In this document: positions 1 through 26,029 of the stretch, one piece after another
How positions within the stretch are numbered: the first letter of the stretch is position 1
How the letters are laid out: every line of letters starts with the position of its first letter
Source: a virus
Taxonomy: Duplodnaviria > Heunggongvirae > Uroviricota > Caudoviricetes
Length of the DNA stretch: 26,029 bases
Strand: one strand, 5' to 3'
Virus record (IMG/VR): IMGVR_UViG_2671180637_000024
Span: 1-26,029 of that record
Translations under genes and position numbers: made by a program
The notes under the pieces: model-generated
Told to the model about the DNA's origin: nothing
The model's database searches: none
What the model saw: the letters and a program-made list of their open reading frames with translations, nothing else

Positions 1-90
1 CGCTGGACATACGCTGGCGGTAAGCAATGGAAAGGGCTGATGACTCGCCGTGAGATTGAGCGTGAAGTCTGTTTGTGGGGGCAGCAATGA
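1..90 (+). CDS. 3' end of an upstream lysis gene, probably endolysin (5'-truncated by window edge)
   Basis: Open frame from position 1 to TGA at 88-90 (…[29 protein letters not shown]), stop overlapping the Rz ATG in an ATGA arrangement; position immediately upstream of Rz/Rz1 is where endolysin genes sit in lambdoid lysis cassettes. Identity is inferred from synteny only. Confidence 0.4.
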
Positions 91-524
91 GCAGGTTAAC
101 CGCGATTATCTCCGCTCTGGTTATCTGCATCATCGTCTGCCTGTCATGGGCTGTTAATCATTACCGTGATAACGCCATCGCCTACAAAGAGCAGCGCGAT
201 AAAGCCACATACATCATCGCTGACATGCAGAAGCGTCAACGTGATGTAGCAGAACTCGACGCCAGATACACAAAGGAGCTTGCTGATGCTAACGCGACTA
301 TCGAAAGTATTCGTGCTGATGTTTCTGCTGGGCGTAAGCGCCTGCAAGTCGCCGCCACCTGTGCAAAGTCAACGACCGGAGCCAGCGGCATGGGCGATGG
401 AGAAAGCCCAGGACTTACAGCAGATGCTGAACTCAATTATTACCGTCTCCGAAGTGGAATCGACAAGATAACCGCGCAGGTTAACTACCTGCAGGAATAC
501 ATCAGGACGCAATGCCTGAAATAA
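87..524 (+). CDS. Rz: Rz-type inner-membrane spanin (i-spanin)
   Basis: N-terminus [31 protein letters not shown] is near-identical to my recollection of lambda Rz; single N-terminal TM helix followed by a charged coiled-coil-like region. ATG at 87 chosen over the GTG at 75 used by the ORF track. Confidence 0.85.
280..471 (+). CDS. Rz1: Rz1-type outer-membrane lipoprotein spanin (o-spanin), embedded in the +1 frame of Rz
   Basis: ORF lies entirely inside Rz in another frame; hydrophobic signal sequence ending in lipobox-like LLGVSAC, followed by proline-rich mature region [14 protein letters not shown], the hallmark architecture of lambda Rz1. Exact start codon uncertain. Confidence 0.7.
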
Positions 525-556
525 TTTTTTTGCAAATCACAAAGTCCATTTAATGA

Positions 557-580
557 ACCTCGCGATGCGGGGCTTTTTTC
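557..580 (+). terminator. putative intrinsic terminator downstream of the lysis cassette
   Basis: cctcgc-gat-gcgggg hairpin (6-bp GC-rich stem with one G-U pair) at 557-571 followed by TTTTTT at 574-579. Confidence 0.4.
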
Positions 581-762
581 ACATCTGAATTTCAACGCGC
601 ATCTCAGCGCACAATAACCACCTGACCATTTGGAATGAGTCGTTGAAGATACCTGCAGAGTAGACAGAAAAACCAGCAGAATAAACAACAGAGTAACGAA
701 TTAGCTAGCAGGAATGATTGGCCATCAACTACAGCAGTTCCGATTTGATGGCCACAAAAAAG

Positions 763-951
763 TTAGTTCAGATCGGCAACGTAGTTGGTAGCTTCGAGAT
801 TAGTGATACTAAATTCTGACGCCAAAATACGAGCAAGCTCTTCTTTCGAGCTTGCTGTGCGGTTTTGATTAGACCAGGCGATCAAGTAAAAACCATTGCT
901 CTTCGCAAGCATGATTTGTATTGCATTGATAGTTATGTAGTAACTGTCCAA
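763..951 (-). CDS. small hypothetical protein (62 aa) on the opposite strand between lysis and packaging genes
   Basis: Only minus-strand ORF not inside another gene; AT-richer than neighbours; perfect 10-bp inverted repeat (718-727 / 744-753) immediately downstream of its stop. Sits at the position lambda uses for the antisense moron bor, but shows no lipoprotein signal and no recognisable similarity. Could start at an internal ATG (49 aa). Confidence 0.35.
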   Translation of the reverse strand: MDSYYITINAIQIMLAKSNGFYLIAWSNQNRTASSKEELARILASEFSITNLEATNYVADLN

Positions 952-981
952 GAATAAATTACCTCAGTGTTAGGAAAAGTA

Positions 982-1533
982 ATGGCACTCACCGACAAGC
1001 AAGAAATGTTCTGTCGCGAGTACCTCATCGATTTAAACGCCACGCAAGCGGCTATTCGGGCGGGGTACAGCGCAAAGACAGCTAACCGTACCGCATCCGA
1101 AAACCTGTCAAAACCTGACATACAATTCAGAATCGCTGAACTGAAAGCGCAACGCAATGATCTTGTTGGTATTAATGCAGAATATGTACTTAATCGCCTT
1201 ATTGAAATCGACCAGATGGATGTGCTCGACATTCTCCTGCAAAACGGTGAGCTAAAGCCCATTAAAGACTGGCCTAAGGTATGGCGCACAACGCTATCAG
1301 GAATGGATGTCGTGGAGATGGTATCCGCAGATAGCGCCGCACTTCTGAAGAAAATCAAATGGCCTGATAAGGTTAAAAACCTTGAGTTGCTTGGGCGTCA
1401 TGTTTCTGTTCAGGCGTTTAAAGACAACGTCAAAAATGAAGTGACTGGCGCTGATGGAGGACCAGTCAGAACAGAAATTACCAACTTAACGCCGGAGCAG
1501 GCTGCAGAGGCGTATAGAAAAATGATGGGCTAA
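982..1533 (+). CDS. terminase small subunit
   Basis: N-terminal motif [28 protein letters not shown] is typical of phage small terminase DNA-binding domains; directly precedes the large terminase. ATG at 982 with AGGA 5 nt upstream preferred over GTG at 967. Confidence 0.8.
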
Positions 1534-1535
1534 GT

Positions 1536-3158
1536 ATGCCGTTACCATTCCCCTTCGATTTTAAACATCCTGATTACCAGATGGTTTTTGAATGGCGGAT
1601 GGAACGCCTACAGCGCATTCGCCAGAATCCTGAAATATTGCCCGTATTGAAGCAGTTTTACCGAACCAATCCGGCTCAGTTCATCATCGACTGGGGCATG
1701 ACAACGGACCCGCGTAATATTGATTATGGCCTGCCGGTGACCATTCCGTTTTTACTCTTCCCTAAGCAGGAGGAGTGGATCCACTGGATTATGGAACGCT
1801 GGGGCAATCGGGAGAATGGTATTACCGAAAAATCCCGTGAAATGGGGCTCAGTTGGACCGCGATCGGACTGGCCTGCTCGCTTTGTCTCTTCAACAAAGA
1901 AATGGTTATCGGTTTCGGCTCCCGTAAAGAGGAATACGTCGACAGCACTGGTGACCCGAAAGCATTGTTCTGGAAGGCACGCAAGTTCGTGGAAACGCTA
2001 CCTGTAGAGTTTCGCGGTTCGTGGAGCGAGAAGAAGCACGCGCCATATATGCGTGTTGAGTTTCCTGAAACTGGTGCCGTTATCAAAGGCGAGGCTGGCG
2101 ATAATATTGGTCGTGGTGACCGTACCACGCTTTATCTGGTTGATGAGGCTGCATTCCTTCAGCGTCCTCTGCTGATTGATGCGGCGTTGTCACAAACGAC
2201 GCGTTGCCGTATCGACCTGAGTTCAGTTAACGGCATGGCTAACCCGTTCGCTCAGAAGCGTCATGGCGGGAAGATACCGGTATTCACATTCCACTGGCGG
2301 GATGATCCTCGCAAGGATGAAGAGTGGTATCGCAGGGAATGCGAGAAAATCGATAATCCGGTGGTGGTGGCACAGGAACTTGATCTGAACTACAGCGCAT
2401 CAGCGGAAGGCGTTCTGATTCCATCCGAATGGGTACAGGCTGCCGTTGATGCGCATATCAAACTGGGTATCCAGCCAACAGGCAAACGACTTGGCGCGAT
2501 GGATGTCGCCGACGAAGGCAGGGACAAAAATGCCTTTTCCACCCGTCATGGCTTCCTCCTGGAAAATGTGCGGGAATGGTCCGGTGTGGGCAGCGACATT
2601 TATCAGTCCGTCGAGAAGGTTTTCGGCTTTTGCGAACAGGACAACCTCGAAGAGTTTCGCTTTGACGAGGACGGGCTGGGCGCTGGCGTTCGCGGCGATG
2701 CACGCGCTATCAACGAACTGCGTAACGCTGCGCGTCGACCGTCAATACTTGCCACACCGTTTCGAGGTAGTGGCGCGGTATTTGATCCGGATGATGAAGC
2801 TGTTCGCGGGGACAACGGGCAAGCCGCACGTCTGAACAAGGACTTCTTCGCTAACGCCAAAGCCCAGAGCTGGTGGCGGTTACGTAAACTTTTTCAGAAT
2901 ACCTGGCGCGCCGTGGTTGAAGGTATGGCTTACAACCCGGACGAAATCATCTCAATCAGCAGTAGCATGGCACTCAAAGATAAACTCATCATCGAGCTTT
3001 CGCAGCCGACCTATTCCATTAATGGTGTGGGAAAAATCGTTATTGATAAACAGCCTGATGGAACCCGATCGCCAAACCTTGCCGACTCGGTGATGATCAA
3101 CTATGCCCCAATGAATTCAGCCCTGAACATCTGGGAGCTGCTAGGGAGACAGGCCTGA
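1536..3158 (+). CDS. terminase large subunit
   Basis: 540-aa product immediately after small terminase and before portal; contains ATPase-like and nuclease-like regions (e.g. [11 protein letters not shown] Walker-B-like stretch). Family assigned by size, synteny and motif recollection. Confidence 0.85.
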
Positions 3159-4624
3159 TGGCACGAAACAAACAAGCCCTGCGGCGAACTGCGCAGGCCA
3201 CAGCTGATGGTTATGAGAATTTTATTGCCCGCGTAGGGATACAGACGCCTAACCAGCACTCAGCATCGACCTACCGGGCTAACTTCACCAGCCGCAACCG
3301 CATGCTGGTGGAATGGTCCTATCGTTCGTCCTGGATCATCGGCGAAGCGGTCGACGCTATCCCGGACGATATGACCCGGAAAGGCATTCGCATCACTTCG
3401 GAGATTGACGCCAAAGACCGTGGCACCCTGGAAGCGCAGCTGGATGAGTTGCAGATCTGGGATGCGCTGAACGACGTGCTGAAATGGTCGCGCCTCTACG
3501 GCGGCGCGGTCGGCTTCATCATGATCGAGGGGCAGGCACCAATGACCCCGCTGCGGCTCGAAACCATTGGAGAAGGCAAGTTTAAGGGCATTCTCCCGCT
3601 CGACCGCTGGATGATTAACCCAGTCCTGACCCGCCGCATTAAAGAGATGGGGCCGGATCTCGGCAAACCTGAGTTTTACGACGTGGTGACCACTGCCACG
3701 GGCATTCCAGCCTGGCGCATCCATCACAGCCGCCTGATTCGCTTCGACGGGGTGACGCTGCCATTCCAGCAGAAGATGACCGAGAACGAATGGGGAATGT
3801 CGGTTGTAGAGCGTATCTGGGATCGTCTTACCGCGTTCGACAGCGCTACTGTCGGCGCGGCGCAGCTGGTCTACAAAGCGCATTTGCGTACCTACAGCGT
3901 GGAGAAGCTACGCGAGCTTATCGCACTTGGTGGTCCTGCGTATGAAGCGCTGCTGAAGAACATCGACCTGATCCGCCAGTTCCAGAGCAATGAAGGCATG
4001 ACGCTCATGGACTCGCGGGATAAGTTCGAAACCCACCAGTACAGCTTCAGCGGTCTGGATGACATTCTTTCGCAGTTCGCTGAGCAGATCAGCGGTGCCG
4101 TTGGTATCCCACTGGTGCGGTTGTTCGGACAGTCCCCGAAGGGATTTTCTACCGGCGATGCAGACCTTGCCAACTATTACGACCGGGTAAGCTCGTTGCA
4201 GGAGAGGCGTTTACGTCTTCCGGTGCGGCGGATACTGGACATCATGCATCGTTCGGAGCTTGGCAAGCCGCTGCCGGACGATTTCACGTTTGAGTTTAAC
4301 CCGCTCTGGCAAATGTCTGATGTCGATCGCTCAACGGTGGCGTTAAACACTACCAACGCAATCAGTACAGCGCTGGGTGATGGTCTGATGACACTGAAAG
4401 CCGCTATGACTGATTTGCGCGAAAATTCTGACGTAACCGGCATCGGGGCGTCCATTACCGACGAGGACATAGAGAATGCCGAAGACGAAGCGCCGCCAGG
4501 CATCAGCGAACTTGGCGACAAACCGCCAGAGTCGCCAGGCGGAGATCCGATATCGAACGAGCCTACGGCAGATAGCGCGGGCGGTCGGGGATATCGTAAA
4601 TGGTCGCTACGATGGTTCAAATGA
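3158..4624 (+). CDS. portal protein
   Basis: 488-aa product following large terminase with ATGA start/stop overlap; acidic low-complexity C-terminal tail; standard position for portal. Confidence 0.75.
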   Translation: MARNKQALRRTAQATADGYENFIARVGIQTPNQHSASTYRANFTSRNRMLVEWSYRSSWIIGEAVDAIPDDMTRKGIRITSEIDAKDRGTLEAQLDELQIWDALNDVLKWSRLYGGAVGFIMIEGQAPMTPLRLETIGEGKFKGILPLDRWMINPVLTRRIKEMGPDLGKPEFYDVVTTATGIPAWRIHHSRLIRFDGVTLPFQQKMTENEWGMSVVERIWDRLTAFDSATVGAAQLVYKAHLRTYSVEKLRELIALGGPAYEALLKNIDLIRQFQSNEGMTLMDSRDKFETHQYSFSGLDDILSQFAEQISGAVGIPLVRLFGQSPKGFSTGDADLANYYDRVSSLQERRLRLPVRRILDIMHRSELGKPLPDDFTFEFNPLWQMSDVDRSTVALNTTNAISTALGDGLMTLKAAMTDLRENSDVTGIGASITDEDIENAEDEAPPGISELGDKPPESPGGDPISNEPTADSAGGRGYRKWSLRWFK

Positions 4625-5249
4625 CAGTGTCACCGAAATAATGGATGCGCTGGAGCGCTACAGCGAAATCATCACCCCCTGGGCGACGAAGGTTGCTGAG
4701 AACTTTACCGCCGACATTGCACGCCAGAATGAAAAGCAGTGGCGTCAGCACAGCCGGAACATCAGCGCAGAGCTGCGCAACATGGTCGACCGCGCCCCGG
4801 TAGGCCAGGTGATGAAATCCATCGTCGCCGAGCAAATTAAGTACATCAAGTCACTGCCTCTTGAGGCCGCCGATCGGGTGTATGACATTCAGAACAAGGC
4901 CATCGAGGCCGTTGTGTCTGGTGGCCGCGCTGAACCATTCGCGAAAGAGATAGCAGCGTCCGGTGACGTGTCACGCTCACGAGCGAACCTTATCGCCCGT
5001 ACCGAGCTTGGACGTGCAACCGGCGCACTGGATCAGGCGCGTGCGCTGTCAATCGGCTCGAATGGTTATATCTGGCGTACAGCCGAAGATGGCGACGTCC
5101 GGCATTCTCATCGGGAGATGGAAGGTAAGTTTGTCGAATGGGGCAAACCTCCAACGCTTGATGGCATGACCGGTCACGCTGGCGAGCTCCCGAATTGTCG
5201 CTGTTATAAAGAAATCGTTTTTCCCAACCCTCATTCTTATCTCGCCTGA
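4476..5249 (+). CDS. minor head (head morphogenesis) protein, Mu F / SPP1 gp7-like
   Basis: C-terminal region with HSHREMEG…CRCY resembles Mu-F-like head morphogenesis proteins; follows portal. ATG at 4476 has a GAGGA Shine-Dalgarno 8 nt upstream, so I favour it although it overlaps the portal 3' end by 149 nt; alternative start is ATG 4641. Confidence 0.7.
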   Translation: MPKTKRRQASANLATNRQSRQAEIRYRTSLRQIARAVGDIVNGRYDGSNDSVTEIMDALERYSEIITPWATKVAENFTADIARQNEKQWRQHSRNISAELRNMVDRAPVGQVMKSIVAEQIKYIKSLPLEAADRVYDIQNKAIEAVVSGGRAEPFAKEIAASGDVSRSRANLIARTELGRATGALDQARALSIGSNGYIWRTAEDGDVRHSHREMEGKFVEWGKPPTLDGMTGHAGELPNCRCYKEIVFPNPHSYLA

Positions 5250-5263
5250 ATCGCAGGTAAACC

Positions 5264-6484
5264 ATGAAATATTTTTTCAATACCCGGCTGGGGGAAACCC
5301 GCTATCAGCTGGCTGACGGCTCGCTGCTGTGCAAAGACGTGCCGATAGGTCGAACGGGTAAGCAGCTCTACGGCGCTGCCGATCTGCCAAACCTCAAACC
5401 CGACAAGCTCGGTGAGATAGTCGTAACGCGTTCTCCTGAGCAGGTATTCCATCCGGCCACGCTCGCCTCATTCGAAGGGATGAGCATCACGATCCTGCAT
5501 CCTGAAGATGAAAACGGGAATGTGCGGCTGGTAAATCCCGAGAACTGGAAAGAGCTTGCTGTCGGTCACCTCCAGAATGTCCGGCGCGGGACGGGTGAGC
5601 AGTCTGATTTGATGCTGGCTGACCTTATCGTCAAAGACGAAAACGCCATTCAGCTTATCGAAGATGGCCTGCGTGAAGTATCGTGCGGCTATGACGCGGA
5701 GTACGAGCAGACCGAGCCAGGTAAAGCCGAGCAGGTCGATATTACCGGAAACCATGTGGCTCTTGTCCCCAAAGGCAGAGCCGGAAATCGTTGTGCAATT
5801 GGAGACAGAGACACAATGGCAAATCAAAAGAAAAACTGGTGGAACCGCATGCGTGCAGCCATCAAGACAGGAGATGCCGACACCATGAACGAACTGGTGG
5901 AGTCGGCTCCCGCATCGGTTACAGGAGATGAGGGGGATTTGCCGCAGGGCGTTAATCTCAACATCAACCTGTCCCCGCAGCAACCGCTACCGGACAAAGC
6001 ACCAGAGATGGGCGGAGGTCCAACGGGCGACAGTGATGATGACCTCAAAACATTACTGAAAGCCCTGCTGGCTAAGCTGGAAGGAAATGCGACGGGCGAT
6101 AACGACAATAAGCCTGACGATAATCCGACCGGTGACGGCGAGGACGATGAAGAGGAAACCACGATTACTGGTGACTCAGCCTGGCGTGCCGAAGTTATCG
6201 TTCCGGGTATTGATCTGAGCCGTAAGATGAAACCGACCGCGTTCAAACGTGAGGTTCTGGCTTCTGCTGACAAAACGCTGGTTCGCCAGATAGTCGGTGA
6301 TGCGGATATCCGCAAATTGCCGAAACAATCAGTCGACATGGCGTTTAATGCCGTGTCTGAGATTGCCAAAGGGCGAAACACCCGCGCCACCACCGGCGAT
6401 GCACAGCGCCCAAATATGGGCATGACCAGTATCGCTTCCCTGAACAAACAAAACGCTGAATTCTGGGCAAACCGTAAAGGGTAA
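5264..6484 (+). CDS. putative capsid scaffolding/maturation protein
   Basis: 406-aa product between minor head protein and capsid genes, with a strongly acidic low-complexity region (…DDNPTGDGEDDEEETT…). Recalled as resembling the DUF2213-type proteins found upstream of capsid genes; not verified. Confidence 0.5.
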   Translation: MKYFFNTRLGETRYQLADGSLLCKDVPIGRTGKQLYGAADLPNLKPDKLGEIVVTRSPEQVFHPATLASFEGMSITILHPEDENGNVRLVNPENWKELAVGHLQNVRRGTGEQSDLMLADLIVKDENAIQLIEDGLREVSCGYDAEYEQTEPGKAEQVDITGNHVALVPKGRAGNRCAIGDRDTMANQKKNWWNRMRAAIKTGDADTMNELVESAPASVTGDEGDLPQGVNLNINLSPQQPLPDKAPEMGGGPTGDSDDDLKTLLKALLAKLEGNATGDNDNKPDDNPTGDGEDDEEETTITGDSAWRAEVIVPGIDLSRKMKPTAFKREVLASADKTLVRQIVGDADIRKLPKQSVDMAFNAVSEIAKGRNTRATTGDAQRPNMGMTSIASLNKQNAEFWANRKG

Positions 6485-6487
6485 AAA

Positions 6488-6994
6488 ATGAATAATGTAT
6501 TTCTGTACCGGATGCCTGTTGGCATTGCCGGGGCTGTCTCTCGCCCGCAGGACTTAACCGTCGAACCGGTGGTCCTTAAATCCGATAACGCCTTTGCTGC
6601 CTATGGGCTGGCTGGTAAATACGATGATGACGGTTTTTTCGTGCCGCTGGCAGATGGTGATACCGCAGACAAGGTGAAGGGGATCTACGTGCGCCCTTAT
6701 CCGACCACTTCGCAGCCGGACATGGTTCGCCAGGTGGGGAGTGGCAAGAACTTCCCGGGCGACGCCATGAAGCGTGGCTACGTGACCGTTAATCTCGGTT
6801 CTGATTTTGATGCCAGCACCATCAAAAAAGGCGACCCGGTATACGTTGTCGTCTCCACTGATGAATCCATCAAAGTGCCGCTGGGTGGATTCATGGCCAC
6901 GTCAGTCAGTGGCAAAAACGTGGTGCTGACCAACGCTGAATTCACAGGTGCCGGTGATGCTAACGGCAATGCAGAAATTTCCTGGAAGATTTAA
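6488..6994 (+). CDS. putative head structural/decoration protein
   Basis: 168-aa ORF tightly coupled between scaffold-like and major capsid genes; function inferred from position only. Confidence 0.4.
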   Translation: MNNVFLYRMPVGIAGAVSRPQDLTVEPVVLKSDNAFAAYGLAGKYDDDGFFVPLADGDTADKVKGIYVRPYPTTSQPDMVRQVGSGKNFPGDAMKRGYVTVNLGSDFDASTIKKGDPVYVVVSTDESIKVPLGGFMATSVSGKNVVLTNAEFTGAGDANGNAEISWKI

Positions 6995-7005
6995 GGAACA
7001 GACGA

Positions 7006-7947
7006 ATGATTACTTTTGATCAGGCAACCGTTGACAGCTCTGGTGCCTTTCTCATCGGGGAGCTGGAACGACTCGACCAGACGCTGAACCTGCCACTGGT
7101 GGGGTACACCTGGACCCGCGATATCCAACTGCGTGAAGATGTCTCCATCGCAGATGACATTTCCAGCTGGACGAATACCAGCTTCGCCGCTGCGGGTACT
7201 GGTGCAAATCCGAATGGCAAAAACTGGGTAGGCAAAGACTCAACCGCTATTGCTGGCGTGAACGTGGATATCGGCAAATCCGGTAACCCGCTGAACCTGT
7301 GGGGGATGGAACTTGGCTGGACGGTCATAGAATTGCAGGCTGCTCAGCAGGTCGGCCGCCCGATTGATACGCAGAAGTATGACGGTATGCAACTGAAATG
7401 GCAGATGGATAACGATGAACAGGTATATGTTGGCGATTCCGCATTAAACCTGAAAGGCCTTGTTACCCTGGACGGCGTGCCTGTCAACAACGCTGCCAAA
7501 ACGTGGGCAACCTCAACACCGGACGAAATCCGCGCAAGCATTAACCAGGCGCTGTCTGATGCGTGGGCCGCTTCCGGTTACTCTGTGGTTCCGCGTGATT
7601 TGCTGATCCCGCCTGAGCAGTTTGCTCTGTTGTCCAGCATCATCGTTTCATCTGCGGGTAACCAGTCCCTGTTGACGTATCTTCAGACCAACACCATCAG
7701 CTATCACCAGAACGGTGTTCCGCTGAATATCCGCGCGGTTAAATGGCTGAAAGGCCGTGGTGTGGGGAAAAAGGATCGCATGGTTGCGTACACCAACGAT
7801 AAAAAATACGTCCGCTACCCGCTGGTTCCGCTTCAGAGCGTGCCGGTGCAGTATCGCGGTCTGTATCAGATCGTCACTTACTACGGCAAGCTGGGTGCAG
7901 TCGAGCCAGTGTACAAAGAAACCATTTCGTACGTTGATGGCATTTAA
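7006..7947 (+). CDS. major capsid protein
   Basis: 313-aa ORF in the canonical capsid position, followed by a strong hairpin; recalled similarity to DUF2184-type major capsid proteins, unverified. Confidence 0.7.
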   Translation: MITFDQATVDSSGAFLIGELERLDQTLNLPLVGYTWTRDIQLREDVSIADDISSWTNTSFAAAGTGANPNGKNWVGKDSTAIAGVNVDIGKSGNPLNLWGMELGWTVIELQAAQQVGRPIDTQKYDGMQLKWQMDNDEQVYVGDSALNLKGLVTLDGVPVNNAAKTWATSTPDEIRASINQALSDAWAASGYSVVPRDLLIPPEQFALLSSIIVSSAGNQSLLTYLQTNTISYHQNGVPLNIRAVKWLKGRGVGKKDRMVAYTNDKKYVRYPLVPLQSVPVQYRGLYQIVTYYGKLGAVEPVYKETISYVDGI

Positions 7948-7988
7948 CAGCCACATGGCCCCCTGGTGGGGCCATTAAGGATGACCCG

Positions 7989-8210
7989 ATGGCAAAAAAT
8001 GATGCAGTAATACACGTACATACCCCGTTTGTGCTCACGCTTCCCGACGGTTCTCGGCGCGAGTTTGTTAAAGGCCGTCATGCTGTGGAGGAAGACGTTG
8101 CCACGCACTGGTTCACTCGTGCGCACGCGGAAGTATCCGTTGGCAAAGCCACAGACGCGCGTAACGAGGTAAAAAATGCCAAAGAATCAAAGTCTGCCAG
8201 CGGTAAGTGA
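7989..8210 (+). CDS. small hypothetical protein in head module
   Basis: 73-aa ORF with AGGA Shine-Dalgarno 7 nt upstream of ATG 7989; same strand and spacing as the structural operon. Confidence 0.5.
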
Positions 8211-8583
8211 TTTTCGCCGCGACTTCCCGCAGTTTGCTGACCCTGCCAAATATCCCGAAGCGCAAATCCAGTTTCGTCTGAATCTGGCCGATGAACTGCT
8301 GAGCGAAAACGTCACCGGCAAAAAGTTGTTTCCGTACTTTGCCGGGTTGTTCGTTGCGCACTACATGACGCTCTGGGCGGCAGACAGCCGGGCGATGCTG
8401 GCTGGGGGGCCGGGCGGTTCAACCAATGGTGTTCAGTCCTCAAAGTCCGTGGATAAGGTAAGCGTCAGTTATGACACCAGCGCGACGCTGAATCCTGATG
8501 CAGGTTTCTGGAATAACACCCGATATGGCGCTGAATTTTATCAGTTGATCACGATGTTCGGTGCAGGTGGTCGCCAGCTATGA
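8176..8583 (+). CDS. putative head-tail connector/adaptor protein
   Basis: 135-aa ORF with GAGG Shine-Dalgarno; in the head-completion position. Family guess (DUF4054-like) is from memory only. Confidence 0.5.
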
Positions 8584-9134
8584 GTTTCAAAAGCGGTGTA
8601 ACAACGAGGGTGGATAACGCTAAGGCCATTCTGGATGCGCTCAGGTCGTTAACCAAAAAAGATGTGCTGGTCGGCATCCCTTCGGAAGACAGCGGGCGGG
8701 ATGATGTTCCGTTTGGTAATGCGGGCATCGGTTACCTCAACGAATACGGCTCACCAGAGCAGAACATCCCGCCACGACCTCACCTGGTCCCCGGCGTTAA
8801 ATCGGCAGAAGAGCAGACGGTGCCGCAGCTCAAAGTCGCGGCGCAGGCTGCACTTGATGGTAATGCTGCGGGAGCAGAAAGCGCACTCAACCGTGCCGGA
8901 ACGCTGGCCGCTAATGGCGTCAGGCGTTACATGACCATTACCGGCTTTACGCCGCTTGCTGACAGTACTGTTGAAGCCAGGGCTCGTCGGGGGCGCAAGG
9001 GGGCAACACTGGAACTTGCCCGGCGTGCTGCTGGCGAATCTCCGGGAACCGAACTGGCGAAACCATTAATTGATACCGGGCAATATCGCAGAGCTATTAC
9101 CCATGTTGTGAGGGATAAAGATGCCGACTCTTGA
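8580..9134 (+). CDS. putative head-tail joining protein
   Basis: 184-aa ORF, ATGA overlap with the upstream gene, in the head-to-tail joining block. Confidence 0.5.
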
Positions 9135-9510
9135 TGTAACAGATGTGCTTTTTGACCCCGATTTTTGCAACTTCAATTTGTGGGTAACACGCCGAGTGCA
9201 AACGGTGGATGAGGACGGGATCGGCAGCGACAGCGAAGTTAAAAAGCAGTTTGCCGGAGTCGTAACTGTTGATCGCTCTCTGGAAAACCGCCGTATGCAG
9301 GCCGGGCAGGTAATCAGTGGTGCAATTCTGATTGTGACGACTGAGCGACTGACGCAGGGACAGACTGGCCGTGATGCCGATATCGTGACGTATCAGGGCC
9401 GTGATTATCGTGTGACCTTCGTCGACCCGTATACAGCTTATGGGGCCGGATTCGTTCAGGCGCATTGTGAGTTACTGCCGTTTGATGGGGGAACTCCGGT
9501 TGAGCAATAA
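9121..9510 (+). CDS. putative head/tail completion protein
   Basis: 129-aa ORF overlapping the upstream stop by 14 nt; part of the co-directional structural operon. Confidence 0.5.
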   Translation: MPTLDVTDVLFDPDFCNFNLWVTRRVQTVDEDGIGSDSEVKKQFAGVVTVDRSLENRRMQAGQVISGAILIVTTERLTQGQTGRDADIVTYQGRDYRVTFVDPYTAYGAGFVQAHCELLPFDGGTPVEQ

Positions 9511-10048
9511 CACCAGTACAGAGCGCGGATGGTTAATACCAACCAGTGGCGATCCGGATTATGACGAAGCGCTCGACAGGCTGTTAAGCCAGTGGATGCG
9601 TAACGTTTCCGGTCTGTCTGCCGGGATGGTTCGCCCGCGCTGGCAGAAAGAGCAGCCGCCATTGCTACCGGCTGAAACGAACTGGTGTGCGTTTGGGGTT
9701 ATCGGATGGTCAGGTGATGACAGTCCGGCATTCACCAGACAGACCGATGATGGCTCTCAGCTCTGGCGGCATGAAACGATTGAGTGTATGGCTTCGTTTT
9801 ATGGTCCGGCGGGGATGGTGTATGCGTCCCGGTTTCGTGACGGTATATCTGTACCGCAGAACAACGCAGCACTGAATGCGCTGGGGCTGTCTCTTGGCGA
9901 TTACACAGGTCTGACTCCCTTCCCTGAACTTATTAATCAGCAATGGGTCCGCCGCTACGATATGACGGTGCGCCTGCGCCGGAAGGTTGTGCGCGAGTAC
10001 GGTATTAAATCGCTGGTGGAAGCACCAGTCATCTTTTTCGGAGATTAA
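9485..10048 (+). CDS. putative tail completion / sheath-stabilising protein
   Basis: ORF open from 9440; true start uncertain (ATG 9485, TTG 9500 or ATG 9440); immediately precedes the sheath gene. Confidence 0.45.
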   Translation: MGELRLSNNTSTERGWLIPTSGDPDYDEALDRLLSQWMRNVSGLSAGMVRPRWQKEQPPLLPAETNWCAFGVIGWSGDDSPAFTRQTDDGSQLWRHETIECMASFYGPAGMVYASRFRDGISVPQNNAALNALGLSLGDYTGLTPFPELINQQWVRRYDMTVRLRRKVVREYGIKSLVEAPVIFFGD

Positions 10049-10051
10049 GCT

Positions 10052-11197
10052 ATGGCACAGGGCTTGCCTGTATCAAACGTTGTTAATGTTGATGTGATCA
10101 TGTCGCCGCGTGCAGCATCAGGGCGAAATTTTGGTGCATTACTCATTCTCGGCCCATCCACAATCATTCCGGTAAGTGAGCGCATTCGCCGTTATTCTGC
10201 CGCGGAAGATATTGGAAAAGATTTTGGCGTGGAATCACCAGAATATAAGGCTGCGCAGGTGTTTTTCTCACAATCACCGAAACCTCAGGAGGTTTTTGTT
10301 GGTCGTTGGGTGAAAACGAAGGGAGACAGCGAACAGGCCACGCCTGAGACGCTGGAGCAGGCTGTGAATGCCATGCTCGATTATACTTCATGGTATGGGC
10401 TGGGGATTGCAGACGATGAAGATATTCCGGATGCAGACTGGCTGAAAGTGGCTGCGGCGATCGAATCCTCTTCTGTAAGCCGTATTCTGGCGATTACGAC
10501 AAGCGATGAGAAATGCCTGCAGACTGCATCCAGCGATGATTTGGCATCAAAACTGAAAACCGCCGGATATTCACGCAGTTTTATTCAGTATTCATCGGGT
10601 AATAAATACGCTGCGTTATCTGCATTTGGCCGGGCATTCACGGTTAATTTCAATGGCAGTAATACCGCGATTACGCTCAAGTTTAAGCAGGAGCCGGGTG
10701 TCGGGTATGAAACACTGACAGTCAGCCAGGCATCGGCACTTGATGCAAAAAACTGCAATGTGTTCGTGTACTACCAGAATGATACGGCTATCCTCCAGCA
10801 GGGAGTGATGGCTAACGGCGATTTCTTTGATGAACGCCACGGCCTGGACTGGTTACAGAATTATGTGCAGACCAGCCTCTATAACCTGCTTTATACCAGC
10901 ACCACGAAAGTTCCCCAGACTGAAGCCGGTATTACCCGACTGTTATCAAATGTTGAAAAATCACTGGATCAGGCCGTTCAGAATGGACTGATTGCTCCGG
11001 GCGTATGGAACGGGGGCGACCTTGGCCAGTTGTCATCAGGTGACACGCTGCCCAAAGGTTATTACGTATACGCCCAGCCGCTGGATGAACAGGCACAATC
11101 AGAACGTGAAGCCCGTAAGGCTCCGGTGATTCAGGCTGCAATAAAACTTGCAGGCGCGGTTCATTACGCTGACGTACAGATTAACGTTGTTCGCTAA
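10052..11197 (+). CDS. tail sheath protein
   Basis: 381-aa product directly upstream of a tube-sized gene, chaperone with frameshift and tape measure: the canonical contractile-tail order. Confidence 0.6.
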
Positions 11198-11207
11198 GGG
11201 GAAGTGA

Positions 11208-11648
11208 ATGTCTACCTATTCTTTTATGGATGTCACTGCGACGCTGACCAGGCCGACCGGTTCGATTGACCTCGGGTACGGTTCGGCAAGTTCTGAGGAG
11301 GGGATTGTGGTTGCGATGGGCGGTCCTAAAAACACCATGACCATCGGTGCTGATGGCGAAGTGATGCACAGCCTCCATGCAGATAAAAGCGGGACGATTA
11401 CCGTTAACCTTCTGAAGACATCACCGACAAATAAAAAATTGTCGCTGGCGTATAACGCACAGAGCCAGTCTTCTGCCACATGGGGGAATAACGTTATCGT
11501 GATCCGCAACAAGGTCAGCGGCGACATCATCACGGCACGCAGTGTTGCGTTCCAGAAACAACCGGATAACGCCAACGCTAAAACCGGTAATACGATGCCG
11601 TGGGTGTTTGACTGCGGCAAGATTGACCAGGTTCTCGGGGAGTTTTAA
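11208..11648 (+). CDS. tail tube protein
   Basis: 146-aa product between sheath and tail assembly chaperone. Confidence 0.55.
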   Translation: MSTYSFMDVTATLTRPTGSIDLGYGSASSEEGIVVAMGGPKNTMTIGADGEVMHSLHADKSGTITVNLLKTSPTNKKLSLAYNAQSQSSATWGNNVIVIRNKVSGDIITARSVAFQKQPDNANAKTGNTMPWVFDCGKIDQVLGEF

Positions 11649-11651
11649 TAC

Positions 11652-12104
11652 ATGGAATTCGAAATTAAAGGCGTGAAATATCGCGCGGCAAAACTCAGCG
11701 TTTTTGACCAGCTGAAAGTGACCCGTAAACTTCTTCCGGTACTGGCGGGAATGATGTCAGATTTCGGGAGCATTCGCTCCCGTTTGCCTGCTGACGGCAA
11801 AATCGACACCGTGAAATTCGAGCAGTTAAAACCGGTGTTTGAAACCATGCTCCCGCGTATCGCTGAGGAACTGTCTTCCCTGACCGAAGATGACACCGAT
11901 GCGATTATTCATCCCTGTCTTGCGGTGGTATCGCGGCGTCATATGGACGGATGGGTTCCGGTATTTACCCAGGGCGAACTGATGTTTGATGATATTGACT
12001 TGCTGGTCATGCTGCAGCTGGTGGCGCGGGTGGTCGCCGATTCGCTGGGAAATTTTTTGCCTACACCCCTTACCAGCACGACGCAGAGCCTGCAACAGGG
12101 CTGA
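11652..12104 (+). CDS. tail assembly chaperone (frame-0 product)
   Basis: 150-aa ORF directly upstream of the tape measure gene, with a slippery run AAATTTTTTG near its 3' end and an open -1 frame extension. Confidence 0.6.
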   Translation: MEFEIKGVKYRAAKLSVFDQLKVTRKLLPVLAGMMSDFGSIRSRLPADGKIDTVKFEQLKPVFETMLPRIAEELSSLTEDDTDAIIHPCLAVVSRRHMDGWVPVFTQGELMFDDIDLLVMLQLVARVVADSLGNFLPTPLTSTTQSLQQG

Positions 12105-12292
12105 CGTTTAACAGCCTGCCGGACGGGCTGTCCTACCTTCTCAATCCGGTTGACGCCGGGTTAATTCCTTATACAGCACTTAAAGATGGCTCTGTCGATT
12201 TGTACGATATTGCTCTTTTGAATGACCATCTGGCGGTAAAAGCGGATAACCAGCGGCGCATTGAGAAATGGAGAGAGGATAATGAACGCTGA
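12050..12292 (+). CDS. -1 frame extension of the tail assembly chaperone (predicted programmed frameshift product, G-T type)
   Basis: The frame shifted by -1 is open from the slippery heptamers A_AAT_TTT (12050-12056) / T_TTT_TTG (12053-12059) to TGA at 12290-12292, encoding …TFNSLPDGLSYLLNPVDAGLIPYTALKDGSVDLYDIALLNDHLAVKADNQRRIEKWREDNER; it has no start codon of its own. Confidence 0.45.
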   Translation, partial: KFFAYTPYQHDAEPATGLTFNSLPDGLSYLLNPVDAGLIPYTALKDGSVDLYDIALLNDHLAVKADNQRRIEKWREDNER

Positions 12293-14270
12293 AACTATTA
12301 AAGATTTCCTCGTCTCGCTTGGCTTCAGTGTGGATGATGCAGGAGCGAAAAAGTTCGGTTCTGTCCTCGCCGGTACAACTGCAAATGTCATCAAAATGGG
12401 GCTGGCCGTTGAAGGAGCCGCGCTGTCCGTGGTGGCCTTCACGGCTAAGATCGCCTCCGGTCTGGATAATCTTTACTGGGCGTCACAGCGCACTGGAGCG
12501 ACAGTCCAGGGAATTCAGTCTATTGGCTATGCGGTTTCGCAGGTTGGCGGCAGCGTGGACGCTGCGCGATCTTCTCTGGAAAGCCTCTCCCGGTTTATTC
12601 GTAATAATCCCGGTGCAGAGGGATTTCTGAATCGCCTGGGGGTACAGACACGGGATGCCAGCGGTAACATGCGTGACATGGCCGCTATTTTTACAGGTGT
12701 AGGCCAGAAGCTCAGCGGCATGCCGTATTACCGGGCTAACCAGTATGCGCAGATGCTGGGCATTGACGAAAATACCCTTATGGCGATGCGTCGGGGTGTG
12801 GGTGGTTTCTCCGGGCAGTACAGCGCAATGGCGAAAGCTATCGGCTTCAATGCTGACGAGGCGGCCAGAAGCTCCAACAAATTTATGACCTCCCTGCGTG
12901 AGTTTAGCGCGATGGCAGGCATGGCCCGTGACAAAATCGGCTCTAATCTTGCGGGTGGACTTGCGGGGTCGCTGGACACCCTGCGCCGCCATATCCTGGA
13001 CAACTTCCCGCGCATCGAGCAGACTCTGACGAAAGCCATAAAAGGCATTCTGGCGCTCGGGGATATTATCGGGCGGCTGTTCTTCAGACTGATTGAGGGG
13101 ACATCAGGCCTTATCACCTGGTGGCAATCGCTGGATAAGCAAACGCGGGAGTTGATCTCGCTGTTTGGCGCACTGACGATTGCGCTGCGCATTCTGAACA
13201 GTACGTTCTGGATGTCGCCGATTGGCCTCATTACCGCGCTGGCGGCGGGGATTGCCCTCCTGTGGGAGGACTATCAGACCTGGAAGGAAGGCGGCGACAG
13301 CCTGATTGACTGGGGCAAGTGGAAACCGGAGGTCGATGCCGCGCTGAAGATGGTTCGTGACCTTAAAACAACCGTTAACGACCTGGTGAAAGCGCTGGCG
13401 AAACTGCTCAATATTGACCTCAAATCATGGTCCCTGAAGTGGGATTTCAGCAACTTCATCGACCAGATGGGCGAATTCAGCAAAATGCTGAACATGATCG
13501 CCGACCTGCTCAACGCTATCAAAGATGGCCGCTGGGCTGATGCCGTCAGCATCGGCAAACAGATACTTAATCAGGGCAGCGAAAATCCGTCAGCGATGCC
13601 GATGGTTACAGACAGCGCTAACAGTACTGCCGACTGGATTAAAGAGCACTGGGGATTCGATCCCCGCAGCGTGGGCCGGACGGTACGCGGCTGGTTTGGT
13701 GATGATGAGCCGGAACAACATGCACAGGCTACGAAACGAGGAGAACGGAATAACAATCCGGGAAACCTTAATTTTGCTGGTCAGGCAGGGGCTTCTCTTG
13801 AACGCCCGGGCGGGCGATTTGCCAGATTTGAAACTGCCTTTGATGGATTACGGGCTCTTGCTCGTCAGTTAATGCTGTACGCCGGACGGGGAATAAACAG
13901 TGTGGAGAAAATTATCTCTACCTGGGCACCTGCGTCTGATAATAACAACACAACTGCGTATATCAGGGCTGTATCGCAACGACTGGGAGTGGATCCCCGG
14001 GCTGCCCTGAATATGAGCGATCCGCAAACCATGTCAGCATTGATGAGCAGCATTATCCAGCATGAAAATGGAAGAAATATCTATTCTCGAGAGCTGATTA
14101 ATAAGGCTGCCGTGGCGGGAATTAGTGGCAAAATGACAGAGGTTAACCAGCAAAATACTTACCACATTTACGGTGGCGGAGATCCGCACGCTGTCGGTAA
14201 TGAGGTTGCACGTCGGCAACAGTCTGCAAATGCTCAGGTCATGCGAAGTAATCAGGTGAGGGTGGGTTAG
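12282..14270 (+). CDS. tail tape measure protein
   Basis: Long helical protein rich in A/G/L/S/M after the chaperone/frameshift pair; ATG at 12282 preceded by GGAGAGAGG is the likely start (ORF track start 12261). Confidence 0.8.
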   Translation: MNAETIKDFLVSLGFSVDDAGAKKFGSVLAGTTANVIKMGLAVEGAALSVVAFTAKIASGLDNLYWASQRTGATVQGIQSIGYAVSQVGGSVDAARSSLESLSRFIRNNPGAEGFLNRLGVQTRDASGNMRDMAAIFTGVGQKLSGMPYYRANQYAQMLGIDENTLMAMRRGVGGFSGQYSAMAKAIGFNADEAARSSNKFMTSLREFSAMAGMARDKIGSNLAGGLAGSLDTLRRHILDNFPRIEQTLTKAIKGILALGDIIGRLFFRLIEGTSGLITWWQSLDKQTRELISLFGALTIALRILNSTFWMSPIGLITALAAGIALLWEDYQTWKEGGDSLIDWGKWKPEVDAALKMVRDLKTTVNDLVKALAKLLNIDLKSWSLKWDFSNFIDQMGEFSKMLNMIADLLNAIKDGRWADAVSIGKQILNQGSENPSAMPMVTDSANSTADWIKEHWGFDPRSVGRTVRGWFGDDEPEQHAQATKRGERNNNPGNLNFAGQAGASLERPGGRFARFETAFDGLRALARQLMLYAGRGINSVEKIISTWAPASDNNNTTAYIRAVSQRLGVDPRAALNMSDPQTMSALMSSIIQHENGRNIYSRELINKAAVAGISGKMTEVNQQNTYHIYGGGDPHAVGNEVARRQQSANAQVMRSNQVRVG

Positions 14271-14857
14271 TGGATATTCTCTCTACACTTTTTCATCAGC
14301 AGAGCAGAAAAATAGGAATGATTGTTCCCAGTGTTGTTATTTCAGAGAAGCATACAGATATGCTTGAAATAACAGAGCATCCGGTAGAGGTTGGGGCCGC
14401 TGTCGCTGATCATGCCTATAAAAAACCGTCAGAAGTGGTGATGGAGGTTGGTTTCGCCGGTGGCGGCGCATTGCTGGATTTTGCCAGTAATCTGACGGCT
14501 ACCAGCCTGCTCGGCCTGAGTCCTCAGCAGACGTATCAGGAGCTACTGGATCTGCAGGAAAGCCGTATCCCCTTCGATGTGGTAACCGGTAAACGACTGT
14601 ACAGCAACATGTTGATCCGGGCGTTGGAAGTGACGACGGACAAGACAACCGAAAACGTCCTGTCCGCCGTCCTCACCCTGAGGGAGGTCATTATCTCCCG
14701 GACACAGCAGATTACCGTCGCGGATAAAACCAACATGAAGGAAGGGGCCAGCACGTCGGCGGTACAGAACAGCGGCAACAAAACCACAAAGCCTCCAGAT
14801 ACTTCACTGCTGAAAAGCATCACGGGTAACGTGGCGTCATTACTGGGGGGCGGCTAA
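14270..14857 (+). CDS. tail/baseplate assembly protein
   Basis: 195-aa ORF starting with GTG overlapping the tape measure stop (TAGTG), with GAGGGTGGG upstream; function inferred from position. Confidence 0.5.
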   Translation: MDILSTLFHQQSRKIGMIVPSVVISEKHTDMLEITEHPVEVGAAVADHAYKKPSEVVMEVGFAGGGALLDFASNLTATSLLGLSPQQTYQELLDLQESRIPFDVVTGKRLYSNMLIRALEVTTDKTTENVLSAVLTLREVIISRTQQITVADKTNMKEGASTSAVQNSGNKTTKPPDTSLLKSITGNVASLLGGG

Positions 14858-15159
14858 TGACAATTCAGGAAATTCCGCTGACAGCGGACAACCAGCAGTT
14901 CAGCATCGTCCTGGGGGGTGTCACCTGGCGGATTAGCATCATATGGCGCGATCTGTACTGGATTATGGACCTGCAGAACGACAGAGGGGAGCCGGTAATC
15001 TCCGGTATTCCTCTTGTCACTGGTGCTGACCTGCTGGCGCAGTACGCCTGTATGGGGCTTGGTTTTAAGCTGGTGGTGGTCTGTGATGACAACACACAGG
15101 ATTACCCCACAAAAACTGACCTGGGCGGTCGCAGCCATTTACTGGTATCAACGGAGTAA
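14857..15159 (+). CDS. small tail/baseplate protein
   Basis: 100-aa ORF with TAATG overlap to the upstream gene. Confidence 0.5.
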   Translation: MTIQEIPLTADNQQFSIVLGGVTWRISIIWRDLYWIMDLQNDRGEPVISGIPLVTGADLLAQYACMGLGFKLVVVCDDNTQDYPTKTDLGGRSHLLVSTE

Positions 15160-15161
15160 GC

Positions 15162-16223
15162 ATGTCACAGAACTGGATGAGACATTTCGAGCTGCAGCTT
15201 GTGGACGGGAACGGTCAGGGAATTGAGCTAAGTGATTTCAAAGTCACCTTTACGATCGACTGGTTCAACATCAGCAGCGCGTCCCGGGTAGGGACTATCA
15301 AAATTTATAACCTCTCGGCAGATACTGTGAACCGAATTACCGGGCAGGAGTTTTCGAAAGTGCGTCTGATTGCGGGTTACGACGGTATCGCGCCGGAGGG
15401 GTCGGCAAGCGACGTCGGGACAGTGCGGGAAGTTGACGCGGCGGACGTGGGCCAGAGTGATGGTCGCAACTACGGACTGATTTTCAGCGGTGAAATTCGC
15501 TACTCGGTCACAGGAAAAGACAGTCCGGTTGATTCCTACGTCCTGATTCAGGCAGCAGATACTGATCTGGCTTTTGCCACCAGTATAACCTCACAGACGC
15601 TGGCTGCCGGTTACACGGTCGCTGATGTGAACCGTGCGCTGATGAAAGACTTCGAAGCCAAAGGTGTGACCGAAGGCCTGACGCCTGAAATGCCTGCTAC
15701 TGTATTCCCCCGGGGGCGGGTACTCTTTGGCATGACGCGGCATCTAATGGATAACGTAGCCGGGCAATGTGGCGCAACATGGCAATTCGTGGACGGTCAG
15801 CGCCAGATGGTGGCGAATAACGAATATGTTCATGAAGCGATTGTGCTCAACAGCGCTACCGGGCTTATTGGCATGCCGCAGCAGACTATCGGTAACGGCG
15901 TAAACGTCCGCGCGCTTATTAATCCGAACATCCGGGTTAACGGACTTATTCTGCTGGATCAGGCTTCCGTGTATCGTACTGCCTTGTCGAACAACGATAT
16001 TGCGATGGCTGGTGGTCAGATCACCGACCAGAACACGGATGGAAATATCACGCTAAGCGGCACCACATCGCAGCCTGCCAGCATCGCAACGGATGGCGTT
16101 TATATTGTGCGCGGGATTATGTACACTGGCGACACAAGGGGCCAGGCGTGGTACATGGATATGATGTGCGAAGCGCGTGGCGCGGCGGATCTGTATACGC
16201 GATCGGCTTTGCAAAGGGGATGA
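15162..16223 (+). CDS. putative baseplate hub protein (P2 gpD / Mu gpP-like)
   Basis: 353-aa product between tape-measure-proximal genes and baseplate spike; size and position match hub proteins of P2/Mu-type tails. Confidence 0.55.
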   Translation: MSQNWMRHFELQLVDGNGQGIELSDFKVTFTIDWFNISSASRVGTIKIYNLSADTVNRITGQEFSKVRLIAGYDGIAPEGSASDVGTVREVDAADVGQSDGRNYGLIFSGEIRYSVTGKDSPVDSYVLIQAADTDLAFATSITSQTLAAGYTVADVNRALMKDFEAKGVTEGLTPEMPATVFPRGRVLFGMTRHLMDNVAGQCGATWQFVDGQRQMVANNEYVHEAIVLNSATGLIGMPQQTIGNGVNVRALINPNIRVNGLILLDQASVYRTALSNNDIAMAGGQITDQNTDGNITLSGTTSQPASIATDGVYIVRGIMYTGDTRGQAWYMDMMCEARGAADLYTRSALQRG

Positions 16224-16226
16224 GCA

Positions 16227-16568
16227 ATGAGGGGTATTATTTTTCTGTTAGCTGTCTTTTCTGCGTGCAGCGCGTGGGCGGATGGCTTCACGGTTAAATG
16301 CGGTGGCTACACTATGGTTGCAAACCAGGGCGAGTTATCGACTATCAACGGTGAAAGAGTTACCTCTCAAAAAATCACCGAACTGGGTACCAATGGTTTG
16401 AAAGTAGACATGGGGCTTATGCCTGCCAAAGACGGTAACAACTACGGCTTTGAATACATTCGTCGCCCTGGTACCGAAACGCGATTCCTGAATGTCCAGC
16501 TTCTGCAGAACAGCATGGATGCGCCGAAAATCATCGGATCTTTCCCTTGTAAAAAAGTGGCTGGGTGA
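16227..16568 (+). CDS. small exported protein (signal peptide; possible lipoprotein)
   Basis: N-terminus MRGIIFLLAVFSACSAWADG: hydrophobic core then either an AXA signal peptidase I site (AWA|D) or a lipobox-like FSAC; 113 aa; no structural-protein character. Confidence 0.55.
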   Translation: MRGIIFLLAVFSACSAWADGFTVKCGGYTMVANQGELSTINGERVTSQKITELGTNGLKVDMGLMPAKDGNNYGFEYIRRPGTETRFLNVQLLQNSMDAPKIIGSFPCKKVAG

Positions 16569-16661
16569 AGGTAACCTGAAATTCGTAACGCCTGAAAAAC
16601 AACAAAATGTGCTCTAAAAACTGTTGTTTTTTGAGACGAGCGATTACACTGCACTGACTTT

Positions 16662-16688
16662 TTGATGGTGGATTGCCATCGATATGCT
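16662..16688 (+). promoter_or_regulatory. candidate sigma70-like promoter for the accessory cassette
   Basis: TTGATG (16662-16667), 15-nt spacer, TATGCT (16683-16688), about 30 nt upstream of the cassette start codon; weak match, spacing suboptimal. Confidence 0.3.
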
Positions 16689-16717
16689 ACTTCATTAAAG
16701 CCAGGAATAACTAAAAC

Positions 16718-17449
16718 ATGAGTTTAGCGCAGCCAAAATCAGGAGAACTGTTAGATCTTCTGACTCCTTCATTAACTAAGGGTGAAAACCTTCTGAGTGA
16801 GTTTGAAATCCATCGAATCATTCGTGAAGCGAAGAAACTACCTGAACGTTATCAGGGGCTATCAATTGAAGGCTTAGCTAAGCTTGTTCTTGGTGAAATA
16901 GATGAAGGATGTTCACTCTGTGAGCGGGGGTTGAGAATAGCGCCTAACGATCCAGTTTCTTTTTGTAACTATACGATTGCGCTGCGTAACTTAGGTTTGC
17001 ATGCTCGCCAGTATGTGATGATTCAGAAAGCATCTGATTCACTTAATCCAACGATATTGGCTGAGGTTGCTACAATTTCTGCATACTGGGTTGATATCGA
17101 TTTGCTTGAAAAGGTGATGCCGATGCTAACTGCAATGGAAGTACCGCGCCCTGAAGATATGGGCAAATGGTATGACACGCTCAATTATCTGCATACCCAA
17201 AAAGATCATGCTCAGGAGCTAAAAACTATTGGGCGGCTCATGATGAACGTTGCAGAAAAGTACCGCGCTCGTCTTGCTGGCGCTCATGCTTTTTATGTAA
17301 TGTCAGAACTTGATACGCTGTTCGTTGAAGTCAAAACAGACGATCCAGTGCTTCTTTCGCAGATGAATAATGCCTTGGCTGATGAGATTATTATTGCGGG
17401 GCTTGCGGATTCAGAATGCGTCGGATGCTTTGAAGCCGGGGAACTCTAA
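16718..17449 (+). CDS. accessory cassette gene A: hypothetical helical protein (243 aa), candidate partner of the HEPN-like protein
   Basis: Clean ORF with AGGA upstream; lower GC than flanking tail genes; predicted mostly helical with a TPR-like stretch (GLRIAPNDPVSFCNYTIALRNLGLHARQ); no nucleotidyltransferase GS…DxD motif seen. Stop overlaps gene B start (TAATG). Confidence 0.6.
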   Translation: MSLAQPKSGELLDLLTPSLTKGENLLSEFEIHRIIREAKKLPERYQGLSIEGLAKLVLGEIDEGCSLCERGLRIAPNDPVSFCNYTIALRNLGLHARQYVMIQKASDSLNPTILAEVATISAYWVDIDLLEKVMPMLTAMEVPRPEDMGKWYDTLNYLHTQKDHAQELKTIGRLMMNVAEKYRARLAGAHAFYVMSELDTLFVEVKTDDPVLLSQMNNALADEIIIAGLADSECVGCFEAGEL

Positions 17450-17877
17450 TGTCGGTTGAGCATACCTGTTTTCTTGAATTGGCTAAGCATTCCCTGGCTC
17501 TAAACGGTGAGATGTGGACGAGAAATGCTATTAGCCGAGCATACTATGGTATGTACCATTCCGCCTTACGGATCACCAACAATCTGGTACCGACCGCTAC
17601 ACAAGATGGTGAAAAACTAAAAGGTGGAGTTCACATGCGAGTCTATACGGCCTTTTGTAGTGGTGAGGCAGCTGCACTTAACGATGTTGATGTTAACGCA
17701 GTAAAGAAAATCGGCGTTAAACTGAAAATGACGCATGCCCAACGTGTTAATTCTGATTACAAGCTTGAGCGGAAAATCAACCGGATTACCGCGAGAAGTG
17801 TAATTCTGGATGCGGAAGAGGTCGATGCAATCGTTAATCAATTACTGAAGATTGGTGATGACTCGTTAACTGCATAA
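17449..17877 (+). CDS. accessory cassette gene B: HEPN-like domain protein (142 aa)
   Basis: Contains SRAYYGMYHSALR (aa 29-41), GGVHMRVYTAF (aa 59-69) and RVNSDY (aa 99-104) followed by an acidic C-terminal helix; this matches my recollection of the classical HEPN consensus (SRAYYAMFHAAKALL … H … R..ADY). Assignment is from memory, not an HMM hit. Confidence 0.6.
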   Translation: MSVEHTCFLELAKHSLALNGEMWTRNAISRAYYGMYHSALRITNNLVPTATQDGEKLKGGVHMRVYTAFCSGEAAALNDVDVNAVKKIGVKLKMTHAQRVNSDYKLERKINRITARSVILDAEEVDAIVNQLLKIGDDSLTA

Positions 17878-17900
17878 GCTGAAATTTCTCAAAATTCAAA

Positions 17901-17923
17901 CCCGCCACTTGGCGGGTTTTTTG
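17901..17923 (+). terminator. rho-independent terminator downstream of the accessory cassette
   Basis: cccgcc-actt-ggcggg perfect 6-bp GC stem (17901-17916) followed by TTTTTT (17917-17922). Confidence 0.7.
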
Positions 17924-17941
17924 CTTTCTGGAGCCTACTAA

Positions 17942-18694
17942 ATGGCAGTATCTGACCAGACCCGCAGCGGCGACCTTGCCGAAACATTTAAATCCGAACA
18001 GGAAACAACAAAGAACCAGATCCGTGTCGCCTTGCCTGGCATTGTTCAGTCATTCGCTCCTGATGCGGTGACGGCGGTTGTACAGCCTGCTATCCGTTAC
18101 GTTGAAATTGATAACGACGGCAACCGCATTACCAAAAATTACCCATTGCTGGTGGATGTGCCAGTGGTATTCCCGCGTGGCGGAAGCTGTACGCTAACGT
18201 TTCCAGTTAAAGCCGGTGATGAATGTTTGGTGATTTTTGCCGATCGTTGTATTGATTTCTGGTGGCAGAGTGGCGGGATACAGGAGCCGGTCGATGACAG
18301 AATGCATGATTTATCGGATGCGTTTTGTATTGTCGGTCCCCAGTCGCAGGCAAGGAAGATTAGCGGTATTAATACCAGTGCCACACAGTTGCGTAGTGAT
18401 GACGGCAGCACCTATTTTGAGCTTAATCCTGATACCAGGAAAATTAAAATTGTCGCTCCGGGGGGCCTTGATGTGGTTGCCCCTCTGGCTGATTTTTCTG
18501 AGAAAGTAACCATTCATGGCCTGTTAACCTGGATGGGAGGCATGGTGGGGTCTGTTGTTTCTGGTGTGGCTTCAAAAATCACTGGTGCTGTTGAGTTTTT
18601 GGGTAGCGTGAAGGCTAACGGCAAGCCAATCGATGATACGCACACTCATGGTGGTGTTCAGCGCGGTGGAAGCAATACCGACGGAGTAAACTGA
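17942..18694 (+). CDS. baseplate spike / assembly protein V-like
   Basis: 250-aa product with glycine-rich C-terminus, directly upstream of W- and J-like baseplate genes (V-W-J-I order of P2/Mu-type baseplates); GGAG Shine-Dalgarno. Confidence 0.65.
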   Translation: MAVSDQTRSGDLAETFKSEQETTKNQIRVALPGIVQSFAPDAVTAVVQPAIRYVEIDNDGNRITKNYPLLVDVPVVFPRGGSCTLTFPVKAGDECLVIFADRCIDFWWQSGGIQEPVDDRMHDLSDAFCIVGPQSQARKISGINTSATQLRSDDGSTYFELNPDTRKIKIVAPGGLDVVAPLADFSEKVTIHGLLTWMGGMVGSVVSGVASKITGAVEFLGSVKANGKPIDDTHTHGGVQRGGSNTDGVN

Positions 18695-19047
18695 TGCGAT
18701 ACAGACGTGAAGACGCCGATGGCGATTACACCTTTGGCAGCGGTGATGACACCTGGCTGATTAACTCACCGGAGGCCGTGGCGCAGGCGGTAAAAACGCG
18801 ATTCGAATTGTGGTATGGGCAATGGTTTCTCGACACCACCGAGGGGACTCCGTGGATCCAGTTCGTACTCGGTAAGCAGAAGCCGGAAACCTACAACCTG
18901 GCGATCCGTAAGCGCATCCTCGAAACGCAGGGCGTTAAATCAATCCTCTCTTTCAATACGACGGTGGATACCACGACCCGACGTGTCATGTTTTCCGCTG
19001 AAATCGACACTCTTTATGGAATAACGACTGTTACATCGGAGGCGTAA
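18694..19047 (+). CDS. baseplate protein W-like (gp25 family)
   Basis: 117-aa product, ATGA overlap with the upstream gene, between V-like and J-like genes. Confidence 0.65.
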   Translation: MRYRREDADGDYTFGSGDDTWLINSPEAVAQAVKTRFELWYGQWFLDTTEGTPWIQFVLGKQKPETYNLAIRKRILETQGVKSILSFNTTVDTTTRRVMFSAEIDTLYGITTVTSEA

Positions 19048-20246
19048 TGGCTCTGAACCTTGATTCTCTCGGTTTATCTGCAAAGGTAACCGCGGAGGGG
19101 ATCAGTGCGCCTGATTATCAGACGATACTCAGCACCCTGATTAGCTATTTTCAGCAGATTTATGGCAGTGATGCCTACCTCGAACCGGACAGCAAAGACG
19201 GCCAGATGGTGGCTCTGATGGCGCTGGCGATTCATGATGCCAATAATACGGCGATAACTGTCTACAACTGTTTTTCACCGGCAACCGGCTATGGGGCTGC
19301 ACTGACCAGTAACGTGAAAATAAATGGTATTTCACGTAAAGGCGCGACGAACTCTACGGTTGATTTGCTTCTTACAGGAACTGCCGGAACAACCATCATT
19401 AATGGCAGCGTGAAAGACAGTAATAATGTGATATGGCGTTTGCCTGCTTCAGTGGTGGTAGGCGTGAATGGTACAGTGATGGTGACCGCAACATGTTCCG
19501 TCAGTGGCGCAGTGGCGGCGCTGGCTGGAACTATCACTGAAATTAATACGCCAACCCGTGGCTGGGTTTCGGTAACCAATCCTGCTGCAGCCACTGTGGG
19601 CACTCCGGCAGAAACTGATGCGGAGTTACGTATCCGCCAGTCGCAAAGTGTTGCGTTGCCATCAATAACCCCATTTGAAGCACTGGATGGTGCTGTTTCT
19701 AATGTTACCGGTGTAACCCGCCACAAACTCTATGAAAACGATACTGGTTCGGAGGACGGTAATGGGTTACCGCCACACTCTGTTGCTGTAATTGTGGATG
19801 GCGGTGATGTGACGGATATTGCTCAGGCCATCAGAGGGAATAAAGGCCAGGGGACAGCCACTCACGGTACAACATCCGTTACGGTTCCGGATAAATACGG
19901 CAATCCCCATGTAATCAAATTCTCGCGTTCCAGTGATGTGCCTGTTTATGCCCGGATTAAATTAAAAGTTTTTACGGGTTATACCTCACAGATAGGGCAG
20001 CAGATCCAGCAGGCTATTTCCGACTATATCAATAGTCTTACGATCGGTGATTCGGTCCTTTTAAGTCGCATTTACTCACCGGCGAATCTTGGCGTGGTGA
20101 GTGGCGGGAATGCACGCTATTACGATATTCAGGAACTGACGATTGGGAAATCCCCGGGGGCTTTGTCGTCATCAAACATTGATATCAGATATAACGAATC
20201 TGCGTCCTGTACCCCGGAAAATATCGTTATAACGGTGGAGTCATGA
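19047..20246 (+). CDS. baseplate protein J-like
   Basis: 399-aa product following the W-like gene, TAATG coupling. Confidence 0.7.
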   Translation: MALNLDSLGLSAKVTAEGISAPDYQTILSTLISYFQQIYGSDAYLEPDSKDGQMVALMALAIHDANNTAITVYNCFSPATGYGAALTSNVKINGISRKGATNSTVDLLLTGTAGTTIINGSVKDSNNVIWRLPASVVVGVNGTVMVTATCSVSGAVAALAGTITEINTPTRGWVSVTNPAAATVGTPAETDAELRIRQSQSVALPSITPFEALDGAVSNVTGVTRHKLYENDTGSEDGNGLPPHSVAVIVDGGDVTDIAQAIRGNKGQGTATHGTTSVTVPDKYGNPHVIKFSRSSDVPVYARIKLKVFTGYTSQIGQQIQQAISDYINSLTIGDSVLLSRIYSPANLGVVSGGNARYYDIQELTIGKSPGALSSSNIDIRYNESASCTPENIVITVES

Positions 20247-20923
20247 GCAAATACACCGAACTAATCACAAACTACCACGCCACCAAACCTAAATTTCTTT
20301 CACATGTTGATCTGATGACCAGGCCGCTTATTGATGTTGCGGCTGCCACCAGAGGGCTGATTACTGCATTTGATATTGACTCTGCGGTTGGTGTGCAACT
20401 TGACATTCTGGGATTGTGGATCGGACGTAGCCGTGTTGTCAGCCAGCCTATCTCAGGTGTCTATTTCAGTTGGGATACCGACGGGCTTGGATATGATCAG
20501 GGGGTATGGCAGGGGCCATATGATCCTGATTCCGGATACATGTATCTCAGCGATGAAACTTATCGTGTCATTCTTAAAGCGAAGATTGCGATTAATAACT
20601 GGGACGGACGTAATGATTCGCTTCCGGCAATTCTTGACGCGGCAACAGCAGGATCCGGGCTGCGAATGCAGATAGTCGATAACCAGGACATGACGATATC
20701 GGTCTGGGTCTTTCCTGATACTGATATTTCAGATGTATCGCGTGAGTTAATTGCGGCAATTAAACAGGGGTATCTCACAGTAAAAGCCGCCGGGGTATGG
20801 GCGGGGGGCATTGAAACTCCTTCGGTGGAAACCCCATCGGAAGGCTCAAAATTTTTTGGTTTTGATATGGATAACGAATTCATCAGTGGTTTTGATGTAG
20901 GAGCATGGGGAGTATTACTCTGA
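20243..20923 (+). CDS. tail protein I-like (baseplate wedge/tail fibre attachment)
   Basis: 226-aa product between J-like and tail fibre genes, ATGA coupling at both ends. Confidence 0.55.
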
Positions 20924-21717
20924 TGGCGAAAAATGACTTTAAAGCGTTTGCAACTGATCGAAATGCCAATGTTATGTCGCAGGAGGAATGGGAAGCGTTG
21001 CCTGCGCTTTTATCCGGATTTACAGCAGGGAAAGCATCCAGTGCGCAGGTGAACAAAGCCATTCGACAGGCCAGCTTTATTGCTGCAGCTTTGGCCCAGT
21101 TTGTAAGTGACAAAACGCAACGGGATGTGCTTGATAATGGTGATCTGCCCGGTTTTGTTGAATTGCTTGGATCGGGGTTTGCTGTTGAATACCTGAGCCG
21201 CAAAAATCCGTTTGGCGATATCAAATCGGACGGCACAGTGAAAACGGCTCTCGAAAACCTTGGTTTGGGAGAAGGTGCCCCAGCTATTGGCGTTCCGTTC
21301 TTCTGGCCCTCCGCGGCAATGCCAAATACTGTAATCGACAGCTGGTCCGGTATGGTGTTTTTGAAGTTCAACGGGGCGAAATTTTCTGCCTCTGATTACC
21401 CTGTGCTGGCGAAAGTGTTTCCTTCGCTGGTATTACCTGAAGCCCGCGGTGATTTCATTCGTATCTGGGATGACGGGCGAGGTGCAGATGGTGGTCGCGA
21501 ATTATTAAGCTGGCAGGAAGCTACAAACTTTTCTCAGTTTGCCGGGAATATAGGCGGAGGTGCGGGACACGCAATTAACTTTCATGATGGCATTGCCGGA
21601 AATCAGCCAGGATTTTCACGATTTAATTTCACCAGTAACTCTGTGGGTGATGGTGTGAATTTTGTTGCTGTCAGACCGCGAAATATTGCATTTAACTTTC
21701 TGGTGAGGGCTAAATAA
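20923..21717 (+). CDS. tail fibre protein (constant N-terminal part plus currently expressed variable C-terminal part)
   Basis: Precedes a tail fibre assembly gene; contains the left hix/gix-like crossover site in-frame at 21248-21273. ATG 20923 (ATGA overlap, GGGGAG upstream) preferred over ATG 20905. Confidence 0.7.
21248..21273 (+). repeat. left recombination (crossover) site of the invertible tail-fibre segment
   Basis: CTCTCGAAAACC-TT-GGTTTGGGAGAA resembles the hixL site as I recall it (TTCTTGAAAACC-AA-GGTTTTTGATAA); present in inverted orientation at 22994-23019. Confidence 0.6.
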
Positions 21718-22310
21718 TGAAACCTGTTTTTGATAAAAATGGGCTGGCTACAGTGCCGGGCGATATGCGTTGTTTTTATTATGATGCTGAAACATCTGAG
21801 TATACGGGCTGGTCTGATGAATATATTAATACTGGCGTAAGTATGCCCGCCTGTTCCACTGGTATTGACCCGGGCGAAAACATTCCGGGGAAAGTGGCAG
21901 TATTTACGGGTAAGGGATGGAGCCATGAAGAAGACCATCGCAATGAGACTGTTTACTCAACAGAAAATGGCGCAGCTGTTACAGTGGATTATATCGGTGC
22001 CATCAAAAACGGTTATGTCACGCTTTCACCGTTAACGACATATGATAAATGGGATGGTGAGAAATGGGTGACAGATACTGAGGCACAGCATAACGCCGCA
22101 GTAGAAGCAGCAGAAGCACAGCGCCAGTCACTGATTGATGCAGCAATGGCTTCCATTAGTCTGATTCAGCTGAAATTACAGGCCGGACGGAAACTGACTC
22201 AGGCAGAAACAACCCGACTTAACGCCGTGCTGGATTACATTGACGCGGTGACGGCAACAGATACCAGCACCGCGCCGGATGTCATCTGGCCTGAACTGCC
22301 GGAGGCGTAG
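21717..22310 (+). CDS. tail fibre assembly protein (expressed orientation)
   Basis: 197-aa product following the tail fibre gene with TAATG coupling; C-terminal TSTAPDVIWP motif shared with the oppositely oriented copy. Confidence 0.75.
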   Translation: MKPVFDKNGLATVPGDMRCFYYDAETSEYTGWSDEYINTGVSMPACSTGIDPGENIPGKVAVFTGKGWSHEEDHRNETVYSTENGAAVTVDYIGAIKNGYVTLSPLTTYDKWDGEKWVTDTEAQHNAAVEAAEAQRQSLIDAAMASISLIQLKLQAGRKLTQAETTRLNAVLDYIDAVTATDTSTAPDVIWPELPEA

Positions 22311-22710
22311 GCCATTCAATATCGGGTGCTGTTGACGTATCAACACGCATCAGCAGCACACGGTATTTCTTCCATTGGGTGAGAGCTGTAGCTTCTTCAT
22401 CAGTTGCGATATCAGCATCAACAGCATCCTGATGCCAGGATATTTCACTGTCAGCTTTTTCCCGTAATTGGGATTTTTTAACTTCAGCAATAGCTATTAA
22501 TTCCTTTTTGGTCGGCTGAGGAATATCTATCAGTGCTGGTTTTCCATTCAGTGTTCCAATCTGTTTTCCTGGTGGAATATCCATAAATAACTTTTTATGT
22601 TCTTCCTCACTGACTATTAAACCATCATCAGGCCACAGACCTGATGCCTCAAATTTTTCTTTCTCCGATATGGGGAAAAAGCCATTTGCTTTAGCGCTCC
22701 ATACGTACAT
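22282..22710 (-). CDS. alternative tail fibre assembly protein (silent orientation)
   Basis: 142-aa minus-strand ORF converging on and overlapping the + strand tail-fibre assembly gene by 29 nt; C-terminal TSTAPDIEWP motif; directly follows the alternative fibre segment. Confidence 0.7.
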   Translation of the reverse strand: MYVWSAKANGFFPISEKEKFEASGLWPDDGLIVSEEEHKKLFMDIPPGKQIGTLNGKPALIDIPQPTKKELIAIAEVKKSQLREKADSEISWHQDAVDADIATDEEATALTQWKKYRVLLMRVDTSTAPDIEWPTPPAVQAR

Positions 22711-22711
22711 A

Positions 22712-23005
22712 TCAATACCCCACCGCTATAATGTCCACATTAAATCCCCCGGGACCTGCCTGCCAGATGCTGGCCCCTGTTAATGATTTTGTTTGATGAA
22801 CAACCGCCACATTTGCTGGCGATAGTGTTTCAGTTGTTACAGTACCGATATCATTCCAGTTAATTGAGATGGAATAGTTCGTTGTTGTAAACGACCGGGG
22901 GAAAGTTATGTGTCTTGCATTGGTGCCAACAGGAAATCCAAGATAAACACGCTGAATTATCATTCCTCCAGGTAACATAACCCAGTTAGCACCTTCTCCA
23001 AAACC
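22712..23005 (-). CDS. alternative tail fibre variable C-terminal segment (promoterless; expressed only after inversion)
   Basis: Minus-strand frame …GFGEGANWVML… aligns with the + strand fibre at …GLGEGAPAI… exactly at the crossover site; inversion at the 2-bp core would give an in-frame fusion to the constant N-terminal 113 codons. Confidence 0.6.
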   Translation of the reverse strand, partial: GFGEGANWVMLPGGMIIQRVYLGFPVGTNARHITFPRSFTTTNYSISINWNDIGTVTTETLSPANVAVVHQTKSLTGASIWQAGPGGFNVDIIAVGY

Positions 23006-23019
23006 AACGTTTATGAAAA
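22994..23019 (+). repeat. right recombination (crossover) site of the invertible segment
   Basis: TTCTCCAAAACC-AA-CGTTTATGAAAA; its reverse complement matches the left site over TTGGTTTnGGAGAAGGTGC (19 of 20). Confidence 0.6.
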
Positions 23020-23073
23020 TGCAGAAATAACGAGCAAATGGCATCATTCCTGCTTTTGTCAGGGAGATCTACC

Positions 23074-23628
23074 ATGCTTATTGGCTATGTACGTGTGTCA
23101 ACAAATGACCAGAACACAGATCTACAACGTAATGCGCTGAACTGTGCAGGATGCGAGCTGATTTTTGAAGACAAGATAAGCGGTACAAAGTCCGAAAGGC
23201 CGGGGCTGAAAAAACTGCTCAGGACATTATCGGCAGGCGACACACTGGTTGTCTGGAAGCTGGATCGGCTGGGGCGCAGTATGCGGCATCTTGTCGTGCT
23301 GGTGGAGGAGTTGCGCGAACGAGGCATCAACTTTCGTAGTCTGACTGATTCAATTGATACCAGCACACCAATGGGACGCTTTTTCTTCCATGTGATGGGT
23401 GCCCTGGCTGAAATGGAACGTGAACTGATTGTTGAACGAACAAAAGCAGGACTGGAAGCTGCTCGCGCACAGGGACGAATTGGGGGACGTCGTCCCAAAC
23501 TTACACCAGAACAATGGGCGCAGGCCGGGCGATTAATTGCATCAGGCGTTCCTCGCCAGAAGGTGGCGATCATCTATGATGTTGGCGTATCGACTTTGTA
23601 TAAGAAGTTTCCGGTCGGAGATAAATGA
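23074..23628 (+). CDS. site-specific DNA invertase, serine recombinase (Hin/Gin/Cin/Pin family)
   Basis: N-terminus MLIGYVRVSTNDQNTDLQ with the catalytic serine context, plus C-terminal HTH GRRPKLTPEQ…VGVSTLYKKFP, closely matching Hin/Gin as I recall them; ATG 23074 with AGGGAG upstream (ORF track start 23038). Confidence 0.9.
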   Translation: MLIGYVRVSTNDQNTDLQRNALNCAGCELIFEDKISGTKSERPGLKKLLRTLSAGDTLVVWKLDRLGRSMRHLVVLVEELRERGINFRSLTDSIDTSTPMGRFFFHVMGALAEMERELIVERTKAGLEAARAQGRIGGRRPKLTPEQWAQAGRLIASGVPRQKVAIIYDVGVSTLYKKFPVGDK

Positions 23629-23688
23629 AACCGTAGCACGTCGTATGCAAGAAGATCGTGCTGCGGTTTATGCTTATCACTTAAAGAC

Positions 23689-24558
<870 letters not shown>

Positions 24559-24641
24559 CTAACCCTTTGAATTTACATAGCGCAAAAAGATACCTTTCCT
24601 CATAATGTGAGCTAATTTTATGTTTCGTTTGATGATCGGGT

Positions 24642-24703
24642 CGGTCTCGAAAACCGGAGTAGGGGCAACTCTACCGGGGGTTCAAATCCCCCTCTCTCCG
24701 CCA
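24642..24703 (+). other. 3' fragment of tRNA-Ser(CGA) (serU-like), the putative prophage attachment-site core (attR-type junction)
   Basis: CGGTCTCGAAAACCGGAGTAGGGGCAACTCTACCGGGGGTTCAAATCCCCCTCTCTCCGCCA matches the anticodon arm through the CCA end of E. coli tRNA-Ser(CGA) as I recall it; no matching 5' half upstream, so it is a partial copy. Confidence 0.6.
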
Positions 24704-25276
24704 CTTTATCAATGACTTATCTCCCGACTTCCCGTCTTGCTTTTCCTAAACAGAACAATCGTAGAATATTCTTGAAGGGTTAGATCGTCACTGTTTTCTG
24801 TTCGATACTGTGACATTCAGCACTTGATTCGCTATGGATCTGACAGGAAGGTTTTGAGCGAAAATCTGCAGTTATTCAGTCGTTTTCTTATCGGTCACCA
24901 TTATTCTTTTAGACATTGATCCTACAAAGCTGCCGCAAAGTTGGTGGTGGGAACTGAAGTTGCGTAGAGAAGGGGTCAATACCCGGAGGCAAACATGGGC
25001 TGGCAAAAGTGTAGCGGTATTAGGCGCAGCTATTTAGCCTAGTTATGTTTTATGAAAACTTGATATCATATAAGTGTCTTACTTATTGGCTGTAAATAAG
25101 TTTTTCCTAAGGAATTGTTTCTTGAGTATCATTTGTAACTGTAACGGAATTTATAATCCTTTGCTTTATTGTTACGGTATTTTTTATCACACCCTATTTT
25201 TAGTGGTTTTTTATACTGAAGTTTGGCAAAGTGAACTTTATATACATATACTTCATCCTGGTTTCAGTTAAATTGG

Positions 25277-26029
25277 GTGGATGATATGGCAACTACATGT
25301 TCAGTTATATTGATTTTGGAGTCCTTTGATGTTTATTTCGGAAAAGAGAGTGTGTTTCTGGAGAGAGGTTCATCTGTACTTGTCGACTCTAGCTCTAGAG
25401 ATTTTTTCCTGACATATCCTGAAAGAGTGATAGTGGCGGATTTTGGCGCTGAGTTTATTAGTCGCTATTTGAAAGCTAATAACTTAAGGGATATTTCTGA
25501 TTGTAGGGAATATCCATCTTATTTAAAAATAAACTTTGCTGACTTCAGTTTAATTAAAGGATTAATTAGTTGGGCTAATCACTGTGCTGAATACATAGAA
25601 ATTTTTGATGAGTCTATTGCTTTTACATGTCTCTCTGCATTTTCTTCTGAAAAACAATTTGGAGTATTTCTGTTTGGATGTTTGAAAAGCACAGGGGCTA
25701 AAGTTAAAACGATTATTCATACGGATTTATCTGCACCATGGCGTCTTAAGGATATATCATCAAGATTATATCTCAGCGAAAGTTTACTAAAGAGGAAATT
25801 GAAAGAAGAGGGGGTATCATTCAGTAAGATCATACTTGATGAGAGGATGCAAATGGCTGAATATTTACTCAGCACTCGTTGTTATCCTATTAGTAAAGTA
25901 GCTAAGGTCTGTGGTTATGCCAGTGTCTCATACTTTACTTATGTATTTAGACGTTATTTTGGTGTTTCTCCAAGTCAATACTCTCAGAGGAGTTCAGAAA
26001 GTAAAATTCTTACTCACCAGGGAATCTGA
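25277..26029 (+). CDS. AraC/XylS-family transcriptional regulator
   Basis: C-terminal region …ISKVAKVCGYASVSYFTYVFRRYFGVSPSQY… is a typical AraC-type HTH; AT-rich gene in AT-rich flank outside the prophage; stop at the window end. Confidence 0.7.
   Translation: MDDMATTCSVILILESFDVYFGKESVFLERGSSVLVDSSSRDFFLTYPERVIVADFGAEFISRYLKANNLRDISDCREYPSYLKINFADFSLIKGLISWANHCAEYIEIFDESIAFTCLSAFSSEKQFGVFLFGCLKSTGAKVKTIIHTDLSAPWRLKDISSRLYLSESLLKRKLKEEGVSFSKIILDERMQMAEYLLSTRCYPISKVAKVCGYASVSYFTYVFRRYFGVSPSQYSQRSSESKILTHQGI

Follow-up and report, generated by a model that had tools for sequence, protein, structure and literature searches.

The window analysed here is the whole 26,029-nt stretch of DNA, positions 1 to 26,029 of the IMG/VR record IMGVR_UViG_2671180637_000024, and represents a SEN34/Brunovirus-like myovirus prophage of E. 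coli. Matches to Pfam and phrog profiles yield the gene order sheath, tube, chaperone, tape measure, with the following features in the region of interest:

10052-11197: sheath gene (DUF3383, phrog_205), upstream of the tube gene
11208..11648, + strand: tail tube gene, 146 aa (Pfam KPP10_Orf10, E 8e-60; PGAP name DUF3277), directly 5' of the chaperone gene
11652..12104, + strand: gene G, tail assembly chaperone (Phage_TAC_15), zero-frame product of 150 aa, 16.7 kDa
12028..12035, + strand: GGGTGGTC, a Shine-Dalgarno (SD)-like stretch complementary to the 16S rRNA 3' end, candidate 5' stimulator
12047..12059, + strand: putative slip site G_GGA_AAT_TTT_TTG, three overlapping in-phase X_XXY_YYZ heptamers
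12056..12292, + strand: T segment, the -1 frame extension with its stop TGA 12290-12292 (DUF6889, phrog_4364)
12128..12292, + strand: stand-alone 'DUF6889 family protein' CDS with a CTG start, as called by PGAP in near-identical E. coli genomes
12282..14270, + strand: tape measure gene, 662 aa, with a C-terminal lytic transglycosylase-like region (phrog_2276, E 2.5e-282; PGAP name 'lytic transglycosylase')

Gene G extends from ATG 11652 to the stop TGA 12102-12104 and matches Pfam Phage_TAC_15 (PF21822; E 2.8e-31; 109.1 bits compared with a curated gathering cut-off of 22) as well as phrog_1688 (E 8.5e-62), in agreement with the tail assembly chaperone identity assigned in the first-pass annotation. 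The slip site lies between the tube and tape measure genes, as predicted for a G/GT-type chaperone. Positions 12050-12059 (AAATTTTTTG) belong to a stretch read in the chaperone frame as G GGA AAT TTT TTG, so that A_AAT_TTT (12050-12056) and T_TTT_TTG (12053-12059), the two heptamers singled out in the first-pass annotation, are both in the register that a -1 tandem slip requires. The first-pass annotation had overlooked a further in-phase heptamer, G_GGA_AAT (12047-12053); apart from these three, the last 150 nt of G contain none. The end of the run is located 42-45 nt before the chaperone stop, a correction of the 46 nt given previously. The -1 frame is open from 11999 to the TGA at 12290-12292, that is, for the claimed 79 codons when counted from 12053, and, also as claimed, it closes just past the tape measure start, with the stop 11 nt inside that gene (ATG 12282). 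The tape measure SD sequence, GGAGAGAGGA (12270-12279), and the first 11 nt of the gene accordingly fall within the end of T.

The apparent gap between G and the tape measure gene, which the frameshift had been invoked to explain, is 177 nt long (12105-12281) rather than 178, but it is indeed coding in the -1 frame. The extension matches Pfam DUF6889 (PF21829; E 1.2e-20; 70.6-73.4 bits compared with a curated gathering cut-off of 23.9) over 12167-12283 and phrog_4364 (E 1.8e-23) over 12131-12289. The predicted fusion, GT, corresponds to 11652..12056 joined to 12056..12292 and comprises 213 aa (24.0 kDa), with an extension of 78 codons after a slip on A_AAT_TTT or 77 after a slip on T_TTT_TTG and the junction sequence ...SLGNFFAYTPYQ... 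or ...SLGNFLAYTPYQ... In an AlphaFold model of the fusion, the G domain and the helical T domain are both predicted with confidence and are joined by a disordered linker (residues 144-155); a Foldseek search with the G part gave matches to predicted viral structures labelled 'tail assembly chaperone' (E 2e-8). A sequence search of the PDB with the fusion gave no meaningful match (best E 0.79), and no family was found for it in NCBIfam.

Runs of six T are not unusual on their own (31 in the window, with 24.5 expected). The 13-mer slip site is unique in the window, with 0.06 occurrences expected when up to one mismatch is allowed, and the -1 frame is open for at least 79 codons at only 4.9% of the in-gene codon positions (median, 9 codons). 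Among the 25 in-phase heptamers in the + strand genes, a long -1 ORF follows only these three and one at 14845. Taken alone, the evidence from the window is only suggestive of a frameshift; it is the comparative data across loci that place the arrangement far beyond chance.

The first scan for related loci covered 80 viral loci, of which 76 carried the T6 run and the other 4 had no match to the search pattern; with 95-99% identity among them, these loci are uninformative on conservation. The comparative set consists of 77 analysable, diverse Enterobacterales loci from different species, with 47-86% protein identity. Across this set, the in-phase T6 run (TTTTTTN) is invariant (77/77), synonymous positions included, A_AAT_TTT is intact in 72 loci and G_GGA_AAT in 68, so that T_TTT_TTN is the only universally conserved part of the 13-nt triple heptamer. 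In two loci (L144 and L151), a -1-frame stop directly precedes the T run, and only T_TTT_TTN can work there. The third-position entropy is 0 at AAT and TTT, 0.41 bit at GGA and 0.55 bit at TTG, compared with about 1.0-1.7 bits at most upstream codons, and among unique sequences, synonymous conservation reaches 93% at the GGA position and 100% at the AAT position. The residues G-N-F-L are themselves conserved, and protein constraint could account for part of the nucleotide conservation; the frozen synonymous positions, however, would not be accounted for in this way.

At the T run, the three-base periodicity of the variation changes frame. The pN/pS of the -1 frame is 0.53 where this frame overlaps the tail of G and 0.39 beyond it, whereas the other two frames show values of 1.2-1.3, and the zero frame of G reaches 1.23 over the overlap. 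The point at which purifying selection moves into the -1 frame coincides with the slip site. The extension is 78-81 codons long in 75 of the 77 loci, and in the 67 loci with a start found for the tape measure gene, the T stop overlaps its ATG by 4-22 nt (11 nt in 49 loci).

Several relatives encode the combined protein without a shift. The predicted GT aligns colinearly, across the junction, with two single-ORF homologues that bear both Pfam domains (P0143, E 7e-30; P0238, E 3e-22). One locus (L162) contains a single fused ORF for the G+T protein, two others (L163 and L164) combine a short TAC_15 gene with a separate long TAC_15+DUF6889 gene, and a DNA-level T7 variant (L161/P0001) yields exactly the in-frame fusion.

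The invariant T6 run, the purifying selection on the -1 frame, the colinear natural fusions and the precedents in P2 and Klebsiella phage Mulock all agree with the first-pass proposal of a conserved G/GT-type frameshift. We consider it highly probable (about 0.88), from the comparison of sequences, that G and the -1 ORF form one G/GT-type chaperone unit with a programmed -1 frameshift. Under this scheme, most ribosomes would read G through to its stop, producing the 150-aa chaperone, and a minority would slip back by one nucleotide on GGGAAATTTTTTG (12047-12059) and continue in the -1 frame to yield the 213-aa fusion, in which a disordered linker is predicted to connect the G core (residues 1-135/136) to a helical DUF6889 'T' domain. 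We infer both the occurrence of this shift on the ribosome and its efficiency. The slip would involve tandem re-pairing in the P and A sites, with tRNA-Asn and tRNA-Phe moving on A_AAT_TTT, or tRNA-Phe and tRNA-Leu on T_TTT_TTG; the two products would be of equal length and differ only at residue 136 (F or L). By analogy with lambda G/GT and P2 E/E+E', the G parts would coat the tape measure protein and the T domain of the rare fusion would recruit the tube protein, so that tail tube polymerisation starts, with both G and GT presumably absent from the finished virion; these binding partners, too, are inferred.

The same product (GNFFA...) could in principle arise if the polymerase added an extra U on the T6 run, generating a minority of in-frame mRNA that is then read normally. 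The conserved core is, after all, a homopolymer run of six or seven T, and the T7 variant demonstrates at the DNA level that a single additional T gives exactly the in-frame fusion. However, T6 is short for polymerase slippage, given that the productive bacterial cases described in one review involve runs of 9 A or T (PMC5009743). Furthermore, the conservation reaches the 5' GGGAAA in the X_XXY_YYZ phase (68-72 of the 77 loci), which a polymerase does not need, and for P2, the annotation treats the identical T_TTT_TTG as a site of translational frameshifting. Transcriptional slippage accordingly appears improbable. Somewhat less probable still is that the DUF6889 ORF is an independent small gene with its own start, CTG 12128 or TTG 12200, encoding a free protein of 30-54 aa, even though near-identical E. 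coli prophages carry a PGAP call for a 54-aa 'DUF6889 family protein' and phrog_4364 is a family of such 54-aa stand-alone calls. The CTG is not conserved, most homologues having Glu instead of Leu here; TTG 12200, the only canonical -1-frame start in the window, lies inside the conserved domain and downstream of the point where the DUF6889 match begins; and across the 77 loci, the position of the first ATG, GTG or TTG in the -1 frame varies between codons 9 and 61, or such a codon is absent. Coding-type selection on the -1 frame starts at the T run, 5' of any candidate start, and distant relatives carry DUF6889 only fused to the TAC_15 domain. Both starts were therefore rejected, and we judge the stand-alone CTG-initiated CDS (12128..12292) to be an annotation artefact of an unrecognised frameshift.

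The least probable reading, to which we give almost no weight, is that the slippery run and the open -1 frame arose by chance, or are what is left of a decayed site, and yield no expressed product. T6 runs are common in the window, and a -1 frame of this length occurs at about 5% of positions, but 75 of 77 diverged loci keep the arrangement, the -1 frame is under purifying selection, synonymous sites are frozen, and the encoded product has a Pfam match at E 1e-20. A single recent horizontal sweep, which would make these loci non-independent samples, is at odds with the synonymous divergence (pS about 0.66-0.69). A chance ORF was rejected as effectively refuted by these comparative data. The programmed ribosomal frameshift is thus the reading that we retain.

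As to what might promote the predicted frameshift, single-sequence folds, RNAalifold and per-locus z-scores revealed no conserved downstream RNA structure. The RNAalifold consensus of 24 diverse loci has an energy of -0.39 kcal/mol and 2 invariant pairs, pseudoknots being outside the explicit search, and the MFE z-score of the 60 nt downstream averages +0.56 and falls below -2 in none of 74 loci. In the window, the downstream fold has a z-score of 0.07, and its first stem begins 20 nt downstream, compared with the about 5-9 nt expected for a 3' stimulator. A 201-nt fold that pairs 12017-12033 with 12063-12076 around the slip site (z-score -0.67) was discarded; its 5' arm would be covered by the shifting ribosome or lie immediately behind it.

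Upstream of the slip site, GGGTGGTC is complementary to the 3' end of 16S rRNA (GAUCACC) and is located 11, 14 and 17 nt from the three heptamers, within the 6-17 nt range over which Sharma et al. scanned for anti-SD complementarity. In 74 phylogenetically related loci, the mean anti-SD duplex is stronger at this site than anywhere else in the 210 nt scanned, with a mean energy of -10.65 kcal/mol compared with -6.29 kcal/mol for synonymous recodings; the energy is below that of the locus's own recodings in 65 of these 74 related loci and in the lowest 10% in 50. The motif is absent from some loci. In P2, the same GGTGGTC lies only 2 nt from the slip site, a spacing that is not expected to stimulate a -1 shift, so the motif may simply reflect a Val-Val motif in the protein. 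The element is also confounded by the conserved encoded R-V-V peptide and by the shared ancestry of the loci. The evidence for GGGTGGTC as a 5' stimulator is thus only suggestive.

Reporter assays in E. coli place H_HH.U_UU.Y motifs, A_AAU_UUU included, among the efficient heptamers, and neither T_TTT_TTG nor G_GGA_AAU belongs to the efficient class (PMC4066793); the A-site tetramer U_UUG was only 1.8-3.6-fold above background in E. coli assays. The slippery sequence itself appears to be the main determinant of the predicted shift, with the SD-like GGGTGGTC, 11-17 nt upstream, possibly assisting. A more specific proposal, which we put forward tentatively and consider rather doubtful as a whole, is that the locus is a structure-independent, 5'-assisted cassette that combines the three heptamers of G_GGA_AAT_TTT_TTG with GGGUGGUC pairing to the 16S rRNA 3' end, in a family that has repeatedly switched between the frameshift, a fused ORF (L162) and two genes (L163 and L164). 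If so, the three overlapping heptamers would give the ribosome three successive chances to slip, and the repeated switching would offer a natural experiment bearing on the reasons for which the ratio of G to GT is important.

A -1 frameshift at this position is well known in tailed phages, so that the finding, although correct, is an ordinary one, and the current understanding of the frameshift mechanism is unchanged. Of 5,426 complete E. coli genomes, 368 carry the prophage region, with the T part listed by RefSeq/PGAP as a free "DUF6889 family protein" that starts at a CTG and the 213-aa fusion left out; in SEN34, YP3 and the vB_EcoM phages, the stretch is left empty and the frameshift is unannotated. 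Our literature search found no paper mentioning DUF6889. Recognition of this domain as the frameshift-encoded T domain of Phage_TAC_15 chaperones would provide it with a role and allow correction of the records, and the relatives with fused ORFs or two genes could help test why both forms of the chaperone are needed.

As in E. coli dnaX and IS911-type elements, there is anti-SD complementarity upstream of the heptamers, within the 6-17 nt range, here as a candidate stimulator whose role is confounded; dnaX, however, uses an A_AAA_AAG site with a strong 3' hairpin and makes a shorter product upon shifting, in contrast to the lack of a conserved 3' structure here. The arrangement also resembles lambda G/GT in that the chaperone gene follows the major tail (tube) gene and precedes the tape measure gene, although lambda is a siphovirus and its chaperone belongs to a different protein family. 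The lambda slip heptamer is G_GGA_AAG, of which G_GGA_AAT is a close relative, but the lambda A-site codon AAG (tRNA-Lys) is efficient in E. coli, whereas the universal element here is the T run. In the summary given in PMC5009743 (of Levin et al. 1993; Xu et al. 2004, 2013, 2014), a low-level -1 shift near the 3' end of lambda G leads onto a start-less ORF; in the lambda model as outlined there, the partner of G is the tape measure protein, that of T is the tube protein, and neither G nor T is present in the virion.

As cited in PMC5009743, Christie et al. 2002 described a programmed -1 frameshift for E/E+E' in the FETUD tail operon of phage P2. P2 shares the myovirus order of sheath (FI), tube (FII), E/E+E' and tape measure (T) genes, and the GenBank record, from which we took its frameshift site, contains an in-phase T_TTT_TTG in the same gene slot (L165, 2679-2685; frameshift annotated at 2686), with a -1 extension whose end falls shortly after the tape measure start (8 nt into that gene in P2 and 11 nt in the present locus). 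In contrast, the P2 E+E' protein has no detectable sequence similarity to the predicted GT (BLASTP E 1.5), the P2 products are smaller (91 aa for E and 142 aa for E+E', compared with 150 and 213 aa here), the distance from the slip site to the chaperone stop is 18 nt rather than 42 nt, and the single T_TTT_TTG is preceded by GGT, lacking the GGGAAA extension. A true homologue is found in Klebsiella phage Mulock (MN098327), with 58% identity in G, the same GGGAAATTTTTTG, and a -1 ORF ending in ...KWREANER. The Mulock record, in a purely bioinformatic annotation, lists a 'tape measure chaperone' and a 'frameshift product', with a joined CDS of 617 nt that is consistent with a -1 shift. The present locus would extend the conserved G/GT rule by one more family and by a slip site in triple-heptamer form.

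The late-gene module in the window is complete and belongs to a temperate myovirus; it runs from the terminase small and large subunits through the portal, head morphogenesis protein, protease/scaffold, major head protein and neck proteins into the tail genes:

10052-11197, sheath, after the neck proteins
11208-11648, tube, after the sheath
11652-12104, 150-aa tail assembly chaperone (G; Phage_TAC_15, PF21822, E = 2.8e-31; phrog_1688 'tail assembly chaperone')
12282-14270, tape measure protein, followed by baseplate and fibre genes

Across 11208-12700, identity is 97-99% with E. coli prophages and with Escherichia phages vB_EcoM-606R2 and relatives, 84% with Yersinia phage YP3 and 77% with Salmonella phage SEN34 (genus Brunovirus); 368 of the 5,426 complete E. 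coli genomes carry this region. Elsewhere in the module, the head morphogenesis ORF (4476-5249, phrog_324), when read from its first ATG, would share 149 nt with the 3' end of the portal gene (3158-4624); its true start is probably further downstream. Three ORFs at 16227-17877 (113, 243 and 142 aa), flanked by the baseplate hub gene (15162-16223) on one side and a spike-like protein (17942-18694; PF18352, GpV Apex motif) on the other, have no Pfam match and hit only PHROGs of unknown function. The segment 21717-23628 looks like a Gin/Cin-type invertible host-range switch:

21717-22310, plus strand, Caudo_TAP tail-fibre assembly gene, facing the next one
22282-22710, minus strand, Caudo_TAP tail-fibre assembly gene, facing the previous one
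22712-23047, minus strand, inverted tail-fibre C-terminal fragment (Gp53-like_C)
23038-23628, plus strand, serine recombinase (Resolvase+HTH_7)

Just beyond this tail-fibre/invertase module, the minus strand (23689-24513) encodes a protein of 274 aa that contains a LEM-3-like GIY-YIG nuclease domain.

The first-pass annotation placed a programmed -1 frameshift near the end of G, on the heptamers A_AAT_TTT (12050-12056) and T_TTT_TTG (12053-12059). Both are in phase for a -1 tandem slip, within the sequence GGGAAATTTTTTG (12047-12059; chaperone-frame codons G GGA AAT TTT TTG), which includes a third in-phase heptamer missed at that stage, G_GGA_AAT (12047-12053). The location of the run before the chaperone stop codon was right, the distance being 42-45 nt rather than 46, and the gap before the tape measure gene is real, with a length of 177 nt instead of 178. 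As described, the -1 frame, open from 11999, continues for about 79 codons (79 counted from the first T) until TGA 12290-12292, where it overlaps the tape measure gene by 11 nt; the ATG of that gene (12282) is preceded by GGAGAGAGGA. T6 runs occur in the window about as often as by chance (31 observed, 24.5 expected); the slip-site 13-mer occurs just once (0.06 expected). At only 4.9% of in-gene positions does the -1 frame stay open for at least 79 codons (median, 9 codons), and among the 25 in-phase heptamers in plus-strand genes, a long -1 ORF follows only the three of the slip site and one at 14845. Taken alone, the window makes a case of only moderate strength. The heptamer at 14845-14851, G_GGG_GGC, lies shortly before the stop of the gene at 14270-14857, and its -1 frame (104 codons open) runs directly into the gene at 14857-15159, probably a coincidence of adjoining gene frames; in an E. 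coli reporter series, no heptamer frameshifted less than the related G_GG.G_GG.U (PMC4066793).

Translated, the -1 ORF hits Pfam DUF6889 (PF21829; E = 1.2e-20; 73 bits, the cut-off being 23.9) as well as phrog_4364 (E = 1.8e-23). Judged by these matches, the -1 ORF is genuinely coding (T), and, together with its purifying-type pN/pS, they bear out the proposal that it explains the otherwise empty gap. With one genome scanned per species (Enterobacter, Citrobacter, Pantoea, Erwinia, Photorhabdus, Serratia, Rahnella, Arsenophonus and others), 76 loci with 47-86% protein identity were recovered; 77 loci were analysable, including Klebsiella phage Mulock, SEN34, YP3 and the window itself. An in-phase TTTTTTN is present 33-48 nt upstream of the G stop in all 77, A_AAT_TTT is kept in 72 and G_GGA_AAT in 68. 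In L135, L144 and L150-L152, the upstream part is lost, leaving T_TTT_TTN as the sole heptamer, and in two of these, L144 and L151, the T run is immediately preceded by a -1-frame stop, which leaves no usable site upstream. Among 76 unique sequences, third-position entropy in the slip-site codons is 0.41 (GGA), 0.00 (AAT), 0.00 (TTT) and 0.55 (TTG), against mostly 1.0-1.7 bits in equally conserved upstream codons. Right after the T run, variation takes on the three-base periodicity of the -1 frame in place of that of the zero frame; at codon positions 1/2/3 of T, entropy is 0.75/0.62/1.36. In the -1 frame, pN/pS is 0.39 past the G stop and 0.53 where T overlaps the tail of G, whereas the same nucleotides give 1.2-1.3 in the other two frames, that of G included; selection therefore acts on T, not on the last ~15 codons of G. 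The extension spans 78-81 codons in 75 of the 77 loci, and the two exceptions look like decayed prophages. Decayed copies include L092 (Apirhabdus), with G broken after 47 codons, L118, with T shortened to 39 codons, and L134, with T continuing for 258 codons into unrelated sequence.

In several distant cluster representatives (191-210 aa, 30-41% identity) found by exhaustive profile search, both domains occupy one ORF. The predicted fusion of G and T (GT) aligns colinearly across the junction with two such proteins, P0143 (E = 7e-30; "LGNFFAYTP" in GT, "LHGYFSYTP" in P0143) and P0238 (E = 3e-22); in its own contig (65% G+C), P0143 is an uninterrupted ORF without a slippery heptamer. Three loci of distant relatives that do without a frameshift are arranged as follows:

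L162, 1038-1664, single fused Phage_TAC_15+DUF6889 ORF without a slippery heptamer
L163, 510-983 and 4001-4633, short Phage_TAC_15 gene and separate long Phage_TAC_15+DUF6889 gene
L164, 3499-3993 and 4001-4630, short Phage_TAC_15 gene and separate long Phage_TAC_15+DUF6889 gene

L163 and L164 are thus predicted to make short and long chaperones from two genes without recoding; BLASTP detected no similarity between the two paralogues of L164. The number of Ts in the run differs between public assemblies. One Logan assembly, from the same type of prophage (L161 1897-1910, P0001), has T7 in place of T6, which gives exactly the predicted 213-aa fusion; P0003, P0017 and P0066, one of them an NCBI cluster with 67% identity, continue in the +1 frame, presumably with one T fewer (T5). 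These variants confirm the frame arithmetic; they are probably homopolymer errors or mutations, but may be real phase-like variants.

In E. coli copies, RefSeq/PGAP treats T as a gene of its own, for a 54-aa 'DUF6889 family protein' (window 12128-12292; L001 2421-2585), initiated at a CTG (window 12128) that is not conserved among homologues; in SEN34 and YP3, the stretch is left unannotated. No conserved independent start was found in the -1 frame of the 77 loci, where the first ATG/GTG/TTG falls at codon 9 to 61 or is absent; in the window, the only canonical start, TTG 12200, lies inside the conserved domain. Slippage of RNA polymerase on the T6 run would also join the two frames but is unlikely: productive bacterial polymerase slippage involves runs of about 9 (PMC5009743), and the phase-specific conservation of GGGAAA would have no role in it. 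We estimate at about 0.88 the probability that a ribosomal -1 frameshift yields G and GT. The G/GT-type shift claimed initially is thus upheld by conservation across 77 loci, selection in the -1 frame, natural fusions and the precedents of P2 and Mulock.

In a systematic E. coli reporter study, efficient heptamers were V_VV.A_AA.R, H_HH.U_UU.Y and a few others, with A-site tetramers ranked A_AAG >> U_UUC > U_UUU and U_UUG barely exceeding background (PMC4066793). By these classes, A_AAU_UUU belongs to the efficient set, and U_UUU_UUG and G_GGA_AAU fall outside. Conservation opposes this ranking, T_TTT_TTN being the universal heptamer. The T run would be where the ribosome slips: in loci that have A_AAT_TTT, mainly on that heptamer, with tRNA-Phe occupying the A site, and in the others on T_TTT_TTG or T_TTT_TTT; overlapping heptamers may offer successive extra chances. 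Any route would give a GT of 213 aa (24.0 kDa), differing only at residue 136, next to a G of 150 aa (16.7 kDa). No 3' stimulator was detected: the window fold has a z-score of 0.07 and forms its first stem 20 nt downstream, the RNAalifold value for 24 diverse loci is -0.39 kcal/mol, and none of 74 loci has a downstream 60-nt fold with z < -2. The sequence GGGTGGTC (12028-12035) is complementary to the 3' end of 16S rRNA and sits 11-17 nt ahead of the heptamers; it is the strongest anti-SD site within the 210 nt scanned; its binding exceeds that of synonymous recodings in 65 of 74 loci (-10.65 vs -6.29 kcal/mol). As a candidate 5' stimulator, it is only suggestive because the loci are related by descent, the encoded R-V-V is conserved and the P2 motif is 2 nt from the slip site of P2. 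In P2 (L165 2670-2685), GGTGGTC, the same anti-SD-complementary motif as at 12029-12035, precedes T_TTT_TTG by 2 nt and encodes Val-Val, as in the window.

The AlphaFold2 model of GT, from an 8-sequence fusion alignment (pLDDT 78, pTM 0.72), comprises a confident α/β G domain (1-137) and a confident T domain of three helices (160-212), joined by a disordered linker (144-155). For the G part, Foldseek shows a resemblance to predicted viral structures labelled 'tail assembly chaperone' (E = 2e-8); no similar solved structure was found.

The main value of these observations lies in the annotation correction and in a role for DUF6889 as the T domain. The predicted frameshift itself is of a well-known kind, the G/GT arrangement being conserved in long-tailed phages (Levin 1993; Xu 2004, 2013, 2014; reviewed in PMC5009743), and is already annotated in one homologue, Klebsiella phage Mulock, as a joined 'tape measure chaperone frameshift product'. 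The nearest experimental precedent is E/E+E' of phage P2, which lacks sequence similarity to the window's proteins but shares the myovirus gene order, the in-phase T_TTT_TTG (marked in the P2 GenBank record) and a -1 extension that overlaps the tape measure start.

Follow-up and report, generated by a model that had tools for sequence, protein, structure and literature searches.

A small exported protein encoded between the baseplate hub and spike genes of enterobacterial prophages: a candidate periplasmic factor in superinfection exclusion

Why would a temperate phage keep a gene for an exported protein among the genes of its baseplate? We addressed this question for a 113-aa open reading frame (ORF) at positions 16227-16568 (+) of a 26,029-nt stretch of viral DNA (IMGVR_UViG_2671180637_000024:1-26029), which is referred to here as the window. 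The window holds the late region and the right end of an E. coli prophage. It encodes, in order, an Rz-like spanin, terminase, portal, capsid, sheath and tape-measure proteins, then a Dit-like protein, plug, baseplate hub, spike, sheath initiator, and baseplate J and wedge proteins, and finally tail fibres with an invertible segment, a DNA invertase and a host AraC-type gene. The stretch from hub to spike is 99% identical to many E. coli chromosomes and has relatives in Salmonella phage SEN34 (Brunovirus), Yersinia phage YP3, the induced E. coli phages vB_EcoM-xxxR and Klebsiella prophage-derived phages. By sequence, the element that carries the small gene is a SEN34/Brunovirus-like E. coli prophage, from a lineage of temperate myoviruses, and all phage records with a homologue appear, judged by their names and sources, to be temperate phages or induced prophages. 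Such prophages are common, as the hub gene occurs in approximately 400 of 5426 complete E. coli genomes.

The small gene, its family and its position in the tail module

The ORF has an ATG start, its product begins MRGIIFLLAVFSACSAWADG, and both frame and translation agree with those given in the first-pass annotation of this DNA. Its start lies 3 nt past the stop codon of the hub gene (TGA, 16221-16223), and a Shine-Dalgarno-like sequence, AAGGGGA (16213-16219, +), is found 8 nt 5′ of the ATG. The product matches phrog_3443 (E 8.4e-48, residues 2-112), its sole match in PHROG, and an identical protein, WP_001214055.1, is annotated across many E. coli genomes, in one RefSeq genome under the PGAP name 'STY1065/STY2022 family phage-derived protein'. 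Homologous protein clusters numbered 396 in a single-sequence search and 591 in a profile search; all were from Enterobacterales, and every one was annotated 'hypothetical'. The PHROG match, these clusters and the identical annotated protein together identify the ORF as a real gene rather than a chance reading frame. The family is nevertheless narrow, since a profile search that covered 1.8 billion representative proteins exhaustively returned only 39 representative clusters, although the small gene occurs in at least 20 enterobacterial genera. Three giant repeat proteins found in the representative search (P0144, P0157 and P0159) carry Ig, PKD or Listeria-Bacteroides repeats and were treated as spurious partial matches.

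Scans of the small protein against Pfam, NCBIfam (release 20.0) and PADLOC gave no match, a PDB sequence search with a 40-sequence profile returned only noise at E values up to 10, and neither Pfam nor PHROG contained a structural-family match. These results agree with the earlier view that the product has no resemblance to baseplate components. Both phrog_3443, which the protein matches over its full length, and STY1065/STY2022 are catalogue names without an assigned function. Our literature search on STY1065/STY2022, on SEN34 and on exported proteins encoded within baseplate modules brought up no data on function, and the STY1065/STY2022 genes are not listed in the supplements of an S. Typhi RNA-seq paper. 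The family is therefore catalogued but uncharacterised. In SEN34 itself (NC_028699; positions 2571-2912 of locus L004) the annotated 77-aa SEN34_20 is a truncated call, and its frame extends upstream to just past the hub stop codon, apparently with a TTG start, to give a full homologue of about 113 aa.

To place the gene in its context, we surveyed loci from phage records, from E. coli genomes with divergent hubs and from contigs with homologues of 28-30% identity, as well as 40 further loci from contigs representing one genome per species in about 25 species. The genera covered include Pantoea, Photorhabdus, Yersinia, Serratia, Erwinia, Rahnella, Citrobacter, Enterobacter and Kosakonia. In the window, the upstream neighbour is the baseplate hub gene (15162-16223, +; PHROG phrog_196 'baseplate hub', E 3.9e-88, with a weak Pfam match to E217_GP41, E 2.5e-4) and the next tail gene downstream encodes the membrane-puncturing spike (17942-18694, +; Pfam spike N-terminal domain, E 1.2e-42, plus an Apex motif). 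Across some 50 loci in about 25 species of Enterobacterales, a homologue with 25-100% identity is nearly always found directly 3′ of the hub gene, its start within a few bases of the hub stop codon or overlapping it, and in nearly all of these loci the plug and hub genes come first, followed by the small gene, 0-3.6 kb of variable DNA and then the spike and sheath initiator genes. The earlier description of an exported gene inside the baseplate module is thus borne out as to location, between the hub and spike genes. Because the same slot is filled in essentially all relatives examined, the small gene is the fixed anchor of a variable cargo slot and not an occasional insert. In two loci, from Pantoea stewartii (L026, 5001-6039) and Photorhabdus khanii (L033), a small gene is present without a recognisable hub or plug gene upstream, and in the former a spike-like gene follows the small gene after only 16 nt; these may be prophage remnants or rearranged tail modules.

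Similarity between loci stops at the stop codon of the small gene. The interval that follows (16569-17925 in the window, and its equivalents in loci L002-L055) holds 36 clusters of cargo proteins in 44 loci, mostly encoded on the same strand. Among them are Phd/Doc and YafO toxin-antitoxin proteins, an Mrr-type nuclease, a T5orf172 protein and HEPN-like proteins, together with small membrane proteins and further exported proteins. The window has two cargo genes, one at 16718-17449 (+) that is low in GC, is present in some loci only and encodes a 243-aa product (phrog_22649, with a weak TPR match), and one at 17449-17877 (+) for a 142-aa product (phrog_5176, with a weak HEPN-like match, PADLOC HEPN_IX, E 0.009). 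This low-GC pair recurs in Pseudocitrobacter (L020) and Citrobacter (L028), with related pairs in L054 and L055, and may be a two-gene toxin or defence module. The GC content of the small gene (0.48) is intermediate between those of the hub gene (0.54) and the cargo (0.44). At the end of the prophage, just before the host AraC-family gene (25277-26029), a gene at 23689-24513 (-) encodes 274 aa that include a LEM-3-like GIY-YIG nuclease domain (Pfam E 4e-14, phrog_5356); this may be another cargo or defence gene.

Export and predicted fold of the small protein

The N-terminus of the small protein has the layout of a signal peptide, with a basic residue (R2), a hydrophobic stretch (I4-F11) and A16-W-A18 at positions -3 to -1, and signal peptidase I (SPase I) is predicted to cleave after A18. 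The signal peptide would thus comprise residues 1-18 (MRGIIFLLAVFSACSAWA; 16227-16280, +), and the mature periplasmic domain would run from D19 to G113 (16281-16568 with the stop codon, +), a basic polypeptide of about 95 aa and 10 kDa. In 153 full-length homologues the N-terminal sequence drifts freely while the basic/hydrophobic/A-x-A layout is kept, with an A-x-A-type site in 152 of them, and A18 is invariant in the homologue alignment. The clear N-terminal signal sequence noted in the first-pass annotation is therefore a property of the family.

That annotation had left open whether cleavage is by SPase I or, at the FSAC sequence, by SPase II. The family largely settles this in favour of SPase I. 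A cysteine before the conserved C25, as at the Cys14 position of FSAC, is absent from 120 of the 153 homologues, and a lipobox is found in strict form in one and in loose form in 17, the window allele being one of these: its F-S-A-C, with the cysteine at residue 14, is only a loose match to the lipobox pattern [LVI][ASTVI][GAS]C. Since the A-x-A site and A18 are kept while Cys14 is mostly missing, cleavage by SPase I is well supported as the family rule, and the predicted product is a soluble, Sec-exported periplasmic protein. Lipidation does not appear to be a property of the family and would be at most an extra of single alleles, that of the window included. One 292-aa variant (P0142), which occupies the same genomic slot, is extended by an N-terminal domain and bears a proper LSGC lipobox; by these features it is a true lipoprotein fusion. 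Its presence in this slot implies that tethering to the envelope is compatible with function and that the site of action is the cell envelope.

Apart from L88, the only residues that are fully invariant down to 25% identity are C25 and C108. A first AlphaFold2 run on a shallow alignment of 16 close homologues gave a pLDDT of 54 and was unusable, but an alignment of 40 sequences that included distant members gave an all-beta, up-and-down barrel of eight strands with a pLDDT of 84.7. The small protein is accordingly predicted to be an eight-stranded beta-barrel without a specific structural relative. The first and the last strand of the predicted barrel carry C25 and C108, which, being invariant as well, probably form a disulfide in the periplasm that closes the barrel. 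The mature protein contains three conserved stretches, INGE-VTSQK, DGNNYGF and LNVQLLQNSMDAPKIIGSFPCKK, and a hypervariable hairpin at residues 25-40. Going by strand order and secondary structure, the conserved loops INGE-VTSQK, PA-DGNNYG and QNSMDAPK would share one end of the barrel, and strand order would put the hairpin after C25 at the opposite end, together with two loops that bear indels.

Transcription signals and sequence divergence

A candidate sigma-70-type promoter (TTTATA, 17 nt, TACACT; 16099-16127, +) lies within the hub coding sequence, with a predicted transcription start near 16134, approximately 93 nt 5′ of the ATG of the small gene. The motif TTTATA-17-TA(C/T)ACT was present in all nine of the loci first examined, at -127 to -143 from the start of the small gene. 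Among 46 unique hub 3′ ends there are 73 conserved degenerate codons, and the third base is invariant in only two of them, Tyr161 (TAT, 46/46) and Thr169 (ACT, 45/45). Each of the two lies inside one of the candidate hexamers, the third base of the Thr169 codon corresponding to the most conserved T of a -10 element. As the hexamers hold only four of the 73 third positions, the chance of such a coincidence is about 0.002. The match to the promoter consensus is weak, at 8-9 of 12 positions; the copy in the window matches at 8 of 12 and falls under the cut-off of the scanning tool. In the -35 hexamer, the invariant T is a mismatch to the consensus and the first base varies. Taken together, the codon pattern makes an internal promoter in the hub gene likely. 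A P2-type late promoter (TGT-N12-ACA) in the conserved hub segment was also considered and was dropped, as the TGT is not conserved in other variants.

At the other end of the cargo, a tool scan identified an intrinsic terminator (17898-17925, +), consisting of AAACCCGCC-ACTT-GGCGGGTTT followed by a T run, about 20 nt 5′ of the spike ATG. A terminator is found at the same place in other loci, with a perfect stem in 41 of 49 and a near-perfect one in six more, and its stem shows compensatory changes (ACCCGC/GCGGGT, ACCTGC/GCAGGT and AACCCAGC/GCTGGGTT). In a Rahnella locus (L050), the terminator alone fills the 65 nt that separate the small gene from the spike gene. Bracketed by the promoter-like element and the terminator, the small gene and its cargo thus appear to form a transcription unit of their own within the tail operon. 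An equally good reading of the terminator is as an attenuator by which the ratio of tail to baseplate gene expression is set. Between the terminator and the spike ATG there are only about 20 nt with a conserved GGAG (17926-17941 in the window, and equivalents). This leaves no room for a promoter, so that the spike gene and the later baseplate and fibre genes must rely on read-through of a terminator that looks strong, perhaps by antitermination or partial termination.

Compared with a moron in the sense of Juhala and Hendrix, the small-gene unit is alike in having its own terminator, and its conserved promoter-like sequence (TTTATA-17-TAYACT), a weak match to consensus, may correspond to the prophage-active promoter of such an element. 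It differs in that the small gene is not an add-on of deviant GC content, since it is present in essentially all relatives at a GC of 0.48; the genes downstream of it do fit that description.

The small gene has diverged more than its setting. In pairs of loci whose hub C-termini are at least 90% and spike N-termini at least 85% identical, the mature small proteins are only 63-80% identical in 37 of 48 cases, which strongly supports, at the level of sequence comparison, a faster evolution of the small gene than of the genes flanking it. The hairpin, taken from C25 to the ING motif, has a mean identity of 41%, compared to 62% for the rest of the protein. Chimeric small-gene alleles exist, and in Serratia aquatilis (CP173186; L043, 4431-9343) seven tandem copies of the small gene are found between hub and spike, along with an IS transposase gene. 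Six of these copies are full length and one is truncated, and all have a signal-peptide-like N-terminus; in the full-length copies the C-terminal halves are nearly identical while the hairpins have diversified. Divergence together with a tandem array is a pattern that would be expected of specificity genes or of immunity-type, conflict genes.

We then asked which neighbour the small protein might have evolved with. Its pairwise identity correlates with that of the hub C-terminus (r 0.65) and the spike N-terminus (r 0.62), and weakly or not at all with that of the tape-measure protein, the plug, the spike C-terminus (r ~0) or baseplate J. The correlations of about 0.6 are explicable by linkage. 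A search for a cognate partner among the tape-measure, Dit, plug, hub, spike, gp25, J and wedge proteins found covariation with linked neighbours only, and the hairpin covaried with none of them.

Possible functions in the cell envelope

The reading that we favour, with a probability of roughly 40%, is that the small protein acts in the periplasm and stops phage entry at the stage of penetration. The gene could be expressed in two ways: with the tail genes late in infection, as suggested by its tight coupling to the hub stop codon, and alone from the internal promoter, plausibly in the lysogen. Once a related phage had pierced the outer membrane, its tail tip would meet the barrel in the periplasm, and the barrel would then block penetration or DNA entry, which would amount to superinfection exclusion at the penetration step. 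The conserved end of the barrel may contact a constant partner and the hypervariable hairpin end may provide specificity. Candidate targets are the spike/hub complex and an endolysin-like hydrolase at the C-terminus of the tape-measure protein.

Several observations are in favour of such an entry block: the position of the gene is fixed beside the hub and spike genes, which encode the penetration device, the cargo, mostly on the same strand, is of a type expressed in lysogens, and the phage carries a peptidoglycan hydrolase delivered by its tail. On the other hand, much of the mature protein is very strongly conserved, which is unusual for a protein engaged in an arms race, and the tight coupling to the hub gene would also suit a purely late function. 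The first-pass annotation had proposed a factor for superinfection exclusion or receptor masking. Of these two, exclusion remains the leading hypothesis because the product appears to be exported and not a baseplate component, its gene lies in a separately transcribable unit and its evolution is of the conflict type. Receptor masking has lost ground, given that the fibre genes are 4.3 kb away and that the lipobox is not a feature of the family.

The tail hydrolase is suggested by the tape-measure protein itself, the C-terminal part of which (13730-14135, residues ~493-625) matches the solved endolysin 7q47_A (E 1e-13); from this match we infer that the tail carries its own peptidoglycan hydrolase. 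The same part also matches Gp29 of entry 9vvp (E 1.5e-20), and a Pfam search of it found no domain. In phage T4, Spackle is a periplasmic protein with a disulfide that binds the tail lysozyme gp5 (PMC7677548). The small protein would share with Spackle its small size (75-95 aa when mature), a cleaved signal peptide, a periplasmic location and one disulfide, all of these being predictions for the small protein, and by analogy also the logic of disabling the device with which an incoming phage's tail tip penetrates the cell. The two differ in that Spackle is an alpha-helical bundle, whereas the small protein is predicted to be an all-beta barrel and has no sequence similarity to it, and in that Spackle is an early gene of a virulent phage located away from the baseplate genes, whereas the small gene belongs to temperate phages and is fixed between hub and spike. 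A Spackle-like inhibition of the hydrolase is conceivable, but covariation with the tape-measure hydrolase domain, which was not seen (r 0.10 for the hairpin and 0.34 for the whole protein), lends it no support. Nor did the small protein match the MliC/PliC lysozyme inhibitors in Pfam at E values up to 0.1.

A second comparison is with gp15 of HK97, the exclusion specificity of which maps to the tail of the incoming phage (PMC3594210). Like the small protein, gp15 is a small envelope protein encoded in a tail operon with signals for separate transcription. However, gp15 is an inner-membrane, YebO-related protein and an 'add-on' absent from relatives, whereas the small protein is predicted to be soluble in the periplasm, its relatives are confined to prophages, and it occurs in essentially every related phage examined. 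By analogy, then, phage-encoded envelope exclusion proteins are what the small protein resembles most, and it would resemble them in logic only.

Alternatively, the protein may have a periplasmic role for the phage itself, being made with the tail proteins and acting during or after lysis, for example by neutralising the phage's own tail hydrolase, by stopping progeny from firing on envelope debris or by modulating lysis. A start 3 nt past the hub stop codon, or overlapping it elsewhere, implies that the gene is co-translated with late genes; in its fixed position in the lineage it resembles a core gene, and the tape-measure protein has an endolysin-like domain. We nonetheless consider this unlikely, as the window encodes a normal lysis cassette with an Rz-like spanin elsewhere, expression outside the late operon is suggested by the conserved terminator and the promoter-like element, and fast, allele-swapping evolution and a seven-copy array are hard to fit to a housekeeping function.

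Still less likely is an envelope factor that serves the fitness of the host, like Bor, Lom or phage-borne SodC, by binding a conserved envelope molecule to the benefit of the lysogen (stress or serum resistance, or colonisation) and without acting on phages. The predicted barrel has one end that changes very little from genus to genus and is rich in N, D, Q, Y and K (INGE-VTSQK, DGNNYGF, QNSMDAPK), as would be expected if it bound a conserved host ligand, for instance a glycan, and the unit looks expressible in the lysogen. Fitness cargo, however, usually moves between phage types, whereas this family is seen only in one slot of one tail module (39 clusters among 1.8 billion proteins, with every examined locus syntenic), and the hypervariable hairpin and tandem array suggest a partner that varies.

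The protein could also be an outer-membrane lipoprotein of the Llp/Cor type, lipidated at Cys14 and acting from within the periplasm to inactivate the receptor. T5 Llp and Cor of phi80/N15 are, like the small protein, small exported phage proteins that could protect a lysogen or infected cell from reinfection; they are outer-membrane lipoproteins encoded beside receptor-binding genes and inactivate FhuA. The F-S-A-C of the window allele, the similar loose lipobox in about 12% of homologues and the 292-aa variant with a proper LSGC lipobox would be in keeping with this type, as would the action of Llp, which is exerted on the periplasmic face of FhuA (PMC9586334). These points are outweighed by the absence of Cys14 from 120 of 153 homologues, a single strict lipobox and a universal SPase I site, and phrog_3443 is the sole PHROG match, with no match to Llp or Cor families in Pfam or PHROG. 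The analogy had been drawn from adjacency to receptor-binding genes, and here it fails: the neighbours of the small gene are hub and spike, beside which it is fixed, and the fibre genes (20905-22310) lie 4.3 kb away. The fibre region (20905-23628) has a + strand tail fibre and assembly gene facing - strand genes for an alternative fibre end and its assembly, with the DNA invertase gene (23038-23628) adjoining them, which has the appearance of a Mu/P1-style invertible host-range switch. Fibres with such an invertible segment and invertase usually bind LPS, which a periplasmic protein cannot mask, and this further argues against receptor inactivation. We consider an Llp/Cor-type protein improbable.

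Finally, it is very improbable that the protein is a virion or assembly component whose uncleaved hydrophobic N-terminus is a membrane-active or anchoring segment of a tail-tip protein, despite its lineage-fixed position between hub and spike and its co-inheritance with them (r ~0.6), since the signal-peptide layout is canonical with an A-x-A site conserved through sequence drift, the pair of invariant cysteines would suit a protein that folds oxidatively in the periplasm, a lipoprotein-fused variant exists, there is no structural-family match, and a cryo-EM study of the distantly related E217 omits gp42 from the virion proteins, gp42 being in any case unrelated. E217 gp42, encoded by the single gene between hub and tip, had been considered as an analogue and was rejected (177 aa, no signal peptide, unrelated).

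Returning to the block of phage entry, a bolder version of it, possible though doubtful, is that the small protein is the founding member of a family of phage periplasmic 'specificity barrels' that are expressed in the lysogen, are encoded beside the membrane-piercing device and recognise incoming tail tips by the hairpin so as to stop them in the periplasm, with the transcription unit doubling as a landing pad at which this widespread prophage lineage of Enterobacterales gathers and expresses defence cargo within its tail operon. If the entry block is correct, the small protein would represent a new fold and a new family for superinfection exclusion, and a rare case of an exclusion gene fixed beside the genes of the penetration device, with a hairpin that could be used to study or re-target specificity. 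Whatever the function of the small gene, the arrangement of promoter, small gene, cargo and terminator is a predictable hotspot of toxin-antitoxin, nuclease and HEPN-type genes inside a tail operon, and as such it may help in the search for defence genes and in assessing how susceptible clinical strains are to phages.

Follow-up and report, generated by a model that had tools for sequence, protein, structure and literature searches.

Positions 16592–17925 of the window (by which we mean the whole 26,029-nt stretch of viral DNA analysed here) appear, on balance, to constitute a self-contained moron in a SEN34-like Escherichia coli prophage, with 16592–16717 serving as the promoter and 5′ leader of its two-gene cassette (genes A and B). 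The initial annotation had proposed that this cassette is transcribed independently of the surrounding late operon, and its anatomy, as far as sequence can speak to it, fits that proposal: the cassette has a lower GC content, has its own conserved upstream region, and is followed by a terminator after gene B. The features on which this reading is built are the following.

16569–16591, + strand: junction segment adjoining the stop codon of the 113-aa backbone gene; not conserved.
16592–16656, + strand: conserved promoter region, approximately −65 to −1 relative to the predicted start.
16595–16604 and 16622–16631, no strand assigned: inverted repeat with arms AAAAACAACA and TGTTGTTTTT, perfect over 10 bp, with a 17-nt loop; subtype-specific.
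16621–16626, + strand: predicted weak −35, CTGTTG, 18 nt upstream of the −10 and overlapping the right arm of the repeat.
16645–16650, + strand: predicted −10, TACACT, inside ATTACACTGC, recognized by conservation.
16657–16717, + strand: predicted 61-nt leader, its start placed near A16657, 7 nt after the −10.
16662–16667 and 16683–16688, + strand: promoter-like hexamers TTGATG and TATGCT, separated by 15 nt, noted from sequence; probably not a promoter.
16662–16669 and 16675–16682, + strand: 5′-proximal leader hairpin, recognized by pairing across relatives.
16702–16707, + strand: Shine-Dalgarno sequence CAGGAA, of which AGGAA is invariant even with the 53% members included.
16718–17449, + strand: gene A (243 aa), a TPR-like helical repeat (approximately residues 7–181) with a small alpha/beta C-terminal domain.
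17449–17877, + strand: gene B (142 aa), HEPN-fold of the UPF0332 type, its start overlapping the gene A stop.
17898–17925, + strand: intrinsic terminator AAACCCGCCACTTGGCGGGTTT plus T-run, called by terminator scan, directly before the ribosome-binding site of the spike gene.

The window is late-gene DNA (head, tail, and baseplate) from an E. coli prophage whose kin include Salmonella phage SEN34 and Escherichia phages vB_EcoM-606R2 and 683R1. Its late genes on the + strand are densely packed, with a median gap of −1 nt, and the description of a 149-bp spacer standing out among them is borne out: it runs from the TGA stop codon of the 113-aa gene (16566–16568) to the ATG of gene A (16718), and is the second-largest gap in the late-gene chain, the largest being the 156 nt before the tape-measure gene. 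The spacer has a GC content of 37.6% and the cassette one of 43%, compared with 53% upstream and 49% downstream. In relatives that carry other cargo (606R2, 683R1, SEN34, and four E. coli prophages), homology to the window ends at 16555–16568 and returns at 17895–17899. Homology thus ends where the spacer begins and resumes at the first base of the terminator, so that the whole spacer is, by this comparison, part of the variable cargo and not of the phage backbone. The flanks are common to 353 of 5426 complete E. coli genomes, the cassette to only 32–33; the spacer is present in 33 of the 5426, approximately the cassette count, and is only ever found together with genes A and B. E. coli WAT and O55:H7 DEC5E are among the strains with this prophage, and their spacers are 100% identical to that of the window.

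Several other interpretations of the spacer were considered and rejected. A small open reading frame at 16607–16657 (16 aa) is discounted as a gene by the change of its ATG to ACG in the 87–93% clade (G2), and a minus-strand frame at 16442–16654 by indels that cross it and are not multiples of three. A backbone antitermination element is not consistent with a spacer that is linked to cargo and missing from relatives having the same terminator, nor is an insertion scar or recombination site consistent with the location of the repeat, 30–60 nt inside the cargo boundary. Comparison by eye yielded no convincing match in the spacer to the consensus sites of CRP, LexA, Fis, IHF, or alternative sigma factors.

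The terminator that closes the unit is predicted to form a 9-bp stem with six G-C pairs (−15.7 kcal/mol, z = −4.7), and its first base is the right-hand boundary of the cargo. It is fused to the Shine-Dalgarno sequence and ATG of the spike gene (17898–17941) and is kept in the inspected relatives with the same backbone whatever their cargo, Yersinia phage YP3 being an exception without a backbone terminator. In at least five different phage contexts of the cassette a strong predicted terminator lies within approximately 20 nt after gene B, and every context other than that of the window has an equivalent one. With a strong terminator in the middle of a late operon, late passage to the baseplate and fibre genes might proceed by antitermination, by partial read-through, or from a downstream late promoter.

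The hub–spike position (16555–17899; seen also in L001, L003, and L053–L056) is a multi-allelic cargo slot with fixed boundaries in SEN34-like prophages, its neighbours being the 113-aa hub-associated gene of the 'STY1065/STY2022 family' and the spike gene. The cargo found there includes the TPR and HEPN pair, a YafO-family toxin pair, DUF2335 and DUF4282 proteins, an HMG-box protein, in 606R2 a 170-aa protein bearing the Rx4H motif RNNLFH, and a 257-aa gene followed by a HEPN-like open reading frame without annotation. This last arrangement occurs in E. coli F11 (L056), in which the 441 nt annotated as intergenic after the 257-aa cargo gene (1729–2169) contain the motifs SRAYYSMLHE and RDARNEADYD, which resemble motifs of gene B; the stretch appears, from these motifs, to encode a HEPN-like protein and so to provide a second, distant pairing of another gene with a HEPN gene in the slot. 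In YP3 (L002) a direct repeat of approximately 115 bp (~1320–1438 and 2245–2362) flanks a single cargo gene, which implies that the same spacer stands before the cargo gene and before the spike gene. E. coli OkiPb01713 (L005, locus 929–1599) has an unrelated 154-aa gene in place of the 113-aa backbone gene, and homology to the window begins at 16514; a 55-bp 3′ remnant of the 113-aa gene thus travels with the cassette, which is evidence for spread of the cassette by recombination in flanking sequence.

Selection on the spacer was assessed by comparison with 46 further loci encoding gene A homologues, with protein identities from 100% to 38%; the sequences are related and do not constitute independent samples. 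Between the window and the 69% clade (G3), four-fold degenerate sites in genes A and B are saturated (24–37% identity), whereas identity is 65–66% across 16592–16656 and 57–61% across 16657–16717; at 16569–16591 it is 39–43%, near neutral. Against the closer 89% relative (L008), four-fold sites are 67% identical, 16592–16717 is 90–91% identical, and 16569–16591 is 57% identical. Identity far above that of four-fold sites indicates that 16592–16717 is under purifying selection, and that the first 23 nt of the spacer are not. Taken with the cargo linkage, this comparison upholds the view in the initial annotation of a regulatory spacer belonging to the cassette.

An alignment of 16 spacers from three clades contains the following invariant blocks, all on the + strand.

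16592–16598: CTGAAAA, an A-tract block.
16603–16612: CAAAAYGTGC (CAAAA.GTGC), an A-tract block.
16621–16630: CTGTYGTTTT (CTGT.GTTTT), a T-rich block.
16643–16652: ATTACACTGC, the longest invariant block.
16657–16668: AC.TTTTGA.GG.
16673–16680: TTGCC.TC.
16702–16707: CAGGAA, the Shine-Dalgarno sequence.

When three members with 53% protein identity were added, the only long invariant blocks left were ATTACACT (16643–16650), AGGAA, and the ATG. As candidates for recurring operator motifs, ATTACACTGC, CAAAAYGTGC, and CTGTYGTTTT had no meaningful recurrence elsewhere within the window.

The argument for a promoter with TACACT as its −10 comes from this conservation and not from the score of the window sequence. 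TACACT has the critical −10 positions (T-A...T) and is invariant across type I spacers. Among 18 tabulated representative loci, 10 place it 70–73 nt ahead of the ATG, with both promoter types represented; a variant −10, TAAACT, lies at −73 in L051, and in the remaining tabulated loci a longer leader moves the −10 out to −87 to −104. In distant lineages (the 40% clade, whose cassettes occupy other phage backbones) TTGAAA or TTGAAG stands exactly 17 bp before TACACT, a combination that scores 11.5–12.2 against a 99th percentile of 11.9 for shuffles, and a standard promoter scan independently flags TTGAAA-17-TACACT in one of these loci (L049). The −10 prediction was also applied to ten previously unexamined loci, eight of which fit: six have TACACT at the expected place, and two (L050 and L051) carry a variant in the corresponding position, TATGCT or TAAACT, which keeps T1, A2, and T6 and follows TTGAAG or TTGAAA by 17 bp. 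The other two, L043 (which groups with L038) and L052, have no −10, and its absence from L038/L043 and L052 implies that an internal promoter is not indispensable.

The −35 of the window is poor, being either CTGTTG at 18 bp (two of six positions matched) or TGTTGT at 17 bp (score 1.6); a −35 resembling TTGACA, 16–18 bp upstream, was found only in type II relatives and not in the window. All G2 and G3 spacers have CTGTCG at this position (score 7.0 with TACACT), and L046 has TTGTTG. The combination CTGTTG-N18-TACACT falls outside the top four sigma-70 candidates of the window, the fourth of which scores 5.2, and below TTGATG-N15-TATGCT (7.4). Since most relatives have CTGTCG, the T/C difference at T16625 that perfects the repeat in the window subtype also weakens the −35 match. 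The predicted start, A16657, coincides with the beginning of the invariant block AC.TTTTGA.GG, and conservation from approximately −65 would fit the usual upstream limit of a promoter with a UP-like, A/T-rich element.

Two observations concern the promoters of the relatives. In L040 (~3875–3895), AAACGTGCTGTCGAC is found directly upstream of a canonical TTGAAA −35 and matches the window-type blocks CAAAAYGTGC and CTGTCG, which suggests a common origin of the two promoter types, with short indels accounting for their differences. A dyad, TTACC-N5-GGTAA, stands between −35 and −10 in type II promoters of A-B cassettes, and a DUF2335 cargo of the slot, itself unrelated, also has it in its promoter (all copies: L009, 3897–3911; L041, 3915–3929; L047, 1388–1402; L049, 1415–1429; L050, 1399–1413; L051, 1413–1427; L054, 986–1000). 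The dyad is absent from the window; it may be a portable promoter or operator module common to different morons.

We propose a sigma-70 promoter made up of the weak −35 CTGTTG, an 18-nt spacer, and the −10 TACACT, on which the A-tract-rich upstream region, from approximately −65 to −38, may act like an UP element. Transcription would start near A16657 and produce a leader of 61 nt containing the 5′ hairpin and the Shine-Dalgarno sequence; the transcript would continue through TPR-like gene A and HEPN gene B, which are translationally coupled, to end at the terminator at 17898–17925. Such a unit could be expressed at a low level from the repressed prophage without turning on the baseplate genes, and during lytic growth it would additionally be read within the late transcript; that no terminator lies between the upstream late gene and the cassette implies that read-through expression occurs as well. 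The promoter is probably weak, as judged from its −35.

Within the leader, the hairpin is paired in 95.5% of cells across relatives; five of its eight pairs have changed on one side only while still pairing, and three show compensated double changes in the 53% members. Its thermodynamic signal is weak or ordinary, and it is clade-specific rather than universal. Five loci with longer leaders (L009, L039, L040, L048, and L050) have a terminator-like hairpin followed by a run of 6–8 T residues approximately 30 nt before the ATG, which could be an attenuator or the end of a short RNA from the same promoter.

An account that dispenses with the internal promoter, in which the cassette is expressed by late-operon read-through only and the spacer acts on the mRNA (translation initiation, stability, or processing), seems unlikely, but it accommodates several observations: the lack of a terminator between the 113-aa gene and gene A, the existence of two lineages without a −10, the conservation of the leader hairpin and Shine-Dalgarno sequence, and the 606R2 cargo, which occupies the same slot with no spacer and is translationally coupled to the upstream gene. 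Against it, the consensus RNA structure of the spacer region has very little strength (−3.5 kcal/mol; covariation term −0.4), the most conserved block is −10-like, and a canonical −35 stands exactly 17 bp away in distant lineages. At least five phage contexts, moreover, contain the A-B pair, each with an upstream spacer of at least 115 nt: it occupies the hub–spike slot, separates lysis from terminase genes, follows a head-tail gene, or lies between the tape-measure gene and the genes of the tail tube, among other positions. The same upstream region accompanies it in unrelated contexts, some of them non-late, such as that between lysis and terminase genes, and a dedicated terminator after gene B makes most sense for an autonomous unit.

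The initial annotation had read the inverted repeat as an operator or RNA element. It is indeed a perfect 10-bp repeat with a 17-nt loop, but the coordinates first given for it were one base too high, and it is not AT-only, each arm having two G/C positions. When the spacer was dinucleotide-shuffled 5000 times, eight shuffles contained a perfect repeat of at least 10 bp with a loop of 3–30 nt; across all 26 kb of the window there are three, against 0.9 ± 1.1 expected, so that one somewhere in it is unremarkable. On sequence statistics alone, the repeat is suggestive. The other two perfect 10-bp repeats are at 719–728 / 745–754 and at 14335–14344 / 14365–14374, and the former (TGGCCATCAA / TTGATGGCCA) belongs to the 443 non-coding bp that precede the small terminase gene. 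A connection of the TTGATGG/CCATC hairpin with the 719–754 repeat was discarded: TTGATGG is a common heptamer, with 13 copies, mostly intragenic.

Comparison with relatives gives the repeat at 16595–16631 no standing as a conserved element. It is perfect in only three of 14 distinct spacers, all of the window's own subtype; the pair A16601–T16625 is broken in 11 of the 14 with no compensating change, the 69% clade breaks two further pairs, again uncompensated, and L044–46 have no left arm. Across relatives the proportion of paired cells, 85%, equals that in shuffles; no pair is compensatory, and three break. Folded as RNA, the repeat reaches −8.6 kcal/mol (z = −1.6); diverged copies adopt other registers. 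Rfam has no match in the spacer, its sub-threshold matches falling only on the terminator at 17898. With a dyad that is unconserved and uncompensated, and no conserved hairpin on folding, the assignment of the repeat as an operator or RNA element finds no support. A conserved RNA hairpin is rejected for want of covariation, as is an alternative 6-bp register (16604–16609 / 16625–16630), in which all sequences pair, but by A-U pairs and wobbles only and never with a double change; a palindromic toxin-antitoxin operator is disfavoured, dyad symmetry not being conserved among homologous cassettes. The repeat is, we conclude, largely incidental, mostly a by-product of A-tracts at its left arm and the T-rich −35 region at its right.

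A separate matter is whether the invariant blocks at −65 to −27 bind a dedicated regulator, which might be encoded by the cassette (the TPR-HEPN pair), by the phage, or by the host. We consider this improbable; if it were true, expression would be switched (e.g., by infection or stress) and not merely low and constitutive, and the regulator site would, in the E. coli subtype, have been tightened into the perfect repeat. It is more doubtful still that the repeat, or the blocks overlapping it, forms an operator for A/B, a phage regulator, or a host regulator in addition to the promoter. Selection on the region does exceed the needs of a −35 alone, the predicted −35 shares bases with the right arm, spacer shuffles seldom produce such a repeat, and the TTACC-N5-GGTAA dyad of type II relatives makes operator control of the cassette family plausible. 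These points are countered by the three pairs that break uncompensated, by the deletion of the left arm in L044–46, by the failure of the blocks to recur elsewhere in the window, and by a centre-to-centre spacing of 27 bp, which on geometric grounds would place the half-sites on different helix faces. Autoregulation by A or B likewise finds no support: neither gene product has a DNA-binding domain recognizable by family search or, for A, by structure model and fold search, although a DNA-binding surface of an unrecognized kind in gene A is conceivable.

The hexamer pair TTGATG-N15-TATGCT had been described as promoter-like, and its sequences and positions are exact; its reading as a promoter fares poorly, with a score at chance level and an unconserved TATGCT. 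Were it active in the window subtype, transcription would start near 16695 and the leader would be approximately 23 nt. Each hexamer matches its consensus at four of six positions, TATGCT has the critical A2 and T6, and the pair, which is the top sigma-70 candidate in the window's own spacer, is retained in G1 and in part of G2. Its score of 7.4 in a sigma-70 log-odds model, however, is that of the best candidate in a typical shuffled spacer (median best 7.2, 90th percentile 9.7), and a 15-nt promoter spacer is strongly suboptimal. The standard promoter scan, which allows spacers of 16–18 nt, called no + strand promoter in 15000–19000. TATGCT becomes TATGCA, losing the critical last T, in L008-type members of G2, becomes CTTGGA or CTTTGA in G3, and is absent in L044–46. 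TTGATG is better explained, given the pairing across relatives, as the 5′ arm of the conserved leader hairpin, and there is only a slight chance that the pair serves as the promoter.

That the repeat is instead a terminator or attenuator for the upstream late genes is extremely unlikely: as RNA it would form a hairpin followed by a U-run, but it has only two G-C pairs, a 17-nt loop, and the weak folding energy given above, is not called by the terminator scan, folds in other registers in diverged copies, and belongs to the cargo and not to the backbone.

We return to the preferred reading, that of a self-contained moron, and to the genes that it carries. Gene A matches phrog_22649 and no Pfam or NCBIfam family; its structure model has a pLDDT of 90.5, and a fold search with it returns TPR proteins only. 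Gene B has the helical-bundle fold of HEPN proteins, with invariant residues H96, R99, D103, and Y104 (H-x-x-R-V-x-[AS]-D-Y). The canonical Rx4-6H motif is not evident in gene B, there being no His 4–6 residues after R99, so that any catalytic competence is putative. Searches of the literature found no description of this cassette or slot.

The cassette can be compared with several known systems. Autoregulated type II toxin-antitoxin promoters have a palindromic operator that overlaps the promoter, and the likeness lies in a coupled two-gene cassette with a toxin-like second gene and a repeat overlapping the predicted −35; unlike those systems, the cassette has a repeat that is not conserved as a dyad, and its gene A lacks a recognizable DNA-binding fold. 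HepS of Gifsy-1 (PMC13043305) and Tha of Staphylococcus aureus prophages (PMC11087260) are likewise HEPN-fold prophage cargo for which expression in the lysogen is expected. Both are single-protein systems with demonstrated triggers and RNase activity (PMC13043305; PMC11087260), whereas the HEPN protein of gene B is paired with a TPR-like partner and does not display an evident Rx4-6H motif. No relation of the cassette to HepS or Tha was found at the sequence level (best PADLOC match, E = 0.009).

The defence hotspots of P2-like prophages and P4-like satellites (PMC9122126) resemble the slot in their fixed position and in the interchange of unrelated accessory or defence-like genes between conserved flanks; the slot differs in belonging to a SEN34-like myovirus lineage and in lying inside a baseplate block, and a defence role for its cargo is putative. 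Morons are defined by a composition unlike that of their neighbours, by a promoter and terminator of their own, and by expression from the repressed prophage (PMC3594210). The unit described here is extra DNA between conserved genes, differs in composition, and has its own predicted terminator. The morons of HK97 and HK022, such as HK97 gene 15 in the tail operon, are likewise extra units between conserved late or tail genes, with differing GC content, an upstream control region and terminator of their own, and other content in relatives (PMC3594210); in L050 the A-B unit occupies the place that gene 15 has in HK97, flanked by tail tube/chaperone genes and the tape-measure gene. In contrast to HK97 and HK022, the cassette has a promoter that is only predicted, its slot is multi-allelic with fixed boundaries, and its right-hand terminator is common to the backbone of relatives and not unique to the cargo. 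The arrangement is that of a textbook moron, of an ordinary and well-known kind.

The analysis places the cassette in a previously undescribed multi-allelic slot within the baseplate gene block of SEN34-like prophages and narrows the nucleotides to be mutated in expression tests. The biological interest lies in the function of the cassette and in the slot, and not in the inverted repeat, the control region being ordinary. On this reading the TPR and HEPN cassette would be an autonomous mobile unit with its own control region, as expected of defence or toxin-antitoxin-like cargo expressed in the lysogen.

Follow-up and report, generated by a model that had tools for sequence, protein, structure and literature searches.

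The late region of an E. coli prophage carries, between the genes of its baseplate hub and its spike, two overlapping genes that a first reading, made from the sequence alone, had taken for a prophage moron encoding a HEPN-based defense or toxin-antitoxin (TA) module. Do these genes belong to the tail or are they cargo of the prophage, and what could their products do? The stretch of DNA that was analyzed as a whole, the window, is 26,029 nucleotides long. Its genes run from the small and large terminases, portal and head through sheath, tube, tape measure and baseplate to the tail fibers; its 3' part continues with a Pin-type invertase gene, a GIY-YIG gene and a host AraC-family gene. Over the cassette region, E. 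coli WAT and JNEC-KY175 match the window with 100% identity, and the phage backbone is similar to that of Salmonella phage SEN34, of the genus Brunovirus. A homologue of PD-T4-3 is encoded elsewhere in the same prophage (PADLOC E 2e-140).

The interval between hub and spike

The variable site is anchored on its left by the hub gene (15162-16223, + strand, 353 amino acids), whose product matches phrog_196 (E 3.9e-88) and, weakly, Pfam E217_GP41 (E 2.5e-4), and on its right by the spike gene (17942-18694, + strand, 250 amino acids), recognized by PF18352 (E 1.2e-42), a GpV Apex motif and the RefSeq name 'membrane-puncturing spike protein'. Both anchors are conserved, and these matches bear out the flanks as first assigned. 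The sequence-only reading also held that the hub gene normally runs straight into the spike gene. This requires qualification: even the shortest variants of the interval contain a small secreted-protein gene, usually together with a short ORF. The window copy of this gene (16227-16568, + strand) encodes 113 amino acids with an N-terminal signal peptide, and its product falls in phrog_3443 (function unknown) and is named 'Secreted protein' in UniRef. It makes up the left portion of the variable region, outside the A-B module. Its counterparts are 56-73% identical to the window copy in relatives whose hub is 97-98% identical (L007, L008, L030), and in some relatives other proteins take its place.

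Genes A (16718-17449) and B (17449-17877), both on the + strand, encode the two proteins of 243 and 142 amino acids that had been described. They share one base, in ...CTC TAATG TCG..., where the stop codon of A overlaps the start codon of B, and are preceded by the expected 149-bp intergenic region (16569-16717, + strand), which is AT-rich (GC 0.376) and contains an inverted repeat (16595-16604 / 16622-16631). The promoter-like sequence reported there was not recovered: a consensus scan returned no sigma-70 promoter-like site on the + strand of the 149 bp, and the best candidate read by hand, TTGCCA-17-TAAAGC, agrees with 8 of 12 consensus positions. The region is presumed to be the promoter region, as a candidate only. 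Upstream intergenic sequences differ by cargo allele, and a near-consensus promoter, TTGACT-18-TAAAAT, is located upstream of another allele (L050). The window allele thus has no convincing promoter and is co-oriented with the late operon, an observation that speaks against the module reading in that expression may be confined to the late lytic phase.

Downstream of the pair, an intrinsic-terminator-like element (17898-17929, + strand) lies directly 5' of the spike RBS. Its hairpin, AAACCCGCCA-CT-TGGCGGGTTT, has a GC-rich 9-bp stem and is followed by TTTGCTTTCT, hairpin and T tract proper occupying 17898-17919. The strong terminator attributed to the cassette is therefore real as a hairpin but not cassette-specific, as it also occurs in relatives with entirely different cargo. 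Of 20 inspected relatives, 18 keep the hairpin and the spike RBS, with almost every type of cargo and with the loop as the main difference, and about 180 further E. coli genomes match the query only at the terminator and the start of the spike gene. Because it is conserved at the site whatever the cargo, the terminator is a feature of the slot and of the phage backbone, forming the right boundary of the variable site, and not a feature of the cassette.

The low GC content first noted for the pair is clear in comparison with the upstream genes (0.52-0.57) but modest in comparison with the downstream baseplate and fiber genes (0.47-0.50). GC amounts to 0.440 for gene A and 0.441 for gene B, with GC3 values of 0.38 and 0.41, against 0.543 for the hub gene, 0.569 for the portal gene and 0.527 for the late genes without the cassette. 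Of 498 sliding windows of cassette length within the window, 37 are at or below the GC of the cassette.

A HEPN-fold protein and its TPR-like partner

Structure prediction of both products gave high-confidence models (pLDDT of 90 and 92). Fold comparison reveals that B is a four-helix up-down bundle, superimposable on solved HEPN domains, so that the HEPN-like character proposed for it is borne out by fold and can be specified as AF0298/UPF0332 (PF05168, HEPN-T) type. Profile searches give a mixed answer. The window protein has no Pfam or NCBIfam match at curated thresholds, PF05168 included, whereas a 123-amino-acid allele of B reaches 19.6 bits (E 0.001) against PF05168, below the gathering threshold of 22 bits, and four distant relatives carry a precomputed PF05168 match. 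Some relatives are named 'HEPN domain-containing', and the JGI annotation of B relatives is 'UPF0332 family'. The sole PADLOC match of B is HEPN_IX (E 0.0094), and its only sequence match in the PDB is a marginal one to 2hsb (E 0.11). In PHROGs, both A and B retrieve families of unknown function only.

The canonical Rx4-6H motif is missing in B: the end of helix 3 reads R99-V-N-S-D103-Y104 instead, and a Tyr stands at the position of the motif His in all 23 close and 15 diverse members of the B family. An alignment reaching down to 23% identity leaves E21, R25, S29, Y32, Y33, H37, H62, L92, R99, D103, Y104 and L106 invariant. In the predicted model, residues 44-60 form an insert and the next helix has H62 at its start, within the segment that separates helices 2 and 3. 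This arrangement recalls a described HEPN subgroup. In AF0298-like HEPN-T proteins and in AbiV the motif His is lost and the Arg kept, the active site has been proposed to be rebuilt by another conserved His, contributed by the helix 2-3 insert, and the alternative arrangement has been proposed as a metal-independent RNase site (Anantharaman et al. 2013, PMC3710099). B matches this AF0298-type feature, as R99, D103 and Y104 are invariant together with H62, which stands at the position of the alternative His. Since AbiV has been shown experimentally to be a metal-independent rRNase (bioRxiv 10.1101/2024.05.05.592566), RNase activity of B is plausible, and B may, by analogy, be an RNase effector or toxin. 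The absence of the canonical catalytic His is an observation on the other side, as B could be non-catalytic.

The model of A comprises about 10 helices (residues 7-181) followed by a β-β-α-β unit (186-240), i.e., a TPR-like α-solenoid (about residues 1-181) with a small C-terminal domain (186-240). A search of the PDB by sequence gave no relative of the latter unit. A profile search of 1.84 billion representatives collected about 50 full-length relatives of 240-275 amino acids; the other matches are long generic TPR proteins, hit repeatedly over residues 42-112, and no informative domain fusion of A was found among them. A has no Pfam or NCBIfam match at curated thresholds, and its best PADLOC match is PDC-M71B (E 0.037). 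The wider family has few conserved residues in common and no conserved catalytic constellation, and A showed no signature of a nucleotidyltransferase, of DNA binding or of catalysis. The earlier statement that A is not the usual nucleotidyltransferase partner of HEPN proteins is in agreement with this TPR-like architecture. A is proposed as partner, keeper or sensor of B, a candidate role.

The two genes behave as one unit. Every B-type gene whose upstream DNA is available follows an overlapping gene encoding 243-262 amino acids, both in the 43 IMG/VR loci retrieved through B and in those of Citrobacter, Pseudocitrobacter, Yokenella, Enterobacter, Klebsiella, Xenorhabdus, Aeromonas and Vibrio. 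Partners of 256-262 amino acids have no BLAST match to A, yet are homologous to it by profile (hhalign 97.4%, E 1.6e-11, 231 columns), and the Vibrio partner aligns with a profile probability of 92%. The identities of A and B to the window copies co-vary (Spearman rho 0.97), A diverging at all times faster than B (e.g., 28% versus 40-46% identity). Values of dN/dS of 0.05-0.13, obtained against alleles 88-93% and 68-71% identical, indicate purifying selection on both; together with the high-confidence folds, they establish both ORFs as real genes. The layout is that of a type II TA pair: adjacent, co-directional, overlapping and strictly co-occurring genes, with the partner gene first. As an observation to the contrary, A (243 amino acids) is larger than the putative toxin, and the DNA-binding domain of type II antitoxins was not detected in it.

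Exchangeable cargo and other homes of the module

Of 5426 complete E. coli genomes, 306 contain the hub gene, and 33 of these also contain the cassette allele of the window. A census of the slot was taken over 75 IMG/VR loci whose hub is at least 96% identical to that of the window, and the hub-spike interval of these loci holds 11 classes of cargo. A-B type modules occupy 22 loci, and deeply diverged alleles of the module, with proteins of 256-258 and 123-131 amino acids, another 12; some allele of A-B is present in about 45% of the sampled loci, while 41 of the 75 are devoid of any. The remaining classes are a DUF4282 membrane ORF on its own (15 loci), a 190-amino-acid protein with a YafO-family toxin (Pfam 4e-17; 7 loci), an 86-amino-acid protein with a DUF2335 membrane protein (5 loci), a weakly PycTM-like membrane protein (4 loci), a lipoprotein of 241 amino acids (3 loci), ORFs of 121 and 73 amino acids on the − strand (3 and 2 loci, respectively), a pair of 207 and 125 amino acids (1 locus) and a 170-amino-acid protein with an RNNLFH motif (1 locus). 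The last was considered as a further HEPN protein, which checking did not confirm. The alternative cargos are mostly membrane or secreted proteins, plus the YafO toxin pair, and include no validated defense system. Among sequenced strains, EPEC E2348/69 carries a divergent allele of 256 and 131 amino acids and O145:H28 RM13514 the DUF4282 version.

All hub-spike intervals are low in GC (0.37-0.45), and divergence of the cassette is uncoupled from that of its flanks: A and B that are 69% and 71% identical to the window copies occur with a hub that is either 96% or 48% identical. Many deeply diverged alleles compete for this one slot, an observation in favor of the module reading. The view of the pair as an accessory prophage moron stands, given the 11 cargo classes between conserved flanks, the GC of 0.44 against 0.53 and the terminator downstream. 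The distribution (33 of 306 hub genomes with the allele, 41 of 75 loci without the module) shows that the pair is not a conserved, syntenic part of the baseplate. No description of the hub-spike slot as a hotspot was found in the searched literature.

The module is present on at least 1000 contigs and is not restricted to this slot. In siphoviruses it lies between the tail chaperone and tape-measure genes (L006, L039, L040); in L041 it is found between the tail tube and tape-measure genes, alongside further cargo, in L042 between the lysis genes and the HNH/terminase genes, in L048 in an early region, and in L049 beside an integrase gene, next to mutS. A lambdoid phage of Xenorhabdus carries it within a cluster of cargo genes that separates tape measure from gpM, a Mu-like phage of Aeromonas between the tape-measure and DNA-circularization genes, and Klebsiella phage Chronis in a nin-like region. 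In a P2-like phage of Vibrio, a homologue of both genes together, 30% identical, is inserted between ogr/portal and gpA, in the gpA-gpQ interval, which is the old/tin anti-phage hotspot of P2 (Rousset et al. 2022, PMC9122126). The range of the A-B family is limited to temperate phages infecting Enterobacterales, Aeromonas and Vibrio, and the module is mobile between their accessory sites; none was seen outside phages, i.e., in chromosomal defense islands, among the loci examined. Neighbors such as the YafO pairs, residence in a P2-like hotspot and the PD-T4-3 homologue in the same prophage are side observations in favor of the module reading; the phage-only occurrence of the module and the lack of defense annotation of the other slot cargos are side observations against it.

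The slot resembles prophage moron sites and the P2 old/tin hotspot in its conserved flanks and its many alternative low-GC cargos ending at a terminator. It differs from old/tin in its location inside the baseplate operon, in the phage lineage and in holding no validated defense cargo.

Relation to known systems and possible function

Neither A nor B matches significantly any system model of PADLOC-DB v2.0.0, and their divergent alleles perform no better. The accessions WP_000110002, WP_000050470, WP_000113597 and WP_001123212 were not found mentioned in the searched papers and supplements. No description of the A-B family or of its partner was found in the searched literature, and 'UPF0332' returned no papers. 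In archaea and thermophiles, the usual partner of a PF05168 protein is a minimal nucleotidyltransferase. The module departs from these AF0298-like HEPN-T proteins (PF05168/UPF0332; PDB 2hsb) in that the window B falls below the Pfam threshold and its partner is TPR-like. It also departs from HepT-MntA (HEPN-MNT, type VII TA), as the Rx4HxY motif is absent in B; since A is not a nucleotidyltransferase, neutralization by AMPylation is not expected and the pair is not a HEPN-MNT system.

AbiV of Lactococcus is likewise a single-domain HEPN protein, acts in phage exclusion and is grouped with the AF0298 type for its alternative His (PMC3710099), but its structural similarity to B is weak (Foldseek rank 31, probability 0.20). 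Its antitoxin is an RNA, whereas A-B has a conserved protein partner; the window has no Rfam match and no tandem or direct repeat array was found near the genes, and as there is no RNA repeat, the pair is not an AbiV-like type III system. In the anti-T4 systems RnlA-RnlB and LsoA-LsoB a HEPN toxin is held by a protein antitoxin, and under the explanation favored below A-B would work by analogy to them. The toxins RnlA and LsoA, however, consist of several domains and have a canonical Rx4-6H motif; the genes of their antitoxins lie downstream and encode small proteins that are not related to TPR proteins.

Other systems share with A-B the association of a HEPN domain with a repeat protein. As read here, the pair would resemble repeat-sensor-plus-HEPN proteins such as RNase L. 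AbiU2 occurs with a Sel1-repeat gene, and LA2681 is fused to, or in an operon with, TPRs (PMC3710099); the link between HEPN and TPR-class repeats is the same as in A-B, but these are other HEPN families with the canonical motif, and no sequence relationship of AbiU2 or LA2681 to A or B was detected. The HEPN-TPR/Sel1 theme has thus been known since 2013, for other HEPN families. Closest in size is DS-28, a validated two-gene E. coli system made of a 163-aa HEPN nuclease and a 252-aa protein (DefensePredictor, PMC13092281). Its gene order is reversed, its motif is the canonical RNSVAH and its sequences appear by eye unrelated to those of A and B; identity of A-B with DS-28 was therefore rejected, the latter being a different HEPN pair. 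A, B and the E2348/69 allele are absent from the searchable tables and supplements of the same E. coli study (PMC13092281).

The explanation favored here, with moderate confidence, is that A-B is an accessory, phage-restricted HEPN toxin-plus-partner module, a moron, probably acting in exclusion or abortive infection. It builds on the fold of B, the architecture of A, their strict pairing and co-divergence, the translational coupling suggested by the gene overlap, the purifying selection acting on both, and the accessory status and mobility of the module. According to this model, A and B would be expressed in the lysogen, co-translated from their overlapping genes, and would bind each other in a complex in which A would keep B inactive, neutralizing its presumed toxicity. 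The trigger would most plausibly be the binding of a superinfecting phage's protein by the TPR surface, or else the loss of A; it would free or activate B, whose dimers would cut RNA and halt the growth of the infected cell or of the invader. The outcome would be a TA-like exclusion or abortive infection, an anti-phage effect profitable to the lysogen and to the resident prophage. A bolder version is put forward more tentatively, as a possible scenario: A-B would be a 'split sensor-effector' immune module, in which the diversifying TPR protein recognizes a competitor and releases a non-canonical HEPN RNase built on Arg and the alternative His, and the hub-spike slot would be an unrecognized anti-phage hotspot within the tail operon.

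Several other explanations deserve consideration. The pair may be transcribed with the late tail operon and serve the lytic phase by degrading host or competitor RNA, countering host defense or tuning late genes. This appears rather unlikely: the genes do lie within the late operon and in its orientation, the scan upstream of the window allele gave no sigma-70 promoter, and the module is seen in phages only, mostly in tail-gene modules, but it is dispensable, as relatives with a hub at least 96% identical lack it or carry unrelated cargo. The conserved terminator insulates the pair from the spike gene as it would an independent moron, the L050 allele has its own near-consensus promoter (TTGACT-18-TAAAAT), and other copies reside in early, nin-like, integrase-adjacent and P2 old/tin sites, not in late operons. 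A selfish TA addiction module, stabilizing only itself or the prophage, is distinctly unlikely. It would account for the TA-like organization of an overlapping pair with the partner gene first, for the YafO-family toxin pair in the same slot of relatives and for the HEPN fold, a common toxin fold (PMC3710099). The large TPR scaffold of A, devoid of a classical antitoxin DNA-binding domain, fits it poorly, and the faster evolution of A and the many deeply diverged alleles at one site fit an arms race better; this explanation nevertheless overlaps with the favored one to the point that the data cannot separate the two.

An RNA-binding or adaptor role has been proposed for MtlR-type HEPNs, and B could similarly be a non-catalytic HEPN protein that binds RNA or an adaptor within a regulatory complex. 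The missing His of Rx4-6H (R99-x4-Y104) and the lack of a Pfam match for the window B are in line with such a role, which is very unlikely in view of the 12 polar or aromatic positions, including R25, H37, H62, R99, D103 and Y104, that are invariant down to 23% identity, and of the location of H62 where the alternative catalytic His of the AF0298 type is described (PMC3710099). Extremely improbable is a role of A and B as baseplate assembly factors, for example a TPR chaperone, or as structural parts of the tail. TPR proteins commonly act as chaperones, and the hub-spike position is kept even where the hub is about 48% identical. However, the pair is absent from most close relatives (the allele is found in 33 of 306 genomes, and no allele at all in 41 of 75 loci), where unrelated genes replace it, and it also occupies non-baseplate sites of siphoviruses, P2-like and lambdoid phages. 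Neither A nor B has a structural-protein fold when checked for one, and the reading as structural components was rejected because it conflicts with the distribution.

The interest of the pair would be modest if it were only a selfish TA system or a late-expressed phage function. If the module does work in exclusion, A-B would be a widespread prophage immunity module of E. coli and Enterobacterales that is absent from PADLOC-DB v2.0.0, Pfam and NCBIfam. It would also offer a tractable case of the AF0298-type HEPN site, whose activity has been proposed but little tested. The hub-spike slot would represent a new cargo hotspot in a tail operon that may be mined as the P2/P4 hotspots were, and the diverged alleles residing at this one site would form a natural series for mapping the targets recognized by the TPR partner.

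Alternative cargos and the terminator ahead of the spike

The slot between the hub and spike genes, which is occupied in the window by the A-B pair (TPR-like A, 16718-17449; HEPN-fold B, 17449-17877; both on the + strand), hosts different cargos among related prophages and phages. In loci L002, L080, L084, L089, L105, L107, L119, and L123, a 190-aa protein is followed by a toxin assigned to the YafO family (Pfam, 4e-17). Phage SEN34 (L144, 2831-3499) possesses at this position a pair of 77 and 138 aa, for which no family match was obtained. Further cargos, distributed among loci L087, L090, L091, L118, and L113, are multi-TM proteins of 176/184 aa, weakly similar to the Pycsar effector PycTM (PADLOC, E-values of 2.6e-4 to 9e-4), and one 170-aa protein, which harbors an RNNLFH motif, Rx4H-like, and is recognised by none of the libraries scanned.

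A terminator hairpin is located directly upstream of the spike gene, in the 17898-17941 region. Comparison with relatives L002, L003, and L050-L125 revealed that it is kept across nearly all cargo types: its stem is constant, while its loop differs (CACTTG, CACCCG, CATTCG, or TTCG). With a strong terminator ahead of an essential late gene, antitermination during lytic growth is implied, as is insulation of the tail genes in the lysogen.

At the other end of the slot, the hub is followed by a 113-aa gene (16227-16568), whose product exhibits a signal peptide, belongs to phrog_3443, and bears the UniRef name “Secreted protein”. This gene is variable, with identity to the window copy dropping to 56-73% in loci where the hub remains at 97-98%, and in some relatives it is swapped for a 241-aa lipoprotein or a protein of 139-161 aa. 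This gene may represent a moron in its own right, with a surface or exclusion role.

Homologues and organization of the A-B pair

A homologue of the whole pair, comprising proteins of 262 and 138 aa, is found in Vibrio phage 10N.286.54.E4_PE001 (L143, 3223-4417), with hhalign values of 92% and 99.6%, respectively. In this P2-like phage, the pair occupies the old/tin defence hotspot, with the ogr/portal genes on one side and replication gene A on the other. At the same hub-spike site as in the window, a divergent allele of 256 and 131 aa (WP_000113597 and WP_001123212) is carried by the EPEC reference strain E2348/69 (L146, NZ_LT827011 2551909-2553061). In contrast to the window allele, the divergent allele of L050 exhibits, upstream of its 256-aa gene, a sigma-70 promoter of its own that is close to consensus (TTGACT, 18 nt, TAAAAT).

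In a protein collection, A (243 aa) and B (142 aa) are both listed in one 90%-identity cluster of 162 members, even though they share no sequence relationship. A reading frame fusing A and B in some assembly, which a single base change at the TAATG overlap would suffice to create, could explain this, as could a clustering artefact.

Invertible segment and cargo at the prophage end

Two tail-fibre-assembly genes converge further downstream (21717-22310, + strand; 22282-22710, − strand). Beyond them are located a gp53-like fragment (22712-23047, − strand) and a Pin-type recombinase (23038-23628), and the 21717-23628 region is a typical invertible host-range segment.

The invertase is adjoined, at the prophage end, by a gene encoding a 274-aa GIY-YIG protein (23689-24513, − strand). 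To note, in E. coli WAT, whose cassette is identical, this end instead holds two other genes, one of the XF1762 family and one hypothetical. The 274-aa protein shows a full-length match to the PADLOC model of PD-T4-3, a known defence gene (E-value of 2e-140), and also matches Pfam LEM-3_GIY-YIG. The PD-T4-3 match, together with the location, thus gives the prophage that carries A-B a second cargo site, occupied by a recognised defence gene.

What the first reader, a model, noticed from the sequence alone, without database searches (positions are those of the whole stretch)
16718..17449. Gene A is not a minimal nucleotidyltransferase: non-canonical partner for a small HEPN protein
Small classical HEPN proteins are usually paired with an upstream, overlapping MNT-type nucleotidyltransferase antitoxin. 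Gene A is upstream and overlapping but is a 243-aa, apparently all-helical protein with a TPR-like segment and no GS-x(9-13)-DxD/E motif that I can find. That suggests a different regulatory or sensing partner, which is what would make the pair novel rather than a standard HEPN-MNT module.
Basis: inference. Interest (0 to 1): 0.65.

Follow-up and report, generated by a model that had tools for sequence, protein, structure and literature searches.

The report
TPR-type partner of prophage HEPN toxin
A small two-gene cassette carried by an E. coli prophage pairs a likely RNA-cutting HEPN toxin with a helical-repeat (TPR) protein instead of the usual nucleotidyltransferase antidote. This looks like an undescribed variant of a common toxin-antitoxin or phage-defence module.

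Summary
Gene A (16718-17449, 243 aa) and gene B (17449-17877, 142 aa) are real genes under purifying selection. They overlap by 1 nt and form a low-GC insert with its own terminator, between the baseplate hub and spike genes of an E. coli prophage.

The A-B pairing held in all twelve distinct loci examined, down to about 23% identity. These include tail regions of different prophages, integrase islets next to Fic or hok/gef genes, and a Methylocaldum contig. No locus had an MNT partner. A diverges faster than B.

My best reading is a toxin-antitoxin or abortive-infection-type module in which a TPR protein replaces MntA as regulator of the HEPN RNase. Whether A inhibits, senses or activates is inferred, not shown. 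I class it as a new variant of a known kind, of moderate interest.

The parts
16569..16717 (+). Intergenic leader of the cassette. It contains an AT-rich hairpin just after the upstream 113-aa gene (arms 16595-16604 and 16622-16631) and an AGGA ribosome-binding site (16703-16706) 11 nt before the start of A. No consensus sigma-70 promoter was found.
   Evidence: Sequence. Inverted repeat I2, 10 nt and 100% complementary. The promoter scan found no + strand site. GC drops to 0.39-0.43 here.
16718..17449 (+). Gene A: 243-aa cytoplasmic protein (WP_000050470.1, phrog_22649). It is the non-MNT partner of the HEPN protein.
   Evidence: ORF. Family of 26 clusters, all 243-260 aa (24 of them 243-247 aa), plus about 50 full-length 50%-identity representatives. 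dN/dS 0.08-0.14. Annotated as 'hypothetical'.
16736..17197 (+). N-terminal TPR-like alpha-superhelix of A (aa 7-160, about ten helices). The clearest TPR-like helix pairs are aa 44-74, 79-104 and 111-139.
17201..17437 (+). C-terminal alpha-beta-beta-alpha-beta module of A (aa 162-240). It carries the family's most conserved C-terminal residues (D209, N217, L220, C234, G236, F238). No known family matches it.
   Evidence: Model. Alignment A1. No significant PDB or Pfam match with the C-terminal profile A5. It occurs once as a stand-alone 103-aa protein, P0129.
17438..17451 (+). Translational-coupling junction: GGGGA Shine-Dalgarno (17438-17442) inside the end of A, then TAATG, where the TAA stop of A (17447-17449) and the ATG of B (17449-17451) share one base.
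   Evidence: Sequence. Stop/start overlap of 1, 4, 11 or 14 nt in 11 of the 12 loci (the window plus 10 of the 11 other loci measured).
17449..17877 (+). Gene B: 142-aa HEPN-fold protein of the AF0298/UPF0332-like HEPN-T type (WP_000110002.1, phrog_5176). Candidate active-site residues are E21, R25, H37, H62 (codon 17632-17634), R99 (17743-17745), D103 and Y104 (17758-17760).
17898..17929 (+). Rho-independent terminator closing the cassette: a 9-bp GC-rich stem (AAACCCGCC...GGCGGGTTT) followed by a T run, 20 nt after the stop of B and just before the spike gene.
   Evidence: Terminator scan. Sub-threshold Rfam leader and sRNA hits all centre on this hairpin.

Best explanation
A and B form a mobile, co-inherited two-gene module of the toxin-antitoxin or abortive-infection kind, carried as a moron in a variable slot of a prophage tail operon.

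B is the effector. It is a small dimer-type HEPN RNase of the AF0298-like HEPN-T lineage. This lineage lacks the canonical His of Rx4-6H (here R99-x3-D103-Y104) and uses a compensating invariant His (H62, in the G-G-x-H-x-R insert between helices 2 and 3).

A is its cognate protein partner, made first and translationally coupled to B. In this lineage A has replaced the MntA nucleotidyltransferase. Because it has no nucleotidyltransferase site, it cannot neutralise B by AMPylation. It most likely controls B by direct binding, using the TPR groove and/or the conserved C-terminal alpha/beta module. B would then be released or activated when A is lost or is engaged by a trigger such as a protein of an infecting phage.

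Shown: gene structure, folds, absence of MNT features, strict linkage and co-divergence, mobile and defence-like contexts.
Inferred: RNase activity and toxicity of B, physical A-B binding, the direction of regulation, and the biological role (phage exclusion or element stabilisation).

The confidence of 0.55 applies to the full statement, with A as the inhibitory partner of a toxic RNase. The narrower claim, that A and B are a functionally linked module and that A is not an MNT, I hold at about 0.9.
For: Cassette anatomy:
- 1-nt stop/start overlap with an internal Shine-Dalgarno.
- Own terminator.
- Low-GC island of 0.39-0.46 against 0.52-0.55 in the flanks.

B is HEPN:
- Invariant E21, R25, Y32, Y33, H37, G60, H62 and R99 across the broad family.
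- These fit the published description of AF0298-like HEPN-T, with D in place of H and an alternative His from the helix 2-3 insert (PMC3710099).

B descends from MNT-paired HEPNs:
- Relatives carry PF05168.
- Relatives hit PADLOC PDC-M05B, best E 5.9e-6. PDC-M05 is a nucleotidyltransferase+HEPN pair (PMC12988326).

A is not MNT:
-.

Obligate linkage:
- Every A-family gene examined is followed by a B-family gene. B-profile E values run from 8e-71 to 3e-20 for full-length partners.
- Every distant B homolog examined is preceded by an A-family gene. The independent A1 profile gives E 6e-9 to 2e-15.
- This holds at 12 distinct loci, with no MNT seen at any of them.

Co-divergence:
- The pairwise identity matrices of A and B correlate at r = 0.955, with 0 of 2000 permutations reaching that value. 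B is more conserved than A in 89% of comparisons.
- The upstream partner evolving faster is the pattern I would expect for an antitoxin (my own knowledge).

Context:
- The same hub-spike slot holds a YafO-toxin pair, DUF4282 or DUF2335 in sibling prophages.
- Elsewhere the pair sits beside YafO, Fic, Bro-N and KilA-N genes, or in integrase islets beside hok/gef and Fic.
- No nucleotidyltransferase gene is annotated anywhere in the prophage.
Against: - There is no experimental evidence that B is toxic or catalytic. AF0298-like HEPNs lack the canonical His, and their activity is only predicted (PMC3710099).
- A has no recognisable DNA-binding domain of the kind usual in type II antitoxins. No convincing own promoter or operator was found upstream, so expression in the lysogen is unproven.
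- No A-B complex model could be computed.
- B keeps an invariant Tyr104 next to the motif. This resembles the AMPylated Tyr of HepT (PMC7641770), so control by a nucleotidyltransferase acting in trans is not formally excluded.
- Neither protein reaches a significant score against a validated defence-system model in PADLOC.
Confidence: 0.55

Rival explanations
1. Sensor-effector reading. B is held inactive on its own (or is harmless), and A is a positive regulator. Its TPR superhelix recognises a phage protein, and A then activates, scaffolds or targets the HEPN RNase. This would be a minimal abortive-infection pair and not an antidote/poison pair.
For: - TPR arrays serve as phage-protein sensors in STAND/Avs-type defence proteins (discussed in PMC9122126).
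- A diverges faster than B, which fits a sensor in an arms race.
- A lacks the DNA-binding domain typical of type II antitoxins.
- The pair sits in prophage cargo slots and defence-like neighbourhoods.
Against: - The arrangement of upstream gene, overlapping stop/start and 1:1 coupling is the classical antitoxin-first layout.
- A has no NTPase or other signalling domain.
- Faster divergence is equally expected of antitoxins.
- Nothing here distinguishes activation from inhibition.
Confidence: 0.25
2. Non-toxic reading. B is a catalytically inactive HEPN (RNA- or nucleotide-binding adaptor), and the A-B complex serves the prophage in some other way, such as regulation of lysogeny or late gene expression, or counter-defence. 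It would not be a toxin module.
For: - B lacks the canonical His of Rx4-6H.
- B itself gets no Pfam HEPN hit, and only weak ones appear among close relatives, best E 0.11.
- No hit to validated defence models.
- The pair is embedded in a late structural operon without a clear promoter of its own.
Against: - A full set of invariant polar residues (E21, R25, H37, H62, R99, D103, Y104) is maintained over deep divergence. This matches the alternative active site proposed for AF0298-like HEPNs (PMC3710099).
- The pair is equally conserved outside phages, in integrase islets next to hok/gef and Fic and next to ribosomal protein genes in Methylocaldum. That argues against a phage-specific housekeeping role.
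Confidence: 0.12
3. A is a highly divergent minimal nucleotidyltransferase after all, so the pair is an ordinary type VII HepT/MntA system.
For: - A is upstream of and overlapping a classical-type HEPN gene.
- B keeps a Tyr next to its motif.
- A has a small alpha/beta module at its C-terminus.
Against: - No GS-x(9-13)-DxD/E in 0 of 24 members.
- No nucleotidyltransferase Pfam family is among those listed for the 53 full-length or 35 C-terminal sequences at E <= 1.
- The PDB profile search with the C-terminal module finds nothing relevant.
- The module has only three strands, with a direct beta-hairpin. It lacks the beta-alpha-beta arrangement that carries the GS loop and the carboxylate strand.
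- No conserved acidic pair lies on a strand.
Confidence: 0.02
4. A and B are phage morphogenesis accessory proteins (for example baseplate or tail assembly chaperones), which would explain their place between the hub and spike genes.
For: Their position inside the baseplate gene block, on the same strand.
Against: - Sibling prophages with the same hub and spike genes lack the pair and carry unrelated cargo instead.
- Relatives sit at different places in unrelated phage types and in non-phage islets.
- The region has foreign GC content and its own terminator.
- No structural-protein match was found in BFVD or PHROGs.
Confidence: 0.01

Closest known systems
Type VII HepT/MntA (HEPN-MNT) toxin-antitoxin systems (e.g. 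Shewanella SO_3166/SO_3165; PMC7641770)
   Same: - The partner gene lies upstream and overlaps.
- The module is a mobile two-gene unit.
- B's wider family still matches the HEPN half of a nucleotidyltransferase+HEPN candidate system (PDC-M05B).
- A Tyr lies adjacent to the Arg motif.
   Different: - The partner is a 243-aa TPR + alpha/beta protein without the MNT fold or the GSX10DXD motif, so AMPylation by the partner is not possible.
- B has R-x3-D-Y instead of RX4HXY, with a substitute His62.
AF0298/UPF0332-like HEPN-T proteins (PF05168 clade; PDB 2hsb, 1ufb; Anantharaman et al. 2013, PMC3710099)
   Same: - They share the same two sequence signatures (SRAYYxMYH and R-x-x-S/A-D-Y).
- They share the same variant active-site logic: D in place of H, with an alternative His from the helix 2-3 insert.
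   Different: - According to that survey, these proteins are stand-alone, fused to MNT, or clustered with R-M operons.
- B's family is enterobacterial and prophage-borne, and in every locus examined it is paired with the A family.
- B itself is too diverged to hit PF05168.
[quoted passage not shown]
   Same: They provide a precedent for a HEPN effector encoded together with a TPR/Sel1-type helical-repeat protein in conflict systems.
   Different: - Those HEPN families keep the canonical Rx4-6H motif and are separate clades from HEPN-T.
- No relationship of their repeat proteins to A was tested, because the sequences were not in hand.
- A's C-terminal alpha/beta module is not mentioned for them.
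- None has been characterised mechanistically.
HEPN toxins with non-MNT protein antitoxins: RnlA/RnlB and LsoA/LsoB (and the phage T4 antitoxin Dmd)
   Different: - The toxins are large multi-domain proteins.
- The antitoxin is downstream, small and unrelated to TPR proteins.
- There is no sequence relationship to A or B.
DefensePredictor DS-28 (E. coli two-gene system: HEPN family nuclease + 252-aa hypothetical protein; PMC13092281)
   Same: It is an experimentally validated E. coli anti-phage pair made of a small HEPN nuclease and an uncharacterised protein of about 250 aa.
   Different: - It is unrelated in sequence: A against the DS-28 partner gives BLASTP E 0.75, and the B profile against the DS-28 HEPN gives hhalign probability 0.3%.
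- The gene order is reversed.
- Its HEPN has the canonical RNxxxH motif.

Membership tests
Type VII HepT/MntA (HEPN-MNT) TA system | The toxin has the HEPN fold | tested here: met
   [not shown]
Type VII HepT/MntA (HEPN-MNT) TA system | The toxin carries the RX4HXY motif (catalytic His and AMPylated Tyr) | tested here: not met
   B has R99-V-N-S-D103-Y104. There is no His at R+5 to R+7, and the Tyr is at R+5 and not at R+7. Motif definition from PMC7641770.
Type VII HepT/MntA (HEPN-MNT) TA system | The antitoxin is a minimal nucleotidyltransferase with the GSX10DXD motif | tested here: not met
   [not shown]
Type VII HepT/MntA (HEPN-MNT) TA system | The antitoxin gene lies upstream, co-directional and overlapping | tested here: met
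   TAATG junction with a 1-nt overlap. Overlap is kept in 11 of 12 loci.
Type VII HepT/MntA (HEPN-MNT) TA system | The toxin is neutralised by (oligo)AMPylation | not testable with these tools
   This needs mass spectrometry of B co-expressed with A. It is not expected, because A lacks a nucleotidyltransferase site.
HEPN-T clade, AF0298/UPF0332-like subgroup (for gene B) | Four-helix up-down HEPN core closest to AF0298 and TT1696 | tested here: met
   [not shown]
HEPN-T clade, AF0298/UPF0332-like subgroup (for gene B) | The motif His is replaced (by D), with a compensating conserved His from the insert between helices 2 and 3 | tested here: met
   D103 is invariant among 27 close relatives. 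H62, in G59-G60-x-H62-x-R64, lies in the region between helix 21-43 and helix 61-71 and is invariant across the broad family. Criterion from PMC3710099. That the residues lie close together in space could not be checked, because no coordinates were available.
HEPN-T clade, AF0298/UPF0332-like subgroup (for gene B) | Match to Pfam PF05168 (HEPN) above the curated cut-off | tested here: inconclusive
   B itself has no hit at E <= 1. 6 of 27 close relatives hit only weakly, best E 0.11. More distant relatives reached with profile A6 carry precomputed PF05168 hits. The B profile against 2hsb gives E 0.15, aligned at both signature motifs.
TPR-repeat proteins (for gene A, N-terminal part) | Tandem helix-turn-helix repeats forming a right-handed superhelix, recognised by TPR models | tested here: met
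   [not shown]
Type II toxin-antitoxin systems (generic) | Two small adjacent co-transcribed genes that are inherited together | tested here: met
   12 of 12 loci keep the pair. Mantel-type r = 0.955.
Type II toxin-antitoxin systems (generic) | The antitoxin has a DNA-binding domain (HTH, RHH, AbrB or Phd) for autoregulation | tested here: not met
   No such Pfam or NCBIfam domain is found in A or among the families listed for its relatives. Only AT-rich hairpins lie upstream, with no clear operator.
Type II toxin-antitoxin systems (generic) | The toxin arrests growth and the antitoxin neutralises it by binding | not testable with these tools
   This requires expression and interaction experiments.
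PADLOC candidate system PDC-M05 (nucleotidyltransferase + HEPN) | An M05B-type HEPN together with an M05A nucleotidyltransferase | tested here: not met
   Distant B relatives hit PDC-M05B (E 5.9e-6, 0.0022, 0.0025). B itself does not. No A-family member hits any M05A model.
LA2681-type HEPN + TPR operons (PMC3710099) | A HEPN of the LA2681 family with the canonical Rx4-6H motif, fused to or next to a TPR protein | not tested
B lacks the canonical His, whereas Table 1 of the paper lists the motif as conserved in LA2681, so membership is unlikely.

The most novel reading that the evidence does not exclude
The A-B pair is a minimal, NTPase-free 'TPR sensor + HEPN effector' abortive-infection system. 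A's fast-evolving TPR groove would bind a specific protein of an incoming phage. That event would release or switch on the HEPN RNase, which is held through A's orphan C-terminal alpha/beta module. The module would be a previously undescribed HEPN-neutralising domain that has displaced the MntA AMPylation mechanism in a whole lineage of classical HEPN toxins.
Probability: 0.2. Interest if true: 0.7.

Novelty: new variant of a known kind. Interest (0 to 1): 0.52.

Why it matters
[quoted passage not shown] This lineage has a classical-type HEPN that has lost the nucleotidyltransferase partner and is instead locked to a TPR protein with an orphan C-terminal module. If that holds up, there is a second, binding-based way to control these RNases.

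The finding also gives a function to three PHROG families and one enterobacterial protein family that are currently annotated as hypothetical. It adds a candidate anti-phage or addiction cassette to prophages of E. coli, Salmonella, Klebsiella, Citrobacter, Enterobacter, Yersinia and Serratia. Finally, it points to a cargo hotspot between the baseplate hub and spike genes that could be mined for further systems.

The system is small (1.2 kb) and present in E. coli, so it can be tested directly.

Tried and rejected
Approaches that gave nothing:
- Pfam, NCBIfam and PADLOC scans of A and B gave no significant family. PHROGs gave only families of unknown function.
- Megablast against phage genomes matched only 40 bp of the spike-gene flank in Salmonella phage SEN34.
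- I tried to identify A's C-terminal module by sequence. A profile of 35 C-terminal segments against PDB and Pfam gave only noise: designed repeats, an MCP coiled coil and RsfS at E >= 0.1.
- The AFDB50 Foldseek library was unavailable. BFVD was used instead and gave two uncharacterised look-alikes.
- The search for related loci with the broad alignments A3 and A4 failed because they have no conserved 7-10-mer. With A1 it returned only three genomes.
- The Rfam and repeat scans, run to look for an RNA antitoxin of the type III kind, found only the terminator hairpin.
- No consensus sigma-70 promoter was found on the + strand upstream of A.

Identities considered and rejected:
- DefensePredictor DS-28 is unrelated.
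- PDC-M71A/B: the weak reciprocal hits (E 0.012 and 0.037) were not reproduced in other members, so I treat them as TPR/HEPN background.
- P0129 as a frameshifted A is rejected. Its upstream ORF is an unrelated membrane-like peptide, and its downstream gene is not a B homolog.
- NetFlax does not cover HEPN systems.

Full report
WHAT IS THERE

The window is part of a lambdoid E. coli prophage with a contractile-tail module. In strain WAT an identical copy lies next to torT.

- Gene A is the ATG-initiated ORF at 16718-17449 (243 aa).
- Gene B is the ORF at 17449-17877 (142 aa).
- The TAA stop of A and the ATG of B share one base (TAATG). A GGGGA Shine-Dalgarno lies 6 nt upstream of B's start, inside A.
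- A strong intrinsic terminator follows B at 17898-17929.
- The pair forms a low-GC island of 0.39-0.46 against 0.52-0.55 in the flanks. It sits between a baseplate-hub-like gene (15162-16223) plus a conserved 113-aa ORF on one side, and the tail-spike gene (17942-18694) on the other.
- Both ORFs are under purifying selection. dN/dS is 0.08-0.14 for A and 0.06-0.07 for B.
- RefSeq annotates both as 'hypothetical protein'.

THE SLOT IS A CARGO HOTSPOT

About 350 complete E. coli genomes carry related hub and spike genes, but only 32-33 carry the A-B pair. Sibling prophages keep the 113-aa ORF and the spike gene. Between them they hold a 190-aa gene plus a YafO-family toxin, a DUF4282 gene, a DUF2335 gene, or a thioredoxin-domain gene. 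A-B is therefore a discrete moron and not part of the tail machinery.

GENE B

- The AlphaFold2 model built on 27 homologs is confident (pLDDT 91.7).
- By sequence B is too diverged for Pfam. Its profile nevertheless aligns to 2hsb at the two signature segments, SRAYYxMYH and R-x-x-S-D-Y.
- A broadened profile reaches relatives that carry PF05168.
- Distant relatives also hit PADLOC PDC-M05B, best E 5.9e-6. PDC-M05 is a nucleotidyltransferase + HEPN pair (PMC12988326).
- B lacks the canonical His of Rx4-6H. It has R99-V-N-S-D103-Y104. H62, in a G-G-x-H-x-R segment between helices 2 and 3, is invariant over the whole family, together with E21, R25, Y32, Y33, H37, G60 and R99.
- This matches the variant described for AF0298-like HEPN-T proteins: D replaces H, and an alternative conserved His comes from the helix 2-3 insert and could form an alternative active site (PMC3710099).
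- B is therefore a classical-type small HEPN. It is plausibly, but not demonstrably, a nuclease.

GENE A

- The word-indexed search found 26 clusters at 38-100% identity, all 243-260 aa (24 of them 243-247 aa), and the named ones are from Enterobacterales.
- The exhaustive profile search added about 50 full-length representatives of 236-276 aa. The rest of its hits are generic multi-TPR proteins that match only aa 52-108.
- The AlphaFold2 model is confident (pLDDT 90.4, pTM 0.87). It has two parts:
  - about ten helices (aa 7-160) forming a TPR-like superhelix;
  - a C-terminal helix (162-181), beta-hairpin (186-194, 198-205), helix (210-226) and strand (234-240).

The nucleotidyltransferase hypothesis fails every test I could run:
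- No G[SG]-x(9-13)-D-x-[DE] in any of 24 members.
- No nucleotidyltransferase Pfam family is among those listed for 53 full-length or 35 C-terminal sequences at E <= 1.
- Nothing relevant in a PDB profile search with the C-terminal module.
- The topology, three strands with a direct hairpin, does not match the alpha-beta-alpha-beta core that carries the GS loop.

The C-terminal module is an orphan. It holds the most conserved C-terminal residues (D209, N217, L220, C234, G236, F238). It appears once as a stand-alone 103-aa protein. BFVD contains only two full-length look-alikes from uncultured siphoviruses (TM 0.60-0.68) and no structural or assembly protein.

THE PAIRING IS OBLIGATE AND OLD

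Starting from A relatives at 40, 37, 28 and about 23% identity, and from two still more distant ones, the next gene downstream is always a B-family HEPN. B-profile E values run from 8e-71 to 3e-20 for full-length partners, and are 4e-15 and 3e-9 for two short ones.

Starting independently from distant B relatives (23-33% identity) in Yersinia pekkanenii, Serratia fonticola, Y. kristensenii and a Methylocaldum contig, the upstream gene is always a 253-259-aa A-family protein. The A1 profile, which contains none of them, gives E 6e-9 to 2e-15.

Including the window and three genome hits (Citrobacter, Pseudocitrobacter, Yokenella), this makes twelve distinct loci. None has an MNT partner, and eleven have stop/start overlap of 1, 4, 11 or 14 nt.

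The pairwise identity matrices of A and B correlate at r = 0.955, with 0 of 2000 label permutations reaching that value. B is more conserved than A in 89% of comparisons.

Contexts differ widely:
- the same hub-spike slot in another myovirus-type prophage;
- between the tail chaperone and the tape-measure gene of Klebsiella siphovirus-type prophages;
- beside YafO, Fic, Bro-N and KilA-N genes;
- integrase islets beside hok/gef or Fic;
- next to rplM-rpsI in Methylocaldum.

This is how a self-contained mobile two-gene module behaves.

MECHANISM

The best-supported reading is a toxin-antitoxin or abortive-infection-type module.
- B would be the RNase effector, using the H62/R99 variant site.
- A would be its cognate regulator, translated first and coupled to B. 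It would act by protein-protein binding, since it has no catalytic nucleotidyltransferase site.
- The layout (partner first, overlapping) and A's faster divergence favour an inhibitor role (antitoxin).
- The TPR architecture, the missing DNA-binding domain and the defence-like neighbourhoods leave room for a sensor role.

These steps are inferred. Nothing here shows toxicity, binding or anti-phage activity. An open detail is that B retains an invariant Tyr104 right after the Arg motif. This recalls the AMPylated Tyr of HepT's RX4HXY (PMC7641770), yet no nucleotidyltransferase gene is annotated in the prophage.

COMPARISON WITH KNOWN SYSTEMS

- The pair works like, and probably descends from, HEPN-MNT modules. 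It fails two defining features of that family: the MNT antitoxin and the RX4HXY motif.
- Precedents exist for HEPN effectors next to helical-repeat proteins (LA2681 with TPR, AbiU2 with Sel1; PMC3710099) and for HEPN toxins with binding-type antitoxins (RnlAB, LsoAB). These involve other HEPN clades and unrelated partners.
- The validated E. coli HEPN pair DS-28 is unrelated.
- Neither accession appears in the DefensePredictor tables that could be read.
- NetFlax does not cover HEPN systems.
- No paper in the searchable library describes this pairing.

VERDICT

The one error is that A is not all-helical. The interpretation, a non-canonical, non-MNT partner for a small classical-type HEPN, is supported and can be generalised to a conserved family. 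It is a new variant of a known kind and not a new kind of system. It is of moderate interest and easy to test.

Noticed in passing
window 16227-16568 (+): A 113-aa ORF with a signal-peptide and lipobox-like N-terminus (MRGIIFLLAVFSAC...), in phrog_3443 of unknown function. It is retained in sibling prophages whatever cargo follows, so it belongs to the backbone and not to the cassette. It may be a prophage-encoded envelope lipoprotein.
   Followed up: partly
window ~16569-17941, compared with L027, L028 and L029: The gap between the 113-aa ORF and the spike gene is a cargo hotspot in about 350 E. coli prophages. Alternatives include a 190-aa gene + YafO-family toxin, DUF4282, DUF2335 and a thioredoxin-domain gene. 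It could be mined for further defence or TA cargo.
   Followed up: partly
window 17743-17760 (B residues R99-Y104): B keeps an invariant Tyr (Y104) immediately after R99-x3-D103, although its lineage has no MNT partner. In HepT, the Tyr of RX4HXY is the AMPylation site (PMC7641770). Whether this Tyr is catalytic, structural or modified in trans is unknown.
   Followed up: no
L013:295-606 (protein P0129): A 103-aa stand-alone copy of A's C-terminal alpha/beta module on a 1.6-kb metagenomic contig. It is preceded by an unrelated membrane-like 88-aa ORF and is not followed by a B homolog. It could be a free-standing version of the module or a decayed remnant.
   Followed up: partly
window ~21717-23047, both strands: Downstream of the + strand tail-fibre and tail-fibre-assembly genes lie a second tail-fibre-assembly gene and a gp53-like gene on the - strand (22282-22710 and 22712-23047; annotation). 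The arrangement resembles an alternative or invertible tail-fibre segment. No invertase or crossover sites were looked for.
   Followed up: no
protein P0048: A 243-aa ENA protein that is 89% identical to B over 65% of B but also carries FAD/NAD-oxidoreductase Pfam hits, on a 2.1-kb contig. It is probably a chimeric assembly or gene call and not a real fusion.
   Followed up: no
L018:2384-2689: In one very distant pair, the B-like gene is only 101 aa and ends right after the Arg motif (…SERHTVEFVL*). It lacks the last HEPN helix and has E-F in place of D-Y. It may be a truncated or decaying copy.
   Followed up: no

Follow-up and report, generated by a model that had tools for sequence, protein, structure and literature searches.

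A predicted intrinsic terminator at the probable downstream junction of an accessory-gene hotspot in the late operon of lambdoid myovirus prophages

An apparent intrinsic (Rho-independent) terminator lies among the tail genes of the phage DNA analysed here (a stretch of 26,029 nucleotides, referred to as the window), between a two-gene cassette and the baseplate spike gene. We consider it probable that this terminator is the fixed downstream junction of a moron hotspot in a Q-dependent late operon, at which transcription would stop in the lysogen and which would be read through with the help of Q after induction. The genes upstream of it are exchanged for unrelated ones in related phages. The terminator, the Shine-Dalgarno (SD) sequence and the start of the spike gene form a fixed block, for which GGCGGGTTTTTTGCTTTCTGGAGCC can be used as a landmark sequence. 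The features concerned are as follows.

558 to 578, plus strand: second terminator-like hairpin (CCTCGC-GAT-GCGGGG, then CTTTTTT), 34 nt after the Rz stop codon.
15162 to 16223, plus strand: baseplate hub gene, the backbone to the left of the hotspot (phrog_196, 4e-88; Pfam E217_GP41).
16227 to 16568, plus strand: 113-aa gene (phrog_3443), left border of the hotspot, with the homology break near its stop codon.
16662 to 16688, plus strand: candidate cassette promoter (TTGATG-15 nt-TATGCT), weak; its -10 element ends 29 nt 5' of the ATG.
16718 to 17449, plus strand: cassette gene 1, encoding a 243-aa protein with a TPR-like N-terminal half (phrog_22649); its stop codon overlaps the start of the HEPN gene.
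17449 to 17877, plus strand: cassette gene 2, encoding a 142-aa HEPN-domain protein with an R-X6-H motif (RAYYxMYH) and an R..ADY motif.
17898 to 17922, plus strand: predicted intrinsic terminator, with stem AAACCCGCC/GGCGGGTTT, loop ACTT and T6 at 17917-17922.
17930 to 17933, plus strand: SD sequence GGAG of the spike gene, 7 nt 3' of the T run.
17942 to 18694, plus strand: baseplate central spike gene (Pfam PF18352, 1e-42, and PF18946; annotated as such by RefSeq in strain WAT).
18694 to 20923, plus strand: genes for a gp25/W-like sheath initiator, Baseplate_J and DUF2612, 3' of the terminator and in the same orientation.

The window represents the late operon of a lambdoid myovirus prophage. 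From the 5' end it contains Rz (75-524), the small and large terminase subunits, the portal and head genes, and then genes for the sheath, tube, chaperone, tape measure, Dit-like protein, baseplate plug and hub. The hub gene is followed by the 113-aa gene, the cassette, the terminator, the spike gene and the gp25/W-like, Baseplate_J and DUF2612 genes, and the 3' part after DUF2612 is occupied by tail fibre and assembly genes. All genes of the window are on the plus strand. The spike gene, whose product is a membrane-puncturing spike with an N-terminal spike domain and a GpV apex motif, would be the first gene to depend on read-through of the terminator.

The preliminary description of this DNA had pointed to a perfect GC hairpin followed by T6 inside the tail-gene operon, immediately after the cassette and about 20 bp before the spike gene. 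Both the structure and its position were confirmed. The 5' arm AAACCCGCC begins at 17898 and is followed by the loop ACTT, the 3' arm GGCGGGTTT ending at 17919, and TTT. The stem can be viewed either as nine perfect pairs (six G-C and three A-U, the latter borrowing the first three Ts) or as a 6-bp all-GC stem that abuts T6. The TAA of the HEPN gene (17875-17877) lies 20 nt 5' of the hairpin, which is located in non-coding DNA and on the coding strand. After T6 come GCTTTCT and the SD sequence, and the last T is separated from the spike ATG by 19 nt. The hairpin alone has a predicted free energy of -15.1 kcal/mol, and its 66-nt context folds at -17.9 kcal/mol (z = -2.66).

A lenient scan of positions 8000-26029 revealed no overall enrichment of terminator-like sites (26 found, 18.2 expected from shuffles), and the site at 17898 ranked first among them. 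Under a strict definition (at least six Watson-Crick pairs, at least five of them G-C, directly abutting T6 or longer), it was the sole site on both strands of the whole 26-kb window, where 0.007 sites would be expected (2 in 300 dinucleotide shuffles). A chance hairpin is ruled out by these strict shuffles together with the conservation described below. A function on the minus strand was also ruled out, as there are no converging minus-strand genes and the reverse T-tract is merely TTTGAATTTT. No Rfam 15 family matched anywhere in the window at the gathering score. On every testable criterion, the sequence at 17898-17922 qualifies as a canonical intrinsic terminator, and we infer that transcription does terminate there.

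To place this terminator in a comparative context, related loci were sampled by means of the spike protein (80 from contigs representing one genome per species and 80 from IMG/VR), and the hub gene, the 113-aa gene and the spike gene were located in each locus by tblastn. Among 175 related loci, 153 of which have both flanks, the region between hub and spike is a hotspot with 135 distinct intervals and 64 protein clusters. Cargo genes are nearly all on the plus strand. The commonest cargo is the two-gene family found in the window itself (TPR-like plus HEPN), and other cargo includes Fic/Doc, T5orf172/MUG113, a Mu-F-like domain, small membrane proteins and lipoproteins. In the 353 E. coli genomes that have the region, unrelated genes likewise take the place of the DNA that separates the 113-aa gene from the spike gene; they encode, for example, DUF2335, DUF4282, a YafO-toxin pair or a HEPN-like protein of 170 aa. 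Such cargo probably consists of accessory genes of the defence type. Literature searches on this hotspot and on SEN34/Brunovirus returned nothing specific.

The right border of the hotspot is sharp. Megablast homology to phages with other cargo starts exactly at 17898. In each of the first 15 loci inspected by eye, the sequence 5' of the hairpin was unrelated, and the hairpin, T run, GGAG and ATG were retained. By strict criteria, a hairpin with a T run was present 13-25 nt 5' of the spike ATG in 136 of the 140 cargo-bearing loci. Of the four exceptions, only L150 and L154 truly lack a terminator; the other two differ in having a longer loop or a tandem terminator pair. The T run is 5-8 nt long in related loci. 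Genera with the terminator include E. coli, Citrobacter, Salmonella, Pantoea, Erwinia, Yersinia, Rahnella, Serratia and Photorhabdus, with spike identity as low as 45%. At the left border, homology between cargo types ends at or just before the stop codon of the 113-aa gene, and no comparable conserved sequence was found there.

The terminator was also present at all ten empty sites, in which only 30-119 nt separate the hub or 113-aa gene from the spike gene. These sites were detected in Rahnella, Pantoea, Pseudescherichia, Salmonella, Kalamiella, Erwinia and Rouxiella. Several of them are very compact (34-47 nt) and consist of a stop codon, hairpin, T-tract, SD sequence and ATG, with no trace of former cargo. 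The terminator thus follows every cargo type and occurs where there is no cargo, which rules out its import with the present cassette as the sole origin. On the other hand, the terminator was absent from all eight loci in which the hub and spike genes abut or overlap, indicating that it is dispensable for tail gene expression. No comparable terminator was found in two distant phages, Klebsiella phage LPKP33 and Erwinia phage LS-2018a. In the virulent LPKP33, a 480-nt hub-spike spacer contains a hairpin without a plus-strand T-run and a promoter-like sequence, and in LS-2018a the two genes abut.

Considering the empty sites, the terminator might be a backbone signal independent of cargo, either the relic of an old operon boundary that divided a sheath-to-hub unit from a spike-to-fibre unit, or a checkpoint that admits only Q-modified polymerase to the spike, wedge and fibre genes or attenuates these relative to the tail genes upstream. 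Cargo would then merely gather at a place where insertion was already tolerated. The retention of the terminator at all ten empty sites in several genera, some of them compact, and the start of homology exactly at the hairpin agree with such a signal. In phage P2, the hub gene D is the last gene of the FI-FII-E-T-U-D operon, and the spike gene V is the first of another operon, V-W-J-I-H-G, so that an operon boundary falls at the same hub/spike junction, and the LPKP33 spacer with its hairpin and promoter-like sequence may be of the same kind. However, the P2 parallel is an analogy, the eight loci with abutting or overlapping genes argue against any need of the tail genes for the terminator, and the 5' flank and loop variant of the hairpin follow cargo type rather than backbone. 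A stoichiometric attenuator was judged weak, since hub, tape measure and spike are all low-copy components and such components lie on both sides of the terminator, leaving attenuation with no obvious stoichiometric logic. We therefore think a purely cargo-independent signal unlikely.

A related proposal, that the terminator is a selected backbone dock at the hub/spike junction which gates the spike, wedge and fibre genes to Q-modified polymerase and at the same time pre-insulates the only landing site in the tail operon where foreign genes with promoters would do no harm, is possible, though we advance it with some doubt. It would explain both the accumulation of more than 60 protein families just upstream and the terminators of empty sites in at least seven genera. 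If it is true, conserved internal terminators could predict accessory or defence hotspots in Q-type phages.

To examine selection on the hairpin, we aligned 58 distinct sequences. The loop and the 5' flank are free to vary, whereas the core stem and the T run are more than 90% conserved, and the GGAG columns are invariant or nearly so. The nine stem pairs showed standard pairing in 87.5% of cells, compared with 36-59% in controls in which the 3' partner columns were slid by 1-3. Three pairs have changed on both sides (7 cells), including C-G to U-A four times and G-C to A-U and C-G to G-C once each. Compensatory variants of the stem include CCTGC/GCAGG and CCCACC/GGTGGG, and AGCCGC/GCGGCT and ACCGCC/GGCGGT were found outside the alignment register. 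The stem does covary, though modestly, since most sequences simply retain CCCGC/GCGGG. When E. coli backbones with 95-99% spike identity are compared, the 5' flank and loop show a signature particular to each cargo type, and the 3' arm, T run and SD sequence stay constant while hairpin variants co-segregate with cargo. It is therefore likely that exchange junctions lie in or just 3' of the 3' arm. In this sense the terminator appears to be a joint that belongs to the cassette and the backbone alike.

The same pattern might mean that the conserved block is chiefly a recombination joint for homologous swaps of cargo, with terminator activity incidental. Homology breakpoints do fall at the hairpin, the hairpin variants travel with cargo next to a constant 3' arm, T run and SD sequence, and terminators of the CCCGC..GCGGG type, which are generic in enterobacteria, could provide microhomology. 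However, recombination would require neither the free loop, nor the compensatory changes (CCTGC/GCAGG, CCCACC/GGTGGG and AGCCGC/GCGGCT), nor the T run, and the left border has no counterpart of the block. A role as a joint is also compatible with the junction terminator that we favour and does not displace it. We regard a primarily recombinational role as the least probable of the readings considered.

Another alternative is that the hairpin acts at the RNA level in the read-through late transcript, either as a block to 3'-5' exonucleases that would stabilise the upstream mRNA, or as a structural insulator of the spike SD that would keep the U-tract and SD unpaired whatever the cargo. U-rich leaders and intercistronic stem-loops are known to affect translation and mRNA stability, and the tight conservation of hairpin, U-tract, SD and ATG next to wholly variable upstream sequence would be expected for such an element. 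On the other hand, a T6-T8 run abutting a GC stem is the signature of termination and is required by neither RNA-level role, and the spacing between the T run and the SD sequence varies from 2 to 12 nt across the alignment. An RNA-level function is thus very unlikely to be the main one.

The cassette upstream of the terminator has a GC content of 0.39-0.46, compared with 0.50-0.56 in its flanks. Neither of its proteins matched Pfam when searched singly; the HEPN and TPR relationships emerged from family profiles alone. A profile of the 142-aa family, built from ten divergent homologues, matched HEPN structures in the PDB (9xbd, 3e-10; 9xbc, 3e-9) and the UPF0332 protein 2hsb (3e-6), and two of the ten members match Pfam HEPN. 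Residues R30, H37, R99, D103 and Y104 are invariant in this family. For the 243-aa protein, the N-terminal half of the profile matched consensus TPR proteins (E = 4e-11); its gene and the HEPN gene invariably occur together. Tight coupling of a HEPN effector to a partner is typical of toxin-antitoxin or abortive-infection modules, and by analogy the TPR-HEPN pair may be a module of this type.

The candidate promoter of the cassette in the window scored no better than shuffles. Better sigma-70-like elements were found at the same position in seven divergent cassette alleles, where 22-32 nt separate the end of the -10 element from the ATG (e.g., TTGACT-18-TAAAAT, TTGACG-18-TAGAAT and TTGAC[GT]-17-CACAAT), and three of the seven beat at least 96% of shuffles. 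We infer that the cassette is expressed in lysogens. Several features of a moron are found here, namely low GC content, absence or replacement of the cassette in relatives, and an allelic promoter-like element at a conserved distance. HEPN, YafO toxin, Fic/Doc, T5orf172, small membrane proteins and lipoproteins, all present among the cargo of the hotspot, are typical of genes expressed by lysogens.

The spike gene and the genes downstream are predicted to be transcribed through the terminator, because the upstream sequence is not conserved and only a T-tract and an SD sequence follow. A promoter between the terminator and the spike gene of the window was ruled out: 19 nt are left, and TACTAA, the hexamer most similar to a -10 element, is directly adjacent to the ATG. 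In other loci, a conserved restart promoter is likewise lacking, since the 13-25 nt before the ATG are taken up by T-tract and SD and the DNA upstream is non-homologous cargo. Late transcription would also have to cross the hairpin at 558-578 to reach the terminase genes.

The window starts in Rz, and Q, pR' and tR' lie outside it; the identity of Q was read from relatives. Across the hotspot, the window shares 99.8% identity with a prophage of E. coli WAT, which is integrated beside torS/torT and has the gene order int, xis, exo, bet, gam, kil, cIII, repressor, cro, cII, O, P, ren and nin genes; next come the gene for an antiterminator Q family protein, two tRNA genes, and the holin, lysozyme and Rz genes. 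The annotated Q (WP_000512806.1, 162 aa) is located just upstream of the tRNA, holin, lysozyme and Rz genes. When 5,426 complete E. coli genomes were searched with the window, the best match was Eco_23-2667 (97.2% identity over 90%), in which an identical Q occupies the same place. Q directly precedes the lysis and structural genes also in Salmonella phage SEN34 and Klebsiella phage ST11-OXA48phi15.1, whose spikes are 67% and 53% identical, respectively, to that of the window. Their Q proteins have about 260 aa and appear to belong to a different Q family from the 162-aa protein. A simple scan of the Q-to-holin interval of WAT, which holds the two tRNA genes, gave no convincing match to a late promoter, qut or tR' consensus.

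Read-through that depends on Q is established lambdoid biology (e.g., PMC7547250). Given the position of Q in these relatives, suppression of the terminator at 17898-17922 by Q is a reasonable hypothesis. The preliminary description had argued that read-through is obligatory for the downstream baseplate genes and implies antitermination. This argument gains support from the distance of 13-25 nt between terminator and ATG in about 150 loci, which have no conserved promoter there, and from the annotation of Q upstream of the lysis genes in the closest complete relatives, SEN34 and the Klebsiella phage.

The explanation that we favour, with the terminator as the downstream junction of the hotspot, would work as follows. 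In the lysogen, RNA polymerase unmodified by Q, whether it started at the cassette promoter or at a stray upstream site, would stop at the terminator (17922), and the TPR-HEPN cassette could therefore be expressed without transcription of the spike, baseplate and tail-fibre genes. Upon induction, polymerase at the late promoter, which precedes the lysis genes, would be loaded with Q, and in this modified form it would ignore both this terminator and the one after Rz, so that the whole 22-kb operon would be made.

Insulation may be the selective reason for keeping the terminator. An insulating role for lysogenic expression of the cassette had been suggested in the preliminary description, and it is plausible in view of the low GC content, the HEPN protein with its partner and the sigma-70-like promoters of other alleles. 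However, the promoter match of the window allele is weak and the terminator accompanies every cargo, and because it is kept at all ten empty sites, insulation of the cassette does not account for the whole of its conservation. Read-through and insulation had been posed as alternatives; both are supported, yet as complementary halves of one moron/Q model.

If this model is correct, the window provides a natural example of how a prophage could express accessory or defence genes from within a structural operon without switching on virion genes. The model predicts that transcription terminates here in the lysogen and, once the prophage is induced, reads through in a manner that depends on Q. Terminator, SD and spike start together provide a landmark by which the cargo of a previously uncharted hotspot can be harvested from prophages of E. 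coli and other Enterobacterales. The 64 protein clusters of the present sample (including the TPR-HEPN pair, YafO, Fic/Doc and T5orf172) are candidate defence or exclusion systems. The terminators of empty sites raise the question of whether terminators precede and attract morons or morons bring them.

Several known systems resemble parts of this arrangement. Prophage-encoded HEPN defences include HepS of Gifsy-1 (PMC13043305) and Tha of S. aureus prophages (PMC11087260). Cassette gene 2 shares with these proteins and with HEPN-MNT and UPF0332 toxins the RX4-6H motif and the profile matches to HEPN structures, and like known HEPN systems it is encoded by a prophage and tightly coupled to a partner gene on its 5' side. 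Unlike HEPN-MNT, however, the partner is TPR-like and no MNT nucleotidyltransferase is present, and HepS differs in being a solo protein at another genomic location. The cassette has no sequence-level membership in a named defence family: no PADLOC model was significant for its proteins, the nearest being HEPN_IX (E = 0.009) and PDC-M71B (E = 0.037).

As in the defence hotspots of P2 and P4 (Rousset et al. 2022, PMC9122126), many unrelated and mostly small cassettes occupy a fixed position flanked by conserved phage genes, and many of those found here look toxin-like or defence-like. The position between hub and spike in a lambdoid myovirus is different, and a conserved terminator as the downstream border is a notable feature.

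The lambda Q system (pR'-qut-tR') is matched by the location of Q in relatives immediately upstream of the lysis and structural genes, by late genes in one orientation over more than 20 kb, and by internal intrinsic terminators that would have to be ignored. In contrast to lambda, Q, pR' and tR' lie outside the sequence analysed, Q being known from the annotation of relatives, and the tail module is myoviral rather than siphoviral.

Morons were first described in the tail operon of HK97 and are defined by their own promoter and terminator and by expression from a repressed prophage (PMC3594210). Under this definition of Juhala and Hendrix, lambdoid examples include gene 15 in the HK97 tail operon and lom and bor of lambda (PMC3594210). 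As in these morons, the cargo described here is found between late genes that are adjacent in some relatives (ten loci with a gap and eight with abutting genes), the GC content of the cassette differs from that of its flanks, and a candidate sigma-70-type promoter (weak in the window allele) and a factor-independent terminator flank the cargo. By analogy, the cargo would be expressed from the repressed prophage, with the late operon read through in the lytic phase. Unlike in lambdoid morons, the insertion site is part of a contractile-tail module, with hub and spike as its neighbours, and the terminator is common to all cargo types and to empty sites, as part of the backbone junction. The arrangement fits the known model of morons and Q antitermination with no new mechanism and leaves the current understanding of termination and antitermination unchanged. 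What it appears to add is an accessory-gene hotspot, now defined between hub and spike of lambdoid myoviruses, and the mild novelty of a terminator that would be resident in the backbone junction rather than brought by the cargo.

The 113-aa gene (phrog_3443, 16227-16568) on the left of the hub-spike hotspot was found to be mosaic itself when its homologs in the related loci (L001-L175) were compared. Among Escherichia coli prophages whose hub and spike genes are 95-99% identical, the identity of this gene is only 55-73%, and several lineages (Arsenophonus, Pseudescherichia, and one Salmonella) lack it altogether. The 113-aa gene may therefore belong to the variable region rather than to the core baseplate genes. 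In the hub-spike interval of a Pseudescherichia vulneris NBRC 102420 contig (L068), a homolog of the 113-aa gene and a 69-aa ORF alternate in 3-4 tandem rounds before the spike gene, an array that looks like an amplified left-border unit. Directly 3' of the 113-aa stop codon in the window, and 5' of the candidate cassette promoter, lies the following feature, which may be a weak terminator dividing the cassette from upstream transcription:

16596-16636, AT-rich hairpin (AAAAACAACA ... TGTTGTTTTTT) plus a T run

The junction between the spike gene and the gp25/W-like baseplate gene was identified as a second, rarer insertion point among the related loci (L177/L015, L058, L067, and L027/L030). 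The inserts comprise a small ORF (17073-17314) in Salmonella phage SEN34 (L177/L015), approximately 0.7 kb in L058, and approximately 3 kb in L067. On the other side of the spike gene, approximately 90 nt 5' of it, the Yersinia artesiana locus (L038) has a tandem pair of terminators, AAGAACCCGCTCCGGCGGGTTTTT and CCCAGCCTTTGCGCTGGGTTTTTT, which is consistent with the stacking of cassettes, every unit retaining its own terminator. We also observed an enterobacterial prophage region of the window type in a contig labeled Chryseobacterium sp. 18061 (L016, CACSKA010000001.1), with 89% identity to the window in the spike and 92% in the hub; this assembly is probably mislabeled or contaminated.

Rz is separated from the small terminase gene by a gap that resembles a second insertion site, or moron, of the late operon and that Q-modified polymerase would also have to cross. 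The gap contains the following features:

525-966, the gap itself (440 nt)
558-578, plus strand, terminator-like hairpin directly after Rz
763-951, minus strand, small ORF
856-832, minus strand, terminator-like hairpin belonging to this ORF

Two genes were found toward the prophage end, the first of which may be a further accessory or defense gene and the second host DNA:

23689-24513, minus strand (opposite to the operon), gene for a 274-aa protein carrying a nuclease domain of the GIY-YIG class (LEM-3-like)
25277-26029, AraC-family gene, next after the GIY-YIG gene

Window positions 20905-23628 look like an invertible tail-fiber segment, composed as follows:

20905-22310, plus strand, tail fiber gene and Caudo_TAP assembly gene
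22282-23047, minus strand, second Caudo_TAP gene and gp53-like fiber C-terminus, facing the plus-strand pair
23038-23628, serine invertase gene (Resolvase and HTH_7 domains), next after the minus-strand fiber genes

This arrangement of fiber and invertase genes suggests host-range switching of the Gin/Pin type.

Follow-up and report, generated by a model that had tools for sequence, protein, structure and literature searches.

Genes at the invertible locus

The window, by which the whole stretch of 26,029 nucleotides analysed here is meant, bears a complete structural module. Its tail-fibre gene, delineated by open reading frame and translation, occupies 20923..21717 on the plus strand and encodes in its present form (form A) a protein of 264 aa; the start ATG at 20923 overlaps the stop of the upstream gene, and RefSeq annotates the fibre CDS of strain E423 with the same start. 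The constant N-terminus, codons 1-113 (20923-21261, plus strand), lies outside the invertible segment, which extends from 21261 to 23006 (1746 bp core to core), and the variable collar-type C-terminus A, codons 114-264 (21262-21714, plus strand; 151 aa), lies inside it. Codon 113, CTT (21259-21261), contains the core TT of the left crossover site. Among the PHROGs profiles, N-terminal tail-fibre families cover residues 1-119 and C-terminal families residues 103-264; given this split at residues 103-119, the family boundary coincides with the crossover.

Each variable C-terminus is directly followed by its own Caudo_TAP gene. The form A tail-fibre assembly chaperone (21717..22310, plus strand, 197 aa), whose start overlaps the fibre stop (TAATG), was assigned by Pfam (Caudo_TAP, E = 5e-28) and PHROGs (phrog_105, tail fibre assembly, E = 2.6e-84), and the form B chaperone (22282..22710, minus strand, 142 aa) was recognized in the same way (Caudo_TAP, E = 1.9e-32; phrog_188, E = 3e-54). 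The two chaperone genes are convergent, with their 3' ends overlapping by 29 nt. The alternative C-terminus B follows on the minus strand (22712..23005), with 97 aa plus stop and a gp53-like C-terminal domain (Pfam Gp53-like_C, E = 2.8e-6, above the gathering score); in the present orientation it is unjoined to the fibre N-terminus. When the segment is flipped computationally at the cores, an open, in-frame fibre of 210 aa results, consisting of 113 plus 97 aa, and its own chaperone gene comes next. The earlier note had described such an in-frame swap after 113 codons, and the computation bears it out in all but one respect: the alternative C-terminus has 97 aa, the figure of 98 being that of codons including the stop. 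Its readings of the two junctions, ENL|GLGEGA on the left and INV|GFGEGA in the reverse complement of the right site, are both correct.

Searches of PDB sequences gave nothing significant for either form, with a marginal match to the T4 gp37 tip (E = 0.013) as the sole match of form A and none for the form B fibre, and NCBIfam held no equivalog for the invertase, the fibre or the GIY-YIG protein, whose gene lies downstream in the window. From the annotation, the fibre, which is very short at 210 or 264 aa, is assumed to be the primary receptor-binding protein of a myovirus-type tail.

A further reading frame approaches the segment from the side of the invertase gene pin. A leader of 14 codons, MMPFARYFCIFINV (23006..23047, minus strand), has its ATG outside the segment and reads across the right site; together with the present cassette B it forms an ORF of 111 aa (22712-23047), and after inversion one of 165 aa. 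The leader thus enters whichever cassette adjoins pin, and it is found fused to both cassettes in an ETEC locus (L006). The minus-strand ORF had previously been called silent; the ORF is indeed present, starting at the ATG at 23047 outside the segment, and its silence is an assumption.

Crossover sites, invertase and candidate enhancer

Two 26-bp sites in inverted orientation delimit the segment. The left, pix-type site (21248-21273) reads CTCTCGAAAACC|TT|GGTTTGGGAGAA, with its core TT at 21260-21261 inside the Leu codon 113; the right site (22994-23019) reads TTCTCCAAAACC|AA|CGTTTATGAAAA, with its core AA at 23006-23007, and its reverse complement is TTTTCATAAACG|TT|GGTTTTGGAGAA. In inverted orientation the two sites agree at 20 of 26 positions, their inner half-sites are 1 nt apart, and their cores are the same when read in one polarity. 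Both agree with hixL at 20-21 of the 26 positions. An independent repeat search returned an inverted repeat of 24 nt with 92% complementarity (21255-21278 / 22989-23012). The sites have the 12-2-12 layout proposed in the earlier note. A scan with a degenerate 26-nt site pattern at up to three mismatches matched these two sites only in the 26-kb window and gave zero matches in 100 dinucleotide-preserving shuffles. With two sites only, the window does not hold a multi-inversion system such as Min or a shufflon.

The left site is identical letter for letter to the left site of e14 in K-12, and the right site differs from the e14 right site by 1 nt, located in the inner half. The published e14 repeat TTGGTTTGGGAGAAGG is contained in the window's left site (PMC12529663). 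The exact left site occurs in more than 119 viral contigs, and in a scan of one genome per species it was confined to E. coli records.

The invertase gene (23074..23628, plus strand, 184 aa; RBS GGGAG at 23062-23066) is intact and adjoins the right site, outside the segment, with 67 bp between the right core and the start codon, as in Mu gin. The protein carries the Resolvase (PF00239, E = 1.5e-51) and HTH_7 (PF02796, E = 3.5e-14) domains and the catalytic motif YVRVSTNDQ with Ser9 in place, in keeping with the family, whose members have about 180-190 aa and a catalytic serine near residue 9-10; its identity with K-12 PinE amounts to 97% and that with Mu Gin to 80%. Over its first 200 nt the gene is likewise 97% identical to K-12 pinE. 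The designation of the switch as Hin/Gin-type had the family right, and it can be specified as the e14 Pin/P-segment type by the 97% identity with PinE and by sites that are the same or 1 nt off.

A Fis-dependent recombinational enhancer may reside in the 5' part of pin, where the Hin/Gin/Cin/Pin systems, which depend on Fis, HU and negative supercoiling, carry in cis a pair of Fis sites spaced by about 48 bp. The candidate region (23096..23158) contains two loose matches, centred at 23103 and 23151 and hence 48 bp apart, to a Fis consensus that is itself frequent, at about 7.3 occurrences per kb. The proximal candidate lies 96.5 bp from the right core. The enhancer of Hin comprises two Fis sites, about 100 bp from the nearest crossover site (PMC3798978). 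The candidate sites fit the published Fis consensus GNNNAWWWWWTNNNC poorly, and synonymous-site conservation between pin and Mu gin showed no peak over the expected enhancer region.

Both orientations in related prophages and the reading of the switch

The window itself represents a single orientation; the evidence for both comes from near-identical copies elsewhere. Among E. coli genomes, a segment of equal length and 97-98% identity is found in either orientation. In the Korean E. coli isolates Z1323HEC0423 and Z1323HEC0067, the segment is 99.9% identical and flipped, with a left flank that is 100% identical over the 330 nt beside the site and 98.9% over 1500 nt, and a right flank that is 99.8% identical. 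E423 and JNEC-KY180 likewise hold the segment in opposite orientations. The flipped sites of JNEC-KY180 read CTCTCGAAAACC TT GGTTTTGGAGAA on the left and TTCTCCCAAACC AA CGTTTATGAAAA on the right, exactly the letters predicted for a crossover at the cores of the window's sites; in keeping with such a crossover, the inner half-site carries a G/T polymorphism that travelled with the segment. The flipped 210-aa fibre is annotated as a CDS both in Z1323HEC0067 and in JNEC-KY180, and so is more than a hypothetical product.

In IMG/VR contigs, one of the window's two cassettes stands in the expressed position 17 times and the other 7-8 times. Among complete genomes with at least 80% coverage, 35 records show the orientation of the window and 28 the flipped one, counts that are inflated by double-pin loci matching both queries and are not usable as a ratio. 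Taken together, the comparison of near-identical prophages indicates that inversion at these sites occurs in nature.

With a probability of about 0.9, we regard the locus as the device by which an E. coli prophage changes its tail fibre and thereby its host range, belonging to the e14 Pin/P-segment type within the Hin/Gin/Cin/Pin invertase family. Pin dimers (from 23074-23628) would bind both 26-bp sites, cut at the 2-bp cores (TT at 21260-21261, AA at 23006-23007), rotate the ends and rejoin them, so that the segment of 1746 bp would be flipped. As in the Hin and Gin reactions, this would presumably be assisted by the host protein Fis, bound to an enhancer near the start of pin. Transcription of the late operon would continue past the baseplate genes to the fibre, so that the first 113 codons are always made. 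In the present orientation these are continued by the 151-aa collar-type tip and followed by the 197-aa chaperone, in the inverted one by the in-frame 97-aa gp53-like tip and the 142-aa chaperone, so that the virions from a population of lysogens would come with either of two receptor-binding tips. The switch is probably active in this particular strain, and from the precedent of Mu and P1 the two fibre forms may be expected to differ in host range.

A different role has to be considered for the cassette on the pin side, namely that translation starts at the ATG at 23047 and turns it into a free receptor-binding domain. The switch would then benefit the lysogen, in addition or even primarily, by blocking the adsorption of other phages. 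Along these lines, Kirigo et al. (2025) described that inversion in e14 makes StfE2, a leader-fused gp53-like protein that blocks T2 adsorption (PMC12529663). The leader ORF of the window is the counterpart of this StfE/StfE2 reading frame (PMC12529663), and the window shows the corresponding arrangement at present, its leader being fused to a gp53-like domain in an ORF (22712-23047) that begins outside the segment and whose counterparts RefSeq annotates as CDS. Furthermore, there are ETEC genomes in which the segment is kept between two pinE genes beside avs2, without structural genes, and these double-pinE loci have both leader-fused ORFs and both chaperone genes intact. The blocking of T2 is nevertheless not transferable, because past the junction no similarity was detected between the gp53-like domain of the window and the StfP C-terminus of K-12. 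As read from the sequence, AGGA directly abuts the leader ATG, a poor Shine-Dalgarno spacing, and of promoter-like sequences the minus strand has only the one at 23255-23226, which does not exceed chance expectation (2 matches where 4.8 were expected). Chance readily leaves a near-palindromic site in an open frame that has an ATG no more than 40 nt away, as is also seen in Mu, and for a window with a full structural module the classical host-range role is sufficient. It is thus unlikely that the pin-side cassette acts as a lysogen-protecting free domain, that one inversion toggles both virion host range and lysogen defence, and that the ETEC double-pinE loci are the domesticated form of such a system.

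It could also be argued that the locus is a frozen relic, in which sites and genes look intact and yet this copy no longer inverts, with pin unexpressed or the enhancer damaged and the fibre fixed in form A. The single orientation of the window would fit such a state, as would a simple sigma-70 scan that found no promoter-like sequence for pin, an enhancer demonstrable neither by the loose Fis matches nor by synonymous-site conservation, and the right site with its inner half 1 nt off the e14 site. The same right-site variant, TTCTCCAAAACC, is present in E423 as well, however, and its mirror image stands on the left in JNEC-KY180, from which it follows that sites with that base recombine. Since the invertase is of full length, has its catalytic serine and is 97% identical to the active PinE, in nucleotides also over the first 200 nt of the gene, and since related invertases can act in trans on these sites (PMC12529663), a permanently locked fibre is improbable here. 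That the inverted repeat is incidental, or that inversion proceeds by general homologous recombination instead of a site-specific reaction, can practically be discounted: chance can produce inverted repeats, but none matched in 100 shuffles, the repeat is just 24 nt long, the sites have the 12-2-12 layout with a Pin invertase adjoining, the junctions in the flipped relatives fall at the 26-bp site, and homology to other prophages begins or stops at 21255-21260 and 21274 of the window.

The tail-fibre host-range switch is in itself already known, well annotated and widespread; RefSeq annotates such switches in thousands of E. coli genomes, and the earlier description as a known class of host-range switch is apt for what is a textbook Pin-type system. 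Beyond a correct annotation the locus is worth little. It does provide a clean example: the DNA itself displays the position of the crossover as well as the two products and their two chaperones, and flipped counterparts are known from nature. Moreover, one 26-bp junction is common to at least five unrelated cassette families, and the site thereby doubles as a module boundary for the swapping of fibre tips. The recent claim of an anti-phage role for inversions of this kind is touched by both the leader-fused ORF and the double-pin loci of ETEC.

Relation to known inversion systems

Inversion of the e14 P segment by PinE has been measured experimentally, and its repeats have been reported (PMC12529663, PMC4272514); what the inversion does for e14 is called unclear in PMC12529663. 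The arrangement stfP-tfaP / tfaE-stfE / pinE recurs in the window, with a constant fibre part, a cassette with its chaperone, a convergent chaperone and cassette, and the invertase. The likeness extends to the 97% identical invertase, the same left site and a right site 1 nt off, the 22 conserved aa preceding the crossover, the same 29-nt convergent overlap of the chaperone genes, and the same 14-aa leader ORF on the pin side. On the other hand, the segment measures 1746 bp core to core in the window and 1827 in K-12, and the constant fibre N-terminus comprises 113 codons as compared to 97 in e14. Cassette A and K-12 StfE share no more than 41% identity, and cassette B bears no relation to the C-terminus of StfP. 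The baseplate module includes a DUF2612 wedge in the window and YmfQ in e14, the downstream gene is the GIY-YIG gene in the former and mcrA in the latter, and e14 is defective, in contrast to the window's prophage with its complete structural module.

The G segment of Mu with its invertase Gin (S/U versus S'/U') follows the same plan, with the constant Sc outside and the variable Sv plus chaperone inside in both orientations, and with an 80% identical invertase just outside the right site, at the same 67 bp from the right core to the invertase start. It differs in its size of about 3 kb, in fibres of about 500 aa, in the gix core GA as opposed to AA/TT in the window, and in cassettes that have no sequence relationship to those described here. 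The Hin/hix system of Salmonella shares the 26-bp sites, the 12-2-12 layout, the AA/TT core and a small serine invertase; Hin, encoded inside its segment, flips a promoter that chooses between flagellin genes, whereas the invertase of the window lies outside the segment and exchanges a coding C-terminus.

Crossover sites and the two forms of the fibre gene

The two inverted 26-bp sites that the earlier note had proposed were borne out by reading the sequence: the left site (21248-21273) is CTCTCGAAAACC-TT-GGTTTGGGAGAA, and the right site (22994-23019) is TTCTCCAAAACC-AA-CGTTTATGAAAA, with the reverse complement TTTTCATAAACG-TT-GGTTTTGGAGAA. Read in the same polarity, the cores TT and AA are identical, a prerequisite for rejoining after a 180-degree exchange. 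Independently, a repeat finder returned a 24-nt inverted repeat (21255-21278 and 22989-23012, 92% complementary), the longest found within the 5-kb region. A degenerate 26-nt pattern built from both sites, with up to 3 mismatches allowed, matched this pair only (n = 2) in the 26-kb window and nothing in 100 dinucleotide-preserving shuffles; hence there are exactly two sites, and they are not a product of chance. The right site is adjoined by the serine recombinase gene pin (23074-23628, plus strand), encoding 184 aa with Resolvase and HTH_7 domains and the catalytic serine in YVRVSTNDQ.

The fibre gene begins with the ATG at 20923, overlapping the stop of the preceding DUF2612 baseplate-wedge gene, and the identical start is used for strain E423 in RefSeq. 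Its product has 264 aa, and the core TT lies inside codon 113 (CTT, 21259-21261). The present variable part, form A, comprises 151 aa with a collar-type tip (41% identity to K-12 StfE); its stop and the start of a 197-aa chaperone gene overlap. In-silico flipping of 21261-23006 yielded an open 210-aa frame of 113 constant and 97 new residues, stopping 1 nt short of the ATG of a 142-aa chaperone gene, so that the expected in-frame alternative C-terminus with its own chaperone, form B, is indeed encoded. The count of 98 originally given for it thus includes the stop codon (97 aa without it), and such trivia aside the anatomy had been read correctly. Form B carries a Gp53-like_C domain, the Caudo_TAP assignment is clear for both chaperones, and the PHROG tail-fibre profiles divide at residues 103-119, the crossover point. 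The convergent chaperone genes share a 29-nt overlap at their 3' ends (22282-22310), annotated likewise in e14, a cryptic prophage of E. coli K-12, and in relatives; a DTSTAPD(V/I)xWP motif is common to both chaperone C-termini.

Inversion in natural prophages

The window as a whole represents a prophage of E. coli that combines lysis genes of lambdoid type with a structural module for a contractile tail. Matches to it were obtained in 30 complete E. coli genomes (≈ 97% identity, at least 80% coverage), and part of the region is shared by three database entries that bear vB_EcoM names and were submitted as phage genomes. A search of complete E. coli genomes with the window sequence and its flipped version gave full-length matches to both, E423 in the window's orientation and JNEC-KY180 in the flipped one, with a 210-aa CDS annotated for the fibre. 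The left junction of JNEC-KY180 reads ...AAACC TT GGTTTTGGAGAA ggtgctaactgggtt, the right junction ...ctggagcacc TTCTCCCAAACC AA CGTTTATGAAAA. The sole G/T difference between the inner half-sites moved with the segment and the outer half-sites stayed in place, which matches the prediction of exchange at the core. An even cleaner case comes from two isolates of Korean origin, Z1323HEC0423 and Z1323HEC0067, in which the 1746-bp segment is 99.9% identical yet inverted; left of it they show 100% identity over 330 nt and 98.9% over 1500 nt, and on the right flank 99.8%. The flipped-fibre CDS of Z1323HEC0067 is shorter because its prophage has a different, shorter constant part. For e14 of K-12, inversion of the P segment by PinE has been measured directly by sequencing, PCR and qPCR (PMC4272514; PMC12529663).

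The classical explanation is preferred, with a probability of about 0.9: inversion by Pin at both cores would swap fibre C-terminus and chaperone together, giving virions of two types. It is unlikely, and compatible with this explanation, that the pin-side cassette is expressed rather than silent. A leader ORF (22712-23047, minus strand) has its ATG outside the segment and provides a 14-aa leader, and the leader-fused gp53-like counterpart in e14, StfE2, was reported to block T2 adsorption (PMC12529663, 2025); on the other hand, ribosome-binding-site spacing is poor, a promoter was not evident in a scan of the sequence, and the window's gp53-like domain is unrelated in sequence to its K-12 counterpart. 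That the window's copy is frozen is conceivable for the single sequence at hand, but very improbable, the switch being without visible damage. Chance pairing of inverted sites, or RecA-dependent inversion, is effectively excluded by the empty shuffles and by the JNEC-KY180 junctions, which are as core exchange predicts.

Leader ORF, candidate enhancer and neighbouring genes

The ATG of the leader ORF and the start codon of pin lie 27 nt apart on opposite strands; the ORF corresponds to the StfE/StfE2 frame of e14. At least 15 complete ETEC genomes hold the same 1746-bp segment, at ≈ 97% identity to that of the window, flanked by a divergent pair of pinE genes; both orientations are represented among them. 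These loci, such as L006 2385-5338 (NZ_LR883050.1, strain L1_E925), adjoin avs2 and lack the fibre constant region and any tail genes; the two cassettes have kept open frames (165 and 111 aa), each fused to the same 14-aa leader, and neither chaperone gene is disrupted.

Hin-family invertases require a Fis-bound enhancer. With a loose Fis consensus, two candidate sites are centred at 23103 and 23151, 48 bp apart, the proximal one 96.5 bp from the right core. The enhancer of Hin lies ≈ 100 bp from hixL (PMC3798978). The geometry of the candidate is suggestive but weak, since the consensus occurs ≈ 7 times per kb, the two sites fit published consensus forms poorly, and a synonymous-codon comparison of pin with gin gave no conservation peak over them. 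As the first 200 nt of pin are 97% identical to K-12 pinE, any enhancer of pinE, whatever its nature, has very probably been retained.

Beyond pin, 23689-24513 (minus strand) encodes a 274-aa LEM-3-like GIY-YIG domain protein (Pfam E = 4e-14; phrog_5356, a family of unknown function, E = 6e-143), in the place held by mcrA in e14; the gene accompanies pin in several unrelated prophage contexts. An AraC-family regulator gene runs from 25277 to the window end at 26029 (plus strand), its best match, YdeO, being sub-threshold (148 bits, cut-off 348); the same gene also adjoins that for the GIY-YIG protein in both Z1323HEC0423 and ETEC L1_E925.

The site as module boundary and comparison with known systems

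Similarity to other prophages sets in or breaks off at the site: of the E. coli matches, many start at 21255-21260 and some stop at 21274. More than 119 viral contigs of IMG/VR carry the left site in exact form, followed by at least five unrelated C-terminal families among the matches listed: a StfE-like collar type (at least 87 contigs), form A (at least 17), form B (at least 7-8), the K-12 StfP type (at least 2) and other cassettes (at least 2). Fibres with an otherwise unrelated N-terminus and an unrelated baseplate module still share the 22 codons that precede the crossover (21196-21260), and megablast matches from prophages with such differing modules start at 21196. The region L007 4349-6565 (ON470588.1, phage vB_EcoM-611R5) combines the two crossover sites and form A with another B cassette; the invertase annotated there spans just 315 nt and so may be truncated.

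The baseplate module of e14 is of the YmfQ type, whereas that of the window is of the DUF2612 type, and the 22 pre-crossover residues are common to both. Pin-type systems were first described in the same species, E. coli. The window's invertase is 97% identical to PinE and 80% to Gin of phage Mu; the left site matches its e14 counterpart in full, the right site in all but 1 base, and the published e14 repeat TTGGTTTGGGAGAAGG (PMC12529663) is found in the window. Gene order agrees with both the e14 P region and the Mu G region, and the 67 bp from the right core to the invertase start codon equal the distance in Mu. The switch is already known, with near-identical sites and invertase and standard-pipeline annotation, from many genomes.

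Follow-up and report, generated by a model that had tools for sequence, protein, structure and literature searches.

The window analysed, 26,029 nt in length, comprises the first 26,029 bases of contig CYEI01000004.1 of the assembly GCA_001285545.2. Its right-hand end contains a nuclease gene, a partial tRNA gene with distinct flanking regions on both sides, and a regulator gene. The nuclease gene (23689–24462, minus strand) belongs to the GIY-YIG nucleases of the anti-phage defence family PD-T4-3, matching the single-gene defence system PD-T4-3 over its full length (PADLOC, E = 1.7e-140) as well as the Pfam family LEM-3_GIY-YIG. It is followed by an intergenic region (24463–24641), which also serves as the leader of the GIY-YIG gene, then by a 62-nt fragment of the tRNA-Ser(CGA) gene serU (24642–24703, plus strand), and by 278 nt of chromosomal DNA natively present downstream of serU, on the zinT/yodB side (24704–24981, plus strand). 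Past a breakpoint between positions 24981 and 24982 begins an AraC cassette, consisting of an AT-rich leader (24982–25285, plus strand) with the only promoter-like site of the region (25223–25252), and of a gene for an AraC/XylS-family regulator of 247 aa (25286–26029, plus strand). The regulator is YdeO/GadX-like, its match to the YdeO-like model of NCBIfam (3.2e-43) being below the cut-off, and the stop codon of the gene ends at the last base of the window.

The Ser fragment, which reads CGGTCTCGAAAACCGGAGTAGGGGCAACTCTACCGGGGGTTCAAATCCCCCTCTCTCCGCCA, is identical on the plus strand to positions 29–90 of serU at all 62 nucleotide positions (blastn-short, E = 1.5e-31). The serU reference was checked on the annotated native loci of ST2747 (positions 2973–3062 of locus L009) and of strain Q5 (positions 40594–40683 of locus L010). 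The fragment retains four of the five anticodon-stem pairs together with the loop, the long variable arm, the T arm and the 3' acceptor strand with its CCA, while nothing is left of the 5' acceptor strand or of the D arm. Both the coordinates and the identity are as given in the earlier note, which had recognised here about 62 nt of the 3' portion of tRNA-Ser(CGA), from the anticodon arm to the CCA, without the 5' half. ARAGORN called no tRNA genes in the window and none in the retrieved piece of the source contig (L058), which is identical to window positions 11717–26029 (14,313 nt) at the same coordinates; in the Q5 locus, the positive control, the tRNA-Ser(cga) was called. The Rfam search of the window gave no matches at the gathering threshold, and in a permissive search the best match was a partial one to the long-variable-arm tRNA-Sec model, below threshold with 27.5 bits against a gathering score of 47. 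The Ser fragment is not a functional tRNA gene, for which a full cloverleaf would have to be recognised by the tRNA finders or covariance models.

The region to the left of the fragment, corresponding to a phage (P) arm, was identical at 177 of 179 positions (99%) to the arm located left of the 62-nt repeat at the serU attR of strain Q5, and unrelated to the P arm of the ev099/SerU-LTIIb type (109/199). On the right side, the fragment and the following 278 nt (24642–24981, 62 + 278 nt) were identical to the native serU locus of ST2747 at 337 of 340 positions, and the segment 24641–24981 matched the serU locus at 96–97% in nearly all of the 5,426 complete Escherichia coli genomes. This bacterial (B') arm ends at the breakpoint, where the alignment shows the homology to the serU locus giving way to the AraC cassette (...GGGGTCAATA on the left side, CCCGGAGG... 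on the right side). The abrupt change to AT-rich flanking DNA described in the earlier note is real, but it is located at 24981/24982 and not at 24703: the GC content is 0.41 in 24704–24981 and falls to 0.33–0.35 only past the breakpoint. The breakpoint is identical in the window, in the prophage of strain 2018-10-2CC and in phage ev099, and likewise the O157:H7 Sp1 copy has the flank of 278 nt.

A chimeric query, composed of the left side of the window and the native DNA beyond position 24981, was run against the complete E. coli genomes. Five of these were found to have, at the native serU locus, the GIY-YIG gene with the intergenic arm known from the window, and zinT beyond the 62-nt repeat. 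In Q5, the order is mtfA, intact serU, three cargo genes, integrase, tail genes, an acyltransferase gene, the GIY-YIG gene, the repeat and zinT. The attL/attR repeat of Q5 is 62–64 nt long (64 nt in the comparison of boundaries) and starts on the left at the same base as the window fragment, with no leftward extension. Also in GenBank record KU052038 (SerU-LTIIb) the same 62 nt are present, annotated as a pseudo-tRNA and followed by yodB. Since the core is identical to serU, the P arm nearly identical to that of Q5, and the B' arm native, the region 24463–24981 constitutes a complete serU-type attR with P, O and B' parts. The Ser fragment, as the O part, is a relic of such a site, having the core with its boundary, a phage arm shared with a serU lysogen, and the native bacterial arm. 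The kind of origin proposed from the sequence alone, a 3' tRNA duplicate left at attR by serU-integrating phages, thus holds, the Q5 lysogen and KU052038 both showing the same repeat. In Q5 the same GIY-YIG gene adjoins the real serU attR at the att-proximal end, and judging from this arrangement it would have been the last gene in the right arm of the ancestral serU phage.

The source contig continues beyond the window, and 490 nt past it lies a 55-nt 3' fragment of the tRNA-Thr gene thrW (thrW positions 31–86; contig positions 26519–26573, L058 positions 14803–14857). This fragment is followed by a yagP-like remnant, paoDCBA and yagU, which are neighbours of the thrW locus. The resident lambdoid prophage is integrated at thrW, and its live right end is formed by the partial thrW repeat followed by thrW-locus chromosome, 1.8 kb to the right of the Ser fragment. 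When an alternative thrW-like attR was searched for in the right end of the window, only chance matches of at most 11 nt were found.

In a search of the complete E. coli genomes with the whole window, the closest was strain 2018-10-2CC, with 97% identity over 89% of the window. In this prophage region, proA and thrW are followed by the integrase, a lambdoid early region, the morphogenesis genes known from the window, Pin and the GIY-YIG gene; next come the Ser fragment, the AraC gene and an IS remnant, and finally a 47-nt thrW repeat. One more locus (L003) likewise has proA, thrW and the integrase, with the 47-nt repeat after the AraC gene and the IS remnant, and the layout of the O157:H7 locus is alike. 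Sp1/CP-933H of O157:H7 is a deleted version that agrees at the right end; beyond it lies a P4-like element (Sp2) ending in another thrW fragment. In O157 Sakai, Sp1 and Sp2 have been placed at thrW and Sp14 at serU (PMC8190617), and in EDL933 thrW has been paired with intH (PMC2951348). The exact look-up of the GIY-YIG protein gave ten related loci, nine of which have the AraC cassette at the thrW locus. Among the surveyed loci with the GIY-type P arm, a thrW repeat was located 1.56–1.83 kb past the breakpoint in ten, and two further loci with enough right flank (L020 and L030) contained no exact 19-nt thrW match. As the contig starts inside the prophage, it is these relatives together with the thrW-locus right flank that indicate thrW and its integrase at the far end.

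The thrW repeat of the source contig has a 1-nt deletion in comparison to thrW (ATTATCG-CACCA), which might impair excision of the prophage. Base 1 of the window is position 1 of the contig and lies within the lysis/terminase region; the assembly broke inside the prophage, and the attL and the early genes are located on another contig.

The block consisting of the Ser fragment with its flanks was found also in the interior of phage genomes. In ev099 the order is tail-fibre genes, Ser block, AraC gene, transposase remnant, lambda attP core, int and xis, the lambda attP core lying beside int 2,045 nt past the breakpoint. The genome of mEp332, a plaque-forming lambdoid phage (PMC3442831), carries the block internally, about 2 kb ahead of its own lambda attP, and the block is present also in prophages at the lambda site beside ybhB-bioA. 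In ev099 and mEp332, the DNA distal to the Ser site is packaged, with the fragment, the AraC gene and the transposase remnant all preceding attP and int. The Ser fragment is not a working attR of the resident prophage, as the native serU flank ends after 278 nt and the AraC cassette follows. The limited flank, the thrW attR on the contig, the thrW-type relatives and the internal copies in free phages together contradict the placement of the right end of the prophage at about 24703 in the earlier note. An intact serU with an integrase at the other end, expected in the same note, is not anticipated either, since the complete relatives carry thrW and its integrase there.

The AraC gene is prophage cargo, with the dead serU att site on its left and the live thrW att site on its right, and it is found also inside ev099 and mEp332. 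The segment 24620–26029, which contains the gene, is 99.9% identical to the Sp1/CP-933H locus of O157:H7. PatE has been described as z0321 on OI-8 of EDL933 (PMC10877973), and the near-identity to O157:H7 together with the position of the gene suggests that the gene in the window is probably patE (z0321), encoding an activator of acid resistance and repressor of LEE. In the species-representative genomes, neither the 24981/24982 junction nor relatives of the AraC protein were found.

The block was present, always with the 278-nt flank, in about 10% of the complete E. coli genomes (roughly 540), including O157:H7 Sp1/CP-933H. Its variation was surveyed in 36 loci having the exact B'/AraC junction, using fuzzy matching. 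The core had been lost from one locus, and all the 35 loci keeping a core had the chromosomal flank of 278 nt, which indicates that the junction arose once. The P arm was of the GIY type in 25 loci and of the ev099 type (ev099/LTIIb) in ten, the latter being related to the arm of the serU prophage SerU-LTIIb (141/188). The core was identical to serU in 21 copies and mutated in the remaining 14 of the 35 (40%). The mutations included changes of the T-loop TTC to GGC (nine copies) or GTC (two copies), and single-base deletions. With the core-less locus left out, about four of the 62 positions in the core and 11 of the 278 positions in the flank were variable, as counted from the table of copies. 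The core varies no less than the flank and shows no sign of selection; the frequency of mutated cores, some of them in the T-loop, identifies the core as a decaying scar and not a working site. The joining of two unrelated P arms to a single junction, on the other hand, means that at least one later exchange has taken place at or within the block, so that in the course of evolution the block has not been wholly inactive. This exchange is explained by homologous recombination in the 340-bp patch shared with real serU attR sites, and the action of an integrase at the core would leave an indistinguishable result.

Two of the loci encountered depart from the common arrangement. In L015 (GCA_051165165.1) the GIY-YIG gene and the P arm are kept, and the first 11–15 nt are all that is left of the Ser core. 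The rearrangement breakpoint is inside the core (at about 10954–10968 of this locus in window orientation), and beyond it there is unrelated DNA with ParA-like genes. The strain MS 69-1 has, besides the chromosomal copy, the Ser block and the AraC cassette on a non-chromosomal record of 64 kb (NZ_CP146678.1, match H118), which may represent a phage-plasmid, a phage circle after excision, or an error of assembly.

The region 24463–24981 is very probably a dead serU-type attR with all of its parts, which a lambdoid prophage integrated at thrW carries in its interior as cargo, close to its right end. The block most likely arose in the following way. An ancestral phage of the Q5-like type, in which the PD-T4-3 GIY-YIG gene occupies the right end, would have integrated at serU. 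The attR and 278 nt of host DNA would then have been taken into a phage genome either in an illegitimate event of the lambda-bio type, i.e. aberrant excision, or by illegitimate recombination. The captured block would have become joined to the AraC/IS cargo, upstream of an int/attP module of different specificity, and may then have spread among lambdoid phages by recombination. At present the block would have no part in releasing the resident prophage, whose excision would proceed through the thrW sites. Across the 5,426 complete E. coli genomes, neither the ancestral arrangement nor the reciprocal product, in which intact serU and 278 nt are joined to the AraC cassette, was found; the best matches in the search for the ancestral arrangement begin at the core or a few bases before it.

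That the fragment could still be the working attR of a serU prophage, with its end at about 24703 and intact serU and integrase at the other end, is suggested by the real serU lysogens Q5 and KU052038, which share the architecture and the 62–64-nt repeat, in the case of Q5 also the phage arm, and by the left end of the prophage being outside the window. This is very improbable, however, as the chromosome-like flank is cut short by the AraC cassette, intact serU joined to the cassette is absent from the complete genomes, and the source contig runs into the thrW repeat and thrW-locus genes instead of zinT/yodB; furthermore, the relatives have thrW with its integrase at the far end, and the free phages ev099 and mEp332 have the fragment in the interior of their genomes. 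The location of the O157:H7 fragment between the lambdoid remnant Sp1 and the P4-like Sp2 would fit a junction shared by two serU-using elements in a tandem array. The O157:H7 array is, however, both bounded and divided by thrW repeats (intact thrW, the 47-nt copy past the AraC gene and IS remnant, and one of 27 nt behind Sp2), it contains no intact serU, and the source contig has no second element past the thrW repeat, making a tandem origin of the fragment scarcely credible. Expression of the fragment as a tRNA-like RNA, for instance as a decoy, as half of a tRNA or as a signal for processing, is just as hard to sustain. The fragment does fold into anticodon, variable and T hairpins and gives the weak partial match to a tRNA model, but the fold is not better than that of shuffled sequence (z = -0.61), no promoter-like site is located upstream on the plus strand, and the T-loop and stem are frequently mutated among the copies, the core varying at least as much as the flank. 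A tRNA-like function was rejected on the basis of the fold z-score, the absent promoter and the decay across copies.

The interpretation of the block as a dead attR carried as cargo is compatible with one further possibility, which concerns its present-day activity: the fossil site might still be recombined, either by serU-type integrases of other phages, resident in the same cell or newly arriving, to which it would offer a secondary attB, or through its 340 bp of homology to the serU locus. Right-arm modules would in this way pass between serU phages and phages of the thrW or lambda site. The P arm and the core are intact in the window, which makes use as a putative secondary target of serU integrases possible, and of the two unrelated P arms that share one core, one 278-nt flank and one AraC junction, each is known also from genuine serU attR sites, which implies an exchange bounded exactly at the left edge of the core. 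Homologous recombination within the 340-bp block would, however, yield the same boundary with no integrase needed; the reciprocal product is lacking from the 5,426 genomes, and the core is mutated in a large share of the copies. Continuing activity of the site is consequently regarded as unlikely, if conceivable. Similarly doubtful is the suggestion that serU integrases or RecA would by this route swap right-arm modules, such as the tail fibres and the PD-T4-3 gene, between phages of differing specificity, an activity of which the two P arms on the one junction would be the footprint.

Among the known systems, the closest to the site in the window are the serU attR sites of Q5, SerU-LTIIb (KU052038) and Sp14 of Sakai, with the 62-nt duplicate, its left boundary and the 278 nt of downstream chromosome, and in Q5 also with the phage arm. 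In these sites the chromosome runs on to zinT/yodB, and intact serU and the integrase are present at the other end, whereas the site in the window has its flank cut at 278 nt, lies inside another prophage at thrW and has no partner. The pseudo-tRNA att relics of strain K-12 offer another point of comparison, for example ptwF, a thrW fragment beside intF of the cryptic prophage CP4-6. Also these are partial 3' tRNA copies resulting from site-specific integration and annotated as pseudogenes, and the pairing of ptwF with intF has been named (PMC2951348). The K-12 relics have remained at the boundary of their own element at the cognate tRNA locus, while the relic in the window has been displaced, flank included, to a different locus and now lies inside another phage genome, one that is mobile.

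Specialised transducing phages of the lambda-bio type arise by aberrant excision. They resemble the present case in having a hybrid P-O-B' att site and adjacent host DNA in the phage genome, on the side of the tail-fibre genes and the b region. Here, in contrast, the host DNA amounts to 278 nt of non-coding sequence, the functional int/attP is of another specificity (lambda attP in ev099, thrW in the prophages), and the arrangement, presumed to have arisen by such a mechanism, is fixed in natural lineages. The lambdoid prophages of thrW, such as Sp1/CP-933H and the serotype-converting phages of Shigella flexneri, are comparable to the resident element rather than to the Ser fragment: thrW lies beside proA and adjoins an integrase, and the attR contains a partial thrW repeat (PMC3306764, PMC2951348). 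O157 Sp1 is a deleted form in which a replication gene has been joined to a tail gene; in the window, the morphogenesis module is complete.

The Ser fragment is an ordinary kind of feature. The concept of a relic att site is already standard, and what is added is this particular displaced copy, no description of which was found in the literature searched. For the calling of prophage boundaries, it shows that a perfect partial tRNA beside the last phage genes need not be the junction; a boundary set at the Ser fragment would lose the AraC cargo, probably patE, and assign the wrong integration site. The block is also a natural record of att-adjacent chromosome carried into phage genomes and then spread, its copies being found both in about a tenth of the complete E. 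coli genomes and in plaque-forming phages. It supports the old idea that the cargo regions close to att sites grow through imprecise excision and recombination, and reveals no new mechanism.

Also other parts of the window differ between otherwise similar prophages. A two-gene slot in the baseplate cluster (16570–17898, with ORFs 16718–17449 and 17449–17877) is occupied by unrelated genes in prophages that are otherwise 97% identical. It holds different hypothetical genes in 2018-10-2CC, and a YafO-toxin gene together with another gene in locus L018. The two ORFs in the window had no Pfam match, and the one of 142 aa gave a marginal HEPN-like match in PADLOC (E = 0.009). The slot looks like a cargo hotspot among the tail genes. 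The exact look-up of the 142-aa protein found the same tail module at unrelated integration sites, while that of the 270-aa tail-fibre protein returned no record. The segment 22282–23628 is an invertible tail-fibre host-range switch, which includes a serine invertase of the Pin/Gin type (23038–23628; Resolvase and HTH_7 domains) adjoining the oppositely oriented ORFs of a tail-fibre C-terminus and an assembly protein (22282–22710 and 22712–23047, minus strand). In two related loci (L013 and L014) this segment is present in the flipped orientation.
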